Source: Pristiophorus japonicus
Taxonomy: Eukaryota
NCBI RefSeq assembly: GCF_044704955.1
Contig: NC_091999.1
Coordinates: 65,596,001 to 65,660,000 of the forward strand
DNA length: 64,000 nucleotides
Direction of reading: 5' to 3'
Below, piece by piece: positions 1 through 64,000 of this stretch. A program made the translations under genes and the position numbers. Below the pieces are notes generated by a model that did no database searches, was not told the origin of the DNA, and worked only from the letters and a program-made list of their open reading frames with translations. Numbering within the stretch: the first letter of the stretch is position 1; every line of letters begins with the position of its first letter.

Positions 1-225
1 GAGAGTGCTAATCTTTCAGTCCTTTCCAAACGGAGGTAAAATAAGTCAGAGAATTATACATTTATTAACCTCACATCACGGAAAGGTACAGTGTCATCAT
101 TACCATCAATTACACCAATGATCCACACTGGAGGTAAATATCATGAACTTCTGTGTGATGATGTGTGATCACTGGACAATAAAGCACAGATACTGGTGGA
201 TGTCTGCTCATGATCATGTTTCATA

Positions 226-260
226 CACACACACACAAACACACACACACAAACACACAC
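226..260. repeat. (CA)n microsatellite
   Basis: Direct reading. Confidence 0.9.
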
Positions 261-717
261 ATATGTTATATATAATTATAGCAAATACAAGGTTTGCACA
301 TATTCAGTAACTTTTCTTAACTAGCTGGACATTAGTGTACTAGTTAGATAATAAGATTCCCTGTCTGCCCATCCAGGCTCTATCTAACGCAACAAATGCA
401 AACTGCAAAATATTGCCAGAAAAAAACCTTAACTTAAGAAAATTGCGAGCAATCGGCATGGTTTAAAACAACTGTAAATTGGTAATAAGTAGTGCAAAGT
501 GCAGTGTGCTTTTTCATGTTTAGACCTGTCCTTCAATCCCAGTCCATCTCTGGGATAATGTTACAGCATTCAGCCCATCCTTTCAACACACATTTTACAG
601 AAAAAATACCAGTTCATTTCGAAATTGATTGCCTGCAGATGGTGAAATGTATTAAGTAAACGATTGGTTTGCTTGCAAACAAAATTATTTCATCCTCGCA
701 GGCAGGCAAATATTAAT

Positions 718-1015
718 ATCCATCCATCCATCTACACATCAATCCATCCATACGTCCATCCATCCATCCATCCGTCTATCCTTCCATCCTTTCATCCATC
801 CATCCGTCCGTCCATCCATCCATTTATCCTTCCGTCAATCCGTCTGTCCATACATCCATCCATCTATCCTTCCGTCCATCCATCCGTATGTCCATCCATC
901 CATCTATCCTTCCATCAATCCGTCCGTCCATACATCCATCCATCTATCCTTCCGTCCATCCATCCGTCCGTCGTTCCATCCGTCCGTCAGTCCGTCCATC
1001 CATCCATCCATATGT
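718..1015. repeat. (CCAT/CCGT)n tetranucleotide microsatellite
   Basis: Direct reading; explains the low-complexity ORF 664-1044. Confidence 0.95.
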
Positions 1016-1039
1016 CCATAGGTACATCTAACCAATATA

Positions 1040-1332
1040 AATAGTTAGTAGTCCAGTAATAACTGAGACAGAGTCTAGTTTAATGTAAGCATATCGAGGG
1101 TCCAATGTAATATAACATTGTCTCTTGCTGTAATAACTGACACAAATGCATTATTTGAAAGATAAAATACCCAATGTAATAAAAACGGTCGACAGTCTAG
1201 TGTAGTAATAACGGCGACAGGATCCAGTGTAAAATAAAGGAAGACAGGCTCTGGTGCAGTAATAACTGTGGCAGGGTCGAGTGTAACATTAGCACAGACA
1301 GGATACAATGGAGTACGATAACTGATAGGGTA
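1040..1332 (+). repeat. Degenerate 27-bp tandem array, block 1
   Basis: Unit approx. CAGGGTCTAGTGTAATATAAACAGAGA. Confidence 0.8.
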
Positions 1333-2028
1333 CATCATAGGAAGTCCCTCCGGATCGAGGAAGATGTGTTTCCACTCTTAGCATGAGTTCTTAGGTGGTT
1401 GCACAGTACAATGCTTGAACCACTCTTTCTGTCACAGGTGGGACAGATAATCATTGAGGGAAAGTGTAGACATAGAACCTGGTTTGCCGTATGCTCATTC
1501 CATTGCCTGCACTTCATTTCTGCATGCTATCGGTGATGTTACTCGAGAAGCTCAGTGCCCTCCCGAATGCACTTCATCCACTTAGGGCGGTCTATGGCCA
1601 AGGAGTCCCAGGTATCAGTGGGGTTGTCACACTTTATCAGGGAAGCTTTGAGGGTGTCTTTGTGACGTTTCCTCTGCCCGCCTGTGGCTTGTTTGCCCTG
1701 GACGAGTTCAGAAAAGAGTGCTTGATTTGGGAGTTTCAAGTCTGGCATGCGAAATATGTGGTCTGACCAGCGGAGCTGTTCACGTGTGGTCAGTGCTTCA
1801 ATGCTGGGGATGTTGGCCTGGACGAGGACGCTAATGTTTCTGTGTCTGTCCCCCCAGAGGATTTGCAGGATGTTGTGGAGACATTGCTGTTGGTAGTTCT
1901 CCAGCAACTTGCGGTGTCTACTGTACATGGTCTAAGTCTCTGAGCCATACAGGAGGGCGGGCATTACTACAGCCCTGTAGACCATGAGCTTGGTGACAAT
2001 TTTTAGGGACTAATCTTCAAACACCCTT
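1333..2028 (-). mobile_element. RTE-clade LINE, 3' part
   Basis: ORF 1539-1928 (RT C-terminal, QLRWSDHIFRM), terminal CPTC..H..H zinc finger, 3' end matching the copy at 59631. Confidence 0.9.
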
Positions 2029-3284
2029 TGAATTGACTCAGACTTGGAACACTGTGTTCGCAGATGCACGACGTGTGCCCAGCTGGGCAATGCCCCCAGG
2101 GAGGCCCAACTCAGCCCTGGCCCACTAGGCCATGGTCACGTATTCACGTAGACTATGCAGGCCCGTTCATGGGAAAAATATTCCTCATTGTTGTTGATCT
2201 GTACTCGAAATTGAGCGAGTGCATTATATTGAATTTGTGCACGACATCCACCAGTGTGGAGAGTCTGCGTGCAGTCTTTGTGACCCACAGCTTTCCGGAC
2301 ATCCTGGTTAGCGACAACGGCCCGTGTTTCATTAGTTATGAATTCCGGGAGTTCATGTTGGGTAATGGCATCAAACATGTCAGGACAGCATCGCTGAAGC
2401 CGGCCTCCAATGGCCAGGCGGAACGTGCGGTCCAAATCATAAAACGAAGCATGCTTCGGGTTCAAGGACCCGCCCTTCAATGCCACCTATCGCGCCTCCT
2501 GCTGGCTTATAGGTCCCGACCGCATCGCTCACGCGAGTCCCGCCCGCGAAACTACTCATGAAAGGTCCTGTCAGATATTGTTGAGGCCAGCGCCAGTCCC
2601 AAAATAAGTGCCATGACCGTAACTCAAAGGGGAAATGTATAGAAATCAATGACCCTGTATTTGTTCTTAATCACGCTTTGGGGAAAAAATGACTTGAGGG
2701 TGCTCTAATTGGCAAAGAGGGGAAGAGGGTCATAGAGGTCAGACTTAACAATGGACAGAAATGACCAAGCATCTGGACCAAGTAAAAAAAAGTTTCAGCA
2801 TGGACACTGAGGAACCTGAGGAAGATCATGAGATGCTGCCCACATCACCGCCAGTGAATGAGCAACAAGAACTTTCAGCAGCATGTACAATCCCTGCGGC
2901 CAGCCCGGATGAGCCGGAATGACCACAGAGGACAGAGACGCATGCCAAGGCTCAACAACCAGAGCTCCAACTGCGGCGCTCCACGAGAGAGCGTCGACAG
3001 CCCGAAAGACGTGGTGGGGGGGGGGGGCGGAGGGTGATGTCATGTATGTAAACTTCATGTAACTGTAACCTTCATGCATACTATATACACCTAAGAAATG
3101 CACACCTTGACCACAGGGGGTAAACTTGTGGAGTCACACCTTGCCTGGCCTTTCAGGTATAAAAGCGGAAGCTCCAAACCACTTCATCACTTCTTGGTCC
3201 TGTGAATAAAGATCAGGTCACAGAGTGACTTTGCCTGCAGAATGTGCCTCGTGTGAATTTATACTAGTGTGTAAGGACACAACA
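2029..3284 (+). mobile_element. Mag-type Gypsy LTR retrotransposon 3' fragment (integrase, PPT, 3' LTR 3038-3284)
   Basis: WSRIHVDYAGPF, VSDNGPCF, SNGQAERAVQ; G-rich polypurine tract; LTR TG...CA with TATA and AATAAA. Confidence 0.9.
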
Positions 3285-3479
3285 ATTAACCTCAGCAACG
3301 CTAGGAATTAATATTTGGCTATGTTAAACAATTCTAAGCGACTTGATCTGGGTGCAAAGTACGTCCAAAATTGCACTAGTTTTGAGAAAGGTTTTTGTTC
3401 ACAAGTTTCCACCGAACTAATTTGCACATCATCAAACTTAAAATCTGCCATGAACCAGGACAATCGGTAAATGTCTTAG

Positions 3480-4100
3480 AACGGAATGTCCTGGATTTTC
3501 AGGTGCCTATGACTGCATACGCTATGCGTACATGATCATAAGTGCCCCGCTTTTCAGGGTTTCCGCATGCAATGTGCATGCGCGAAAACCCAGAAATTGC
3601 GATCTGTCAAGTTTCAGCTTGACAAATGTTATGAATGCACAGGAAATGGACATTCGTTGGCACAGGGTTGGGCTACTTGCCCATCTACTGCGCAGCGAAT
3701 GTCCACCAAAATCTGATGTCTGGTAAAAGCAGGTGCAATTCTTTTTTTTATCCGTGTAAAGGTATAAATAAATATTAAAATATAAAATATTAAATAATTT
3801 AAACATTCAAAAACCTTTCAAATTAGTTTAGATTATTTTTAGCCGTTTTAAAAATGTTTAAATTTATTTTTCAAAAAATTAAATTTTTTTGTTTAAATGT
3901 TTAATTAAATTGTATTTTGAACATGCCATGATTTATTTTCATTTAAGTAGCGTGAAAGTGTGTTTTTTAGGGTATTCCTATTATGCTTATGCGGATGCTG
4001 TACGTAAATGCAATCCCCATAAGCATAATGGGAATCCCCCATTCTCATCGGTTGGGCCGGCCCATTTTATCCCAGAGACGCTTGCAAACCACATGCTCCT
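3480..4100 (-). mobile_element. Non-autonomous DNA element (MITE-like) fragment related to 5721-6440
   Basis: Shares reverse-complement blocks (e.g. aaaagcaggtgca / tgcacctgctttt) and AT-rich core with 5721-6440. Confidence 0.55.
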
Positions 4101-4127
4101 CTGGGATACGTGGGCCTCTACACAGGC

Positions 4128-5197
4128 GTTTTCTCAGGCTGTCGAAGGTTGCACTGGTGCGCTGGAGGCGGGGCTGGATCTCATCATCAATTCCTGCTCT
4201 TGTGGACAGGAGCTTCGGAGATAGTGGAAGTGGGCCACATTGTCCAGGGCCACGCCGTGGATCTTGATGCATGGCGGGCAGTGCTGTGTGGCGAGGAAAG
4301 GCTGGTGTAGCACCTTTGTCTTAATAATGTTTAGCGTAATGCCCATATGCCTCGGTAAGTACACCGACTAGGTCCTGTATTTCAGCCTCTGTGTATGCAC
4401 AGACGCAGGCATCGTCAGTGTACTGCAACTCGACGACAGAGGTTGGAATGGCCTTGGGCCTGGCCTGGAGATGGCGAAAGTTGAACAGCTTCCCACTGTT
4501 TTTGTGCTGTAGCTCCACTCCAGTGGGGAGATTATCAACTGTGAGGTGGAGCGTGGCAGTGAGGAAGATTGGGAAGAGGGTTGGGGTGATGACGCAGCAC
4601 TGCTTGACACCGGTCCGGACATGAATTGGTTCTGTAATAGATCCGGTGGTAAGGATCACGTCTTGCATGTCGTCGTGGAGCAGGCGGAGTATGGTGACTT
4701 ACTTTGGAGGCATCTGAAATGGAGGAGAATGCTCCACAGACAGTGTCAAAGGCCTTTGTATGTTTGAAGAAGGCCATGTATAAGGGCGGGCGTTGTTCCG
4801 TTCATTTTTCCTGCAGCTGTCGCACTGCAAAAATCATTTCCGTTGTGCCCCGGAGGTGACGAAATGTGCACTGCGACTCTGGGACGAGCTCCTCGGCCAC
4901 GGGGAGATGATTGACGAGGAGTCGTGCGACGACTTTCCCAGTGGTTGATAGCAGGGAGATTCCTCTGTAGTTGCCGCAATCGCACATGTCCCCGTTTTTA
5001 AAGATCGTAATGATCACTGCATATGTAAGATTTCCTGGCATGTTCTCCTCCATCCAGAGGAGAGAGATGAGGTTGTATATTCGCGCCAGTAGTGCCTCGC
5101 CGCCATACTTCAGTGCCTCAGCAGGGATTCCATCCGCTCCTGTAGCCTTGTTATTTTTTTAGCTGTCTTTTGACCTTTTCTACCTCATGCAGTGTTA
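4128..5197 (-). mobile_element. RTE-clade LINE, RT core (upstream part of the 1333-2028 element)
   Basis: NYRGISLLS, GVKQCCVITPTLF, LQYTDD motifs; colinear with the uninterrupted copy near 60300. Confidence 0.9.
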
Positions 5198-5720
5198 ATG
5201 TAACATAACAGAGTGCCTAGCGTTGTAATAACTGCGACAGTGCTTAGTGCAACGTAAACAGCGACAGGATATCGTGCAATAATATCTGAGGAAGGGTCTC
5301 GTGTATTGTAAAGCGGGCAGGATATAGCGCAGTAATAACTGTGGCAGGGCCGAGTGTAAGTTAAATGGAGACAGGGCTTAGTGTCATATAAGCAGATACA
5401 GGGTCGAGTGTATTAACAACTGACACAAGCTTTCGCGCAATATAAACTCAGATCCGGTCTACCAGAATATGAACAGAGACAGGGCCGAGTGTAATATAAC
5501 TAGAGAAAGGATCTATTGTGATATAAACTAAAACAGGGTCTAGTGTAATATAAACAGTAACATGGTCTAGTGTAATATAGAGACGGGATCAAATGGAATA
5601 TATAGAGAGACAGTGTCCAGTGTAATATAAACATAAACGGCACCTCGTGCAATCCAAGCATGGAAACGGTCGAGTGCATAATAACAGAGATGGTTCCTGA
5701 TAAATATGAACGCAGACAGT
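5198..5720 (+). repeat. 27-bp tandem array, block 2
   Basis: Same unit as block 1. Confidence 0.85.
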
Positions 5721-6440
5721 GGCCCACAAATTAGGGTTCGGAGGCTTCCCGCGGGTAATTGCCTCAGCCCAGAAACATTTCTACCAAATTAACTGCTGGT
5801 CCTGGAGGAGCCTGTGATTCCGTTGGGGAGGCCTTTTCTTCCCGTGCTGTGCAGCAGGCTCCCGTCCGGAGGGTTCCCACGCAGAAGATGCAGTCGTGTA
5901 TGACTACTCAGCTAATCAGGTACTGTATCCCATAGCTTTTCCATTAATAGCAATGAGAAATCCATAGCTACTAGTTCGCATTGCGAAAAAAACAAACATA
6001 CAAAAAAAATTAAAAACAGACCTCACATAAAGAATATTAATTTTTCCGATTTTTTCAAAAGCTTTTTTAATTAGGGTTAAAAATAAACTTATCTTAGTGG
6101 GCAGAGTTTCTTACAATACAAAGTGCTTCTTTAATTCTATTTTATTATCGTTGTGTATGTTTTTAAGCACTTGCGCCTGTAAAAGTAGGCTGTGCACCTG
6201 CTTTTTCAGCGGCAAGACTTTTGAGGACATTTTCTGGGCAAGATATGGATCAATCTCTCACTCTTGCCAAGCAAATGTCCTCGCTCCCGATGTGTGGATC
6301 ATCTCTCAAGGTCCAGCTTGACAGATTGGAAAAGGCGGTTTTCAGCGCTTTCATATTGTGCACTGAAAACCAACATTTACGATGTCTTCCCAGGTCTGTA
6401 AAAACTTCGTACAGACGGGAAAGGCCGCAATTTCTGGGGC
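5721..6440. mobile_element. MITE-like element with short terminal inverted repeats
   Basis: Starts GGCCCACAAATT, ends AATTTCTGGGGC; interrupts the 27-bp array; AT-rich core, no credible ORF. Confidence 0.65.
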
Positions 6441-7180
6441 AATGTCCAGTGCAGTAATAAGTAAGAGAGGGTCTAGTGTAATATAATCAGAGACAGGGCC
6501 TCGTGTAATATAAACAACGACAAGGTGTTGTTCAATATATGCAGAGACATGTTCTCGTTTAAAATAAACAGATACATTGCTAAATCCAATAATAAGCGAG
6601 ACGAGGCCTAGTGTAATAAAGATACAGACCAGGTCTCGTGCAGTAAGAAGTTTAATAATGTATAATGTCATGTAAACAGAAACACTGTCTCGTGCAATAA
6701 AACGGATACAGGGACTAGTGTAAAATATATACAGTCAGAGTCTAGTGTGATGTAAAACATTTACATGATCTAGGGTAATATAAATAGAGACAGGGTCAAG
6801 TGTAATATAAACAGAGTCAGGGTCCAGTGTCATACAAACAGAGACACGTTGTAGTGTAATATAAACAGAGAGGGTCTAGTATAATATGAACAGAGACATG
6901 ATCTAACGCAATAAGAACTGGGGCAGGAGCTAACGTCATATTGAAAGAGACAGCTTTGAGTGTAATATAAATTGAGACAGGTTCTATTGCAGTAAACTGA
7001 GACATGTGTGAGTGTAATGTAAAGGGAGACAGGGTCTCGTGAAATATAAACAGAGACAGGGTTTGTTGCACTAAGTACAAATTCTAGTGCAATCATAACT
7101 GAGACAGTATCTAATATAATGTAAGCAGAGACCGGATCTAATGCAGTATAAATGATACAGGTGCTAATGTAAGATAACAG
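6441..7180 (+). repeat. 27-bp tandem array, block 3
   Basis: Clear 27-nt periodicity (e.g. 6781-6860). Confidence 0.9.
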
Positions 7181-7571
7181 GGGAGAAATTGGCCTCAGTT
7201 GCCCCTCCCGTTAGCACCTGTGGCTGGGGGGAAGAGAGAATAGTAACGGGACGCTTTAGGCTTGATGACCAGTTGTGGCTAGAGGACTGATGCCCACAAA
7301 ATTTTCATTGAGTTTTCCATCCGTGGCAACCTCTAGCGCCACGATCTATTGCTCCCGAACATCATGACATCATCCAGCTGTGCAACGACCCGGTAGCGCC
7401 CCGGATCCAAATTCGGTTCTGACCCCTGCTGCATCGCCACGCGACAACAGCGTCAGCTGTAGGAGTCCCGCCGCTTGTGGAGCGGTATTTAATGTTAAGG
7501 CTGCTTGTGTCAATGATAAATTTATTTTCACCCTTAGGTTTATTTTCAAATTTCAAGTGCCAGTTATGCCG

Positions 7572-7840
7572 TCTCAATTATTATCACACGAGACCCTGTC
7601 GCTTTTTAAATTAAACCAAGCACTGTCCCTGTTTATATTAAACTAGATCCTGTCCCTATTTGTATTACACTTGACCCTGCCTCTATTGATATTACAGTAG
7701 ACCATTTCGCTGTTTTTATTACAGGAGGCCCGGTCTCTGTTTATATTACACTAGATCCCTCTCAGTTATTACTGCACTAGATCCTGTCTCTCTTTGCATT
7801 ACATTAGACCCTGTCTCTGTTTATATTTAACTTGACCATC
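7572..7840 (-). repeat. 27-bp tandem array, block 4 (inverted)
   Basis: Reverse-complement unit TCTCTGTTTATATTACACTAGACCCTG. Confidence 0.85.
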
Positions 7841-7849
7841 TTTCGATTT

Positions 7850-9975
7850 CCAATATATATCCATGTCCCTCTTTGAAAGTTTTTATTGAAATTGGTTCCA
7901 CCACCCTTTCAGGAAATACATTCCAGATTATCGCAACTCGCCATTTAAAAAAATCTCCTTATTTTCCCTCTGGACTTATTTTGTCAATTATATTAAAACT
8001 TTGTCCTGTCGTGACCGACATGACTGCCGGTAGAATCCATATCATATTATCAATGCTATCCAACCTCTTCATAATTTTAACACCTCTATTAATTCTCCAT
8101 ATAACCTTCTCTAGTATAAGAACAATGCACATAACGGAAATTCCTTCTCGCTCGTGTCAATCTCCATAGCAACCTCTCCAAAGAGTTGACATCTTTCCTA
8201 AGGTGTGGATTGAAATATTTTCCATCTTTATTTCTCCTTCAGATTATTGCTGAGGATGAATTCCTTCTTGAAATTGGACTGCCTGAGCAGTAATCTGAAT
8301 TGTATTACTATTGATAAAAATTATTTTACTTGTTCTGACAGTGCAGGCAGTTACTGATAAGCTAAGCAATTTTGGCCACATCAGCAATAATCATGACGCA
8401 TGATTAAATAAGATCATGGTCGCCACCTGCTGATGAGCAACATCTAGTACAGGCGCCAGAGTTGCATTTAAGCATGATTGATAATTCCAGACAAATAAAT
8501 TGCATGAAGTTAGTGACGTTCACCCAGAGGAGTTTCTCAGAGCAAACCACATGAGGGCCAAGAGATCAGGACGAATAAAGGGAGAAATGAACAACATTAC
8601 TGTTATAAATTCACCTTCAGGTCATCTTACAAAGCCGTCAGCTGAGACACACTTCCTTAATGAATAAAAACCTCACAGGAAAAATGGTCCAACCGTGGCT
8701 CACAGGGAAAGTTAAATATAATATTAGATGAAACGAACAGGCTTAGAATGTTGCCAAAAAAGCGATTGCGAGGATTTTAGAAATCAGCAAAATTGTCCAG
8801 GCAATTGATAAAGTGAGCGAAAATACAACATGAGAATAAACTAGCAAAAAAATAATAGCTTCTACAAGTAACTAAAATTATGAATTAGATGAAGGTACCG
8901 TGTTTATGTTATCGAAGTTTTCTGACAATACGAGGTTAGGTAGGAAAGTAACAGAAAGGTGGAAACAAAAAGGTTTCAATGGGATATAAACAGATTTATA
9001 GTAAGTCAGCAAGGTCATAGCAATTTAATGGAAGATGCAATACAGGTGGTCAAAATAGTGAAATATTTTGATTGATTATAATATGCTATACCATTTCCAG
9101 TGGAATACGAATCATTAACCAGTGTTCAGAGATTCAATGTGAATGGCTAAATAACCAGAGGGAATATTACATAGTTATTATGTAGAAGTACGTAGAATAA
9201 ACAGCATTGAAAAGCGTCATTCGGTTCCACAGTACATACCGGAGTTTATGCTCCACTCGAGCTTCCTCCCATCTTTCCTTACTTAAATCTATGAGCATAA
9301 TCCTCTATTCACTTCAATCCTCATATGATTAGCTAGCCTCCCTTCAATGTTAGTCGCTCCCCGTTCCAGCGAGGTCTCACCACTCACTGAGGGGTCTGCA
9401 CAGACTAAATTGAGGAAACTGTTCCCAATGTTAGAAGCTTCCAGAACCGGGGGATACACATTTAAAGTTATTAGCAAAAGAACAAAAGGCGACATGAGAA
9501 AAAACGTTTTCATGCACTGAGTGTTTATCTGGTATGTGCTGCTTGAAACGCTGAACTTTATCTTTCAAAAAGGAATTGTATAAGTATCTGAAGTTAAATC
9601 GGGCAAGGCTACGAGGAGAGGCCTGAGGTGTGGACCTAGCTGAGCGTCGTTACGGACTCAATGGGACGAACGGTCTTCTTACGTGCTGTAAGCATTCTAT
9701 GATTTTATAAAGAGGTTTTTCTGAATTCCACATAAGATTTATTGCCGACTCTTTTAAATTGATGGCCTCTACTTTTGCTCTTCCCCACAAGAGGAAACAT
9801 AATGTCTGCAACCACTCTATCAAAACCTTTCAATTTTAAAAACCGCTATTAGATCACCCCGAAGCCTTCCCTTGTCAAGAGAAAAGAAAGCCAGCCTTTA
9901 CATCCTTTCCTGATAGGTATAACCTCGAATAACTGGTATCATCCTTGTAAATATTTTCAGCAAGCTCGCCAGTGG
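7850..9975. mobile_element. Mosaic of old CR1 LINE fragments and CR1-tailed SINE pieces on both strands
   Basis: Degenerate CR1 ORF2 3' motifs and 3' UTR tails. Confidence 0.65.
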
Positions 9976-9979
9976 TTCT

Positions 9980-10262
9980 ATGACTCTATTTACATTTCAC
10001 TAGTTCTGCCTCAGTTATTACTGCAGCAGACCCAGTTCGTGTTTCGATAACACGAGACCCTGTAGCTGTTTATATTAGACTAGACCCTGTCTCTGTTTAT
10101 ATTACAATAGACACTTTCTCAATAATTACTGCACGCATCCCTATCACTGGTTACATTTCTCTAGGCGATATCTCTGTTATTAATGCACTGCACAATGTTG
10201 CTGTTGCAAGGCTTTGACTGTTAATTTGCTCTAGATCAGATATCTGTTTGTATTGCATCGTC
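9980..10262 (-). repeat. 27-bp tandem array, block 5 (inverted)
   Basis: Reverse-complement unit, e.g. tagaccctgtctctgtttatattacaa at 10081. Confidence 0.8.
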
Positions 10263-10632
10263 CCTGGAAATGTCCAATTGTAATTGTTTGCAGGAACAGA
10301 GGGGCATGGCGGAGTCCGTTGACATGTGGCCGTTCAAGTTTATAAGGCTTTTAACAAGGAATATTGGATTAGCGCCTTTATAAATGGAGGCGTAGATTAC
10401 AAAAGCAATGAATTAGTGCTAACCGTTTATAAAACACTATTTAGGCCCCGTGCATTCATTCATTTATGCATCCATTCATCCATCCAGTGGTACATTAATA
10501 AAAACAAAATCGGGCACCTAACTATCCATCACACCTGCAATGCTATATCAATCTATTCATCTTCGCAAACATGCATACTGATTTCTTCCAGAATATATCC
10601 TACCTCTTAGGTATTTTCTGCCTATCTGATTT

Positions 10633-11315
10633 NNNNNNNNNNNNNNNNNNNNNNNNNNNNNNNNNNNNNNNNNNNNNNNNNNNNNNNNNNNNNNNNNNNN
10701 NNNNNNNNNNNNNNNNNNNNNNNNNNNNNNNNNNNNNNNNNNNNNNNNNNNNNNNNNNNNNNNNNNNNNNNNNNNNNNNNNNNNNNNNNNNNNNNNNNNN
10801 NNNNNNNNNNNNNNNNNNNNNNNNNNNNNNNNNNNNNNNNNNNNNNNNNNNNNNNNNNNNNNNNNNNNNNNNNNNNNNNNNNNNNNNNNNNNNNNNNNNN
10901 NNNNNNNNNNNNNNNNNNNNNNNNNNNNNNNNNNNNNNNNNNNNNNNNNNNNNNNNNNNNNNNNNNNNNNNNNNNNNNNNNNNNNNNNNNNNNNNNNNNN
11001 NNNNNNNNNNNNNNNNNNNNNNNNNNNNNNNNNNNNNNNNNNNNNNNNNNNNNNNNNNNNNNNNNNNNNNNNNNNNNNNNNNNNNNNNNNNNNNNNNNNN
11101 NNNNNNNNNNNNNNNNNNNNNNNNNNNNNNNNNNNNNNNNNNNNNNNNNNNNNNNNNNNNNNNNNNNNNNNNNNNNNNNNNNNNNNNNNNNNNNNNNNNN
11201 NNNNNNNNNNNNNNNNNNNNNNNNNNNNNNNNNNNNNNNNNNNNNNNNNNNNNNNNNNNNNNNNNNNNNNNNNNNNNNNNNNNNNNNNNNNNNNNNNNNN
11301 NNNNNNNNNNNNNNN
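10633..11315. other. Assembly gap (683 N)
   Basis: Run of N next to a degenerate CATC/CTAT microsatellite. Confidence 1.
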
Positions 11316-12928
11316 ATGGCTGTGTTACAATGTGGTCTAACTGATTGCTGCTACTGACATGCTGTCTCCGACGGTGAATGTATTTCCTTTCCTGCGATAT
11401 GGGAAAAGTTACACACATTTACACAACTAAAAAAATTAAACTTAACTCAAGTACTATTGCTGGGTAGATTTGTATTTAATAGGCCTCATTCACAATGTAA
11501 AGGGTTTGCAGTTGGCTTTCAGCCAAGCGGTCAGTTGTGAGGAAAAAGATCGTTGTTGTTCTGCACAGAACCCCAGTGCTTCCTGTAAATTATATTGAGT
11601 GTTGGAGCCTCGCTGACGGCAGTCGGGTGGTTTGCCGCCAAATACTGTGTGGCTCAGATTAGTGTGAACAAGAATGGGAGAAAGATGGGATTTAACAATT
11701 TGAACATTAAAATATAAGAAGTTGTCCTGCAAGAAATATGCATTTTACGTGGTGTAACTTCGAATGAATGAATTTCGGTAAAACCCATGAGCATAACATT
11801 ATAAAATGTAATGATAAACCAATAAATTGATACATATAGTGTTTAATTAACACGATTTGCAAATAAATACATTTCTAGATCATCCATTCCCTTTATTCCA
11901 TACAGCACAAAGTTCTGGAGATAGGTTTAATGACCCCACCCCACACTGTAATGAGATAAGTCGGAATCGCAATGGAAATTAAACAGAGGTGGCATTACCT
12001 CGAATCCGTTGCACTTCGTTTAATATTCTCACATTATTCTGCTCCTGATTAAACTAAAGTCTCCCTTATTACTGATCAGCAGCTGCGCACTGTGCAATGT
12101 AATATTGGCTTATTTGGATCCCTGAACACCCCACTGAGACCGTCTACCAATGGGTAGAAACATGTTTCAGTGGGAGATAAAGCATTTATTCCTGTGATAT
12201 TCTGTAACATACTGCTATGTCCTGGCATACTGTGTTCCTAATACCCTTGTGTGTTACACTTTCGGGTACTATTAAAGTTAGTTGAAAGGATTTGGATGCC
12301 GGGGTTTTCTGATCACATTATCACATCTGATTTACCAGCTTCTCTCCTAAAAGCTGAACTGAAGCGCGTGGGCCCCACCTTATTATCTCTCTCCACAAGT
12401 CGCTGCTTAATTATCAGGCAAGCGGACTTATTTTACAACTAATTTTATGAAGGAGTGTCTTAGGGTCCCAGACTCAGGAGCGATTAGAGAAAAGCAATGA
12501 GAGACACTTACGTCTTATGAGGGGTTTGTATTCATCTCTTGCCCAAATCATAGAGCTATGGCGATCCACTTTACCCATCTCCTTCATTCAGTTATACAGA
12601 CCACGGAATTCATATTATAGGGGATAGTTTATTGGTACAGCTGAGGGGATCGGTAACAGGAGATGGAGCAACACATGCTGGCAGTGCATTTCGACCCTGA
12701 TAATGTGAATAAAACTTCGATAGTGACTTCCCCGAAAAGGGAGTGAGGAAATAAAATGATTTCAGTCCACAAAGTAATGCTTAACAAATTCTCAAATGTA
12801 ATGTTACCGCATATTACCAAATAGCATATTGCATTGAAACCATACCGCAAAATGACTATCCCTGGACACAGATACACAGTCGACCATTAATAATAGCCCA
12901 GTGTCCATTCTGTTGGTGATGTGGAAGG

Positions 12929-13011
12929 AGTGACGTGGATCCAGAAGCCGCCTCTATCTGGGAATCAATGGCTGGCACCTGCAGCATCGCCCCCATCTCC
13001 CGGGTATTTAA
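12929..13011 (+). promoter_or_regulatory. Candidate VH promoter: CRE-like decamer AGTGACGTGG and TATA-like TATTTAA
   Basis: AGTGACGTGG at 12929-12938 and TATTTAA at 13005-13011 upstream of the leader ATG; no octamer seen. Confidence 0.55.
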
Positions 13012-13103
13012 CAGCCAGTCACTGGGTCTGCAATACAACAGTCCGGGAGTGGGTTTCCTCAGTGAGTTCTTGCCTGAAATATTTACCACACTTTACCAGG
13101 AGG

Positions 13104-13149
13104 ATGAGGTCGGCGATTTCTCTAACTCTTTTGCTGGCTTTTTTAACCC
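13104..13149 (+). pseudogene. IgH leader exon (MRSAISLTLLLAFLT)
   Basis: ATG at 13104, hydrophobic signal peptide typical of shark VH leaders, phase-1 donor GTGAGT at 13150, 127-bp intron. Confidence 0.93.
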
Positions 13150-13276
13150 GTGAGTAGTTTTTATTGTCCAGTCTCTCAATGTAAATGTCTCACTCTTACC
13201 CTCCCTCTAGAATATTACTGAGTCAGGAATCATTTTTCCAGGATTAATCCTCCAGGTGTTTTGATGTTTTTCACAG

Positions 13277-13638
13277 GTATCCAGACGGATATGGTGTTGA
13301 CTCAGCCCGAGGCAGAGAGCAGGATTCCCGGAGGCTCCATGACTTTGAACTGTAAATCAAGCGGGCTCAGTCTTAGCAGCGACAGATTGAGCTGGATCCG
13401 CCAGAATCCAGGACAGGGGTTGGAGTGGCTGGTTTACTTCAGCAGTCCGTCGCGCAGGTATTAAGCCCTTGAGACTGAGACCGATTTAGTGCATCGAAAG
13501 ACACTTCAAACAGTATCTTCACGTTGGATATGAAGAATCTAAGGTCCGAAGGCACCGCCATATATTACTGTGGAAGGGACGTTGGCTGGTACTCTCTCGC
13601 CGAGTGGGGACAGGGGACATTGTTGACAGTGCCGACAG
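13277..13638 (+). pseudogene. Germline-joined VDJ exon (IgM-type VH)
   Basis: Acceptor tttttcacag; IQTDMVLTQPEAESRIPGGSMTLNCKSSG..WIRQNPGQGLEWLV; TAA at 13462-13464; 1-nt deletion near 13480; then [52 protein letters not shown]; GT donor at 13639. Confidence 0.95.
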
Positions 13639-13775
13639 GTACAAGGAAAACATACACTGATTCGGTAACTGTTGGATTTGAGTCTTTATTTTACATTTCT
13701 GTTTATTTCAATAATTCATTCATTCACTGAAACTTGGGTTCGCTGGGTTCTGTATTGAGATTGTTTGCAATGTTT

Positions 13776-15966
13776 CATAGAAACATAGAAACATAGAAAA
13801 TAGTTGCAGGAGTCGGCCATTCGGCGCTTCTAGCCTGCACCGCCATTCAATGAGTTCATGGCTGAACATGCAACTTCAGTACCCCATTCCTGCTTTCTCA
13901 CCATACCCCTTGATTCCCCTAGTAGAAAGGACTCCATCGAACTCCTTTTTGAATATATTTAGTGAATTGGCCTCAACAAATTTCTGTGGTAGAGAATTCC
14001 ACAGGTTCACCACTCGCTGGGTGAAGAAATTCCTCCTCATCTCGATCCTAAATGGCTTACCCCTTATCCTTACACTGTGTTTCCTGGTTCTGGACTTCCC
14101 CAACATTGGGCACATTCTTCCTACATCTAACCTGTCTAACCCCGTCAGAATTTTAAACGTTTCTATGAGGTCCCCTCTCATTCTTCTGAACTCCAGTGAA
14201 TACAAGCCCAGTTGATCCAGGTCATTCTTGATAGGTCAGTCCCGCCATCCCGGGAATCAGTCTGGTAAACCTTCGCTGCACTCCCACAATAGCAAGAATG
14301 TCCTTCCTCAGGTTAGGAGACCAAAACTGTACACAATACAAAGGTGTGGCCTCAACAAGGCCCTGTACAACTGTAGCAACACCTCCCTGCCCCTGTACTC
14401 AAATCACCTCGCTATGAAGGCCAACATGCCATTTGCTTTCTTAACCGCCTGCTGTACCTGCATGCCAACCTTCAATGACTGATCTACCATGACACCCAGG
14501 TCACATTGCACCTCCCCTTTTCCTAATCTGTCACCATTCAGATAATACTCTGTCTCTCTGTTTTTACCACCTCACATTTATCCACATTATACTTCATCTG
14601 CCATGCATTTGCCCACTCACCTACCCTATCCAAGTCGTTCTGCAGCCTCATAGCATCCTCCTCGCAGCTCACACTGCCACCCAATTAGTGTCATCCGCAA
14701 ATTTGGAGATACTACATTTAATCCCCTCGTCTAAATCATTAATGTTCAGTGTAAACAGCTGGGGCCCCAGCACAGTACCTTGCGGTACCCCTCTAGTCAC
14801 TGCCTGCCATTCTGAAAAGTCCCCATTTACTCCTACTCTTTGCGCCCTGTCTGACAACCAGCTCTCAATCCATATCAGCACACTGCCCCCAATGCCATGA
14901 GCTTTAACTTTGCACATTAATCTCTTGTGTGGGACCTTGTCGAAAGCCTTCTGAAAGTCCAAATATACCACATCAACAGTTCTCCCTTGTCCACTCTACT
15001 GGTACATCCTCAAGAAAGTCCAGAAGATTTGTCAAGCATGATTTCCCTTTCACAAATCCATGCTGACTGGGACCTATCATATCACCTCTTTCGAAATGCA
15101 CTGCTATGAAATCCTTAATAATTGATTCCATCATTTTACGCACGACCGATGTCAGGCTGACTGGTCTATAATTCCCTGTTATCTCTCTCACTCCGTTTTT
15201 AAAAAGTGGGGTTACATTGGCTACCCTCCACTCCATAGGAACTGATCCAACGTCAATGGAATGTTGGAAAATGACTGTCAATGCCTCCACTATTTCCAAG
15301 GCCATCTCCTGAAGTATTCTGGGATGCAGTCCATCAGGCCCTAGGGATTTATCGGCCTTCAATCCAATCAATTTCCCCAACACAATTTCCCGACTAATAA
15401 GGATTTCCCTCAGTTCCTCCTCCTTACTCGACCCTCCGACCCCTTTTATATCCGAAAGGTTGTTTGTGTCTTCCTCAGTGAATACCGAACCAAAGTACTT
15501 GTTCAATTGGTCCGCCATTTCTTTGTTCCCCGTTATGACTTCCCCTGATTATGACTGCAGGAGACCTACGTTTGTCTTTACGAACCTTTTTCTCTTTACA
15601 TATCTATATAAACTTTTGCAATCCGTCTTAATGTTCCCTGCAAGCTTCTTCTCTTATTCCATTTTCCCTGCCCTAATCAAACCCTTTGTCCTCCTCTGCT
15701 GAGTTCTAAATTTCTCCCAGTCCCCGGGTTCGCTGCTAATTCTGGCCAATTTGTATGCCACTTCCTTGGCTTTAATACTATCCCTGACTTCCCTTGATAG
15801 CCACGGTTGAGCCACCTTCCCTTTTTTATTTTTACGCCAGACAGGAATGTACAATTGTTGTAGTTCATCCATGCGGTCTCTAAATGTCTGCCATTGCCCA
15901 TCCACAGTCAACCCCTTCAGGATCATTCGCCAATCTATCCTAGCCAATTCACGCCTCATACCTTCA
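13776..15966 (-). mobile_element. CR1 LINE, 5'-truncated, well preserved
   Basis: [36 protein letters not shown]; (TTTCTATG)n tail at 13776. Confidence 0.97.
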
Positions 15967-16605
15967 AATTGATATAGGATAGTGTTGTACTATTGCATGC
16001 TATTACTATATTATAATAATATAATTTGTATTAATTTCAAACTGTTTCAAGCTTTAAAATTGTTAATTTAATGGTTATTACATACAGTACCTTCATGTGA
16101 TACTGCTGCAAAGCGTTTATGGAACTAAACTGCTTCTCCACAGAACATGATGTTGAGCGATTGGGCCCCTTATTGATGTGATTTGGTGTTTATCTGTTGA
16201 TCGGAATGTGCACCTAGATTACTTTTAATGCCCAATGGTTCTTAAATGGATTGGTGTTTCTACAATGTTTACTCTCGGTGACATCTAATGAGTTCAGTTT
16301 TTCTGACCAAATGTAAATATTACGCTTCAATATGTTTGAAATAAGATTTTAGGCAAAACACAGACAGCTTTAGCAGTCAAAAATAATCTTCATATATTTT
16401 AAAAATCTTTTAAATCAGATATTTACCATTGTCACCAAATAATCTAATGTTCACTATTGGTCATATTTAAAACGTGAAATGTTATTGTATGTAATATCCA
16501 TTTAATTAACAATTTTAAAGCTTGAAACATCTTGAAATTAATACAAATTAAATTATTATAATATAGTAATAGCATGCAACGTACAACACTATCCTATATC
16601 AATTT
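15967..16605. repeat. Inverted repeat, arms approx. 15967-16091 and 16483-16605
   Basis: About 125-bp arms, near-identical reverse complements. Confidence 0.9.
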
Positions 16606-17313
16606 CAATTTGTTAAGCATGATCCGTCTACTCACAAATCTGCTGTCCTTATTTTATACCTCCTCTGAGTTCAATAATTATTTCATTCAGTGATAGACGG
16701 GTTCAGTGGATACTGTCGTGAGGTTCGTTTTGGCAAAATAACATTTGATTATCCTGAAAGGGTTCACAGAATTAAGCTGCCGGTTCACAAAACATCCAAT
16801 TGCGGGATTCAGCCCCTAAGTGCTGTGATTTGCTATTTATCTGCTTCCCAGAGTGTGTGGCTGTGTGAATTGGAATAACTAAACATTGTGAAACTGTTTG
16901 GCTTCTGTGCGATGTTTAATCTCAGTGACATCGATCTGCTGCAGGTTTTTATGATCCGTTGTAAACTATTTGAAATATTATTGTAGGCAGACAACAATTA
17001 GGTTTTATAAATCAGATAATTTACTCCATCTGTGTATTTAAGTGGTAAATTCAGATTCAGCTGTTAATCTACGGTTTAAGGTGCACACATACTTGAAATT
17101 TTCCTGTAATTACGAATTATTCAACTAAAAATGTGCAGGTTTAAGGAGAGTTGGATTAATATCACTCAAAATAATATAATGCGGTAGTATTGCCCAGTAT
17201 CACTAAACATGGTACAGCATTAATATGAATGCATTGAACATGAGTCACATTCCAAAATTCTGCTGTGCACTGGTCACAATTAACGTAAGCAGAAAATTTA
17301 AGAGCATGGAGAC

Positions 17314-20300
17314 TGTAAATTCCTGTCCCTGGAGTACAGACTCACACGAGGCACATGCTGAAGTCAAGGTCACTCAGGTCCTTCACTTTTATTTCACAGC
17401 TCTCGAATGCCGCACTTGCCTGAGACCTCTCTTCATACACCTGTGTGGAACAGGTATGCAGCGTACATGCAAGTGCACCCCTGATGGTAAGTTATGCTTG
17501 TGGTTACAGGTCATATCTAGTTACAGTCATGTATAGCATGGTAAGATACAGTTATGTACAGTAATGTGAGATACATGATATCATCCTCCCCAAAGGTCAT
17601 ATTGTCTTTAAACATTCAGTTTCTCAGGTGGTCTACGCTCTCGCGTGGAGCGTCTTGGTTGTGGTTCAGTTCTTTCACTTGTTGCCTGTTTTTTTTTCGG
17701 TGTGATTGTTGGTATCTCACCTGGGCTGTCTGTTGAGATAGCCCTTTCCTCGGGTTGTTCCCTCTGTCTGTCCACCAGGTGTGGTGTGAGTTCCACTTTG
17801 TAGTCTGCCTCTGTTTCTGCAGTGTTGTTGGTGAATCAACTTTTTATTGGTCGACATGCCTCCGGCTGATTTGGCCATTTTCCACTTGTACCACCAGTAG
17901 CGTGTTTCCTTCCTTGCCTGTTACTGTCCCTGCAAGCCATTTGGGACCCCTGCCATAGTTCAGCACAAACACTTTGTCCCCGATCTCATTCCACCTCCCC
18001 CTCTAATTTCGTTTATGGTACTCAGTTAACCTATGGGGCTTTGCCTCAACAATTTCATGCATCTCCGGGAGGATAAACGAGAGAATTGTCATTAAGGTCC
18101 CTTTCATTAATAGTTGCGCTGAGGGAACCCCAGTCAATAAATGCGGACGAGATCTGTTTGCCAGCAGCAGTCTCTCGTTTCAGTCCTGTTCTTCAGACCC
18201 TTCCGTGGTCGCCAGGGATACCCTGCTTAGCGCGTCGGCACAGTTGTCTGTGCCTCGTCTGTGCCTTATTGTGCAACGTAAGACGCCAACATGAGTGCCC
18301 ATCGCTGAATGCGCGCCGAGGCGTTGGTGTTTATTGCCTTGCTCTCAGATAGTAGGGACGTGAGAGGCTTGTGGTCGGTTTCTAACGCGAACTTGGCCCC
18401 CAAAAGTTATTGGTGCATCTTTTTGACATTGTACACGCAAACAAGCGCCTCATTCTCCACCATACCGTAGCCACGCTCTGCCCATGAAAATGACCTAGAG
18501 GCATAAGTTATGGGTTGTAATTTACCCGTCCCATTGACATGCTGTAAAACGCAACTGATCCCATACACTGACGCGTCACATGTAAGAAGTAGCTTTTTAC
18601 CTGGATCAAAAAAAAACACTGTTGGAACATCGAAGGTCGCGTGCCTAATGGAAGGCGTGATCCTGGGCGTCACCCCAAAACCAATCGCATCCCTTTCTGA
18701 GTAGCACGTGGAGAGGCTCCAGCAGCATGCTTAATTTGTGCATTAAATTCCCAAAGAAATTGAGCAGCCCGAGAAAGACGTGCCGTTCTGAGACATTCGG
18801 GCGCCTGGGTGCCAGACGAATTGCTTCGGTTTTGGATTCGTTTTGGCGGCTTCCATTTGCGGCAATCCTTCTGCCCAAAAATTCAACCTCAGGTGCGAGA
18901 AACAGAGACGTCGATTTCTTAACTCTTAGGCCTACCTGATCCAACCGCATTAGTACTTCCTCCAAATTTCGGAGATGGGAGTCGGTGTCCATGCCCGTGA
19001 TAAGTATATCGTCTTGAAACACAACCGTCCCCGGGATGGACTTGAGCAAAATCTCCATGTTGCGCTGGAATATGGCAGCTGCCGACCTGATGCTGAATGG
19101 GCATCGATTGTGCATGAAAATGCCTCGATGTGTGTTGATGGTGGTGTGTAGCTTAGACTCTTCGGTCAGTTCTTGCGTCATGTATGCAGATGTGAGGTCT
19201 AGTTTCGAGAAACGTTTTCCTCCAGCCAATATAGCAAATAGGTCCTCCGCTCCAGGCAGCAGGTATTGGTCGTGTAGGGAGACTCTGTTTATGGTAGATT
19301 TGTATTCCCCAGAGATTCGTACGGATCCTTCAGGCTTCATGACTAGAACGATGGGATTTGCCCAGTCGCTAAATTCCACGGGTAATGTAATGCCTTCCCG
19401 CAGAAGCCTGTCCAGTTCAAGTTAAATCTTTACCCCTATCACATTGGGCACAGCTTTAGCCTTTTGGTGGAACGGTCTAGCATCCTGTGTGAAGTAGATT
19501 TGAACATTAGCCCGTTTGAAGGTGCCCACACCTGGCTGAAAGAGATGTTCAAATGGATTTAGAACTGTTGAGCAGGAGATCCGTTCCTCTGACGACATGG
19601 CGTGAACATCATCCCATTTCCAATTTAGTTTTGCCAGCCAACTTCTCCCCAGCAGTGTTGGGAGATCGCCGCGGACAATCCACAGGGGAAGTCGTTCACT
19701 GTCCCTTTGTGTGTGACTGAGAGCATGGCGCTGCCAAGGAGTGGGACGATTTCTTTTGGTGTGTTTGTTTGTATCTCGCCTGGGCTGTTTGTTTCATTCA
19801 GTATGATTGTTGGTATCTGGCGACAGACGGCTCTGTAGCGTGGAACCTTGGATTTTAAGCATGCCTTGTTTAATGATTAGCACTGCTCGCTCCGCCTGGC
19901 CATTGGAGGGCGGCTTGAACGGTGCCGTCTTAACGTTATTTATGTCGTGGTCAACTATAAAATCTTGGAATTCTTCGCTGGTGAAGCACGGACCATTATC
20001 ACTGACCAATATGTCAGGAATTCCGTATATTGTAAACATGGTCCCAAGGCTCTCCACCATGGTGGAGGTGGCGCTCGAATTTAAAATGGTGTATTCGATC
20101 CACTTTGAAAATGCATCGACGACTACGAGGATCACTTTGCCAATGAATGGGCTCGCATAGTCTACGTGCACCCGCGACTAGGGCCAGGTACTCCGTGGGG
20201 CCTCCCTGTGGGCATTACTGAGTTGGGCACAAATGGTGTACCCTCGGACGCAGTGTTCCAAGTCCGCATCAATGCCAGGCTAGCAGACGTGGGATCTGGC

Positions 20301-23300
20301 TATGGCCTTCATGAGAATGATCCCCGGGTGCTCGCGGTGGAGCTCCACGACAAATGCCTCTCTGCCTCGCAGAGGCATAAGTACTCAACTGTCCCACATC
20401 AGCCATTCTGCCTGTAGAGATAGTTCATGCATGCGCCTGTGGAAAGCTTTGATCTCCTAGGGGCAGTAATCGCGAGCCTCTGCCCAGTCACCAGTTAAGA
20501 CACATCGTTTGACTAAGGATAACGTGGTGTCGCTGGTCGCCCAGGCTCTGATTTGGCGAGCAGTCATGGGCAAACCTATGGACTCAAAGGCATTGATTGC
20601 CATGACTATCTCACAGTCCTGTTCATCAGACACTTCCATGGTCGCCATGCGTAGCCTGCTAAGCGCTTTGGCACAGTTGCCTGTGCCTGGTCTGTGCCTT
20701 ATCGTGTAGTCATAAGACGCCAGCATGAGTGTCCACCATTGGCGTTTGGCGTTTATTGCCTTGCTCTCAGATAGTTAGGATGTGAGGGGCTTGTGGTCAG
20801 TTTCTAACGCGACCTTGGCTCCGAAAATGTATTGGTGCATCTTTTTGACACCGTACACGCATGCGAGCGCCTCCTGCACCACCATACCGTACCCGTGCTA
20901 CGCCCACGAAAGTGACCTGGAGGCATAAGCTAAGGGTTGTAATTTACCCGTCCCATTGACATGCTGTAAAACGCAGCCGATCCCATACACTGACGCATCA
21001 CATGTAACAACTAGCTTTTTACCAGGATAAAAAAAAAACACTGTTGGAACGTTGAAGGTTGCATGCCTTATTGAAGGCGCATTCCTGGGCGTCACCCCAA
21101 AACCAATCGCATCCCTTTCTGAGTAGCACGTGGAGAGGCTCCAGCAGCGTGCTTAATTTGTGCATAAAGTTCCCAAGGTAATTGAGTAGCCCAAGAATGG
21201 CGCGCAGTTCTGAGACATTCCCGGGCCTGGGTGCCAGACGAATCGCTTCGGTTCTCGATTCTGTTGGGCGGATTCCATCAGCAGCAATCCTTCTGCCCAT
21301 AAATTCAAACTCGGGCGCGAGAAACAGACCCTTTGATTTATTAACACTTAGGCCTACCCAATCCAACCGCTTTAGTACTTCCTGCAAATTGCGGAAATGG
21401 AAGTCGGTGTCCATGCCCATGATAAGTATGTCGTCTTGAAACACAACTGTGTCCGGGATGGACTTGAGAAAACTATCCATGTTGCGCTGGAATATAGCAG
21501 CTGCCGACCTGATGCCGAATGGGCATCGATTGTACATGAAAATGCCTCGATGTGTGTTGATGGTGGTGAGTAGCTTCGACTCTTCAGTCATTTCTTGCGT
21601 CATGTACATAGAGATGTGGTCTAGTTTCGAGAAAAGCTTTCCTGCAGCCAATGTGGCAATTAGGTCATCCGCTCTGGCCACGGGTATTGATCCTATATGA
21701 AGACTCTATTTATGGTAGATTTGTAATCGCCACAGATTTGTACGGATCCATCAGGCTTCATGACTGGAAATTTGAGATTTGCCCAGTCGCTAAATTCCAC
21801 GGGTGAGATAATGCCTCCTCGGAGAAACCTGTCCAGTTCAAGTTCAATCTTTTCCCTCATCACATAGGGCACAGCTCTAGCCTTTCGATGGACTGGTCTA
21901 GCATCTTGTGTGATGCAGATTTTAACTTTAGCCCGTTTGAAGGTGCCCACACCTGGCTGAAAGAGATGTTCAAATCGACTTAGACCTGTTGAGCAGGAGA
22001 TCCGTTCCTCTGACGACATGGCGCGAACATCATCCCATTTCCAATTTAGTTTTGCCAGCAGTGCTGGGAGATCTCCGGGGACAATCCACAGGGGAATTCG
22101 GTTTACCGTCCCTTTATGTGTGACTGAGAGCATGGCGCTGCAAATGACTGAGACGATTTCTTTGGGAAAGGTCCTTAGTTTGGTGTCGGCCCTTGTGAGC
22201 TTTGATCTGTTGCTTTAGTGTGGTCACAGCTGTTCATATTGTTGAGCGCTCGTGAGCGATTGACTCGCTCCCGTATCCAGTTCCATATTTACGGGTATCC
22301 CTTTAACTAGGACCCCCATCTTTATTGGAGGCGTCTTGTTGTAAGAACAGTGTCCATTGATCGTGTTGACCCGCTGTACCTTGATGTTAAGGGCTCTGTC
22401 ACCACTGTCTTTTGGTCCGCTTTCCGACCCTTCCGATTCGTATACCAGCTGAGCTGCTGTTTTTCTGCGCATGCGGGCCAGATGGGCTGTATAGTTGCAG
22501 TTTCTGCAAACGGCATGCAGAAATCGACACCCCCTTGATGAGTGCCTTCCCCCACATGCCCAGCACAATCCGCTTCCATTGTTTCTGAAGGATGAGCTGC
22601 GTCTGGCTGATCACTCTTGAGCTTCTCTCAGTTTGTAGTTGATTGCTCGCAGTGTGGGTTGATGACGTGTGAACGGCCGTTCTTGCGACCCTTGGTGGTT
22701 TATGGCACTACTGCCTGCTGTTGAGGGCCTGCTCTCCTGCCTTTTTCTGTGTGTGGGGGTGGCGGCTTGTTTCACACTGTGAACCTCTTGTTCCGATGTT
22801 TCGTTAGTTGCCGTACCTGCAGTTTAGATCAAACTCGTTTCGTCTTCTCGTGCCAAAGATGTCTGTGCAACCAGTGCTGCTACCTCTAGGGTCAAGTTCT
22901 TGTTCTCCATATGCTTTCGAAATGTGCCTGCATGGCCTATTCCTTCAATAAACAAAGTCTCCCAGTACTTCTCTCCTTAGTTCATCGGAGAACTCACCTA
23001 AACTATCCAGCCTCCGATGTTTCGCCACAAAGTCGGGTATGCTCTGGCCCACGCAGCGTCTGTAGTTGTAGAAGCTTTGCCTGGCCATGTGTCGGCTGCT
23101 CGCTGGCTTCAGGTCGTCTCTTACCATGTGCTCAACTCTTCAAACTGGTTTCTCGGGTGCCAGCAGGTCCTTCATTAAGGCGTATGTTTTCGAGCCACAG
23201 CTGGTCAAGAGATGGGCTCTTCCCTTGTCTGCGTTATCGTCGCCTAACCAGTCTTTGGTTTCAAAGCTTTGCTGGAGCCTTTCTATAAAGTCCTCCCAAT

Positions 23301-23648
23301 TAGCTCCAGCATTGTATTTTTCATCTGAGCCGTTGGTCGCCATTCTGTGGATTCTGTAATCCCGAAACTCGTCGCAGCTGTAAAGTCCTGTCCCTGGAGT
23401 ACAGACTCACACGAGGCACATGCTGACGTCAAGGTCACTCAGGACCTGCACCTTTATTTCACAGCTCTCGAATGCCGCACAATGCCTGAGACCTCTATTT
23501 ATATACCTGTGTGGAGTAGTTATGAAGTGTTTCCTGAAAGTGCACATTTGATGGTAAGGTATGCTTGCGGGTTACAGGTCATAACTCGTTACAGTCAGGT
23601 ATAGCATGGTAAAATACAGTTATGTATAGTAATGTGAGATAAATGACA
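17314..23648 (-). mobile_element. Mag-type Gypsy LTR retrotransposon, both LTRs present, decayed, with internal pol duplication
   Basis: LTRs 17314-17580 and 23379-23648; TSD GAGAC/GAGTC; degenerate PBS GCTGCGACGAG; gag MATNGSDEKY.., CWAC zinc knuckle, protease MELDTGA, RT FQDD, integrase HVDYASPF/VSDNGPCF; PPT next to 17581. Confidence 0.95.
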
Positions 23649-23940
23649 GAGTCAATTTCTGATTATATTTGAAATTATTTTATTAATGGCGGACTATTCC
23701 ACTACAGTTCAATGAGATAAAAAAAAATAAATGTTTAAAATTTATTGTTATCTCCCTGTTTTACGCAGATTGTCAATTACATGCGAGTTGTAAATTGCAG
23801 TTTGTAAATGTCATAAATCTGTCGGGTTATTAAATTCTTATTGTTCAGCCGATATCGTTTAATTTCGTCCGTATTATTTGTTGTTTGATAACGAGCCAAT
23901 TATTAATAAACTAACCTGAAATCGTTCTTAAGATCATGAC

Positions 23941-24375
23941 TTGAATAACAACACCCTGTCCCAATAGCCGTGCTGCAAACGGGACAGAAATATAGATAGT
24001 GAACAGATTGTAACTGGGAGATATATTTAATTCTCATTCATGATAAATTGATTAACACAATCTCTTCTACACTTGTTCATTGCATTTCAGTGTCGCTGGC
24101 AGTCAAAGCATGGTTTATATGACTCTATTTAAACTGAGTAAGGCTGGAGACAGGCACATAACCCATTGAAATTCAAGCAGATTTATTTAATTACAAAAGG
24201 TCATTGTTATTTTTAAATTGAATAACAACATCCTGTCTCCCACATAGCTGTGCTGCACACGGGATAGAATTATCGACAGTGAACAGATTACAATTGAGAA
24301 TTATATTTAATTCCCATTCATGGTAAATTGATCAACAACATCTCTCCTCCATTTGCTCATTGCATTTCAGTGCCG
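23941..24375 (+). repeat. Direct repeat of about 155 bp (23941-24095 and 24218-24375)
   Basis: Both copies begin ttgaataacaaca and end cattgcatttcagtg. Confidence 0.85.
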
Positions 24376-25204
24376 TAATTGGCCTGAATGGTTTGTTCCC
24401 CGCCAGTTCTTTTGATCATTCTCGAACGTAGTTTCAATAAATAGCAGAACATATTTGATAATTCATTTAAGGGCATTCTGTTAAATATGGGAGTATAATT
24501 TAAAAAGATTGACTGTGTTATTAAATAGCCGGGAATCTGTTACTGACTACCTGTTGCTTTTACTTCATAAAACATTATTTTGTAGATAAGATTTAGGATA
24601 ATGTTTAAACTGGAGGGCCCTGATTTAGTAAACTCACGGCGTTACAACCCATCGGTAGTGAGTGAGATCTAACCAGGGCCACAATTTGAACAATTTAAAA
24701 TAGTCCACTCCTAAATTCATCATGTGGAATGCAGTCTGAGAATATATGGAGTTTATGTTGTCTCAGAGAGTTCAGTCATATGCAGTTTACAAGTGTTTAT
24801 ATAGAGAGCGGGAATGTGTTGGAATTAGTGACCGTTTTAACTTTTTCAACTTAATTTAAGTAAAAATAATATATTTGTCTAAATGTCTGTATCTATTAAT
24901 ATGAGTCATAATATTTTAATATTGATAAATGCCATGTTAATTTAACTGAAACCATAATTTTTCGCAAGTTAACTGTTAGAAACAGGATTAAAATGAATAA
25001 CAACTAATTGTATTATAATTCAGTAAAACATCAGCTAACATCAATGTTCTTTTAAAATATATCATTGCAAATTTATTAAACAAAAACGACCTTTCACAAC
25101 TGAGTTGTATACTGGATAGGATTACAGTTACTGCAAAATTTCAAGGGTTGGAGAGAATGTTAAATTATGTCTAAAATGAATTCAGAAAACAATACATATA
25201 TTAC

Positions 25205-26780
25205 TGATGAAATGCATCCCAGGGTATTGAAAGAGATGGCGGTTGCTATAGCAGATGCATTCGTTATAATCTACCAAAATTCTCTGGATTCTGGGGAGGT
25301 ATCATCGATTGGAAAGCAGAAAATATAACGCCTGTGTTATAAAAAGTGGACGACAAAAGGAATGTAACTATAGGCCGGTTAGTCTAACATCTGGAGTGTG
25401 GAAAATGCTTGAAGCTATCTTTAAGGAAGAAATAGCGGGACATCTATATAGGAATAGTGCAATCAAGCAGACGCAACATGGATTCATGAAGAGGAAATCA
25501 TGTTTAACTAATTCACCGGAATTTTCTGAGGATATAATGAGCATGGTGGATAGAGGTGTACTGATGGATGTGGTGTATTATGATTTCCAAAAGGAATTCG
25601 ATAAGGTGCCAAATAAAAGGTTACTGCAGAAGGTAAAGGTAGGCAGAGCCAGAGGAAATGTATTAGCATGGATAGAGAATTGGCTCAGTAACAGAAAGCA
25701 GAGAGTTGGGATAAATGGGACCGTTTCAGGGTGGCAATCGGTGGTTAGTGGTGTGCCACAGGGATTGTTGCTGGGACCACAACTGTTCACAATATACATA
25801 GATGATCTGGAAGAGGGGACAGAGTGTAATGTAACAATATTTGCAGATGACACAAAGATTAGTGGGAAAGCGGGTTCTGTAGAGGCCAAAGAGAGGCTGC
25901 AAAGTGATTTAGATAGGTTAAGCGAATGGGCTAAGATTTGGCAGATGGAATACAATGTCGAAAAATGCGAGGTCATCAACCTTGGAAAAAAAACAGTAAA
26001 AGGGAATATTATTTGAATGGGAAGAAATTAGAACATGCTGCGGTGCAGAGGGACCTGGGGGTCCTTGTGCATGAATCCCAACAAGTTAGTTTGCAGCTGC
26101 AGCAGGTAATCTGGAAGGCGAATGAAATGTTGTCCTTCATTCCGAGAAGGATGGAGTAAAAATGCAGGGAGGTCATGCTGCAACAGTACAGTGTATTGTT
26201 GAGGCCACACCTGGAGTACTGCGTGCAGTTTTGATCACCTTACTTAAGGAAGGATATACTAGCTTTGAAGGGGGTACAGAGCCGATTCACTCGGCTTATT
26301 CCGGAGATGAGGGGGTTACCTTATGATGATAGATTGAGTAAACTGGGTGTTTCCTCGTTGGAGTTCAGAAGGATGAGGGGTGATCTTAGAGAAACATTTA
26401 AAATAATGAAAGGGATAGACAAGATAGAGGCAGAGAGATTGTTTCCACTGGTCAAGGAGACGAGACGAGGGAGCACAGACTCAAAATACGGGGGAGCCAA
26501 TTTAGAACCTAGTTGAGAAGGAATTTCTTCTTCCAAAGGGTTGTGAATCTGTGGAATTATCTGCCCAAGGAAGCAGTTGATGCTAGCTCATTGAATGTAT
26601 TCAAATCACAGAGAGATCGATTTTTAACCAATAAGTTAATTAATGGTTATGGGGAGCGGGCGGGTAAGTGGAGCTGAGTCCACGGCCAGATCAGCCATGA
26701 TCTTGTTTAATGGAGGAGCAGGCTCGAAGGGCTACATGGCCTACTCATGTTCCTAATTCCTATGTTCTTATTATGTTATG
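25205..26780 (+). mobile_element. CR1 LINE, 5'-truncated
   Basis: ORF 25309-26016 RT motifs (NYRPVSLTS, GVPQG, FADD) and CR1 3' UTR/tail. Confidence 0.95.
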
Positions 26781-27409
26781 CTATTCAGTCTTACTTAGTC
26801 GTGCTCAGGTCGATTATGTGTCGCCACAAGTTTTAATGAACGACGCATCGATGATTTTACAGGTTATATTTAGTTGTCAACTTATAATAAACCTGTGGGT
26901 AATCGGTTTTAAATGTAAATGTCTCCCGATTTGTGAAACACTGATACAATTTTTTCAGGGAAACTAAATCTTCCGTGATTTGTAAGGTTATAGACAGGGA
27001 GAGAGAAACGACTGAAAGTCGAAGCGAGTTTTTCCAAATTAATATCAGTTTAATTTCAAAGCACGTGCAGACCTGAGATCGGCGCAAATTGAGAAGAGAT
27101 CAATTAGAAATCAGTTTAATAAACTTGACAGAGTGAACCGATCTATCTGCTTAGAACACGATTGTTGCACCGGTTGTGCCTGCTTTGTTTTTGTGCGCCT
27201 ATGTTTCTGTGTGAGAATCAGGAGTCCTCCTAACTGGTTGTAAACCTGCCTCCTGTGTTTCATGGAGTACAATTCGGCTCAGTTATTTCAGAAGCTTTTA
27301 TCTGTAAGAATTCGATAGTTTCAATTTAAGTTTAAGGGGGCGATTCGGGAATGGGTTCAATAAACCCAGTTTGTGATATTCAAAATAATCAGTTCTGAAA
27401 AACTTCGGG

Positions 27410-27830
27410 CAAACTACAGAAGGAGCTTTAATAGGTTCCTAACCCGTGCTGTAACTGCCCTTATTGTTGTTCACTGTGCAATGTAGAGGGGGCTTCTTTA
27501 TCTAACCTGTGCTGTAACTGTCGCGTGAGTCTTTTATGGGACAGTTTGGAGGGAGAATTTATTATCACGTGTCTTATACTTGCCCTGGGAGTGTTTGATG
27601 GCACAGCATACAGGGAGCATTACTCTGTGTTTATCCCGTGCAGTATCTGCCTAGGGAGTATTTGATGGGACCGTGTACAGAGAGCTTTACTCTGCATTTA
27701 ACCTTAGCTGGAGTGTTTGAAAGTGCAGTGCAGAATTGGCTTTGCTCAGAATGAATCTCTTGCTAGACTTGACCATAGAGCGCTGCAAAGGGAGTTTTAA
27801 TCTCTATTATATGTACTTTAACAGACCTGA
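27410..27830 (+). repeat. Degenerate ~66-bp tandem repeat
   Basis: Unit approx. ctaacccgtgctgtacctgccctgggagtgtttgatgggacagtgtagagggagctttactctgtat; reverse copies near 48430-48510. Confidence 0.8.
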
Positions 27831-28569
27831 GAGTGATTTTTCCAGTGTTGTTCAAGGAATGTCAATCTACATCAACGTTATAAAGTGTGATTTCTCGAGA
27901 CAGATATATAAAAATCAAACGTTCCATTGCTCCAAAGCAACAAACCCGCACTGTTTGAATTTAAACTTATTGCAAAAAAAACCTGCCCAATTTTTAATGA
28001 ATTGGTCCATTTTACACATTCTGATTATCAGAAAATGTTTGAATGAGAGTGGCCTGATCGTGAGCTCAATTTCAGATCAAACAGTTTCAGGAAGTGATTG
28101 TAACGTTCCAGAAAGGAGCACCTGTTGTGGTCTGATGGGAGGCTGGAAGCTATTTGGACAAAATAAATGGTGAATGTCGGGACTTCCGCTTCAAATAACC
28201 ATCATGGGAACCTTGTGTGTGAAAGCATTATTTAGGTAAAATGTATTTTTTTAAGTTACAACGGGGCAAACTCGATTGAGATGCATCGATTGGAGTGGGT
28301 CACAACACACGCCACACAGTTACTGACCTGCACTTATCTGATACATTTAAAGAGGTATAGTGAGCTTGTGATGAGTTGTCATTTACAATATTCTTTCAGG
28401 CAGTGTGATGGTTTCCACCTAAATCCTTGGCGTCAACTTCCTCAGGCCATTTATTTATAATTTCCTCTTGCATTATAACAAACAATTAACATAGATCTGA
28501 TAAATAAGTTCAACATTATAAATTGTTTCCTCTAATTTAATCTGGGAGAACTAATTCAGTTGAGTGAAG

Positions 28570-30740
28570 TAGAATCATAGAATCATCGTAGACATTTAGA
28601 GCACAGAAGTCCATTTCGGCTTTTCAGTTATCCAGCTGAAACCCGCTTTCCAGCACTTGGTCCGTGCCCTGCAGGGTACATCACTTCAAGTGCACACCCA
28701 AGCACCCGTTAAATGTGATTTGGGCTTCTGCCTCCAGCACTCATTCAAGCAAGGAGGTACAGACCCCCACCACCTTCTCGGTGAAGACATTTCCCCTCAT
28801 ACCTCCGCTAAATCGCTCAACAATTCCGTTAAATCGATGTCACTTGGTTGTTGATCCCTCTGCCAAGAGAAATACGTCCTTCCTATCCGCTTTCTCTCGG
28901 CCCCTCATAATTATATGCACCACAATAAGATCACCCCTCCGTCTCCGCTGTTCCAAGAAAAACAAACCCAGCCTATACAAACTTTTCTCATAGCTAAAAC
29001 TTTCCAGACTGAGCAACATACTCGTACGCCCCTTCTCTACACTTGTGGAAGCGTAACCTCCCTGCTCTTGTATTCTATCCTTGAGTATATAAAGACACGC
29101 ATTCTGTATGCCGACCTGTGCTGCTACCTTGAATAATCTGTGCACCTGAAATCTAAGGTCCCTTTGTTCCTCCACACTTCCCGTTATCTTGCCATTTAAT
29201 GTTTATTCCCTTGTATTTTTTGCCCTCCCCAAATGCATTACCTCACACTTCTACGGATTGAAATCCATTTGCCACTGTTCAGCCCACCTGACCAGTTAAT
29301 TCATATGCTCCTGCAGGTGGCAGCATTTTTCTTAATTATCGAGCATGCCTATTTTAATATCATCATATTCCCTACATTCAAGTCCAAATCGTTGATATAT
29401 ATCACAAAAAGCATGGGACCTGTCGAGTCTCACTGGAAACAGCCTTCCAGTCCCGCAAACATGCATCAAACATTAGTCTTTCCTTCATGCCTCTGACACA
29501 ATGTGGAATCCAACTTGCCACTTTGCCCTGGATCTCATGGGCTTTTATTTTCGCAATCAGCCTGTCATATGGGAACTAAGAATCTCAGAGCATAGAATCG
29601 TTGGCCCGCTTTGCTTGTACTGGCTCTGAAAGAGCTGTCCAAAATCCATTCCCAGCTTTTTCCTCATAACATTCCAAATGAGTTCTCTACAAGTACACGT
29701 CCAGTTGCCGAGTGCATTCCAGAAATTGAAACTCTTCCTTTGAAAAAAAAAATCCAAATTTCCCCTGTAGATCCTTTGCCAATTATTTTAAAGCTGTGTC
29801 CTTTTCTTACCAACCTCACCAGAGGAAATCATTTCTCCTTACTTACTGTGACAAAACCTCTCACAATTTCAAACTCCTCTATAAGCTAACCCCTTTAACG
29901 TTGACTCCTGTAAGGAACATTCCCGGCTTTTCAATTTTATCCACATAACTGAAGTCTCTCATCCCTGCTACCATCATTGTCATCATCCTCTCCACCGACT
30001 TCAAGGCCTTATCATCCTTCCTAAAATGTGGTGGTCAGAATTGTATACACTACTCCATCTATGCCTAACCAGTGATTGGTAACAGTTTAGCATGACTTCC
30101 ATGTTTCTGTATTCAATGGCCCTATTACAAAGCCAATTATCCCATATACATTCGAGCTAGCTGTGTAATCAAATTGCGCGGTCACAGTCACCGATATGTG
30201 AATAGGCACCTCAGGTCGCTCTGCACTTGCACTCCCTCAAAATAGTACCAGTTAGATTATATTTCCGCTCCCTGTTACTTATCTGCATTAACTTGCATCA
30301 GCCGCATTTCTGCCCATTTCACCAGTCTGTCTATTTCCTCCCGACGTCCACTGCTATCCTGCTCACCAGTTACTACGTTGTCAAGTGTTGCGTTATCCAC
30401 AAACATGAAGACTGTGCTGCCTATTAATAAGTCCAGGTAATTTATATATAATGTAAGAAATGCACTGTCCATAATACAGACCCATGGGCGAACCCATTCC
30501 TCTCCAGTCAGAAAAACCATTCGTTCACCACTACTCTCTGTCTTCTCTCCCTCAGAAAATTAAGTACCTAGGTATCTATCCCTTCAATCCCATATGTTCC
30601 TTTTTCCCAAATAAGTCTTTTATGATATTCTTGATGAAGTTGAACTTGAAAGTCTATCCTTCCACGATCGACGTCAAAACTATCCTCCACCCTCTTTGTT
30701 ACTTTCCACTTAAGACCGAGCTTCCAGTATCAGACAAATA
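28570..30740 (-). mobile_element. Two older CR1 LINE 3' fragments
   Basis: RLGLFFLEQRRRRGDLI motif, tail at 28570 and second tail near 29580. Confidence 0.8.
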
Positions 30741-32465
30741 AGCCGCAGCTGTTTGAGTAATCTGCATAAAACCGGAAGCGAGCGTTGCCCAAATCAGCAG
30801 TAAGCACGTCAGTTACTCTTTGTACTTCCGTGTGCAGATGCCACTGATAAACAATCGATGTATAATGCTAAAGGATTGGCAATATTAGATATTTAGAGCA
30901 GAAACCTATCGTGATGTTTAGCTTATGTCAGTAACAAACAGCAACAAGAATTGACTGTAACGACGCAGAAAGCAGCACGTGTTATCCTTGTGGGAGGTTG
31001 GAGAACTATTTGGAAAATTTTAATGGACCGTTTAAAGTGCATCGCTCCATATAATCAACTTTTGGATTTGTATTGAATTCTGTAAATTTAGTTGAGCGAA
31101 TGGGAGGAGGAAGGTCAGGAGACATCCAATCTGTAGCAAGGGATAGAGTACAAATCACATCGCATCGCTCTTCCTCCAATTCTGAGAAGAAAAGAGATAG
31201 ACTCGAATAAATCTAATTTAATCTGAAGCTTGAATCTTCTAAATCAGGTTGTGGAAAAGTTCCCTGTTCAAAAATATGGTCTGAATTATTCACTTCAATT
31301 TTAAAGAGACTTCAACAATTTAATGTAAACGTCATTTATTGTCATGGGAACAAAGCAGATCTTTATGAGGTCTAATAGAGAGTTCTTGGAATTATGATGG
31401 GTTCTTTGAAGGGATTCGGGAAGCATATTTCCCCAGGTTAGTGAATTGGTGAGTCAAAAGCAGAAATTGAAAATCAGCAGTAATAGAATACATGGAGAGG
31501 TTTTATTCTATTACTCTACACTGGGGACTGTTTGGACATGGGATGTTTTATTAGAAAGATGGCTGCATGCAGAATCCATAATAACTTGATAAAATTGAAC
31601 TATCGTGATGAAGATTGGGAATTGAAAGGAGAAAGGATTGGTAGAGAGACATTTCAAAGGCCTGAAGGGGCCGAATAGGCTCCTTCTCTGTTGTAAAATG
31701 TTATTATCTCATAATTCTGGGTCATGCTTCATAAACATGCCGGCATCTAGCTGTATGAGTTGTGCGCTTAGGAGAACTAACCCTGCTGCTATTGAATCAA
31801 GTGTGTCTCCTGAAAACAACAACTTGCATTTATATTGTGCCTTTAACCTAGTGAAACGTCCATAGATGATTCATAGGGGCGTTAAGCCGATACAATCTAG
31901 CATCCTGCCACAGAATGAAATATGAATGTTTCATCAGGATGGCTGTTAGTTATTATGAGAGTTGACCAAATGCTTGCCTAGATGGTAAGTTTTAATGCAG
32001 CATCGTAAAATACAGAGATGGCTATATTCTGCTATCATATAATGGTCTTCTTCTGTGCTGATAATAAGAGGCTGATAGCAAAAGGATGTAGGGAGGAGCT
32101 CGGTGCACAGAATATGAACGAATCTAATCTTAAAATGGTTGGAGATTGAGGGAAATGTCCCATAAGAGGAGATCAAGAGCTGGAGGAAGTCGCCGATACC
32201 ATATTCTGGAATTCCCTTGGTACAAAGTCGTTTCCTATAGAATATGCCCATTTAAGACTAGTGACATTTCTTATGTAAAATACTTCAGTAACATGGAGGC
32301 ATTTCACATCAGGTCACGCTAACCACAGAAACTCAAATGCTGATTTAGGTTTTGATCAGCAAATGATGGAATTAGTTCATTCTGCAGTCAAATTTCGCGA
32401 TGCTTGTTTACCTTATAAGCACTGATTGCAGAGTCTAACTTGTCCAATTGGCCATTCTTTCCCAG

Positions 32466-32764
32466 CGACACCGTCTGCCCCCATACTCTGCGGCCTGCGC
32501 TCCTCCTGTGAACAACCCAACATCGACGGCCCCATCACCTACGGGTGTTTGGCAATAGACTTCTCCCCGGAAATCACCATCCTTTCCTGGATGAAAGATA
32601 AAGAGAAAATTACCACTGGATTGAAGACCTACCCGTGACTGCTCAATAAGAAGGGAGCCGACACCCTGCGCAGCCAATTAACCATCACCGAGTGAGTGAT
32701 GGGGAGCAGCACAATCTACTACGAGGTTCGACGAAATGGGTCAGTCTGGAAAATCAACATGCAG
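32466..32764 (+). pseudogene. ighm: Cmu1 exon
   Basis: [81 protein letters not shown]; TGA at 32636 and 32693; second canonical Cys is Tyr; donor reads GCGAGT. Confidence 0.93.
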
Positions 32765-32883
32765 GCGAGTGTTTTGCGATACAGGGATGCAAACTGTGAT
32801 AAGCAGAGAAGTTATACTGTTTTCTATACAACTTGATTAAACCAGATTTAGAGTGCACAATTCTGGTCTTTTTGTCACAATTA

Positions 32884-33136
32884 GAGCCCTGTGCACAGTT
32901 CTGCTCTCCGTATGACACTGGGAGTACTGCGCCTAATTCTGGTCCCCATATCACACTTGGAGAACTCTGCTCAGTTCTGATCCCCATATCACTCTGAGTG
33001 TACTAATTTCAGGTCTGGTCTCTATATCACACTTGGAGCATTGTGCTCAGTTCTTGTCCCCATATCACTCTGAATGTACTGATTACCGTCTTGTCTCCAT
33101 GTCACACAGAGTACTGTGCACAGTTCTGGTCTCCAG
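32884..33136 (+). repeat. 38-bp minisatellite derived from CR1 ORF2
   Basis: About 6.5 copies of GAGTACTGTGCACAGTTCTGGTCTCCATATCACACTGG-like unit within a CR1 fragment spanning approx. 32780-34420. Confidence 0.8.
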
Positions 33137-33142
33137 ATCATA

Positions 33143-33880
33143 TTTACTACTACGAGGCAGACCTTCGTGACGAGGATGACGCTCTTCACAGCAAAGAAGA
33201 TGGGCTCACAGGTGTTACAATGTGTTATATCTTAAAGGGTGGAAGATGCCTGTGCGTTGATTTTTTAATGTGTGATGACAGTTGCACACCAGCCACCACA
33301 CGGGTTTGACAGAGCTAGGTCTTGGTCCAGTCGTAAGGATTAACCAAGACAACAGCAGACCAAGCACTGTTGCGCCTCCCTTGGGCCCCGATCCTGCTGT
33401 TGTTATATGCTGCACTGCAATTCCTCTGTTATTCCGTGCTGCGCCTCTCCTGGGCCACGTCCCAACTGTTGTTATATACTGTGCCGCTCCTGGGCCACGG
33501 CTTCGATGCTGCAAATGATGCACTGCCCCTCTGCCACGACCCCTCTGATGTTCTATGCGGTGCAGCTCCTGAGCTCCGACTGTTCTGTTGTTATATATGC
33601 CGTGCCTTATCTGGGCCACGGTTCTGCCATTGTTAAATCCTGTGCCATTCCTCGCTGGGCTTGATCTCCGCCACCCACTGGTCTCCAACGTCGCTCCTGC
33701 TGGGCTCGAAAACCAATCCAAGCTGGGCGCGAATGCTGCCCACCGCTGGGCTCGAACACCGCCTCTCGCTCGGCATCTAACGCTGCCTCTCGCTGGGCTT
33801 GACCCACGCCCGCCCGCTGGGCTCAACCTTTGCACCGCGCTGGTCTCTAACGCCGCCACACTCTGGGCTCGACCTCACAT
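33143..33880 (-). mobile_element. Probable non-autonomous RTE-derived retroposon with GC-rich internal repeats
   Basis: Short (TAC)n tail at 33145, GC-rich repeated 5' region, interrupts a CR1 fragment. Confidence 0.5.
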
Positions 33881-34497
33881 TTAGAGCACTGTACACAGCT
33901 CTAATCTCCGTATCATATTTAATGTAGTGTGCATATTGCTGGTTTCCAAATTATAAGAATTATACAGAGGCGCTGGAGAAGTACACAAAAAGACCTGTAA
34001 GTAAGACAGCACACCTGAAAGATTGTAAATAACAAAAGTCATTGCACCAGATGGGGCTATTTTCACTCGAAAAGGGAAGGCTGAGGGTTGGGCGATTAGA
34101 AGTCTTTCAAATTATGTAGGCGATTGAAAGATTAGAAGTAGCGAACATATTTCTGCTTTAGGAGGAGCCCGGTACTTGGGACTGTGTAAGATAATCGCCA
34201 ATAAATCCAATTGGGAAATCAGGAGAAACTTATTTACCCAGGGAGTTGGTAGATTGTGGAAGTCGCTACCACATGGAGTACCTGAGGCGTATAGCATAGA
34301 TTCATTTGAGATGGATCAAGATAAGTACATGAGGGAGAGGAAGTAGGGAGAAAGAAGGCTCATTGGGTCATAACAACCGACCTTATTGGGCCAAATGTTC
34401 AGTTTCTACGTTGTAGATTCTATGTTAAAAATCGCTTTCCAATTCTTAATTGTTTGGATTGCAACAAATAATCCCAATAAAATGTATTTTCTTGCAG

Positions 34498-34808
34498 ATC
34501 GTGCGGTACATCATCCAAGTATTTTCTTTACCCTGAGTTCAACTGAAGAAATCGCCAGAAGCAGATCTGCAACAGTCATGTTTCAATCATCGATTTCCGT
34601 CCAAGAGAAGTGACGTTGAATTGGCTGAGAAATGGACAAGTCATGGATTTGGACATCGCCACCTCTCCTGTCTTTGAAGTTAACAAGAACTTCTCAATGA
34701 CCAGTCGGCTTATTCTCCCCGCCGAGGAATGGTTCTCCCTCTCAGTCTATACCTCGCACGTTTCTCATCAAGGTTTCACCCAAAGCCGAACCATTACCAG
34801 ATCTCACG
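34498..34808 (+). pseudogene. ighm: Cmu2 exon
   Basis: Acceptor ttttcttgcag; [27 protein letters not shown]-(frameshift)[18 protein letters not shown]..[37 protein letters not shown]; donor GTAAGA at 34809; both canonical Cys lost. Confidence 0.92.
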
Positions 34809-35129
34809 GTAAGAGACACAATCCCGTGAATTTCCGGATCATTCTGAGCGTGGATCTCAGTTAGGGCTTTTAAAGGAATTATTAAAAAGCACAGAATTAT
34901 TTCTCATTTCCAATCATACAGTTTCTAATTCCTTTCAGTGTAAGTCCTGACTGTGCATTCATCATGGTTCATGACTCCATCACTTCACCAAAGGTTTCAC
35001 TTTGCTCTGATGCCAGACTGTGAGCGAGGTTCCCTTAGTTTCAGCTTTATCCTGAGTTGCCTGATCAAATTCGGAGCGACAGTAGGTGTCTGCAATCCAT
35101 TGCTGGTAACTGTCTCAGGGCCCACTGCT

Positions 35130-35690
35130 AGAAAGGGCATCTGCCCTATTTAGAATACTGTGTTATGTACTGGGGACTGCACCTCAGGATCGATAAACTG
35201 GCTTTAGAGGGGATGCACTGCAAATTAAGACGGATCATATCAGGGAAAAGATGGATAAATTGTGAGGACAGGTTGCACAGAATAGGCATGTATTACTTTG
35301 AATATGGAAGTTAAAGGTGATCTAATTGAGGTGTTTAAGTTGATAAATGGAACTGATATGGTAGATAGAGATGAACTATTTCCTCTGGTGCGGGAGTTCA
35401 GAACAACAGACATTGCACTAAACGTAGAGCTAGGCCATTCAGGGATGATGTCAGGAAGGATTCTTTCACAGAAAGGGTGGTTTATGTCAGGAACACTCTT
35501 CTCCAAAAAGCTGTTGAGGCTACGGGTCAAGTGAAGGTTTCAAAACTGCAACTGAGAAACCTTTATTAGGCAAGTTCATCATGGGTGACACACAAAAGGC
35601 GGGTATATAATGTTGAGCTGTAGGTCAGGTCATGTTCCATAGAAAGACGGAAGGCAGGATGGGCTGAGTAGCCTGCTCCAGTTCTATTTT
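35130..35690 (+). mobile_element. Old CR1 LINE 3' fragment
   Basis: KGDLIEVFKLINGTDMVD..LFPL motif and 3' UTR. Confidence 0.8.
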
Positions 35691-36255
35691 GCTATTACTG
35701 CCCTGCGGTTATATTTGAAACTGACTCTCTCTAATTCGACAGGAACGCTCAGTAATGATAAAGATAAACAAACTACTTCACATAGGTATTACAAATTATA
35801 ACCCACCAAACAAGATCCCTTGGACTCCATTTTCCCGACCTTTCACTTCTCCTCTGATGGGGGGCTGCAACTGGTTGCTGCACATTTTCACTGCCCCCAA
35901 AATCACAAGACACTGGAAAATTAACTTTGTTTCCTGCTGCACGTGAATACTGGATTTGATTTGCCACTCGTTTTGAACTAATGTAATTTTCATGTATAGC
36001 TCTTGGCCCGAGTGGTAGAGCCATTATAATGAGCGGAAACGCGTTCGGGCACAAGAATCTGTTGACGTTGGAAATGTTAAAGGGTTTCCTAACATCATTG
36101 CCAATTTGTTGTCCTTCCAATAACGATTTGTTTAATCATCAGCGAGAGATTGATATCTCAAAGCGGATTTATTCTCCTGGAGAGAGTGAACGCTGAATAC
36201 TGGTGGCCTGATTCTGAAGATGAAGCTGAGCGTGAATTTCATTTCTGCTTCACAG

Positions 36256-36564
36256 ATGAATCTTTGTGCAAATATACGAAAATCACTCTTCTTCAACCGC
36301 CACTAGAACATGTCTTACTGGAGAAGACGATGATCCTAACCTGCATTGTGTCTGATGCTCCTTATGGGGTCACCGTGTCCTGGACCCGAAAAAAGGAGAA
36401 TTTGAAATCAGAGATTTCCCTCCAACCGGGAGAGTATTCCAACAGCGTGATCAGCAATTTAAACATCTCAACATAAGCCTGGCTAAGAGGGTATGAGTTC
36501 TACTGAGTGGTGAGTCATCACGAAATGTTGACTCCTAAAAGAGGTTTCATCCACAAGGAAAAGG
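36256..36564 (+). pseudogene. ighm: Cmu3 exon
   Basis: [69 protein letters not shown]; stops at 36474 and 36504; donor GTGAGT at 36565. Confidence 0.93.
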
Positions 36565-37080
36565 GTGAGTGGGGAGGTTGGAGCAACGAGTGACACGCTC
36601 CAACAATTTCCGGTGCTTGTGCAAGGGCCATTTCGATTTTTAACTATTTTATAGATTAGCCTGATAAGTCAAATGTTCACTCCACGAACTAAACGCTCTG
36701 GGACTTGAGATGATCATTTTAAGGGGAAGCTATATAAATGCATGAGGGGGATAGAAATAGAGGCATATGTTATGAGGTACAGAGAGAGTATGTTTGGAGG
36801 AGGCTCCTATGGAGCATAAAGCCCTGCAGAGATCAGTTGGTCGAACGGACTATTTCTTTGCAGTGCTTTCAAAGTCATTTTCCAGTACAACTCTTCAAAC
36901 TGCCAGAGAGAAGGTGTGCATCCCCATATTCACCGGGCTGTAACACTGGACAGGCCACAGAGGGGGAAAAGGAAATCCTTTGAAATTTAGCGCAAATCAC
37001 ATTTCTCTCATATCTAACCTATAATTTAGTTTTCTCTGCAACTGTCCAGTTCATTGGCCTTTATTATAACTGTTCTACAG

Positions 37081-37472
37081 GGAATGATCTGCGGGAACCG
37101 GCCGTGTCTTTCCTCCTGCCGTCGGCAGAGGACGTCTCTGCTCAGATGTTGGTCAGCCTCACCTGCTTAGTAAGAGGTTTCTCCCCGCGAGAGATCTTCG
37201 TCTCGTGGACCGTCAATGAGAAAACGGTGATTTCCGGCAACTACAAGAACACCGAGATGATGGCGGAGAACGGCAGCAGATCCTTCTTCATCTACAGCCT
37301 GCTATCCATTGCAGCCGAGGAAGGGGGCAGCGGCTCTTCCTACTCCTGTGTGGTGGGAGATGAAGCGATCCCCTTCAAGATCACCAACATAACCGTCAAT
37401 AAATCCAGTGGTAAACCCAGTTTTGTGAACATTTCCCTTGTTCTGAAGGACACCATCAATGTTTGTCAATGA
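37081..37472 (+). pseudogene. ighm: Cmu4 exon plus secretory tailpiece (frame still open)
   Basis: [51 protein letters not shown]; tailpiece [20 protein letters not shown] with N-glycosylation site and penultimate Cys; internal donor G/GTAAAC at 37410/37411 for the membrane form. Confidence 0.95.
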
Positions 37473-37904
37473 GAATGTCTCGATTGCATTTCAGTTCTTA
37501 AAAAAAAACAATTAAGTGTTATTCTTCCAATCATGAGTTACAAATGCGGCCGCTTAATTAATTTTGCTTCCTATTTTTGTCAAGGGGAGGTCTATTAATC
37601 TGAAGCAGGATATTTGCATGTCTTGGGCTCGAGACTTGTATAGCCAAAGCTCGCAGCTCAGATACACTATAGGTTTAAAACACAGTGAAGCACTTTCAAT
37701 AGCCTATTCCTCAAGGTAACTTCAGCAACATTTTTCCCGCTGGCGAATCTGAAAACTTCCCATTTCCAACAAACAAACACAGCACAGTTAGAGCTCAGTT
37801 TCCCTGATTCTCGTGTTATTCATCACATCATAATTGGAGACAGTTTTATTTTGCAGCAATGCATCCACTGCATTCTGAAATGAGGGCCACATGCCTACAC
37901 AAAC

Positions 37905-38680
37905 TCTCCCTCCCCACTCCCCCAACAGAGAGAGGGGAAAGGGCAATTGTTAACACACTGTATTTCCCACTGACCCACGAGAGAGGGGTTAGGGCAATTG
38001 TTAACCCACCGTACTCCCACTGCCCCACCAGAGAGCCAGATAGGGCAATTGATGACCCACTATACCCCTACTACTCTACCAGAGAGAGAGAAACGCGCAA
38101 TTGTAGACCCCCTGTACCAGGCACTACCCCAACAGAGAGAGTGGAAAGGGTAATTGTTAACCTACTGTACCTCCGACTGCTCCACCAGAGAGGGGGAAAG
38201 GGTAATTGTTCACCCACGTTAACTTCCACTGCTCCACCAGAGAGGGGAAAAGGGCAATTGTTAACCCAATGTAGATCCCATTGCCCCACCAGAGAGTGGG
38301 GAAAGGGTAATTATTAACCCACTGTACTCCCACTGCCCCGCCAGTGAGAGAGGAACGCGCAATTGTTAATCCACTGTACCAGATATTTCCCCAGCAGAAA
38401 GAGGGGGAAGGGTATTTGTTAACCAACTGTACCTCCCACTGCTCCACCAGTGATGGGGAAAGGGCAATTGTTAACCGATTGTACATCCCTCTGTCTCACC
38501 AGAGAATGGGGGAAGGGTCATTGTTAAACCACTGTACCAGACACTCCCCCACTAAAGAGAAGGGAAAGGGCAATTGTTTACCAACTGTACCTCCCACTGC
38601 CCAACCAGAGAGAGGGGAAAGAGGAATTGTTTGCCCACTGTGCCTCTCACTCCACCACCAGAGAGAGCGGAATAGTGCAG
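37905..38680 (+). repeat. ~52-bp minisatellite, about 14-15 copies
   Basis: GGGCAATTGTTAAC anchors at 37941, 37992, 38043, 38095, 38148, 38200 ... 38621. Confidence 0.92.
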
Positions 38681-40559
38681 TTGTACGTCACATTCCCACA
38701 CGAGAGAGATGGGAGGTAGGTGAATCAATCTGTTGGAGCGGATTTTTGGAGGCATATTTGATTGTATACGGGACCAAACATTTGTTTTATTTTCCCCTTT
38801 AAATGAATGCTTTAAACAGTTAGGCTTGAAGGCATGCTGGCGTTGAGTTAATTGGAATGTGAGATAATGAACACTGGAGAGTTAAGTGCTGAGAATGTTT
38901 GCTTAAACCGGTGTCAAAAGCCTGCACTTGTTTACACTGCCCTGTCACAGTGCAGGATGGGTTATATATCAAAAGCTTAGTCTTCGATAGTAACAGCTTT
39001 TAAGTGCTAAAGCATGTGTTGAAAAGTGACGTAATTTGTAAGATAAAAGGACTTAACTGCAGATACCAATTTGAGAAGATGGTTCAAAGATAGGGGTCTT
39101 TAACACTTCTCCAAAAGCTTTGTCTCCGATTTAATAAACCTCTCTTTATATATTATACAGTTTCGGAAATATTTTTCCACAATAAATGGCGTCACGACAG
39201 GATGCTGTCTGATCAGACGTGATCACTTAAGACAGTATCTGGAATCTGGTGTTAGAGACTGAAAAGAGTGGTGTACGAGCACGACGGGATAGGGTATAAG
39301 ATACGAGTAAACAGATAGCTGGAAGAGGCTGACTAACCAGTTTGAGTTGTCCCTTTAGTAAATAAGGTCGGTGCAGAAGGGAACTGATCACTCCAACCAA
39401 GAGCCGAAAACTCCGGTGATAAGGAAACACGCTAGCTTTGTTGCGAAGACAAAGTGTCTCCACAGAGTAGCCGTGGCCGTGAGTATTACAGAAACAAAGG
39501 GGAACGTCCGAGACTGGCGAACATGGAAGGTAAGGAAGGGAATGTAAAACGCGGGCTGCTCGGGTCATTAATTAATTCCTATCATTAATTGTAACTTGTG
39601 TAATTCCGTAATGCCATAAAAAAGCTGATAGTCACAATCTTAAGTGACATATGGATCCAGACATAAGCTTTGTTGAATGGAGAGAGACTTTTGTGAGTTT
39701 CGATTTTGAATGAAGAGAGTACTTGAGATTTTGACTGTGGAATGAATGAAAGCCTGCTTGGGAAGGTGTGGAGTTGTTTGCCTGTTTTTGCTCCACCCAC
39801 TCTTTCCAAGCAGAGTGAAATGTTTTTTGAACCCTTCGTAGTGTTGTCCTGTATGTGGGAAGTTTAGAAACTGTGAACCTTCTGGTATTACATTTTAATT
39901 TAGAAACGAAGGTGTGGATATAAGTTACGGAGCTAGGAAATGCACAAAGGATAGGTTTGTTGAGTAACAGATAAAAATACATGGTCCCGGTAGCAAAAAA
40001 AAAAAGAATTTGACACGCTCACTTATTTGTCGAAAGAAAACATGCAATTGGGTTGAAAGACATAAATTTAGTCAAGGAATGAGATAAAGAATGCCTTTTA
40101 AAACGCTCCCATTTTCCTTTGTGTAAAACCTTGACACGAAAGCTTCTAGCTCAGTAAAAAAAAGAGTTTTAAATTTAGAAATACCTTCAGGGATCAGGTC
40201 AAACTCCTGGGCGTGTGGTGAGCTAGCTGTGAAGGTGTAAAAGGAACTTTTGAAAAAGGCTCAAACAGTAAGCTTCAGCAAATTAGAAAAGAAAAAGATA
40301 AAGCAGGAAAAGATCTCTGCCACGGGAACAGGAGGAGGCCAGGAAAGGGGAACTTGCCACAATACCCTATAAGACCTGAAGCTAGAACAGCGGTTGTAGA
40401 AATAGTAAAAGGGCGAGTGGAAAAGTGTATATTAAAAGAAACAGTTAGCAGCACTAACTCCACAAAAACGCCCAGGTAGGGAAGTCCCAGGTCCTGTACC
40501 TAGGGTACTGCCTCTCAAGGGGCTGAAATAAATGCCCTCGGATAGGAAAAAGGCTGTCA

Positions 40560-42490
40560 AGGACATGCCTAGACCAGTAACGGTAAGTGGGTGAGGAAAG
40601 TACTGGGCCTCTTTAATTGCAGCCGGAACTTTTTCCCTGATTTTGAAAAAATTGCTAAGCCAATACAAAGATTTGTGAGAGGGGAGAAGCCGGCCCTAAA
40701 CCTCATAGAGTGGGGCCCTGAACAAGAACAGGTGTATAGTAAACTGAAGTCAGAACTAGTTTCCGCACCTGGAATGGGACTGCCTGACATCCACATCCAC
40801 TGTAACAATGAAGGTGGGTTCTATATGGCCGTGGTCACCCAAGATCACGCGGATAAAAGGAGACCTATAGCCTATTACTCTACCACCGAAAGCCCGGTGG
40901 TGACTGGGTTATTCAGATGTATAGCCGAGCTAGATTGCGCAGCTTGGGTGGTAAAAATTAAGCGAGCCTGTGGTGATGACTGGAAACATCATTCTCCACA
41001 CTAAGCACACATTGGTAGATATGTTAAACACAGGAAAACTGAGAACCGTATCTAATATGAGATGGGCAAAGTGGGAAGCAGTCCTCTTAACACCCAACAA
41101 AGCGGTAACCATAATTAGGAATGTAGGAAATAACCCCGCCGAAGGTATGATGGGTGAAGGGGAACCCCACTTTTCGAAGAGGTATGTGAGGATATGGAAG
41201 ATGATAGAATAAGATTGTTAATATCTATACGGACAGTAGATATGCATTCGGGGTAGTACACGATTTTATGACAGCATAGGGGAGAAGGGGTGTTTGCGAT
41301 GGATAAAGACATAACTTACTAAATTAAGTCAGTGCTGCTGTGGCCCGAGATGAACAGATAAGTATTGAGAAACTACACCAGGGCACTTCTGAGGAGGAAA
41401 TAGTTATGTGGACAAAGCAGGGCGCAACGCCAGAGAAGGATAACGTTTGGAGACGAAACGACAAGTTAATGGCGCCTGAATGCATACAGAATACCTTATT
41501 TGCGTTGCATCCTGGCCGGTCTCATTCAGGACGAGAGACCATGACCGGGAGTCTTGGGAGAGATTGGTGGTGGAAAGGGATGGGGAGAGATATTGCCAAA
41601 CATTGCCATCGATGCATTACGTGCGCACAATAAAATCCAGGCATGCCCATTAAAATTAAAAGTGGACACCAGCCCCATCCACGGGGGCCATGGGAACACG
41701 TACAAATTGATTTCACAGGTCCTTTGCCCCCATCCCATGGAAAAAGATATTGCCTCGTTAATATAGATCAATTTACCCGGTGAGTGGAAGCTTTCCCCAC
41801 AAGTGATTGCACTGCCTCCACAGTGGCAAGGATATTGACTGAGCAGGTGATTCCCCGATGGGGAGTGCCTCTTCAAATAGATTCCGACCAAGGCACCCAC
41901 TTCACCGGAAAAATTTTAAAACTAATATGCCAGCTGATGGGCATAAAACAAAAATTCCACATCCCCTACCACCCGCAGAGTTCTGGAATGGTAGAGCGCA
42001 TGAACCGTACCCTTAAGAACGCCCTGGCAAAGGCCATGCAAACGTCAGGAAAAGCGTGGACAGAAGTATTACCCATTGTATTGATTAAGTTAAGAGCCAC
42101 GACAAACCGGACAACCGGATTAACCCCTTATGAACTAATGACAGGAAGGGCGATGCAATTACCAGAGAACATCATAACGGGGGGGGGGGCGATGTCGGCC
42201 CATTAAAAGACAAAATAAAACGATATGTTTTGGAACTAAGTACTCAATTAAAAGGGATGCGTAAATTATTTAGGGACAATGAGGAAGAAAGAGACGCGTA
42301 AGCAGAGCTTACAAAGCTCCCTGAAGTCCCGTTGGCGGGACGTCGCATTATGGTAAGGGTCCTCCCGGGAAATCCGGGGTTTGCCTCAAAAATGGATAGG
42401 ACCGTATGAGGTTATTATCAGCAGGAACACTTGTGCCTGCATCGATGTTTAAGGGAACGGACAATGGAAGCATTGGAACCAGCTTCAGGT
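40560..42490 (+). pseudogene. ERV pol remnant (RT thumb, tether, partial RNase H, integrase)
   Basis: RKVLGLFN, NIYTDSRYAFGVVHDF, QIDFTGP, IDSDQGTHF, YHPQSSGMVERMNRTLK. Confidence 0.92.
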
Positions 42491-42623
42491 TTTTGAACCA
42501 GCCGTTTAGCACACATATTAGTTGTTGTTGTTTGTCTATTTACAGATTGACAGCGAGAGATTCTTCAAGCAAGCCATACGGCCATTTTTGCCTTTGACTA
42601 TGTGTTAATTATAGAGTAATAAG

Positions 42624-44015
42624 ATGAAACTATATATTGCGATCGGTGCGATTATCATAGTTCGTGTTAGGTCCGGCCTGCTAGCTCGACCTAAACGAGA
42701 GTTACATGTTAATTCCCTTTTGTACATGTCTTATGTTTATGGGCAATATGAGAACTTTTCTAGTTGCTGGGTATGTTCGCAGATCCCCATACATAGCAAA
42801 GGAGGCATCCCTTTGAGGTCAATCTCCCTTAACATCTCTGAAGTAGCAGAGTGGGTAATGCGGCAAAACGGTAAAGAGGAAGTAAATGATACCTGGAACC
42901 AGAGTGGGGATAAAGAAACGTGGAGATCGGGGAGTTACCTTTTGGATGCATTTGACGGATGGTAACAGCCGGAATACAATAGGTCGGTACGACCCCCGTT
43001 CCTGGTTTTGACCAACACCTCAGGAGTTGGAAGGCCCACCGCTGACATTTGTTTCACTGGAGACCTGACTGGTGAGGAAACAGGTTTTGTAGCAGGATAT
43101 AGCAATTGTACGCAATACTTTAAACTCACCAGGTGAAACATAATAGCCAGCGAAACAACAAACCAGGTGTTCTTTGAAATAGAGGGTTTGAAGAATCAGA
43201 CAAGTAGCCAGGACTGGGACCCTAAGATTAGGTGGCGACGGGGGCTGAGAGAGAGAGATTGGGAACGAATCTAAAAGCATACAATGGCACTTAATTTGTG
43301 TGCGGGCACAAGGCCTACACCTGGTTGCCTCAGAACTGGAGGGGGTCCTGTTATTTGGGATATGTGGTCCCTTTTGTCAGACGGGTACGTATTTTAGCAG
43401 AAGTACAGAAACAAGGTCGACTAAGACGAGATCTTACTCCAGTAGAGAGGCTATTTGGGGTCATGATGCTCCCATTCGGGATAGGACGCACCACGGATGA
43501 ATTACGTAATCTAGAGAGGGTCCTGGAACAGGTAGTTAACGACACTGCTGAAGCAACAGAGGGCATAACGGCTGAAATGGTAGTCATATGCACAATGCTA
43601 CTCCAGAACCGAATGGCCCTAGATACTAGCACAAAGTGGGGGCACATGTGCCTTAATTGGAGCTGAATGTTGCACTTACATTCCCGGTAATTCAGAAAAC
43701 ATAACCAACCTCGCTGATCACAAACGAAGGGAGGTAAAGAAGTTATCCCCGACAGCAGGAGGATCTGGCTGATTTGACTGGCTGTTAGGGGGATCCTGGG
43801 TGTCCTAATTTATGCATGGAGTAATTATTCTGGTTGTATTAATAATTACTTGCTGTCTGATTATCGGGTGTTTTAATACCTGCTGTAAAGTTATGATGGC
43901 TCGACTGATGCCAGTAGCCAGTGTAATCGCCGAAGAAGAAGCACACCTGATGGAAATACCTGAAGACACCAAGGATGAAGAAACAGACGACAATGACACC
44001 GACCACTATCTTTGA
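42624..44015 (+). pseudogene. ERV gamma-type env remnant
   Basis: Signal peptide, CWVC, furin site RLRR, immunosuppressive motif LQNRMALD, CX6CC (TCALIGAECC), TM helix; stops and frameshifts; upstream acceptor tctatttacag at 42545. Confidence 0.93.
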
Positions 44016-44699
44016 AGGGTAGCCTAGAGCTGCAGGCAAGGTGGTATACGGAACATCAGTGAAGTAACATACCCCAAAGGACGAATATATGATACTATCA
44101 TTGTGGTTATCTGGATTTCGTAAACATCCTCCAGGACCAAAAGCGGGAATATTGTTGGAGCGGGTTTTTGGACATATATTTGATTGTATACGGGACCAAA
44201 TATTTGTTTTATTTTCCCTTTTAAATGAATGCTTTAAACAGTTAGACTTTAAGGCATGCTGGCCTTGAGTTAATTGGAATGTGGTATAATGAACACTGGA
44301 GAGTTAAGTACTGAGAATGTTTGTTTAAACCGGTGTCAAAAGCCTGCACTTGTTTATACTGCCCTGTCACAGTGCAGGATGGGTTATATATCAAAAGCTT
44401 AGCCTTCGATAGGAATAGCTTTGTAGTGCTAAAGCATGTGTTGTAAAGTGACGGAAGTTGGAAGATAAAAGGACTTCACTGCAGCTACCAATTTGAGAAG
44501 GTGGTTCAAAGACAGGGGTCTTTAACACTTCTCCCAAAGCTTTATCTGCGATTCAATAAATCTTTCTTTATATATTATACAGTCTCGGAAATATTTTGCA
44601 CCAACACAATCTATATTATATTATGTCAGTATCCATCTGTAAATAGTCATCCTCTCACTCCAAAAACGTTAAACTTAGCGCATAGGCATCATATTTTAA

Positions 44700-46760
44700 A
44701 ATAAATATATATTCAACATGTAATATTTTAGTCGATGTTGGGGTAAATCTGTCCTTGTCATTCGTAAACTAACAGATTGAATTTTAATGTGCCAAACTAA
44801 ACTGGTGATTGATTCCTCTGCGCGTTTCTCACCGTTGTGTTCCTGATGTTTCTGAGGCCCATCGGGTGAATTGTAACATTCCTTCGGCTGAAATCACATT
44901 GCTGCACATACAGAACACATTTACACAGAGCGATGAGGAATATGTGTAAACGTGAGTTTGTGTGTGTTCACATAAAATTATGTTGATGAATTTGTGTCAG
45001 TGTATGTGTTTTTTTGTAAGTACACATTTAAGTTTAACTATAAAAATGTAGATTAACACAATGACATAGAATATTATACATGCCAAGAATACACCTCGCA
45101 CCTTCATTGCCAGACCCAGTTATTGGAACTCTCTGAAACTTGGAATAATAGCAGAAATATACACACAACAGTACACAAAACACACATACAAACATACGCT
45201 TTAAAAAAGACACATACACATTTACACACACAACACAAACGTATTTACACAAAAACACACACAGTTACACATAAACAAACACATACGCTTACACCTAAAC
45301 ATACACAAACATTTACACATAAGGAGAGCCTAGACAACCATATGTTGAAGAAAGGAATATTGGGCTGTGCTGATATATTTAGATGAGGAAAGATGGCAGG
45401 AGGTGCGAGTGAAGCATACACGCATGCATGGACTGGTTGGGCCGAATGGCACGTTTCTGTGTGGTGTATTGGATGTGAGTAATTTGGTCTCAATGTTAAA
45501 TAAATATTTATTCAATATATTATCTGCAACTAATATTTGTGCTAAATTTGTCACTGTTATTCGTAAACTAACAGATTGAATTTTAATAGTCCACTTCTAA
45601 ACTGGTGATTGAATCCTCTGCGTGTTCGTTACGGTTGTAGCCCTGATATTTCTGAGGCTCATCGTTTTAATTGCTGCATTTCATCGGCTGACGTCGCATT
45701 GGGCCTCACACAAAGCACACTTACACAAAGCGGGGAAGAATGCGTGTAAAAGTGAGTGTGTGCCTTTATCTTTGTGTGTTTGCGATTGTGTGTATATATA
45801 TTTTTCCGTAAGTAGACAGTTACACATGAACACACACATACTTACACATAAATACAACAGAGTTACACGTAAACACAGACATATTTCTACGTAAACACAC
45901 ACGTTAACATAGTGAAACAATAACTATACCCAAAACATAATGCACACCATCATTGTCAGTCCCAGTTATTGGCACACTCTGAATCGTTGAAAAATAGCAA
46001 AGACACACACACACCCTTGCACAAAACACACACAAGCACAAGCATTAACACACAGACACGTACACAGGCGTTAACACACAAACACACACACAAAGCACAC
46101 ACAAACACAAATTCTTAGATTCAAATATACAAACTTACACATGAATGGAGAAACGCTTACAACTAAACATACACAAATACTGACAGATACACATGAACAC
46201 ATTTTCACAAAACATAAGATCACTTTATCATAAATATATACAATTACACGTGAATACACACACTTCAACAGAATCACACATATTTATACATAAACACACT
46301 ACACACTTACACATTACCACCCAAAGACTGACATATAAACAAACACAAACTTACAAAACTACAGGCAAACACACTTACGCAAAAAATGCGCGCACACTTA
46401 TAATTTGGGGCAGTGACACAAAAACACACATAATGACACATAAACACACTTACACATAAACTTACACACATCTACAAGTATCTACATAAATACACACATC
46501 TAAACATGTACACGCACACTTCAATGCACTTATACAAAAAATACATAATTACACGTAAACACACATACACATAAACTTGCACACATCGACACACATCTAC
46601 AGAAACACACTTTTAAGCATATATACACACATACTTAAATAAAACACACGCAGACACACACTTACAGATTAACACACACATTAACATACACAGACAGGCG
46701 ACATTAAAACAAGATCTCGTCATGCATTCATACACAAACATTAAACGCTAACAAATATAG
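44700..46760 (+). repeat. Old tandem duplication (approx. 44700-45320 and 45500-46190) with degenerate CA-rich tracts
   Basis: Shared block attcgtaaactaacagattgaattttaat at 44760 and 45559 and colinear downstream similarity. Confidence 0.8.
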
Positions 46761-47361
46761 AATTAAAATGAACTTTTGAACAGACAGAGTATCCAACGAT
46801 TGCTCTGAATAAATAATTCCTGATACCATACATCCTCACATTTCTTTATTGTGGTTCCACAAGTACATTGAATCAATGTTCTTGTTGGAAACGGAGACAA
46901 GTTAATTATGTTCAGTGCATTGCGGTAACAAACAAATAATCAAGATTATATCTCATAACAGGTCTTGTACCCAGCCTCCTTGATCGTCTCCAAAAAAAAC
47001 AGCTGCCTAAATTTATCGTTAAATAAATCAATATCAGTCAGTAAACCTCCCTTGACATTTCCTCATATTATTCCGAATGATAGATCGTCCGAAATTGATG
47101 CAAAATCAATTAGCATGTGGCATTGCAGGAAAAATGACATGTTTTAACACACGGACTAAAGGAAGATCTTAAAGGAATAGCAACAGTGGCATTATGAAGA
47201 TAGATAGATTGCGAAAAGTGATTAACTTAATAGAAGATATACATTGAATATAATGTGTGACAACAAACTAATACCTTAAGGTAAATAAAAGAGAATATAT
47301 GTTTGTTAAATCTTGGCTTAATATAGGATCTGAATTTGTTTCCACCTCTTCGTTCTTGCAG

Positions 47362-47489
47362 ATTCCTCAGACCTCCTCTGGAGTGAAGTCTATGAGGACG
47401 AGAGCGGCAACAGCTCGACAACCACTTCCACATTCATCATCCTGCTCTTCCTGAGCATTTTCTGCAGCTCTGCAGTCACTCGACTGAAG
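47362..47489 (+). pseudogene. ighm: IgM TM1 exon
   Basis: Acceptor gttcttgcag; DSSDLLWSEVYEDESGNSSTTTSTFIILLFLSIFCSSAVTRLK = acidic spacer plus degenerate CART motif; donor reads GCGAGA. Confidence 0.92.
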
Positions 47490-47629
47490 GCGAGAAGATT
47501 CAATCCAATCATAACTCGTACTGATTGAAGCGGTTTGATAAATATATCAAAGTTCAATTGTAACAAACCCTGAAATAAAGGCTTCAAACCACTAAATCAA
47601 AGATTCACTGTTTTATCTCGCTTTTACAG

Positions 47630-47638
47630 GTCAACTGA
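47630..47638 (+). pseudogene. ighm: IgM TM2 exon coding part (VN*, normally VK*)
   Basis: Acceptor cttttacag then GTC AAC TGA, 140 bp after TM1; AATAAA at 47682. Confidence 0.85.
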
Positions 47639-48237
47639 ATGGTTGAATTTCTTCCGTTTATTAACATCTCTGTATCCACAAAATAAAATATATTCTCTTG
47701 GTGATTCGCAGAGTCTGTTAATAGACCCGAATCTGTGGCTGAGAAAATCATAACCGGGATTTCCGTCTATCTGTGTGAAATGTGTGAGCTAATCGTGGCT
47801 ATAATGTAAATGTATCTCGGAGTTTCACCATTATTTGAAAATGTCATGTGTAAATAAATCACTTTTCACATTCCTAATTTTCAATTATTCACTTCCCTTT
47901 ATGTTGAGCCCATGTTTTCTCTCCCTAATGTCAGTTACTGTTGTACAGTTACAGCTGGCAGCTCAGGCATGTGTTCTGATATCAATGTGACGCTCAATTG
48001 TTATATTCACTTTATATTAACTTTTTTTAAAGTCTCTGCACGTTATTCTCTGTGAAATTGTAAATACATCTGCAAATGGCAAATGGAATATATTGGAGTT
48101 TGCTGAATTCCTTTCTCCAAGGCTGCTCCACACCGTTCTATTTTCCCTATTACACTTCCTTCTATTTCCATGATAGGTATTTTCCACACGTCCTGCCTGG
48201 GTTCTGTTTCACTCCAATTCCATTTGGTTAAGGAGCC

Positions 48238-48340
48238 ACTGCGCCATCTAGTGTCCTATCAGAGTGACGACACATTTCACCTGCCTTCAAATGACAAGCC
48301 CCCAGGGGCGGAATGACAGCACAGCGAACAGATGGCGCGC
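48238..48340. promoter_or_regulatory. Candidate divergent pair of CTCF motifs
   Basis: Minus strand GGACACTAGATGGCGCAGT (48238-48256) and weaker plus strand CAGCGAACAGATGGCGCGC (48322-48340). Confidence 0.45.
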
Positions 48341-48984
48341 CATGAGGTCTCCTCGAATATTATTGTTTGTCACGTGTCAGGTTATATTAAAAGCAGGTTT
48401 CTGATTCATTACAGTCTGATACACTATCACATCAAACATTCCCAGAGCAGGTATAGCTCAGATAAGATAAAGAGTAAACCTCCCTCTACACTAACCCATC
48501 AAACACTGCTAGACACACCAGGGAGCACAAACCCTCGGAATGATTCCCAAAGACCTACCTGACACACAGACATGAACGTCTCTATTAGATAGACATAGAT
48601 ACCCAAGAAAGAGACAAAAGGTAGAGGGACTGTATTTGAGAGCGAGGAGATGAGGGATCACGCGGCGTCTGCAGTTACATTTGCAGCCTTCTGCCCGGTG
48701 GGCCCCATTACATACAGACTGTATGATGGAAGGAAAAATCAAATTATGATGTCAAATCATTTTAGTTTTAAACTGGCCAAGTGTACGAGTGTGCCCTCCG
48801 CTCGAAAAGGGCAATGGTAGAATAAATAATATTGTATCCGAGTCGAACCTTTAAAGGTGACCCGGTTCCAAATGCTTCACAGGGACTGAGGAAATAAGTG
48901 GGCCCAGCATCGGGGAACCACTTCTCCATTCTGAGGATTATAGATTAACCCTGACCCTCTATCTCATGTTTCTAGGGCGGTGAT

Positions 48985-49335
48985 TCTCCCTGCTCTCCCA
49001 CATTCCCACTGATACCATCTGCCTGAAATGAATCATCACCCGAGGGATCCTTTCTACCTGCTCTCCTCCAGTCACTCTGATACGATCTCCCTGAACCCAT
49101 TGAGCATAGCTCATGGTTAATTTCTCCCATCTCTGCTCCATTCCCTCTGATACAATCTCCCCGAACTCACTGATCATCACCCCAGGGTTACCTTCTCCCA
49201 GCTCTGCTCCATTCCCTTTAATATCATCTCTCTGACTTCACTGAACATCACCCCAGGGAATCCTGACTCACAGCTCTGTTCCATTCCCTCTGATGCTATC
49301 AACCTGAACACACTGAACACCACCCCAAGTATCCG
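48985..49335 (+). repeat. ~70-bp tandem repeat, about 5 copies
   Basis: Recurring catcacccaggg..cagctctgctccattccctctgatac..atctccctgaac. Confidence 0.8.
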
Positions 49336-51019
49336 CCAGTGACCTTCAAAACTTCGCTCCGTGTTTCCCTAAACTTTCACTCCACATATTATACTGATAG
49401 AGATATTGATAACATAAAGATATAGTTAGATAGACAACTATCGTTTTAAATCCCAAAACACAACAACAAGAAAGTGTACAGGAGTAGATACGAGAGGAAA
49501 GTTGGCTAAGGTAGATTGGGTAAGTATATTAATAGCTGTGACGGTAGACAAGCAATGGTTAGCATTTTAAGAATTAATACATAATTTGCAACAAACATAC
49601 ATTCCTTTAGGGCACAAAAACCCCACAGGAAAAGTGGTCCAACCGTGGGTCATGAGAGAAGTTGAAGATGATATTAGATCAAAGGAAGATGCGTATAATC
49701 TTTCCAAAAACAGCAGTAAGCCTGAGGATTGGGAGGATTTTAGAATTCAGCAAAGTAGTACCAAGAAATTGATAAAGAGAGGGATAATGATTCTGAGAAA
49801 AAATTAGCAAGGGATATTAAAATAGATCGTAAATGCTTCCATCGGTATGTAAATAAAGAAAAGATTAGCGAAAGTAAATGTGAGTCGCTTACAGGCTGAT
49901 TCAGGGGAAATTATAATGGGGTATAAGGAAATGGGGGAGAAATTAACCAGATACTTTGTGTCTGTATTCAGGGAAGAAGAAACAAAAAATCTCCCGGAAA
50001 GAGTGGAGAACAAAGGTTCCAGCGAGAATGATGAACTGAAAAACTTTAGTATTGGTAAAAAGATAGTAATGGAGAAATTAATGGGACTGAAAGCCGATAA
50101 ATCCCCTGGACTTGATGGGCTACATCCTAGGGTTTGGAAAGAGGTGGCCATAGAGATAGTGGATGCATTAGTTGTCATCTTCCGAAGTTCCATAGATTCT
50201 CGCATATTTCCCGCAGATTAGAAGGTAGCTAATGTAACCCCACTAATTAAGGAAGGATAGAGAGAGAAAACCGTAAACCTGCCATCAGTCATAGTGAAAA
50301 TGCTGGAATTTATTATTAAGGATCTGGTAACAAGGCACTTAGAAAATAATAGTCGGACTGTGCAGAGCCAACAGCGGATTATAAAAGGGAAATCATGTTG
50401 GATAAATGTGCATGAAATTTTTGAAGTTATAACTAGTAGAATCGATAAGTGGGAAGCAGTGATTGCAGTGTATTTGGATTTTCAGAAGGCATTCAATAAT
50501 GTGCCACACAATAGATTATTAAACGAAAATATGGCTCATGGGATTGTGGGTATTATACTAGTGTAAATATAGGATTGTTAAACGGACAGAAAACATAGAG
50601 TAGGAATAAATGGGTCGTTTTCGGGTGGGCAGGCTGTAGCTACTGGGTCGGTGCTTGGGCCGCAGCTAGTCATAATCAATATCATAGTCATATAGATGCA
50701 ATATATGCAAGTTTGCTGATGAAATAAAGCTCGTCGGAATGTGAGGTGTGAGGAGGATGCAAAGAGACTTCAATGCGATATAGCCAGGCTAACTGAATGG
50801 CCAAGAATTTGCAATGGAATTTAATGTGGAGAAATGTTAAGCTATGGGATATATTACAGTTGCGCCCCTCAAAAATAATTGATATAGTTTATGACTAGCT
50901 GGGGCCCAAGCACCGACCCATTAGTTATAGCCTGCCCACCCAAAAATCACCCGTTTATTCCTACTCTATGTTTTCTCTCCGTTAACCAATACTATAATCA
51001 GGCTCGTATAATACCCATA

Positions 51020-54000
51020 GAGCGGACGCAGGGCATCCTCGGGGGGGAAGGGTAAATAAGTAGAGGTCGTGGTCCATATCGGGACCAACGACATAGATAA
51101 AATGAAGATGAAGCCCTACAGGAAGAATTTAGAGAGCTAGGAAGATGATTAAAGGGTAGGACCTCAAAGGTAGTAATCTGCAGGTTACTACCGGTGCCAC
51201 GTGCTCATGAGTACAAGAATAGAAGGAGAGAGAGGATGAACACGTGGCTGTAAAATTGGTGTAGGAGAGAGTGCTTTAAATTCTTGAACCATTGTGACCG
51301 CTTTTCGAGGAGATGGGACCTGTACAAATCGGATGGTTTGCACCTCAACTGCGCCGGGACCAATATCCTCGCGGGGAGTTTTGTTAGTGCTGTTGGGGAG
51401 AGTTTAAACTAGCCTGGCAGGGGGTGGGAACCTGAGAACGAATTCAAAAGTGAAGGAAGTAAAGCAGGATTTGGATAGCAAAAATTTAGAATGCGAATCT
51501 GTAAGACAGAGGAAACAGAACTTAATATGTAGTAAGCAAGGAGGTGTTCCTGTACTGAATGGTATATACTTTAATGCAAGGAGTATAGCTGATGCATTCA
51601 GAATAAAGGATGAAACTGAGTACTGTGTACAATGAGCAAGTGTGACTTTAGCTCCTTTAATAAGACTCCTGAGTGCAGGCACCTCGTGGGTGGCAGGCTT
51701 ATATACCATGCTCCGAAGTGATGCTGGGAGGCCTTATGAATCCAAAAGGTAGGCCCTGTGGTGGTAGTGTTATACAGGTTACAAGGGGTTAAATACATAA
51801 CATCAACGAAAAAGGCGGATAGGTAAGAGCACAGGAAGTCACTTGGGTATATGATATTATCGCCATTACAGAAACATGGCAAAAAGAGGGACAGGTTTAG
51901 CGCATTAATAATCCTGTCGACTGGATTTTTTGACAGGATAGAGAGGGGGGGTAAAAGGGTGTTGGGGGAGGGGGGTTGTGATACTAATTTCAGAAACTAT
52001 TACAACGGTGAGGTGGGATGATATGTTAGAGGGATGATTAACTGAAGCCATATGGGTCCAATTGAAAATAAAAAAAGGGCGATCAAACTGCTGCGAGTGG
52101 ATTATAGACTCCCAAGCAGTGGGGGTGAGATAGAGGAGCAAACATGTCGGCAAATTGCTGTGAAGGCTAAAAACCATAGGGTAGTTATAGTAGGGGATTT
52201 TAACTATCCAAATATTTATTGGGACAAATTTATTGTGAAGCGTATAGAGCGTGAGGAATACTTGAAATGCATTCAAGAGAAATTTTTTGTCAGCATATAG
52301 CAAGCCCGTCATGAGAGGAGGCAGTCTTCGATTTAGTTTTGGGGAAAGAAGCTAGACAAGTTGAAGGGGTATTAGTGGGGGAGCATTTGGGTGCCAGTGA
52401 CCATAATTCATTCAGATTCAAGTTGATTATGGATAAGGAAAATAATAGGCCTGCAATAAAATTAGCGAATTGCGGAAAAGCTAATCTTGTTAAGTTAATG
52501 AGTGATTTGGACACAGTGGACTGGGAACTTGTGGGTAAATCGGTGTCGGAATCGCGGGAGGCATTCAAGGAAGAGATCCGAAAGATTCAGGCCAAATATG
52601 TGCCCTTAAAGAAAAAGTTGTAAAAATAATTCTCTAGCCTCCTGGTTGTCAACGGACTTACCAGGGAGGATTAAGAAAAAAAGGGACGCTTATGTCACAC
52701 ATCAATGGCTAAATACTTTATAATCTTTAGAGGAATATAGAAAGATAAGAGCTAAAATTGAAAAGGATATTAGGAATGCTAAGAGAGAGCACGAGAAATT
52801 CTTAGCCGGTAAAATTAAGGAAACCACTAAGATGTTCGATATATATATTAAGAGTAATGGGGTAACAGCGGAAAGGGTAGGGCCGAGTAGATACCATGAG
52901 GATAATGTTTGTGAGGAGGCGGAAGATGTTGGGAGGCTTCTTAACAAATACTTTGCATCAGTTTTCACAATGGAATCAGGTTATGCAGATACGGGTATGG
53001 AGCAGGTGTGTGATATTCTGGATGAAATAAATATAGTGAGACAGGAAGTATTAAAGGGGTTAGCAGCTTTGAAAGTAGATAAGTCCCCAGGCTCCGATGA
53101 AATGCATCCCAGGTTGTTGATCGAAGTAAAAGAGGACATAGCAAAGGCCATGACCATAATTTTGCAGTACTCTTTGGACATGGGCATGGTGCTGGACGAT
53201 AGGAGGACTGATAATGTTCCCTTGTTTAAGAAGGGAAAAAGGGATAGGCCAAGTAATTACAGACATGTCAGCCTAATGTCAGTGGTGGGAGAATAATTGG
53301 AAAATTCCTGAAAGACAGCATGAATATGAATTTGGATAGGCATTGATTAATTCGGGACAATCAGCATAGCTTTATTAAGGGGAGGTCGTGTTTGACTAAC
53401 CTGATTGAATTTTTTGAGGAGGTAACCGAGAAGATCGATGAGGGTAGAGCGTATGATGTAGTATATATGGACTTTAGCAAGGCTTTTGATAAGGTCCCGC
53501 ATGATAGACTGGTCATGAAGTTGAATGCCCATGAGATCCACGGCAAACTGGTAAGTTTGATCCAAAAGTAGCTTGGATGTAGGAAGCAAACGGTAATGAT
53601 TGATGCATGTATTTGTGATTGGAAGGATTTTCCAGTGGGGTTCCGCAGGGCACAGTACTAGGTGCCTAGCTTTTTGTGACATATATCAACGATTTTGATT
53701 TTAAAATAGGAAGTATGATTAAGAAGTTTGTAGACGGCACTAATATTGGCTGTGTGGTTGATAATGAAGAGGGGAGTGATGGGCTGTAGAAGGATATTAA
53801 TCTACTGGTCAGGTGGGCAGAGCAGTGGCAAATGGAATGTAATTCAGAGAAGTGTGCGGTGATGCACTTTGGGAATGCTAATAAGGACAGGGTATACACA
53901 TTAAGCGGTAGGCCAGTTAATAGTATAGATGAAAAATAGGAACTTGGAGTGCTTGTCTACAGATCACGGAAAGTAGCAGGCCACGTGGATAAGGTGGTTA

Positions 54001-54965
54001 TAAGGCATACGGAATGCTTGCCTTTATTGGCCAAGGCACAGAAAATAAGAGCAGGGAGGTTATGCTTAAATTGTACAATACAGCTGGAGTACTGCGTGCA
54101 GTTCTGTTCGCCATATTGTAGGAAGGATGTGATTGCCCTAGAGACGGTGCAGAGGAGATTTACTAGGATGCTACCTGGAATGGTGAATCTTGGTTATGAG
54201 GACAGATTGGATAGGCTGGGTTTGTTCTCATTGGAACAGAGGAGGTTGAGATGAGAGTTCATGGAGGTGTCCAAAATATTGAGCGGCCTGGACATAGTGG
54301 ATAGTAAGGGTCGAATTCCATTGGTGGAGGGGTATATTACGAGGGGGCTTAGTTTTAAGGTGGTTGGTGGAAGGTTTAGAGGGAATTTGAGGGGAGGCTT
54401 CTTTACACAGATGATTGTGGGGATCTGCACCTCACTGCCTGGAAGAGTGGTGGATGCAGAAACCCTCACCACTTTTAAGAGATGGTTGGATGGACACTTA
54501 AAGTGCTGTAACCTCCAGGGTTACGACCTCGAGCTGATAATCGGGATTAGACTAGTTGACCTTTTGTTGTTCGGCGCAGATATAATGGTAAGTACGGCTG
54601 TGAATAGAACACGGCCAGATGATCTCTTGGAAAGTTTCTATCGCCTGGATGAGTCGGAGAGGAATTTTCCCACATTTTGTCTCCCTAAATTGGCCTGTGT
54701 TTTTATCTGGTGTTTGCCTCTCCCAGGAGATCACATGGATCCAGTTGGGGTGAAGTGTAGATGTTGTTCGTTAAAGGTGTTTGCATTGGTGTGGGCCGGA
54801 CTGTTTGGGCTGGGTGTTCTTTGCCTATCCGTTATTGTTCATGGATTGTTACTCTACTTGTAGGGCTGCTGATGAAGGGCGGTGCAGCTATTTTCGGCCG
54901 GCGCGGACACGATGGGCCGAAATGGCCTCCTTCTGAGATGAGAATTTCTATGTTTCTTTCTATGT
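51020..54965 (+). mobile_element. Nested CR1 LINE (ORF1 esterase end, APE endonuclease, RT, 3' tail)
   Basis: VHIGTND and DGLHL motifs, YFNARSI, VGDFNYP, RT motifs, ttctatgtttctttctatg tail. Confidence 0.92.
51590..51802 (-). mobile_element. Short Gypsy-like LTR remnant inside the CR1 endonuclease
   Basis: TG...CA segment interrupting NARSIA|xKAD; TATA and ATTAAA on minus strand; no clear TSD. Confidence 0.55.
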
Positions 54966-56196
54966 GTCTATCCATTTTGGTCGGAAAAAGAGAAAAGCAT
55001 ATTATGGTTAAATGGTGAGAGTTTGAGGAATGTTGATGTTCAGAGGCATGTCTTTCTACACAAATTACTGAAAGCTAACATGCAAGTAGTTGACGCAATT
55101 TACAAAGCAAATAGTATGTTGCCATTTAATACAACTGGATTTGAGTATGAGAGTAAAGACATCGTATTGCAATTATATCGTGCCCTGGTGAGAATGCACC
55201 TGGAGTACAGTGTGCAGTTTTTGTCTCCTTAAATATGAAGCCTATATGCTCCATAAAGGGAGTGCAACAAAGGTCCACCAGACTGATTTCTGGGGGTGGG
55301 ATTGTCATGTGAGGAGCGATGGAGTTGACTCGGTCGATAATCTCTAGAGTTTTGAAGAATGAGATGTGGTCTATTTTAACTTACAAATTTCGCACTGGAC
55401 TATTCAGGGTAGATGCAGGGAGGATACATCCTCTGACTCGGGATTCTGGAACCAGGGGTGACAATCACAGAATAAGCAGTTGGCTATTCGGGACTGAGAT
55501 GAGGAAAACGTCTTCTCTCATTGGCTGGTGAATCTTTGGACTTCTCTACCACAGAGCACTATGGATGCTCAGTCGTTGAATATATTCAAGATTGTGCTCG
55601 ATGGATGTTTGGATATGAAGGGACTTAAGGGATATGGAGACAGTGCAGGAAATTGGGGCTGAAGTACAAGATCAGCTTTGATCTTATTAAATGCTGCAGC
55701 AGGCTCGAGATGCCGAATTGCCTTCTCCAACCCTACTCCTTATGTTCAGATGTACAGTGAATTACGTTGAATAGACACCTATATCTGATTGCAGTTCGTG
55801 TTGAGATCGTGGGGAATACTCACGGTCAGCATTGGGAGATCGAAATCTCAACGTGCGCCGCTATCTGTATTTATCAATAACTCCGTTCAAATTTCAAGCA
55901 GATTGAAATGATCATATTACCTTGCATCCTTAGCTTACTGGCATATTGAGTATTACTGGGTAATCTATTGTACAATGAGACACCATAGTATCGAAAAAGG
56001 TCTCATCAGAAACGGATGTCCTACTTCTTGACATTACCATCATCAGCTGGGTATCAGTCCAGCACATCACAACCCTTTAATAGAGAGGCAGATAGAGTGA
56101 CAGCGTAATTATAGTGATACATCAATAGTGATAGAGATAGGGAGATAGTTAGATAGACAGATAGACAGGTAGACAGATTGATAAAAAGACAGATAG

Positions 56197-56493
56197 NNNN
56201 NNNNNNNNNNNNNNNNNNNNNNNNNNNNNNNNNNNNNNNNNNNNNNNNNNNNNNNNNNNNNNNNNNNNNNNNNNNNNNNNNNNNNNNNNNNNNNNNNNNN
56301 NNNNNNNNNNNNNNNNNNNNNNNNNNNNNNNNNNNNNNNNNNNNNNNNNNNNNNNNNNNNNNNNNNNNNNNNNNNNNNNNNNNNNNNNNNNNNNNNNNNN
56401 NNNNNNNNNNNNNNNNNNNNNNNNNNNNNNNNNNNNNNNNNNNNNNNNNNNNNNNNNNNNNNNNNNNNNNNNNNNNNNNNNNNNNNNNNNNNN
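56197..56493. other. Assembly gap (297 N)
   Basis: Run of N after a (GATA/GACA)n tract. Confidence 1.
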
Positions 56494-56635
56494 TATACGT
56501 TATCAAGAGTTATATTCTCATTGATTATGAATGCAGCCAACCTAAGTTGACCACGGTGAATTGAAAGTGCCTTCCATTAAATTATCCGCCATTTGCAATC
56601 AATTGCTCTCTGGTGGCCTCGTCTTCATCATAACA

Positions 56636-57435
56636 TTATCGCAACTCCGTGTCTGGAAGTAGTAAGTACAACTTTGCATTGTAGCCGACAGTCTTGTCGA
56701 TGTTGGGAAGGTGTGGGGAAATTGGGCCACACGCCAGTGATGTGTTACACCCAATAACAACGTTATCTCCACTGAAAGACCTGAAAATGTAGAGCAGTGG
56801 ATTAAGGGCGGTGCTGAGGGCAGCGAGGGCCCAAGTATACACCCGAATATTACAAACGTACCACGTTGAGATCTTCCCTTAGGGACTCAGCAGATTCTTC
56901 AACAAAAAAGAGAGTTCAATGATGTGAAATGGGGCAAAGCAGAAAAGGAGGAGAGCCGGAATCGCCCAAATGGTCCATCTGCTCAATGAATTTCTTCCCA
57001 GCTCGCACTTCGATCTAATTATTTGCAGTCAGAGCACAGCAGATCAAAAGGAGCAGGTCTGGGATGCAAAATGAGAACTCGGAGCACAGCGTTAGCACTG
57101 GGTTCCCTCCCCAGAGTGAAACCAGAGCCTTACAAGTAAGTGGGCCAGTAAACCCGTCTTTTGTGCCCAAAAAAATCTTGCGCTCAGGGTTAGCACGGTT
57201 TGCCAAGTTACAATTGACAGGCAAACGTAATATTTTGGCCATCTCTATGCATGAGACCTGATGGGGTGGAGAGCAGTAATATATTTGTCATGAATGATGG
57301 GTTGCCGTAAAGGTTGATTAGAATCAGGATAAAATTGATATCATTGAATAACCCCACTGAGATAGAATAATTAATATATTCAATAAAGGAATCTGCAGAA
57401 GCCAGGATATCCAAGAAATTATTCATGATTAAGGC
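56636..57435 (-). pseudogene. Decayed intronless class A (rhodopsin delta-group-like) GPCR, TM2-TM7
   Basis: Ordered motifs across frameshifts: NLYGNPSFMT (TM3), YITALHPIRSHA*RWPKYYVCLSIVTW (ICL2/TM4), FSFCIPDLLLLICC (TM5), LLLFCFAPFHII (TM6), YTWALAALSTALNPLLYIF (TM7). Confidence 0.85.
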
Positions 57436-59630
57436 AACGAGTCGGGAGTCTTGGGAGATCGAGGAGGCGGGAGTTCGAGCAGCCAGCGGATAATAAAGGC
57501 ACAACAGGCGGGAATCAAGAGAGTTCGAGGAGGCGGGAGTTCGAGCAGCCAGCGGCCTATAAAGGCGTAGCAGTCAGGAGTCTGCGGAGTTCGAGGAGGC
57601 GGGAGTTCGAGCAGCCAGCGGCCTATAAAGGGCCAGCAGTCGGGAGCCTGCGGAGTTCGAGGAGGCCAGCTGGTGCAGTTGCAGCAGGGAGGCAAAAAAG
57701 AAGTAGAAAGAAATCGAAAGTTGACGTCACAGCCAAGGGGGTTTGTGATTGGCTGGTGATTGGTGAGTAGTTTTTCTTTTTCTTTACTTTATCAGTAAAT
57801 AAACTTTAGCATTATTGTTGCCAAATTAAGTTAATCTAAGAGTTAAGTCATGGCAGGTGAGCTCGGACACGTGTTATGCTTCTTATGTGCTAAGTGGGAA
57901 GTCAGGGACGCTTCCAGTGCCCCGGATGATTACATGTGCGGACAGACTGCATTGCGGCACTGGAGCTGCGGGTGGATTTACTCTGGAGCATCCGCGATGC
58001 TGAGGATGACGTGAATAGCAAGTTTAGTGAGTTGGTCTTACCGCCGGTAAAGGTTACACAGCCAAATAGGGGATGGGTGACCAACAAAAAGATCAGTAGA
58101 AGGAAGCTAGTGCAGGAGTCCACTGTGGATATCCCACTGCAAATCAGATACACCGCTTTGGTTATTGTTGAGGGCGATGACTCATCAGGTGAGAGCAGCA
58201 GCAGCCAAGTTCCTGGCACCGTGGGTGGCTCTGCTGCACAGGAGGGCAGGAAAAAGAGTGGGAGAGTTATAGTGGTAGGGAATTATATTGTAAGTAGAAT
58301 AGATAGACGATTCTGCAACCGAAACTCCCGGATGGTATTTTGTCTGCTTGGTGCAAGGCTGAAGGATGTTTCGGAGTGGGTGCAGGACATTAATAAGGTG
58401 GAGGGTAAACAACCGGTCGAGGTGCATATAGGTACCACCGATATAGGTAAAACACGGGACGAGGTCCTACAAAACGAAATTGGGGAGATAGTAGCTAAAT
58501 TAAAAAGTATGTCCTCAAAATAGTAACCTCAGGATGGCTACCAGTGCCAGGTGCAACTCAGATTAGGAATCGCGGGATAGCTCAGAAGAATACGTGGTTT
58601 GAGGAGTGGTGCAGAAGGGAAGGAATCCAATTCCTGGGACATTGCAACATGTTCTGGGGGAGGTGGTACCAGTACAAACCGGACATAATGCACCTGGGCA
58701 AGACCAGAACCACTGTATTAGGGGCAGTGTTTGCTAGTGCTGTTGGGCAGAGCTTAAACTGTTATGGCAGGTGATGGGAACCAATGCTGGGAGACAGAGG
58801 AAAGTAGAATGGGGGCAGAAGCAAACGATAGAATGAAGAAATGTAAAAATGGAGGGCAGAGAAACCCAAGACAAAAAGCAAAAAGAACCATTTTGCAGCA
58901 AAATTCTAAAGGGGCAAAGGCTGTTAAAAATACAATCCTGAAGGCTCGATGCCTCAATGCGAGGAGTACTCGCAATAAGGTGGACGAATTAACTGCAAAA
59001 ATAATAGTTAACAGATATGATATAATTGGCATCACGGAGACATCGCTCCAGGGTGACCAAGGCTGGGAAATGAACATCCAGGGGCATTCAACATTTAGGA
59101 AGGATAGACGAAAAGTAAAAGCAGGTGGGCTGGCATTCCTGGATAAAGAGGAAATTCATGCAATAGTAAGGAAGGACATTAGCTTGGATGATGTCGAATA
59201 GGTATGGGTGGAACGACGGAATACCAATGGGCAGAAAACGCTAGTGGGTGTTGTGTACATACAACCAAACATTAGTAGTGAAGTTGGGGACAGCACCAAA
59301 CAAGAAATTGAGGATGCGTGCAATAAAAGTTCAGCAGTTTTCATAGGCGACTTTAATCTACATATTGATTGGGCTAACTAAACTGGTGGCAATACGGTGG
59401 AGGAGGATTTCCTGGAGTGTATTAGGGCTGGTTTTCTAGACAATATTTCGAGGAGCCAACTAGAGGGCTGGCCATCCTAGACTGGGTGATGTGTAATGAG
59501 AAAGGCCTAATAACAATCTGGTTGTGCGAGGCCCCTTGGGGAAGAGTGATCAGAATATGGTAGGATTCTTTATTAAGGTGGAGAGTGACACACTTAATTG
59601 AGAAACTCGGGTCCTGAATTTAAGGAAAGG

Positions 59631-62190
59631 TCATCATCATAGGCAGTCCCTCGGGATCGAGGAAGACTTGCTTTCACTCTTAACATGAGTTCGTAAGTGG
59701 CTGTACCGTCATATACGAGAACCACAGTTTCTGTCACAGATAGTCATTGAAGGAAAAGGTGGGCAGGGAGCCTGGTTGCCGAACGCTGCTTTTGCTGCCT
59801 GCGCTTGATTTGTGCATGCTCTCTGCGACGATGCTCGAGGAGTTCACGCCCTCCCGAATGCACTTCCTCCACTTAAGGTAGTCTACGGCCAAGGAGTCCC
59901 AGGTGTCGGTGGGGATGTCAGAATTTATCAGGGAGGCTTTGAGCCTGTCTTTGTAGCGTTTCCTCTGGCGCCCTTTGGCTCGATTGCCATGGAGGAGTTC
60001 CAATTAGAGCGCTTGCTTTGGGAGCCTCGTGTGTGGCTTGCGAACTATGTGGCCTGCGCAGTGGCGCTGATCAAGTGTGGCTCGTGCTTCAATGCTGGAC
60101 ATGTTGACCTGGACGAGGACACTAATGGCTGTGAGTCTGTCCTCCCATGTGATTTTCAGGATCTTGCAGAGACATCAATGGTTGTATTTCTCCAGAGACT
60201 TGAGGTGTCTGCTGCACATGGACACGTCTCTGAGCCATACTGGAGGGCGGGTATTACTACGGCTTTGGAGACCATGAGCTTGGTTATAGTTTTGAAGGAC
60301 TGATCTTCAAAATGTTTTTCCTCAGACGGTCGAAAGCTGCACTGGCGCACAGGGGGCGTTGTTGGATCTCATCCTCAATGCCTGCTCTTGTTCATAGGAG
60401 GCTCCCGAGATAGGGGAAATGTTCCACGTTGTCCAGGGACAAGCCGTGGATATTGATATTTGTGGGGCAATGCCGTGCGGCGAGGGCAGCCTGGTGTCGG
60501 ACCTTTGTCTTACTAATGTTTAGCTTAAGGCAGATGCTTTCATACGCCTCGTAAATATGGCGACTATGTCTTGGAGTTCAGCCTCTGTGTGTGCACAGAC
60601 GCAGGTGTCGTCCGCATACTGTAGCTCGAGGACAGAGGTTGGTGTGGTCTTGGACCTGGCCTGGAGAAGGCGAAGGTTGAACAGCTTCTCACTGGTTCTG
60701 TAGTTTAGCTTCACTCCAGCTGGGAGATTATCATCTGTTTGGTGGAGCATTGTCAGCGAGGAAGATTGGGAAGAGCGTTGGGATAATGGCGCAGCCATGC
60801 TTGATCCCAGTCCGGACATGAATTTGGTCTGTAATGGATCCATTGGTAAGGATCACGGCGTGCATGTCATCGTGGAGCAGGCGGAGTATGGTGACGTATT
60901 TTAGTTGCATCCGAAACGGAGAAGGATGCTGCTTAGACCCTCGCGGTTGAGAATGTCAAATATATTTGCAAGGTCGAAGAGGGCCATTTATAAGTGCAGG
61001 TGCTGTTCCCTGCATTTTTCCTGCAGCTGTCGCGCTGCTCCAATCATTTCTGCTGTGCCCTATGGGGACGAAATCTACATTTCGACTACGGGAGGGGCTC
61101 CTCGGCCACAGGGAGAAGATGATTGAGGAGGACTTTAGCACTGACGTTCCCAGTGGTTGATAGCAGGGTGATTCCTCTGTAGTTGCCGCAGTACCATTTC
61201 TCCGCTTTTTTACAGATGGTCACGATCACTGCATTTCGAAAATCTCCGGGCATGCTCTCCTCCCTCCAGATCAGAGAGGTAACGCAGTGTATTCGCGCCA
61301 GTTGTGCCTCTCCACCATACTTCAGTGCCTCAGCAGGGATTCCATCCGCTCCCGTAGCGTTGTTGTTTTTTAGCTGTCTGATGGCCTTTACTACCTCATG
61401 TATTGTTGGGGTCTCAATGAGCTGGTGGCTGGCAGCATGCTGCGGAATGGAGTCGAGAAAAGTCGAGTCAAAAGCAAGTGTCTCTGTTGAGGAGATTTTT
61501 AAAGTTATTCTTCCAGCGGGCCCTGACTGCGTCATTGTCCTTGATGAGTGTCTCTCTGTTCTTGGCCAGGAGTGGGGTGGGGCCTTGGGAGTTTGGTCCG
61601 TATATTGTCTTGACTGCGGAGAAGAATCCTCGCAAATCATGGCTGTTGGCCAGCTGCTGTATCTGCTTTGCTTTCTCCATCCACCACTTGTTCTTTCGGT
61701 CCCGGGTTTTTTGTTGGACCTGAGCCTTTAGCGGTCTGTAATGCTGCTTTGCTGCTCCAGAGTTGGGTTGCTGTTTCGGGCACAGAAATGCCCTGCACTT
61801 GCTATCTATTAGTTTTTGAATCTCCTCATCATTCTCATGGAACCCGTCCTGGTGTTTCCTGTTTGAGTGACCAAGCGTCTCCTTGCACATACTGATTATG
61901 GCGGCCTGGAGGGCAGACCAAGCGCTGTGGGCATTCTGCGTCTCTGGGTTATCAAGACACGCCAGGTTAGCTGTGAGGCGCTGACTGTAATTGGCTCTCT
62001 TAACTGGGTCCTTAAGTGCAATGGCATTGACTTTTTGCAACACTGCTTCTGCTGCCCCCTTCGCTTTGGGGCTATGTTGATGTCAGTGATGGAACTGTTT
62101 AGACGGTGGTCTGCCCAGTACTCGTCAGCTCCTGTTTTGGCATGAATGATGCGCACTTCCTTGCGATCGCTGGCTCGGACCATGGAATAG
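59631..62190 (-). mobile_element. RTE-clade LINE nested in CR1
   Basis: (ATG)n tail at 59631; GADGIPAE, NYRGITLLS, LQYADD; endonuclease C-terminal WADH. Confidence 0.93.
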
Positions 62191-62383
62191 TCGAGCAGTT
62201 GCTAGTGTTTGGAGCGAGGGTGTTTCGATGCTATGAGACGGGAATTGGCTTGAATAGACTGGCGAGTGATACTTAATCGGCTGACGGTGGATAGGCAATG
62301 TCAAACATTTAAAGATCGCATGGATGAACTTCAACAATTGTACATCCCTGTCTCGAGTAAAAATAAAACGGGGAAGGTGGCTC

Positions 62384-62937
62384 TGTGAATGTTTAAAAAT
62401 GAAAAGAGACATTGAAGTTGAGAACGTGGGAATTGTATAGGGACAGTCTAAGCTAACAAAGAATTCATGGAGGAATAGCCATGACATCTCAGACTCGAGA
62501 CTGCGAAATGTTACAACACTGACACATATTGATACAAAACCCACAGCTTGCAGAAAAACCTCAAGGTCTTATTAAATCATGTTATTAACCTGAAACATTA
62601 ACAAAAGGTCTTTATTTAAAATCAGACAATACTTAGGTCGGCTTATGAGTGGACAAAGGGAAAGAGGGATCAAAAGCAATAGGTTGAACTAGGATGTCAC
62701 TCAAGACCTATCTTGTTATCTTTTGCCGAAAATGTATAACCGTCGTCCCTTTACAATGTAACGTCACCTTGTCCGTAGAAAGTGAGTGCGTTTTATCAGA
62801 ATTGCATTCCTTCTGTCTGATAAGGTCCCCGATCGGGATTTGATTTTAAATAAAAGCTTGCTTTGTTTAAAGCACAAACGGTATTCGTTTCAGTAATTTT
62901 GCTGAACCAGATTGAGGGAAAACAATCCACATTTACA
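62384..62937 (+). mobile_element. Solo LTR (554 bp) nested in CR1
   Basis: TG...CA, exact 4-bp TSD GCTC (62380-62383 and 62938-62941), AATAAA near 62849; CR1 reads through when it is removed. Confidence 0.88.
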
Positions 62938-64000
62938 GCTCAACCGTGGCTAACAAGGGAAATTAAGGATTGTGTTAAATCCAAGGAAGAGGCAAATAAA
63001 TTGGCCAGAAAAAACACCAAAACTGAGGACTGGCAGAATTTTATAATACTGCAGAGGAGGACAAAGGGTTTAATTACGATGGGGAAATAGAGTATGAGTG
63101 GAAGCTTTCTGGGAACATAAAAACTGAATGCAACAGCTTCTATAGATGTGAAGAAAAAAAGATCAGTGAGACAAACGTAGGTCCCTTTCAATCAGATTCA
63201 GGTGAATTTATAATACGGAACAAAGAAATGGTGGACCAGTTAAACAAATACTTTGGTTCTGTATTCACGAAAGAAGAGACAAATAACCTTCCAGAAATAT
63301 TAAGGAACAGAGGATACAGTGAGAAGAAGGAAATTAAGAAAATCCTTATTAGGTGGGAAATTTCGTTAGGAAAGTCCAATAAATCCCTGGAGCCGAATAG
63401 TCTGCATCCCAGCGTACTTTCGGAAGTGACCCTAGATATAGTGGATGCATTGGTGACCATTTTCCAACAGTCTATCGACTCTGGATCGGTTCCTGTGGAC
63501 TGGAGTGTAGTAAACGTAACACCACTTTTTAAGAAGGAGGGAGAGGGAGGCAGGTAATTATAGACCAGTTAGCCAGACATTAGTATTGGGGAAAATGTTG
63601 AAAGCACTTATTAAAGATGAAATAGCAGCACATTTGGAAAGCAGTGACGGGATCGGTCAAAGTTAGCATGGATTTATGAAAAGGAAATCCTGCTTGACTA
63701 ACCTTCTAGAATTTTTTGAGGATGTAACTGGTAGAGTGGACCAGGAATAACCGGTGCATGTGCTGTATTTTGACAAAATTAAAGAATATGATATTGCGGG
63801 TAATGTACTGACGTGGATAGAGAATTGGTTGGCAGAGAGGAAGCAGAAAGTCGGGATAAACGGGTCCTTTTCAGAATGGCAGGCAGTGAGTAGTGCCGTG
63901 CCGCAGGGCTGAGTGCTGGGACGCCAGCTATTTACAATATACATTATTGATTTGGATGAGGGAATTACGTTTAATATCTTCAAGTTTGCAGATGACATTA

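What the first reader, a model, noticed from the sequence alone, without database searches (positions are those of the whole stretch)
13104..13638. Germline-joined VDJ: a pre-assembled antibody heavy-chain variable exon in genomic DNA
Seen: FR3 (YYC, TGT at 13569) runs directly and in frame through a 33-nt junction ([11 protein letters not shown]) into WGQG and a J splice donor at 13639, with no heptamer/nonamer signals or V-D-J spacers, while the leader intron and all constant introns are kept. Known: cartilaginous-fish IgH genes lie in V-D-D-J-C clusters and some are germline-joined, attributed to RAG activity in germ cells (e.g. nurse shark IgM1gj). Inference: this is a heritable fixed-specificity antibody gene; the in-frame junction is compatible with a period of function before decay, although one in three random joins is in frame.
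Basis: partly seen in the sequence, partly recalled or inferred. Interest (0 to 1): 0.85.

Follow-up and report, generated by a model that had tools for sequence, protein, structure and literature searches.

The report
Dead germline-joined shark IgM gene
This is a shark-type antibody (IgM) heavy-chain gene whose V, D and J pieces are already fused in the inherited DNA, a long-known habit of cartilaginous fish, but this copy is a broken, retroelement-swollen pseudogene and so is ordinary.

Summary
A leader exon (13104-13149), a leader intron, and a single exon (13277-13638) run from FR1 through Cys (TGT 13569), an 11-codon CDR3 and WGQGTLLTV to a GT donor at 13639. No recombination signal lies anywhere nearby. 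The window holds no free D or J and no second V.

A 355-base contig from sequencing runs spans CDR1 to 37 bases past the J donor. Its depth equals that of the unique flanks, so the join is not a minor somatic clone. All informative runs come from one animal, however.

The gene is a four-domain IgM cluster: CH1-CH4 with a secretory tail, and TM1 at 47362. It is dead.
- **V exon:** a TAA at 13462 and a one-base frame slip before FR3, both confirmed by the read contig.
- **CH1:** two stops and a lost Cys.
- **CH2:** a frameshift and a lost Cys.
- **CH3:** two stops.

The J-C intron is about 19 kb and is filled with LINE and LTR elements.

"Fixed-specificity antibody gene" applies at most to its past. 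Germline-joined VDJ genes have been known in sharks and skates since the late 1980s. This scan has already noted several joined or partly joined IgM clusters in the same genome, one of them intact. Interest is low: a new member of a known kind.

The parts
13104..13149 (+). Leader exon (MRSAISLTLLLAFLT + 1 nt), phase-1 donor GT at 13150
   Evidence: sequence read directly
13150..13276 (+). Leader intron, retained (GT..AG)
13277..13638 (+). Fused V-D-J exon, 362 nt. FR1-CDR2 is readable at 13279-13461. TAA at 13462-64. A one-base frame slip lies near 13477-13480. FR3-CDR3-FR4 is readable at 13479-13637. J donor GT at 13639.
   Evidence: Pfam V-set on both pieces. PDB VH alignment through FR4. 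A 355-nt read contig covers 13322-13676 with no gaps and one substitution.
13572..13604 (+). CDR3 / V-D-J junction ([11 protein letters not shown]), no stop, no RSS remnant
13639..32465 (+). J-CH1 intron, about 18.8 kb. It holds a CR1/LINE insertion (about 13774-16600), an LTR retrotransposon (17313-23646) and a LINE RT (about 25270-26670).
   Evidence: RT and integrase Pfam hits. LTR pair 88.5% identical. Repeat pile-up from 13774 on in the reads.
32466..32765 (+). CH1 exon, broken. In-frame TGA at 32636 and 32693. Second domain Cys replaced (YYEV). No GT at the expected donor (CAGGCGAGTG).
   Evidence: Pfam C1-set
34498..34808 (+). CH2 exon, broken. It is 311 nt, with a frameshift near the first Cys. 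Second Cys replaced (YTSHV). Donor GT at 34809.
   Evidence: Pfam C1-set E 6.6e-9
36256..36564 (+). CH3 exon, broken. In-frame TAA at 36474, and TGA at 36504 in place of the second Cys. Donor GT at 36565.
   Evidence: Pfam C1-set/Ig_3
37081..37472 (+). CH4 exon with secretory tailpiece (..[20 protein letters not shown], stop at 37470). The frame is open, but it has W>G, H>D and M>K at positions invariant in four relatives.
   Evidence: Pfam C1-set E 6e-17. PDB IgM/IgA tailpiece chains, E down to 6e-38. Relatives and alignment.
47362..47489 (+). Probable TM1 exon (..STTTSTFIILLFLSIFCSSAVTRLK). Acceptor AG is present. The donor position reads GC.
   Evidence: Motif and hydrophobic-run scan plus sequence. 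Assigned by resemblance to the Ig transmembrane motif recalled from memory, not by a database hit.

Best explanation
This is one IgM heavy-chain minicluster of a cartilaginous fish (leader, V, D, J, CH1 to CH4 with secretory tail, TM1). Its V, D and J segments were joined in the germ line, with complete loss of the recombination signals and the spacers between segments. The published mechanism for this class, which I infer here, is RAG-type recombination in germ cells.

The joined gene later lost function, or was already losing it, and has since drifted. It accumulated nonsense mutations, frameshifts, lost cysteines, altered splice donors and about 25 kb of retroelement insertions. Today it makes no antibody chain.

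Shown: the fusion, the absence of RSS, the retained introns, the IgM identity, the lesions, and the full genomic depth of the joined form in one animal.

Inferred: RAG as the agent, the order of events (join first, decay later), and fixation in the species.
For: **Fusion and missing signals**
- The FR3-CDR3-FR4 piece aligns over its full length to rearranged VH domains (E 3e-26). V-set hits cover both halves of the exon.
- No RSS lies near it, and the window has no second V and no free D or J.

**Not a retrocopy**
- The leader intron and all C introns are present with AG/GT sites.

**IgM identity**
- There are four C1-set exons.
- CH4 plus tail best matches polymeric Ig mu/alpha chains.
- It is 69% identical to a Chiloscyllium punctatum protein and 56% identical to Callorhinchus IgH.

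**Germline status**
- A 355-nt contig covers 13322-13676 in runs X2 and X4 at depths 18.3 and 11.3.
- Exact-match unique flanks have depths 14.9-17.7 and 11-12.6.
- No loose ends or alternative forms appear at the V or J border.
- This is the same logic as the equal Southern-band intensity in erythrocyte and leukocyte DNA in PMC2193156.

**Decay**
- The lesions are listed. The V lesions are reproduced by the read contig.
- LTR pairs inside the gene are 88.5% and 92.4% identical, with RT and integrase domains.

**The class is published**
- PMC4279169, PMC5192425, PMC2435157 and PMC2193156.
Against: - All runs that hold the locus come from one sample and one study, probably the animal that was assembled. 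Its tissue is not on record. Runs from other samples covered only the repeat. Inheritance across individuals is therefore not shown.
- No split cluster of this genome could be read with these tools. D1, D2 and J boundaries, trimmed ends and P/N nucleotides (the footprint of RAG) were not examined.
- The C-exon lesions rest on the assembly alone, because reads were laid only on 12300-14300.
Confidence: 0.88

Rival explanations
1. The join is somatic (a B-cell rearrangement) or an assembly artefact, and the true germline locus is split.
For: Only one individual is informative and its tissue is unknown. Shark blood and spleen DNA contain rearranged clusters.
Against: - The joined contig has the same depth as the unique flanks in two runs, with no competing split form or loose ends at the borders.
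- Somatic joins in polyclonal tissue are invisible next to germline signal (PMC2193156).
- A cluster with five in-frame stops and two frameshifts could not have been selected in a clonal B-cell expansion.
Confidence: 0.04
2. It is still a working fixed-specificity antibody gene, and the lesions are sequencing errors or are bypassed.
For: The junction is in frame from FR3 to J. CH4 with its tail is open. Most splice sites are intact.
Against: - The TAA at 13462 and the frame slip are reproduced in an independent read contig with no gaps.
- Four further stops, a CH2 frameshift and two lost domain cysteines lie in CH1 to CH3.
- No octamer within one mismatch lies in the 800 nt upstream.
- No RNA run holds the stretch, which is weak evidence.
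Confidence: 0.02
3. It is a primordial, never-split V exon, a relic from before the RAG transposon invaded.
For: No RSS is present, and sequence alone cannot prove a past split.
Against: - The exon has an ordinary CDR3 and a J-type FR4 with a J-C splice donor. It belongs to an ordinary IgM cluster, and its promoter, leader and FR1 are 90% or more alike to many paralogues (depth pile-up).
- Phylogenetic work showed that joined genes arise repeatedly and recently from split ones (PMC2193156).
Confidence: 0.02
4. The cluster was already a pseudogene when germ-cell recombination joined it, so the in-frame junction is chance and it never encoded an antibody in the joined state.
For: - About one in three random joins is in frame.
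- Pseudogene clusters keep RSS and can in principle be cut.
Against: Nothing direct. The V exon has only two lesions against at least seven in the C exons, which says nothing about their order.
Confidence: 0.35

Closest known systems
Germline-joined (VD-J, VDD-J, VDJ) IgM heavy-chain clusters of the horned shark Heterodontus francisci and of skates
   Same: The organisation is the same: a minicluster with a leader intron, V-D-J fused without RSS, and its own four-exon C-mu. [quoted passage not shown]
   Different: This is another species, as judged by 69% CH4 identity to the nearest named shark protein. This copy is heavily decayed and expanded to more than 34 kb by retroelements, whereas the clusters described in Heterodontus are about 18-20 kb (PMC2191167 abstract).
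Nurse shark IgM1gj
   Same: It has a fully germline-joined VDJ on an IgM-type heavy chain (PMC5192425, PMC4279169).
   Different: IgM1gj lacks CH2 and is functional and highly expressed in neonates. The gene here keeps a CH2 exon and is a pseudogene.
Nurse shark NS4 (kappa) germline-joined VJ light-chain genes
   Same: RSS are completely excised and coding ends are processed as in lymphocytes. Germline status was shown there by equal signal in erythrocyte and leukocyte DNA. Two of the six joined genes were out of frame (PMC2193156).
   Different: It is a light chain (VJ) rather than a heavy chain (VDJ).
Catfish second IgH locus with a germline VDJ and non-functional C exons
   Same: It is a germline-rearranged VDJ attached to a dead constant region (mentioned in PMC2193156).
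   Different: It is in a bony fish and is a duplicate of a translocon-type locus rather than a minicluster.

Membership tests
Cartilaginous-fish IgM heavy-chain minicluster | Leader exon, phase-1 leader intron and a V-set variable exon | tested here: met
Cartilaginous-fish IgM heavy-chain minicluster | Four C1-set constant exons, the last carrying the mu-type secretory tailpiece with a penultimate Cys | tested here: met
   Pfam C1-set on CH1-CH4. PDB IgM/IgA tailpiece chains. Shark and chimaera relatives with the same tail.
Cartilaginous-fish IgM heavy-chain minicluster | Transmembrane exon(s) downstream of CH4 | tested here: inconclusive
   A TM1-like exon at 47362-47489 was found by motif and hydrophobic run only. 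TM2 was not sought.
Cartilaginous-fish IgM heavy-chain minicluster | Separate V, D1, D2 and J flanked by 23/12 RSS (the rearranging form) | tested here: not met
   No RSS, and no free D or J. This is what makes it the joined form.
Germline-joined Ig gene | V, (D) and J contiguous in one exon with complete loss of heptamer and nonamer, introns retained | tested here: met
Germline-joined Ig gene | The joined form is present at germline dosage in DNA | tested here: met
   Contig 13322-13676 has depth 18.3 / 11.3, against flanks of 14.9-17.7 / 11-12.6. One sample only.
Germline-joined Ig gene | The same joined form in non-lymphoid tissue and in several individuals | tested here: inconclusive
   Runs from other samples (X5, X6) covered only the CR1 repeat. 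The tissue of the informative sample is not on record.
Germline-joined Ig gene | Joint shows lymphocyte-type processing (trimmed ends, P/N nucleotides) relative to a related split gene | not testable with these tools
   No split cluster of this genome or species could be fetched. The V-region protein search was blank.
Functional fixed-specificity antibody (IgM1gj-like) | Open reading frame through V and C exons | tested here: not met
   Five stops and two frameshifts. The V lesions are confirmed by reads.
Functional fixed-specificity antibody (IgM1gj-like) | Three C domains (CH2 absent) | tested here: not met
   A CH2 exon is present at 34498-34808.
Functional fixed-specificity antibody (IgM1gj-like) | Expression, especially early in life | tested here: inconclusive
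   No listed holder of the stretch is an RNA run. No neonatal RNA was available.

The most novel reading that the evidence does not exclude
The cluster was for some time a working, hard-wired IgM of one specificity (CDR3 [11 protein letters not shown]), comparable in role to nurse-shark IgM1gj, and died later. This genome also holds intact and partly joined clusters. Together they would form a dated series of independent germ-line RAG events on one chromosome. The lesion load and LTR ages (88.5% and 92.4% LTR identity) would serve as clocks for how often germ-line joining happens and how long joined genes survive.
Probability: 0.3. Interest if true: 0.35.

Novelty: new member of a known kind. 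Interest (0 to 1): 0.15.

Why it matters
It matters little on its own. Germline-joined Ig genes in sharks and skates are textbook material, and this copy is non-functional.

Its modest value is as a data point. It shows that a fully joined VDJ cluster can persist as a decaying fossil. Its in-frame junction and its datable retroelement insertions could help time germ-cell RAG activity, and estimate the turnover of joined clusters, if all IgM clusters of this genome are compared.

That would fit the published linkage of elasmobranch IgH clusters with the TCR alpha/delta locus (PMC12227049).

Tried and rejected
- **V-region homologue search.** A protein search with window:13222-13461 found no candidate. 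That is a limit of word index and length window, not evidence of novelty.
- **Findings look-ups by sequence and by relatives** were blank.
- **Octamer.** No ATGCAAAT within one mismatch lies in 12300-13110. I did not pursue the promoter further.
- **Runs from other samples.** X5 and X6 gave depth only on the CR1 repeat from 13774 on. They say nothing about the join in other animals.
- **CH4 constraint test.** The window copy differs at 8 of 58 positions that are invariant in three or more relatives. Other sequences give 1-17 as the odd one out. The count alone does not show relaxed constraint. Only the nature of W>G, H>D and M>K at positions shared even with chimaera is suggestive.
- **Retrocopy or cDNA-derived origin** was considered and rejected, because the leader intron and all C introns are kept.
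- **Spliced model.** Every search was done exon by exon by reference, and pieces separated by stops were searched apart.
- **N runs** (10633-11315, 56197-56493) were left alone.
- **Absolute dating** of the LTR insertions was not attempted for lack of a substitution rate I could cite.

Full report
**1. The observation**

I read 12700-14000 and translated it. I fixed landmarks by exact string search.
- An ATG at 13104 opens a 46-nt leader exon (MRSAISLTLLLAFLT plus one base). It ends at a GTGAGT donor at 13150.
- The intron ends with CACAG at 13276, and the second exon starts at 13277.
- From 13479 the reading frame gives [31 protein letters not shown] (TGT at 13569).
- Next come 33 nt encoding [11 protein letters not shown] (13572-13604), then [11 protein letters not shown].
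- The exon ends at 13638 in front of GT at 13639.

The 53-residue piece aligns over its whole length, FR4 included, with rearranged VH domains of solved antibodies (best E 3e-26). It matches Pfam V-set positions 60-108 of 109. The upstream piece, 13279-13461, matches V-set positions 9-51.

A combined heptamer/spacer/nonamer pattern has no match in the window. A relaxed scan (CAC-anchored heptamer, spacers 11-13 or 22-24, at most 3 mismatches in all) finds four weak sites, none near V or J. The nearest exact CACAGTG sites are at 12088 and 14073.

A tblastn of each exon piece against the whole window finds no second V, no free J and no second C region. The fused V-D-J exon is therefore real at the sequence level.

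**2. What the finding did not say**

Within the V exon, FR1-CDR2 and FR3-J are in different frames. The first frame ends in TAT TAA (TAA at 13462-64). The second frame is closed upstream of 13479 by TGA codons. The exon is 362 nt, one base short of a multiple of three.

The simplest reading is one nonsense change plus a one-base deletion near 13477-13480, at the CDR2/FR3 border. The exact site is inferred from my recollection of the usual shark ..YYAPEIKDRF.. motif and was not tested. Before those two lesions, the join would have been in frame and free of stops.

**3. The rest of the gene**

The constant region lies far downstream.
- **CH1** starts at 32466. Its first two bases complete the split codon begun by the last J base. 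It has in-frame TGA codons at 32636 and 32693 and reads YYEV where the second domain cysteine should be. No GT stands at the expected 3' boundary (CAGGCGAGTG).
- **CH2** (34498-34808) is 311 nt, with a frameshift near the first cysteine. It reads YTSHV in place of the second cysteine.
- **CH3** (36256-36564) has TAA at 36474, and TGA at 36504 in place of its second cysteine.
- **CH4** (37081-37472) is open and ends in the secretory tail [20 protein letters not shown].
- **TM1.** A probable TM1 exon lies at 47362-47489. Its donor position reads GC.

Pfam gives C1-set for all four C exons.

CH4 plus tail best matches polymeric immunoglobulin chains with a tailpiece, mostly 'immunoglobulin heavy constant mu' (E down to 6e-38). 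In the large protein collection its best named relatives are a Chiloscyllium punctatum protein (69% identity) and Callorhinchus milii IgH (56%). Aligned with four relatives, this copy alone has G for W, D for H and K for M at positions invariant in the others. The overall count of such departures is not exceptional, however.

**4. Retroelements**

The gene is swollen. The J-CH1 intron is about 18.8 kb. It holds:
- a CR1-type insertion starting at about 13774, where read depth jumps by four to five orders of magnitude, with an RT fragment on the minus strand;
- an LTR retrotransposon bounded by LTRs at 17313-17578 and 23378-23646 that are 88.5% identical, with an internal 2.4-kb duplication and RT and integrase domains;
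- a LINE RT at 25270-26013.

Between CH4 and TM1 there is a 53-nt tandem array (37913-38684). There is also an ERV-like element with 445-nt LTRs that are 92.4% identical (38731-39175 and 44153-44597) and RNase H and integrase domains.

**5. Germline or somatic?**

The only runs that hold the stretch (X1-X4) come from one sample of one study, probably the assembled animal. Runs from three other samples hold next to none of its words.

I laid X2, X4, X5 and X6 on 12300-14300.
- In both X2 and X4, one 355-nt contig covers 13322-13676, from CDR1 through CDR2, FR3, CDR3 and J to 37 nt of intron. It has no gaps and one substitution (13544 G>T, mixed in X4, possibly heterozygous).
- Its depth is 18.3 in X2 and 11.3 in X4. 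That equals the depth of exact-match contigs on the unique flanks (14.9-17.7 and 11-12.6).
- No loose ends or alternative joints are reported at the V end or the J start.

A somatic join in a polyclonal tissue would be a tiny fraction of that depth. This is the same argument as the equal band intensity in erythrocyte and leukocyte DNA used to prove germline joining in the nurse shark (PMC2193156).

The contig also reproduces the TAA and the frame slip, so those are not assembly errors.

The limits are these. One animal is informative, its tissue is unknown, contigs were used rather than raw reads, and X5 and X6 cover only the repeat.

Depth of 200-770 over 12903-13170 and 13238-13371 shows that the promoter, leader and FR1 are shared at 90% or more with many paralogous clusters.

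**6. Mechanism**

The best reading is a germ-line V(D)J recombination within one IgM minicluster, followed by loss of function and neutral decay.
- Shown: the fusion, the clean loss of signals, the retained introns, the germline dosage and the lesions.
- Inferred from the literature: that RAG did it (PMC2193156; PMC4279169).
- Unknown: whether the joined gene worked for a time or was already dead when joined. An in-frame join is expected by chance about one time in three.

**7. Comparison with what is known**

- Joined heavy-chain genes were first found in the horned shark, where their expression was not detected (PMC2193156).
- Nurse-shark IgM1gj is a functional joined gene without CH2, so the gene here, which has CH2, is not of that type.
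- A catfish locus combines a germline VDJ with dead C exons.

Notes of this scan report that the same genome holds many IgM clusters with V-DJ, VD-DJ or VDJ joins, including an intact VDJ gene and several probably dead clusters. These notes are unchecked by me. Another note places TCR alpha/delta-type V segments just past the window's end. That would fit the published IgH-TCR alpha/delta linkage in elasmobranchs (PMC12227049).

**8. Verdict**

It is a new member of a known kind and a pseudogene. Interest is 0.15.

Noticed in passing
window 38731-44597: An ERV-like LTR element lies between CH4 and TM1. Its 445-nt LTRs are 92.4% identical. It has RNase H and integrase domains and further ORFs downstream of the integrase (42615-44012) with no Pfam match. 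I described it only.
   Followed up: partly
window 17313-23646: An LTR retrotransposon sits in the J-C intron, with its ORFs on the minus strand. Its LTRs are 88.5% identical. It has an internal tandem duplication of about 2.4 kb (18181-19756 against 20614-22163, 86%) that repeats the RT and integrase region.
   Followed up: partly
window 37913-38684: A tandem array of a 53-nt unit, 14.7 copies, 73% matches, starts about 440 nt after the CH4 stop codon.
   Followed up: no
window 32765-32766 and 47490-47491: Two exon ends of the dead IgM gene (CH1 and TM1) read G|GCGAG where GTGAG-type donors are expected. This is the same T>C change at both. I could not resolve the CH1 phase.
   Followed up: no
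window 13544: Read contigs carry T where the assembly has G (AGG>AGT in FR3). In run X4 both letters appear (11.3 of 17.4). This may be a heterozygous site, and if so both haplotypes would carry the joined form.
   Followed up: no
window 12903-13170 and 13238-13371: Contig depth is 10-40 times that of the flanks at 90% or more likeness. The promoter, leader and FR1 of this dead cluster are therefore still very like those of many other IgH clusters, while CDR2-FR3-J (13439-13639) is unique at that threshold.
   Followed up: no
window 1333-5196 and 59635-61407: Two copies of the same LINE-like element, 79-80% identical, lie near both ends of the window. A short-period, proline/serine/histidine-coding simple repeat lies at 646-1041.
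   Followed up: no
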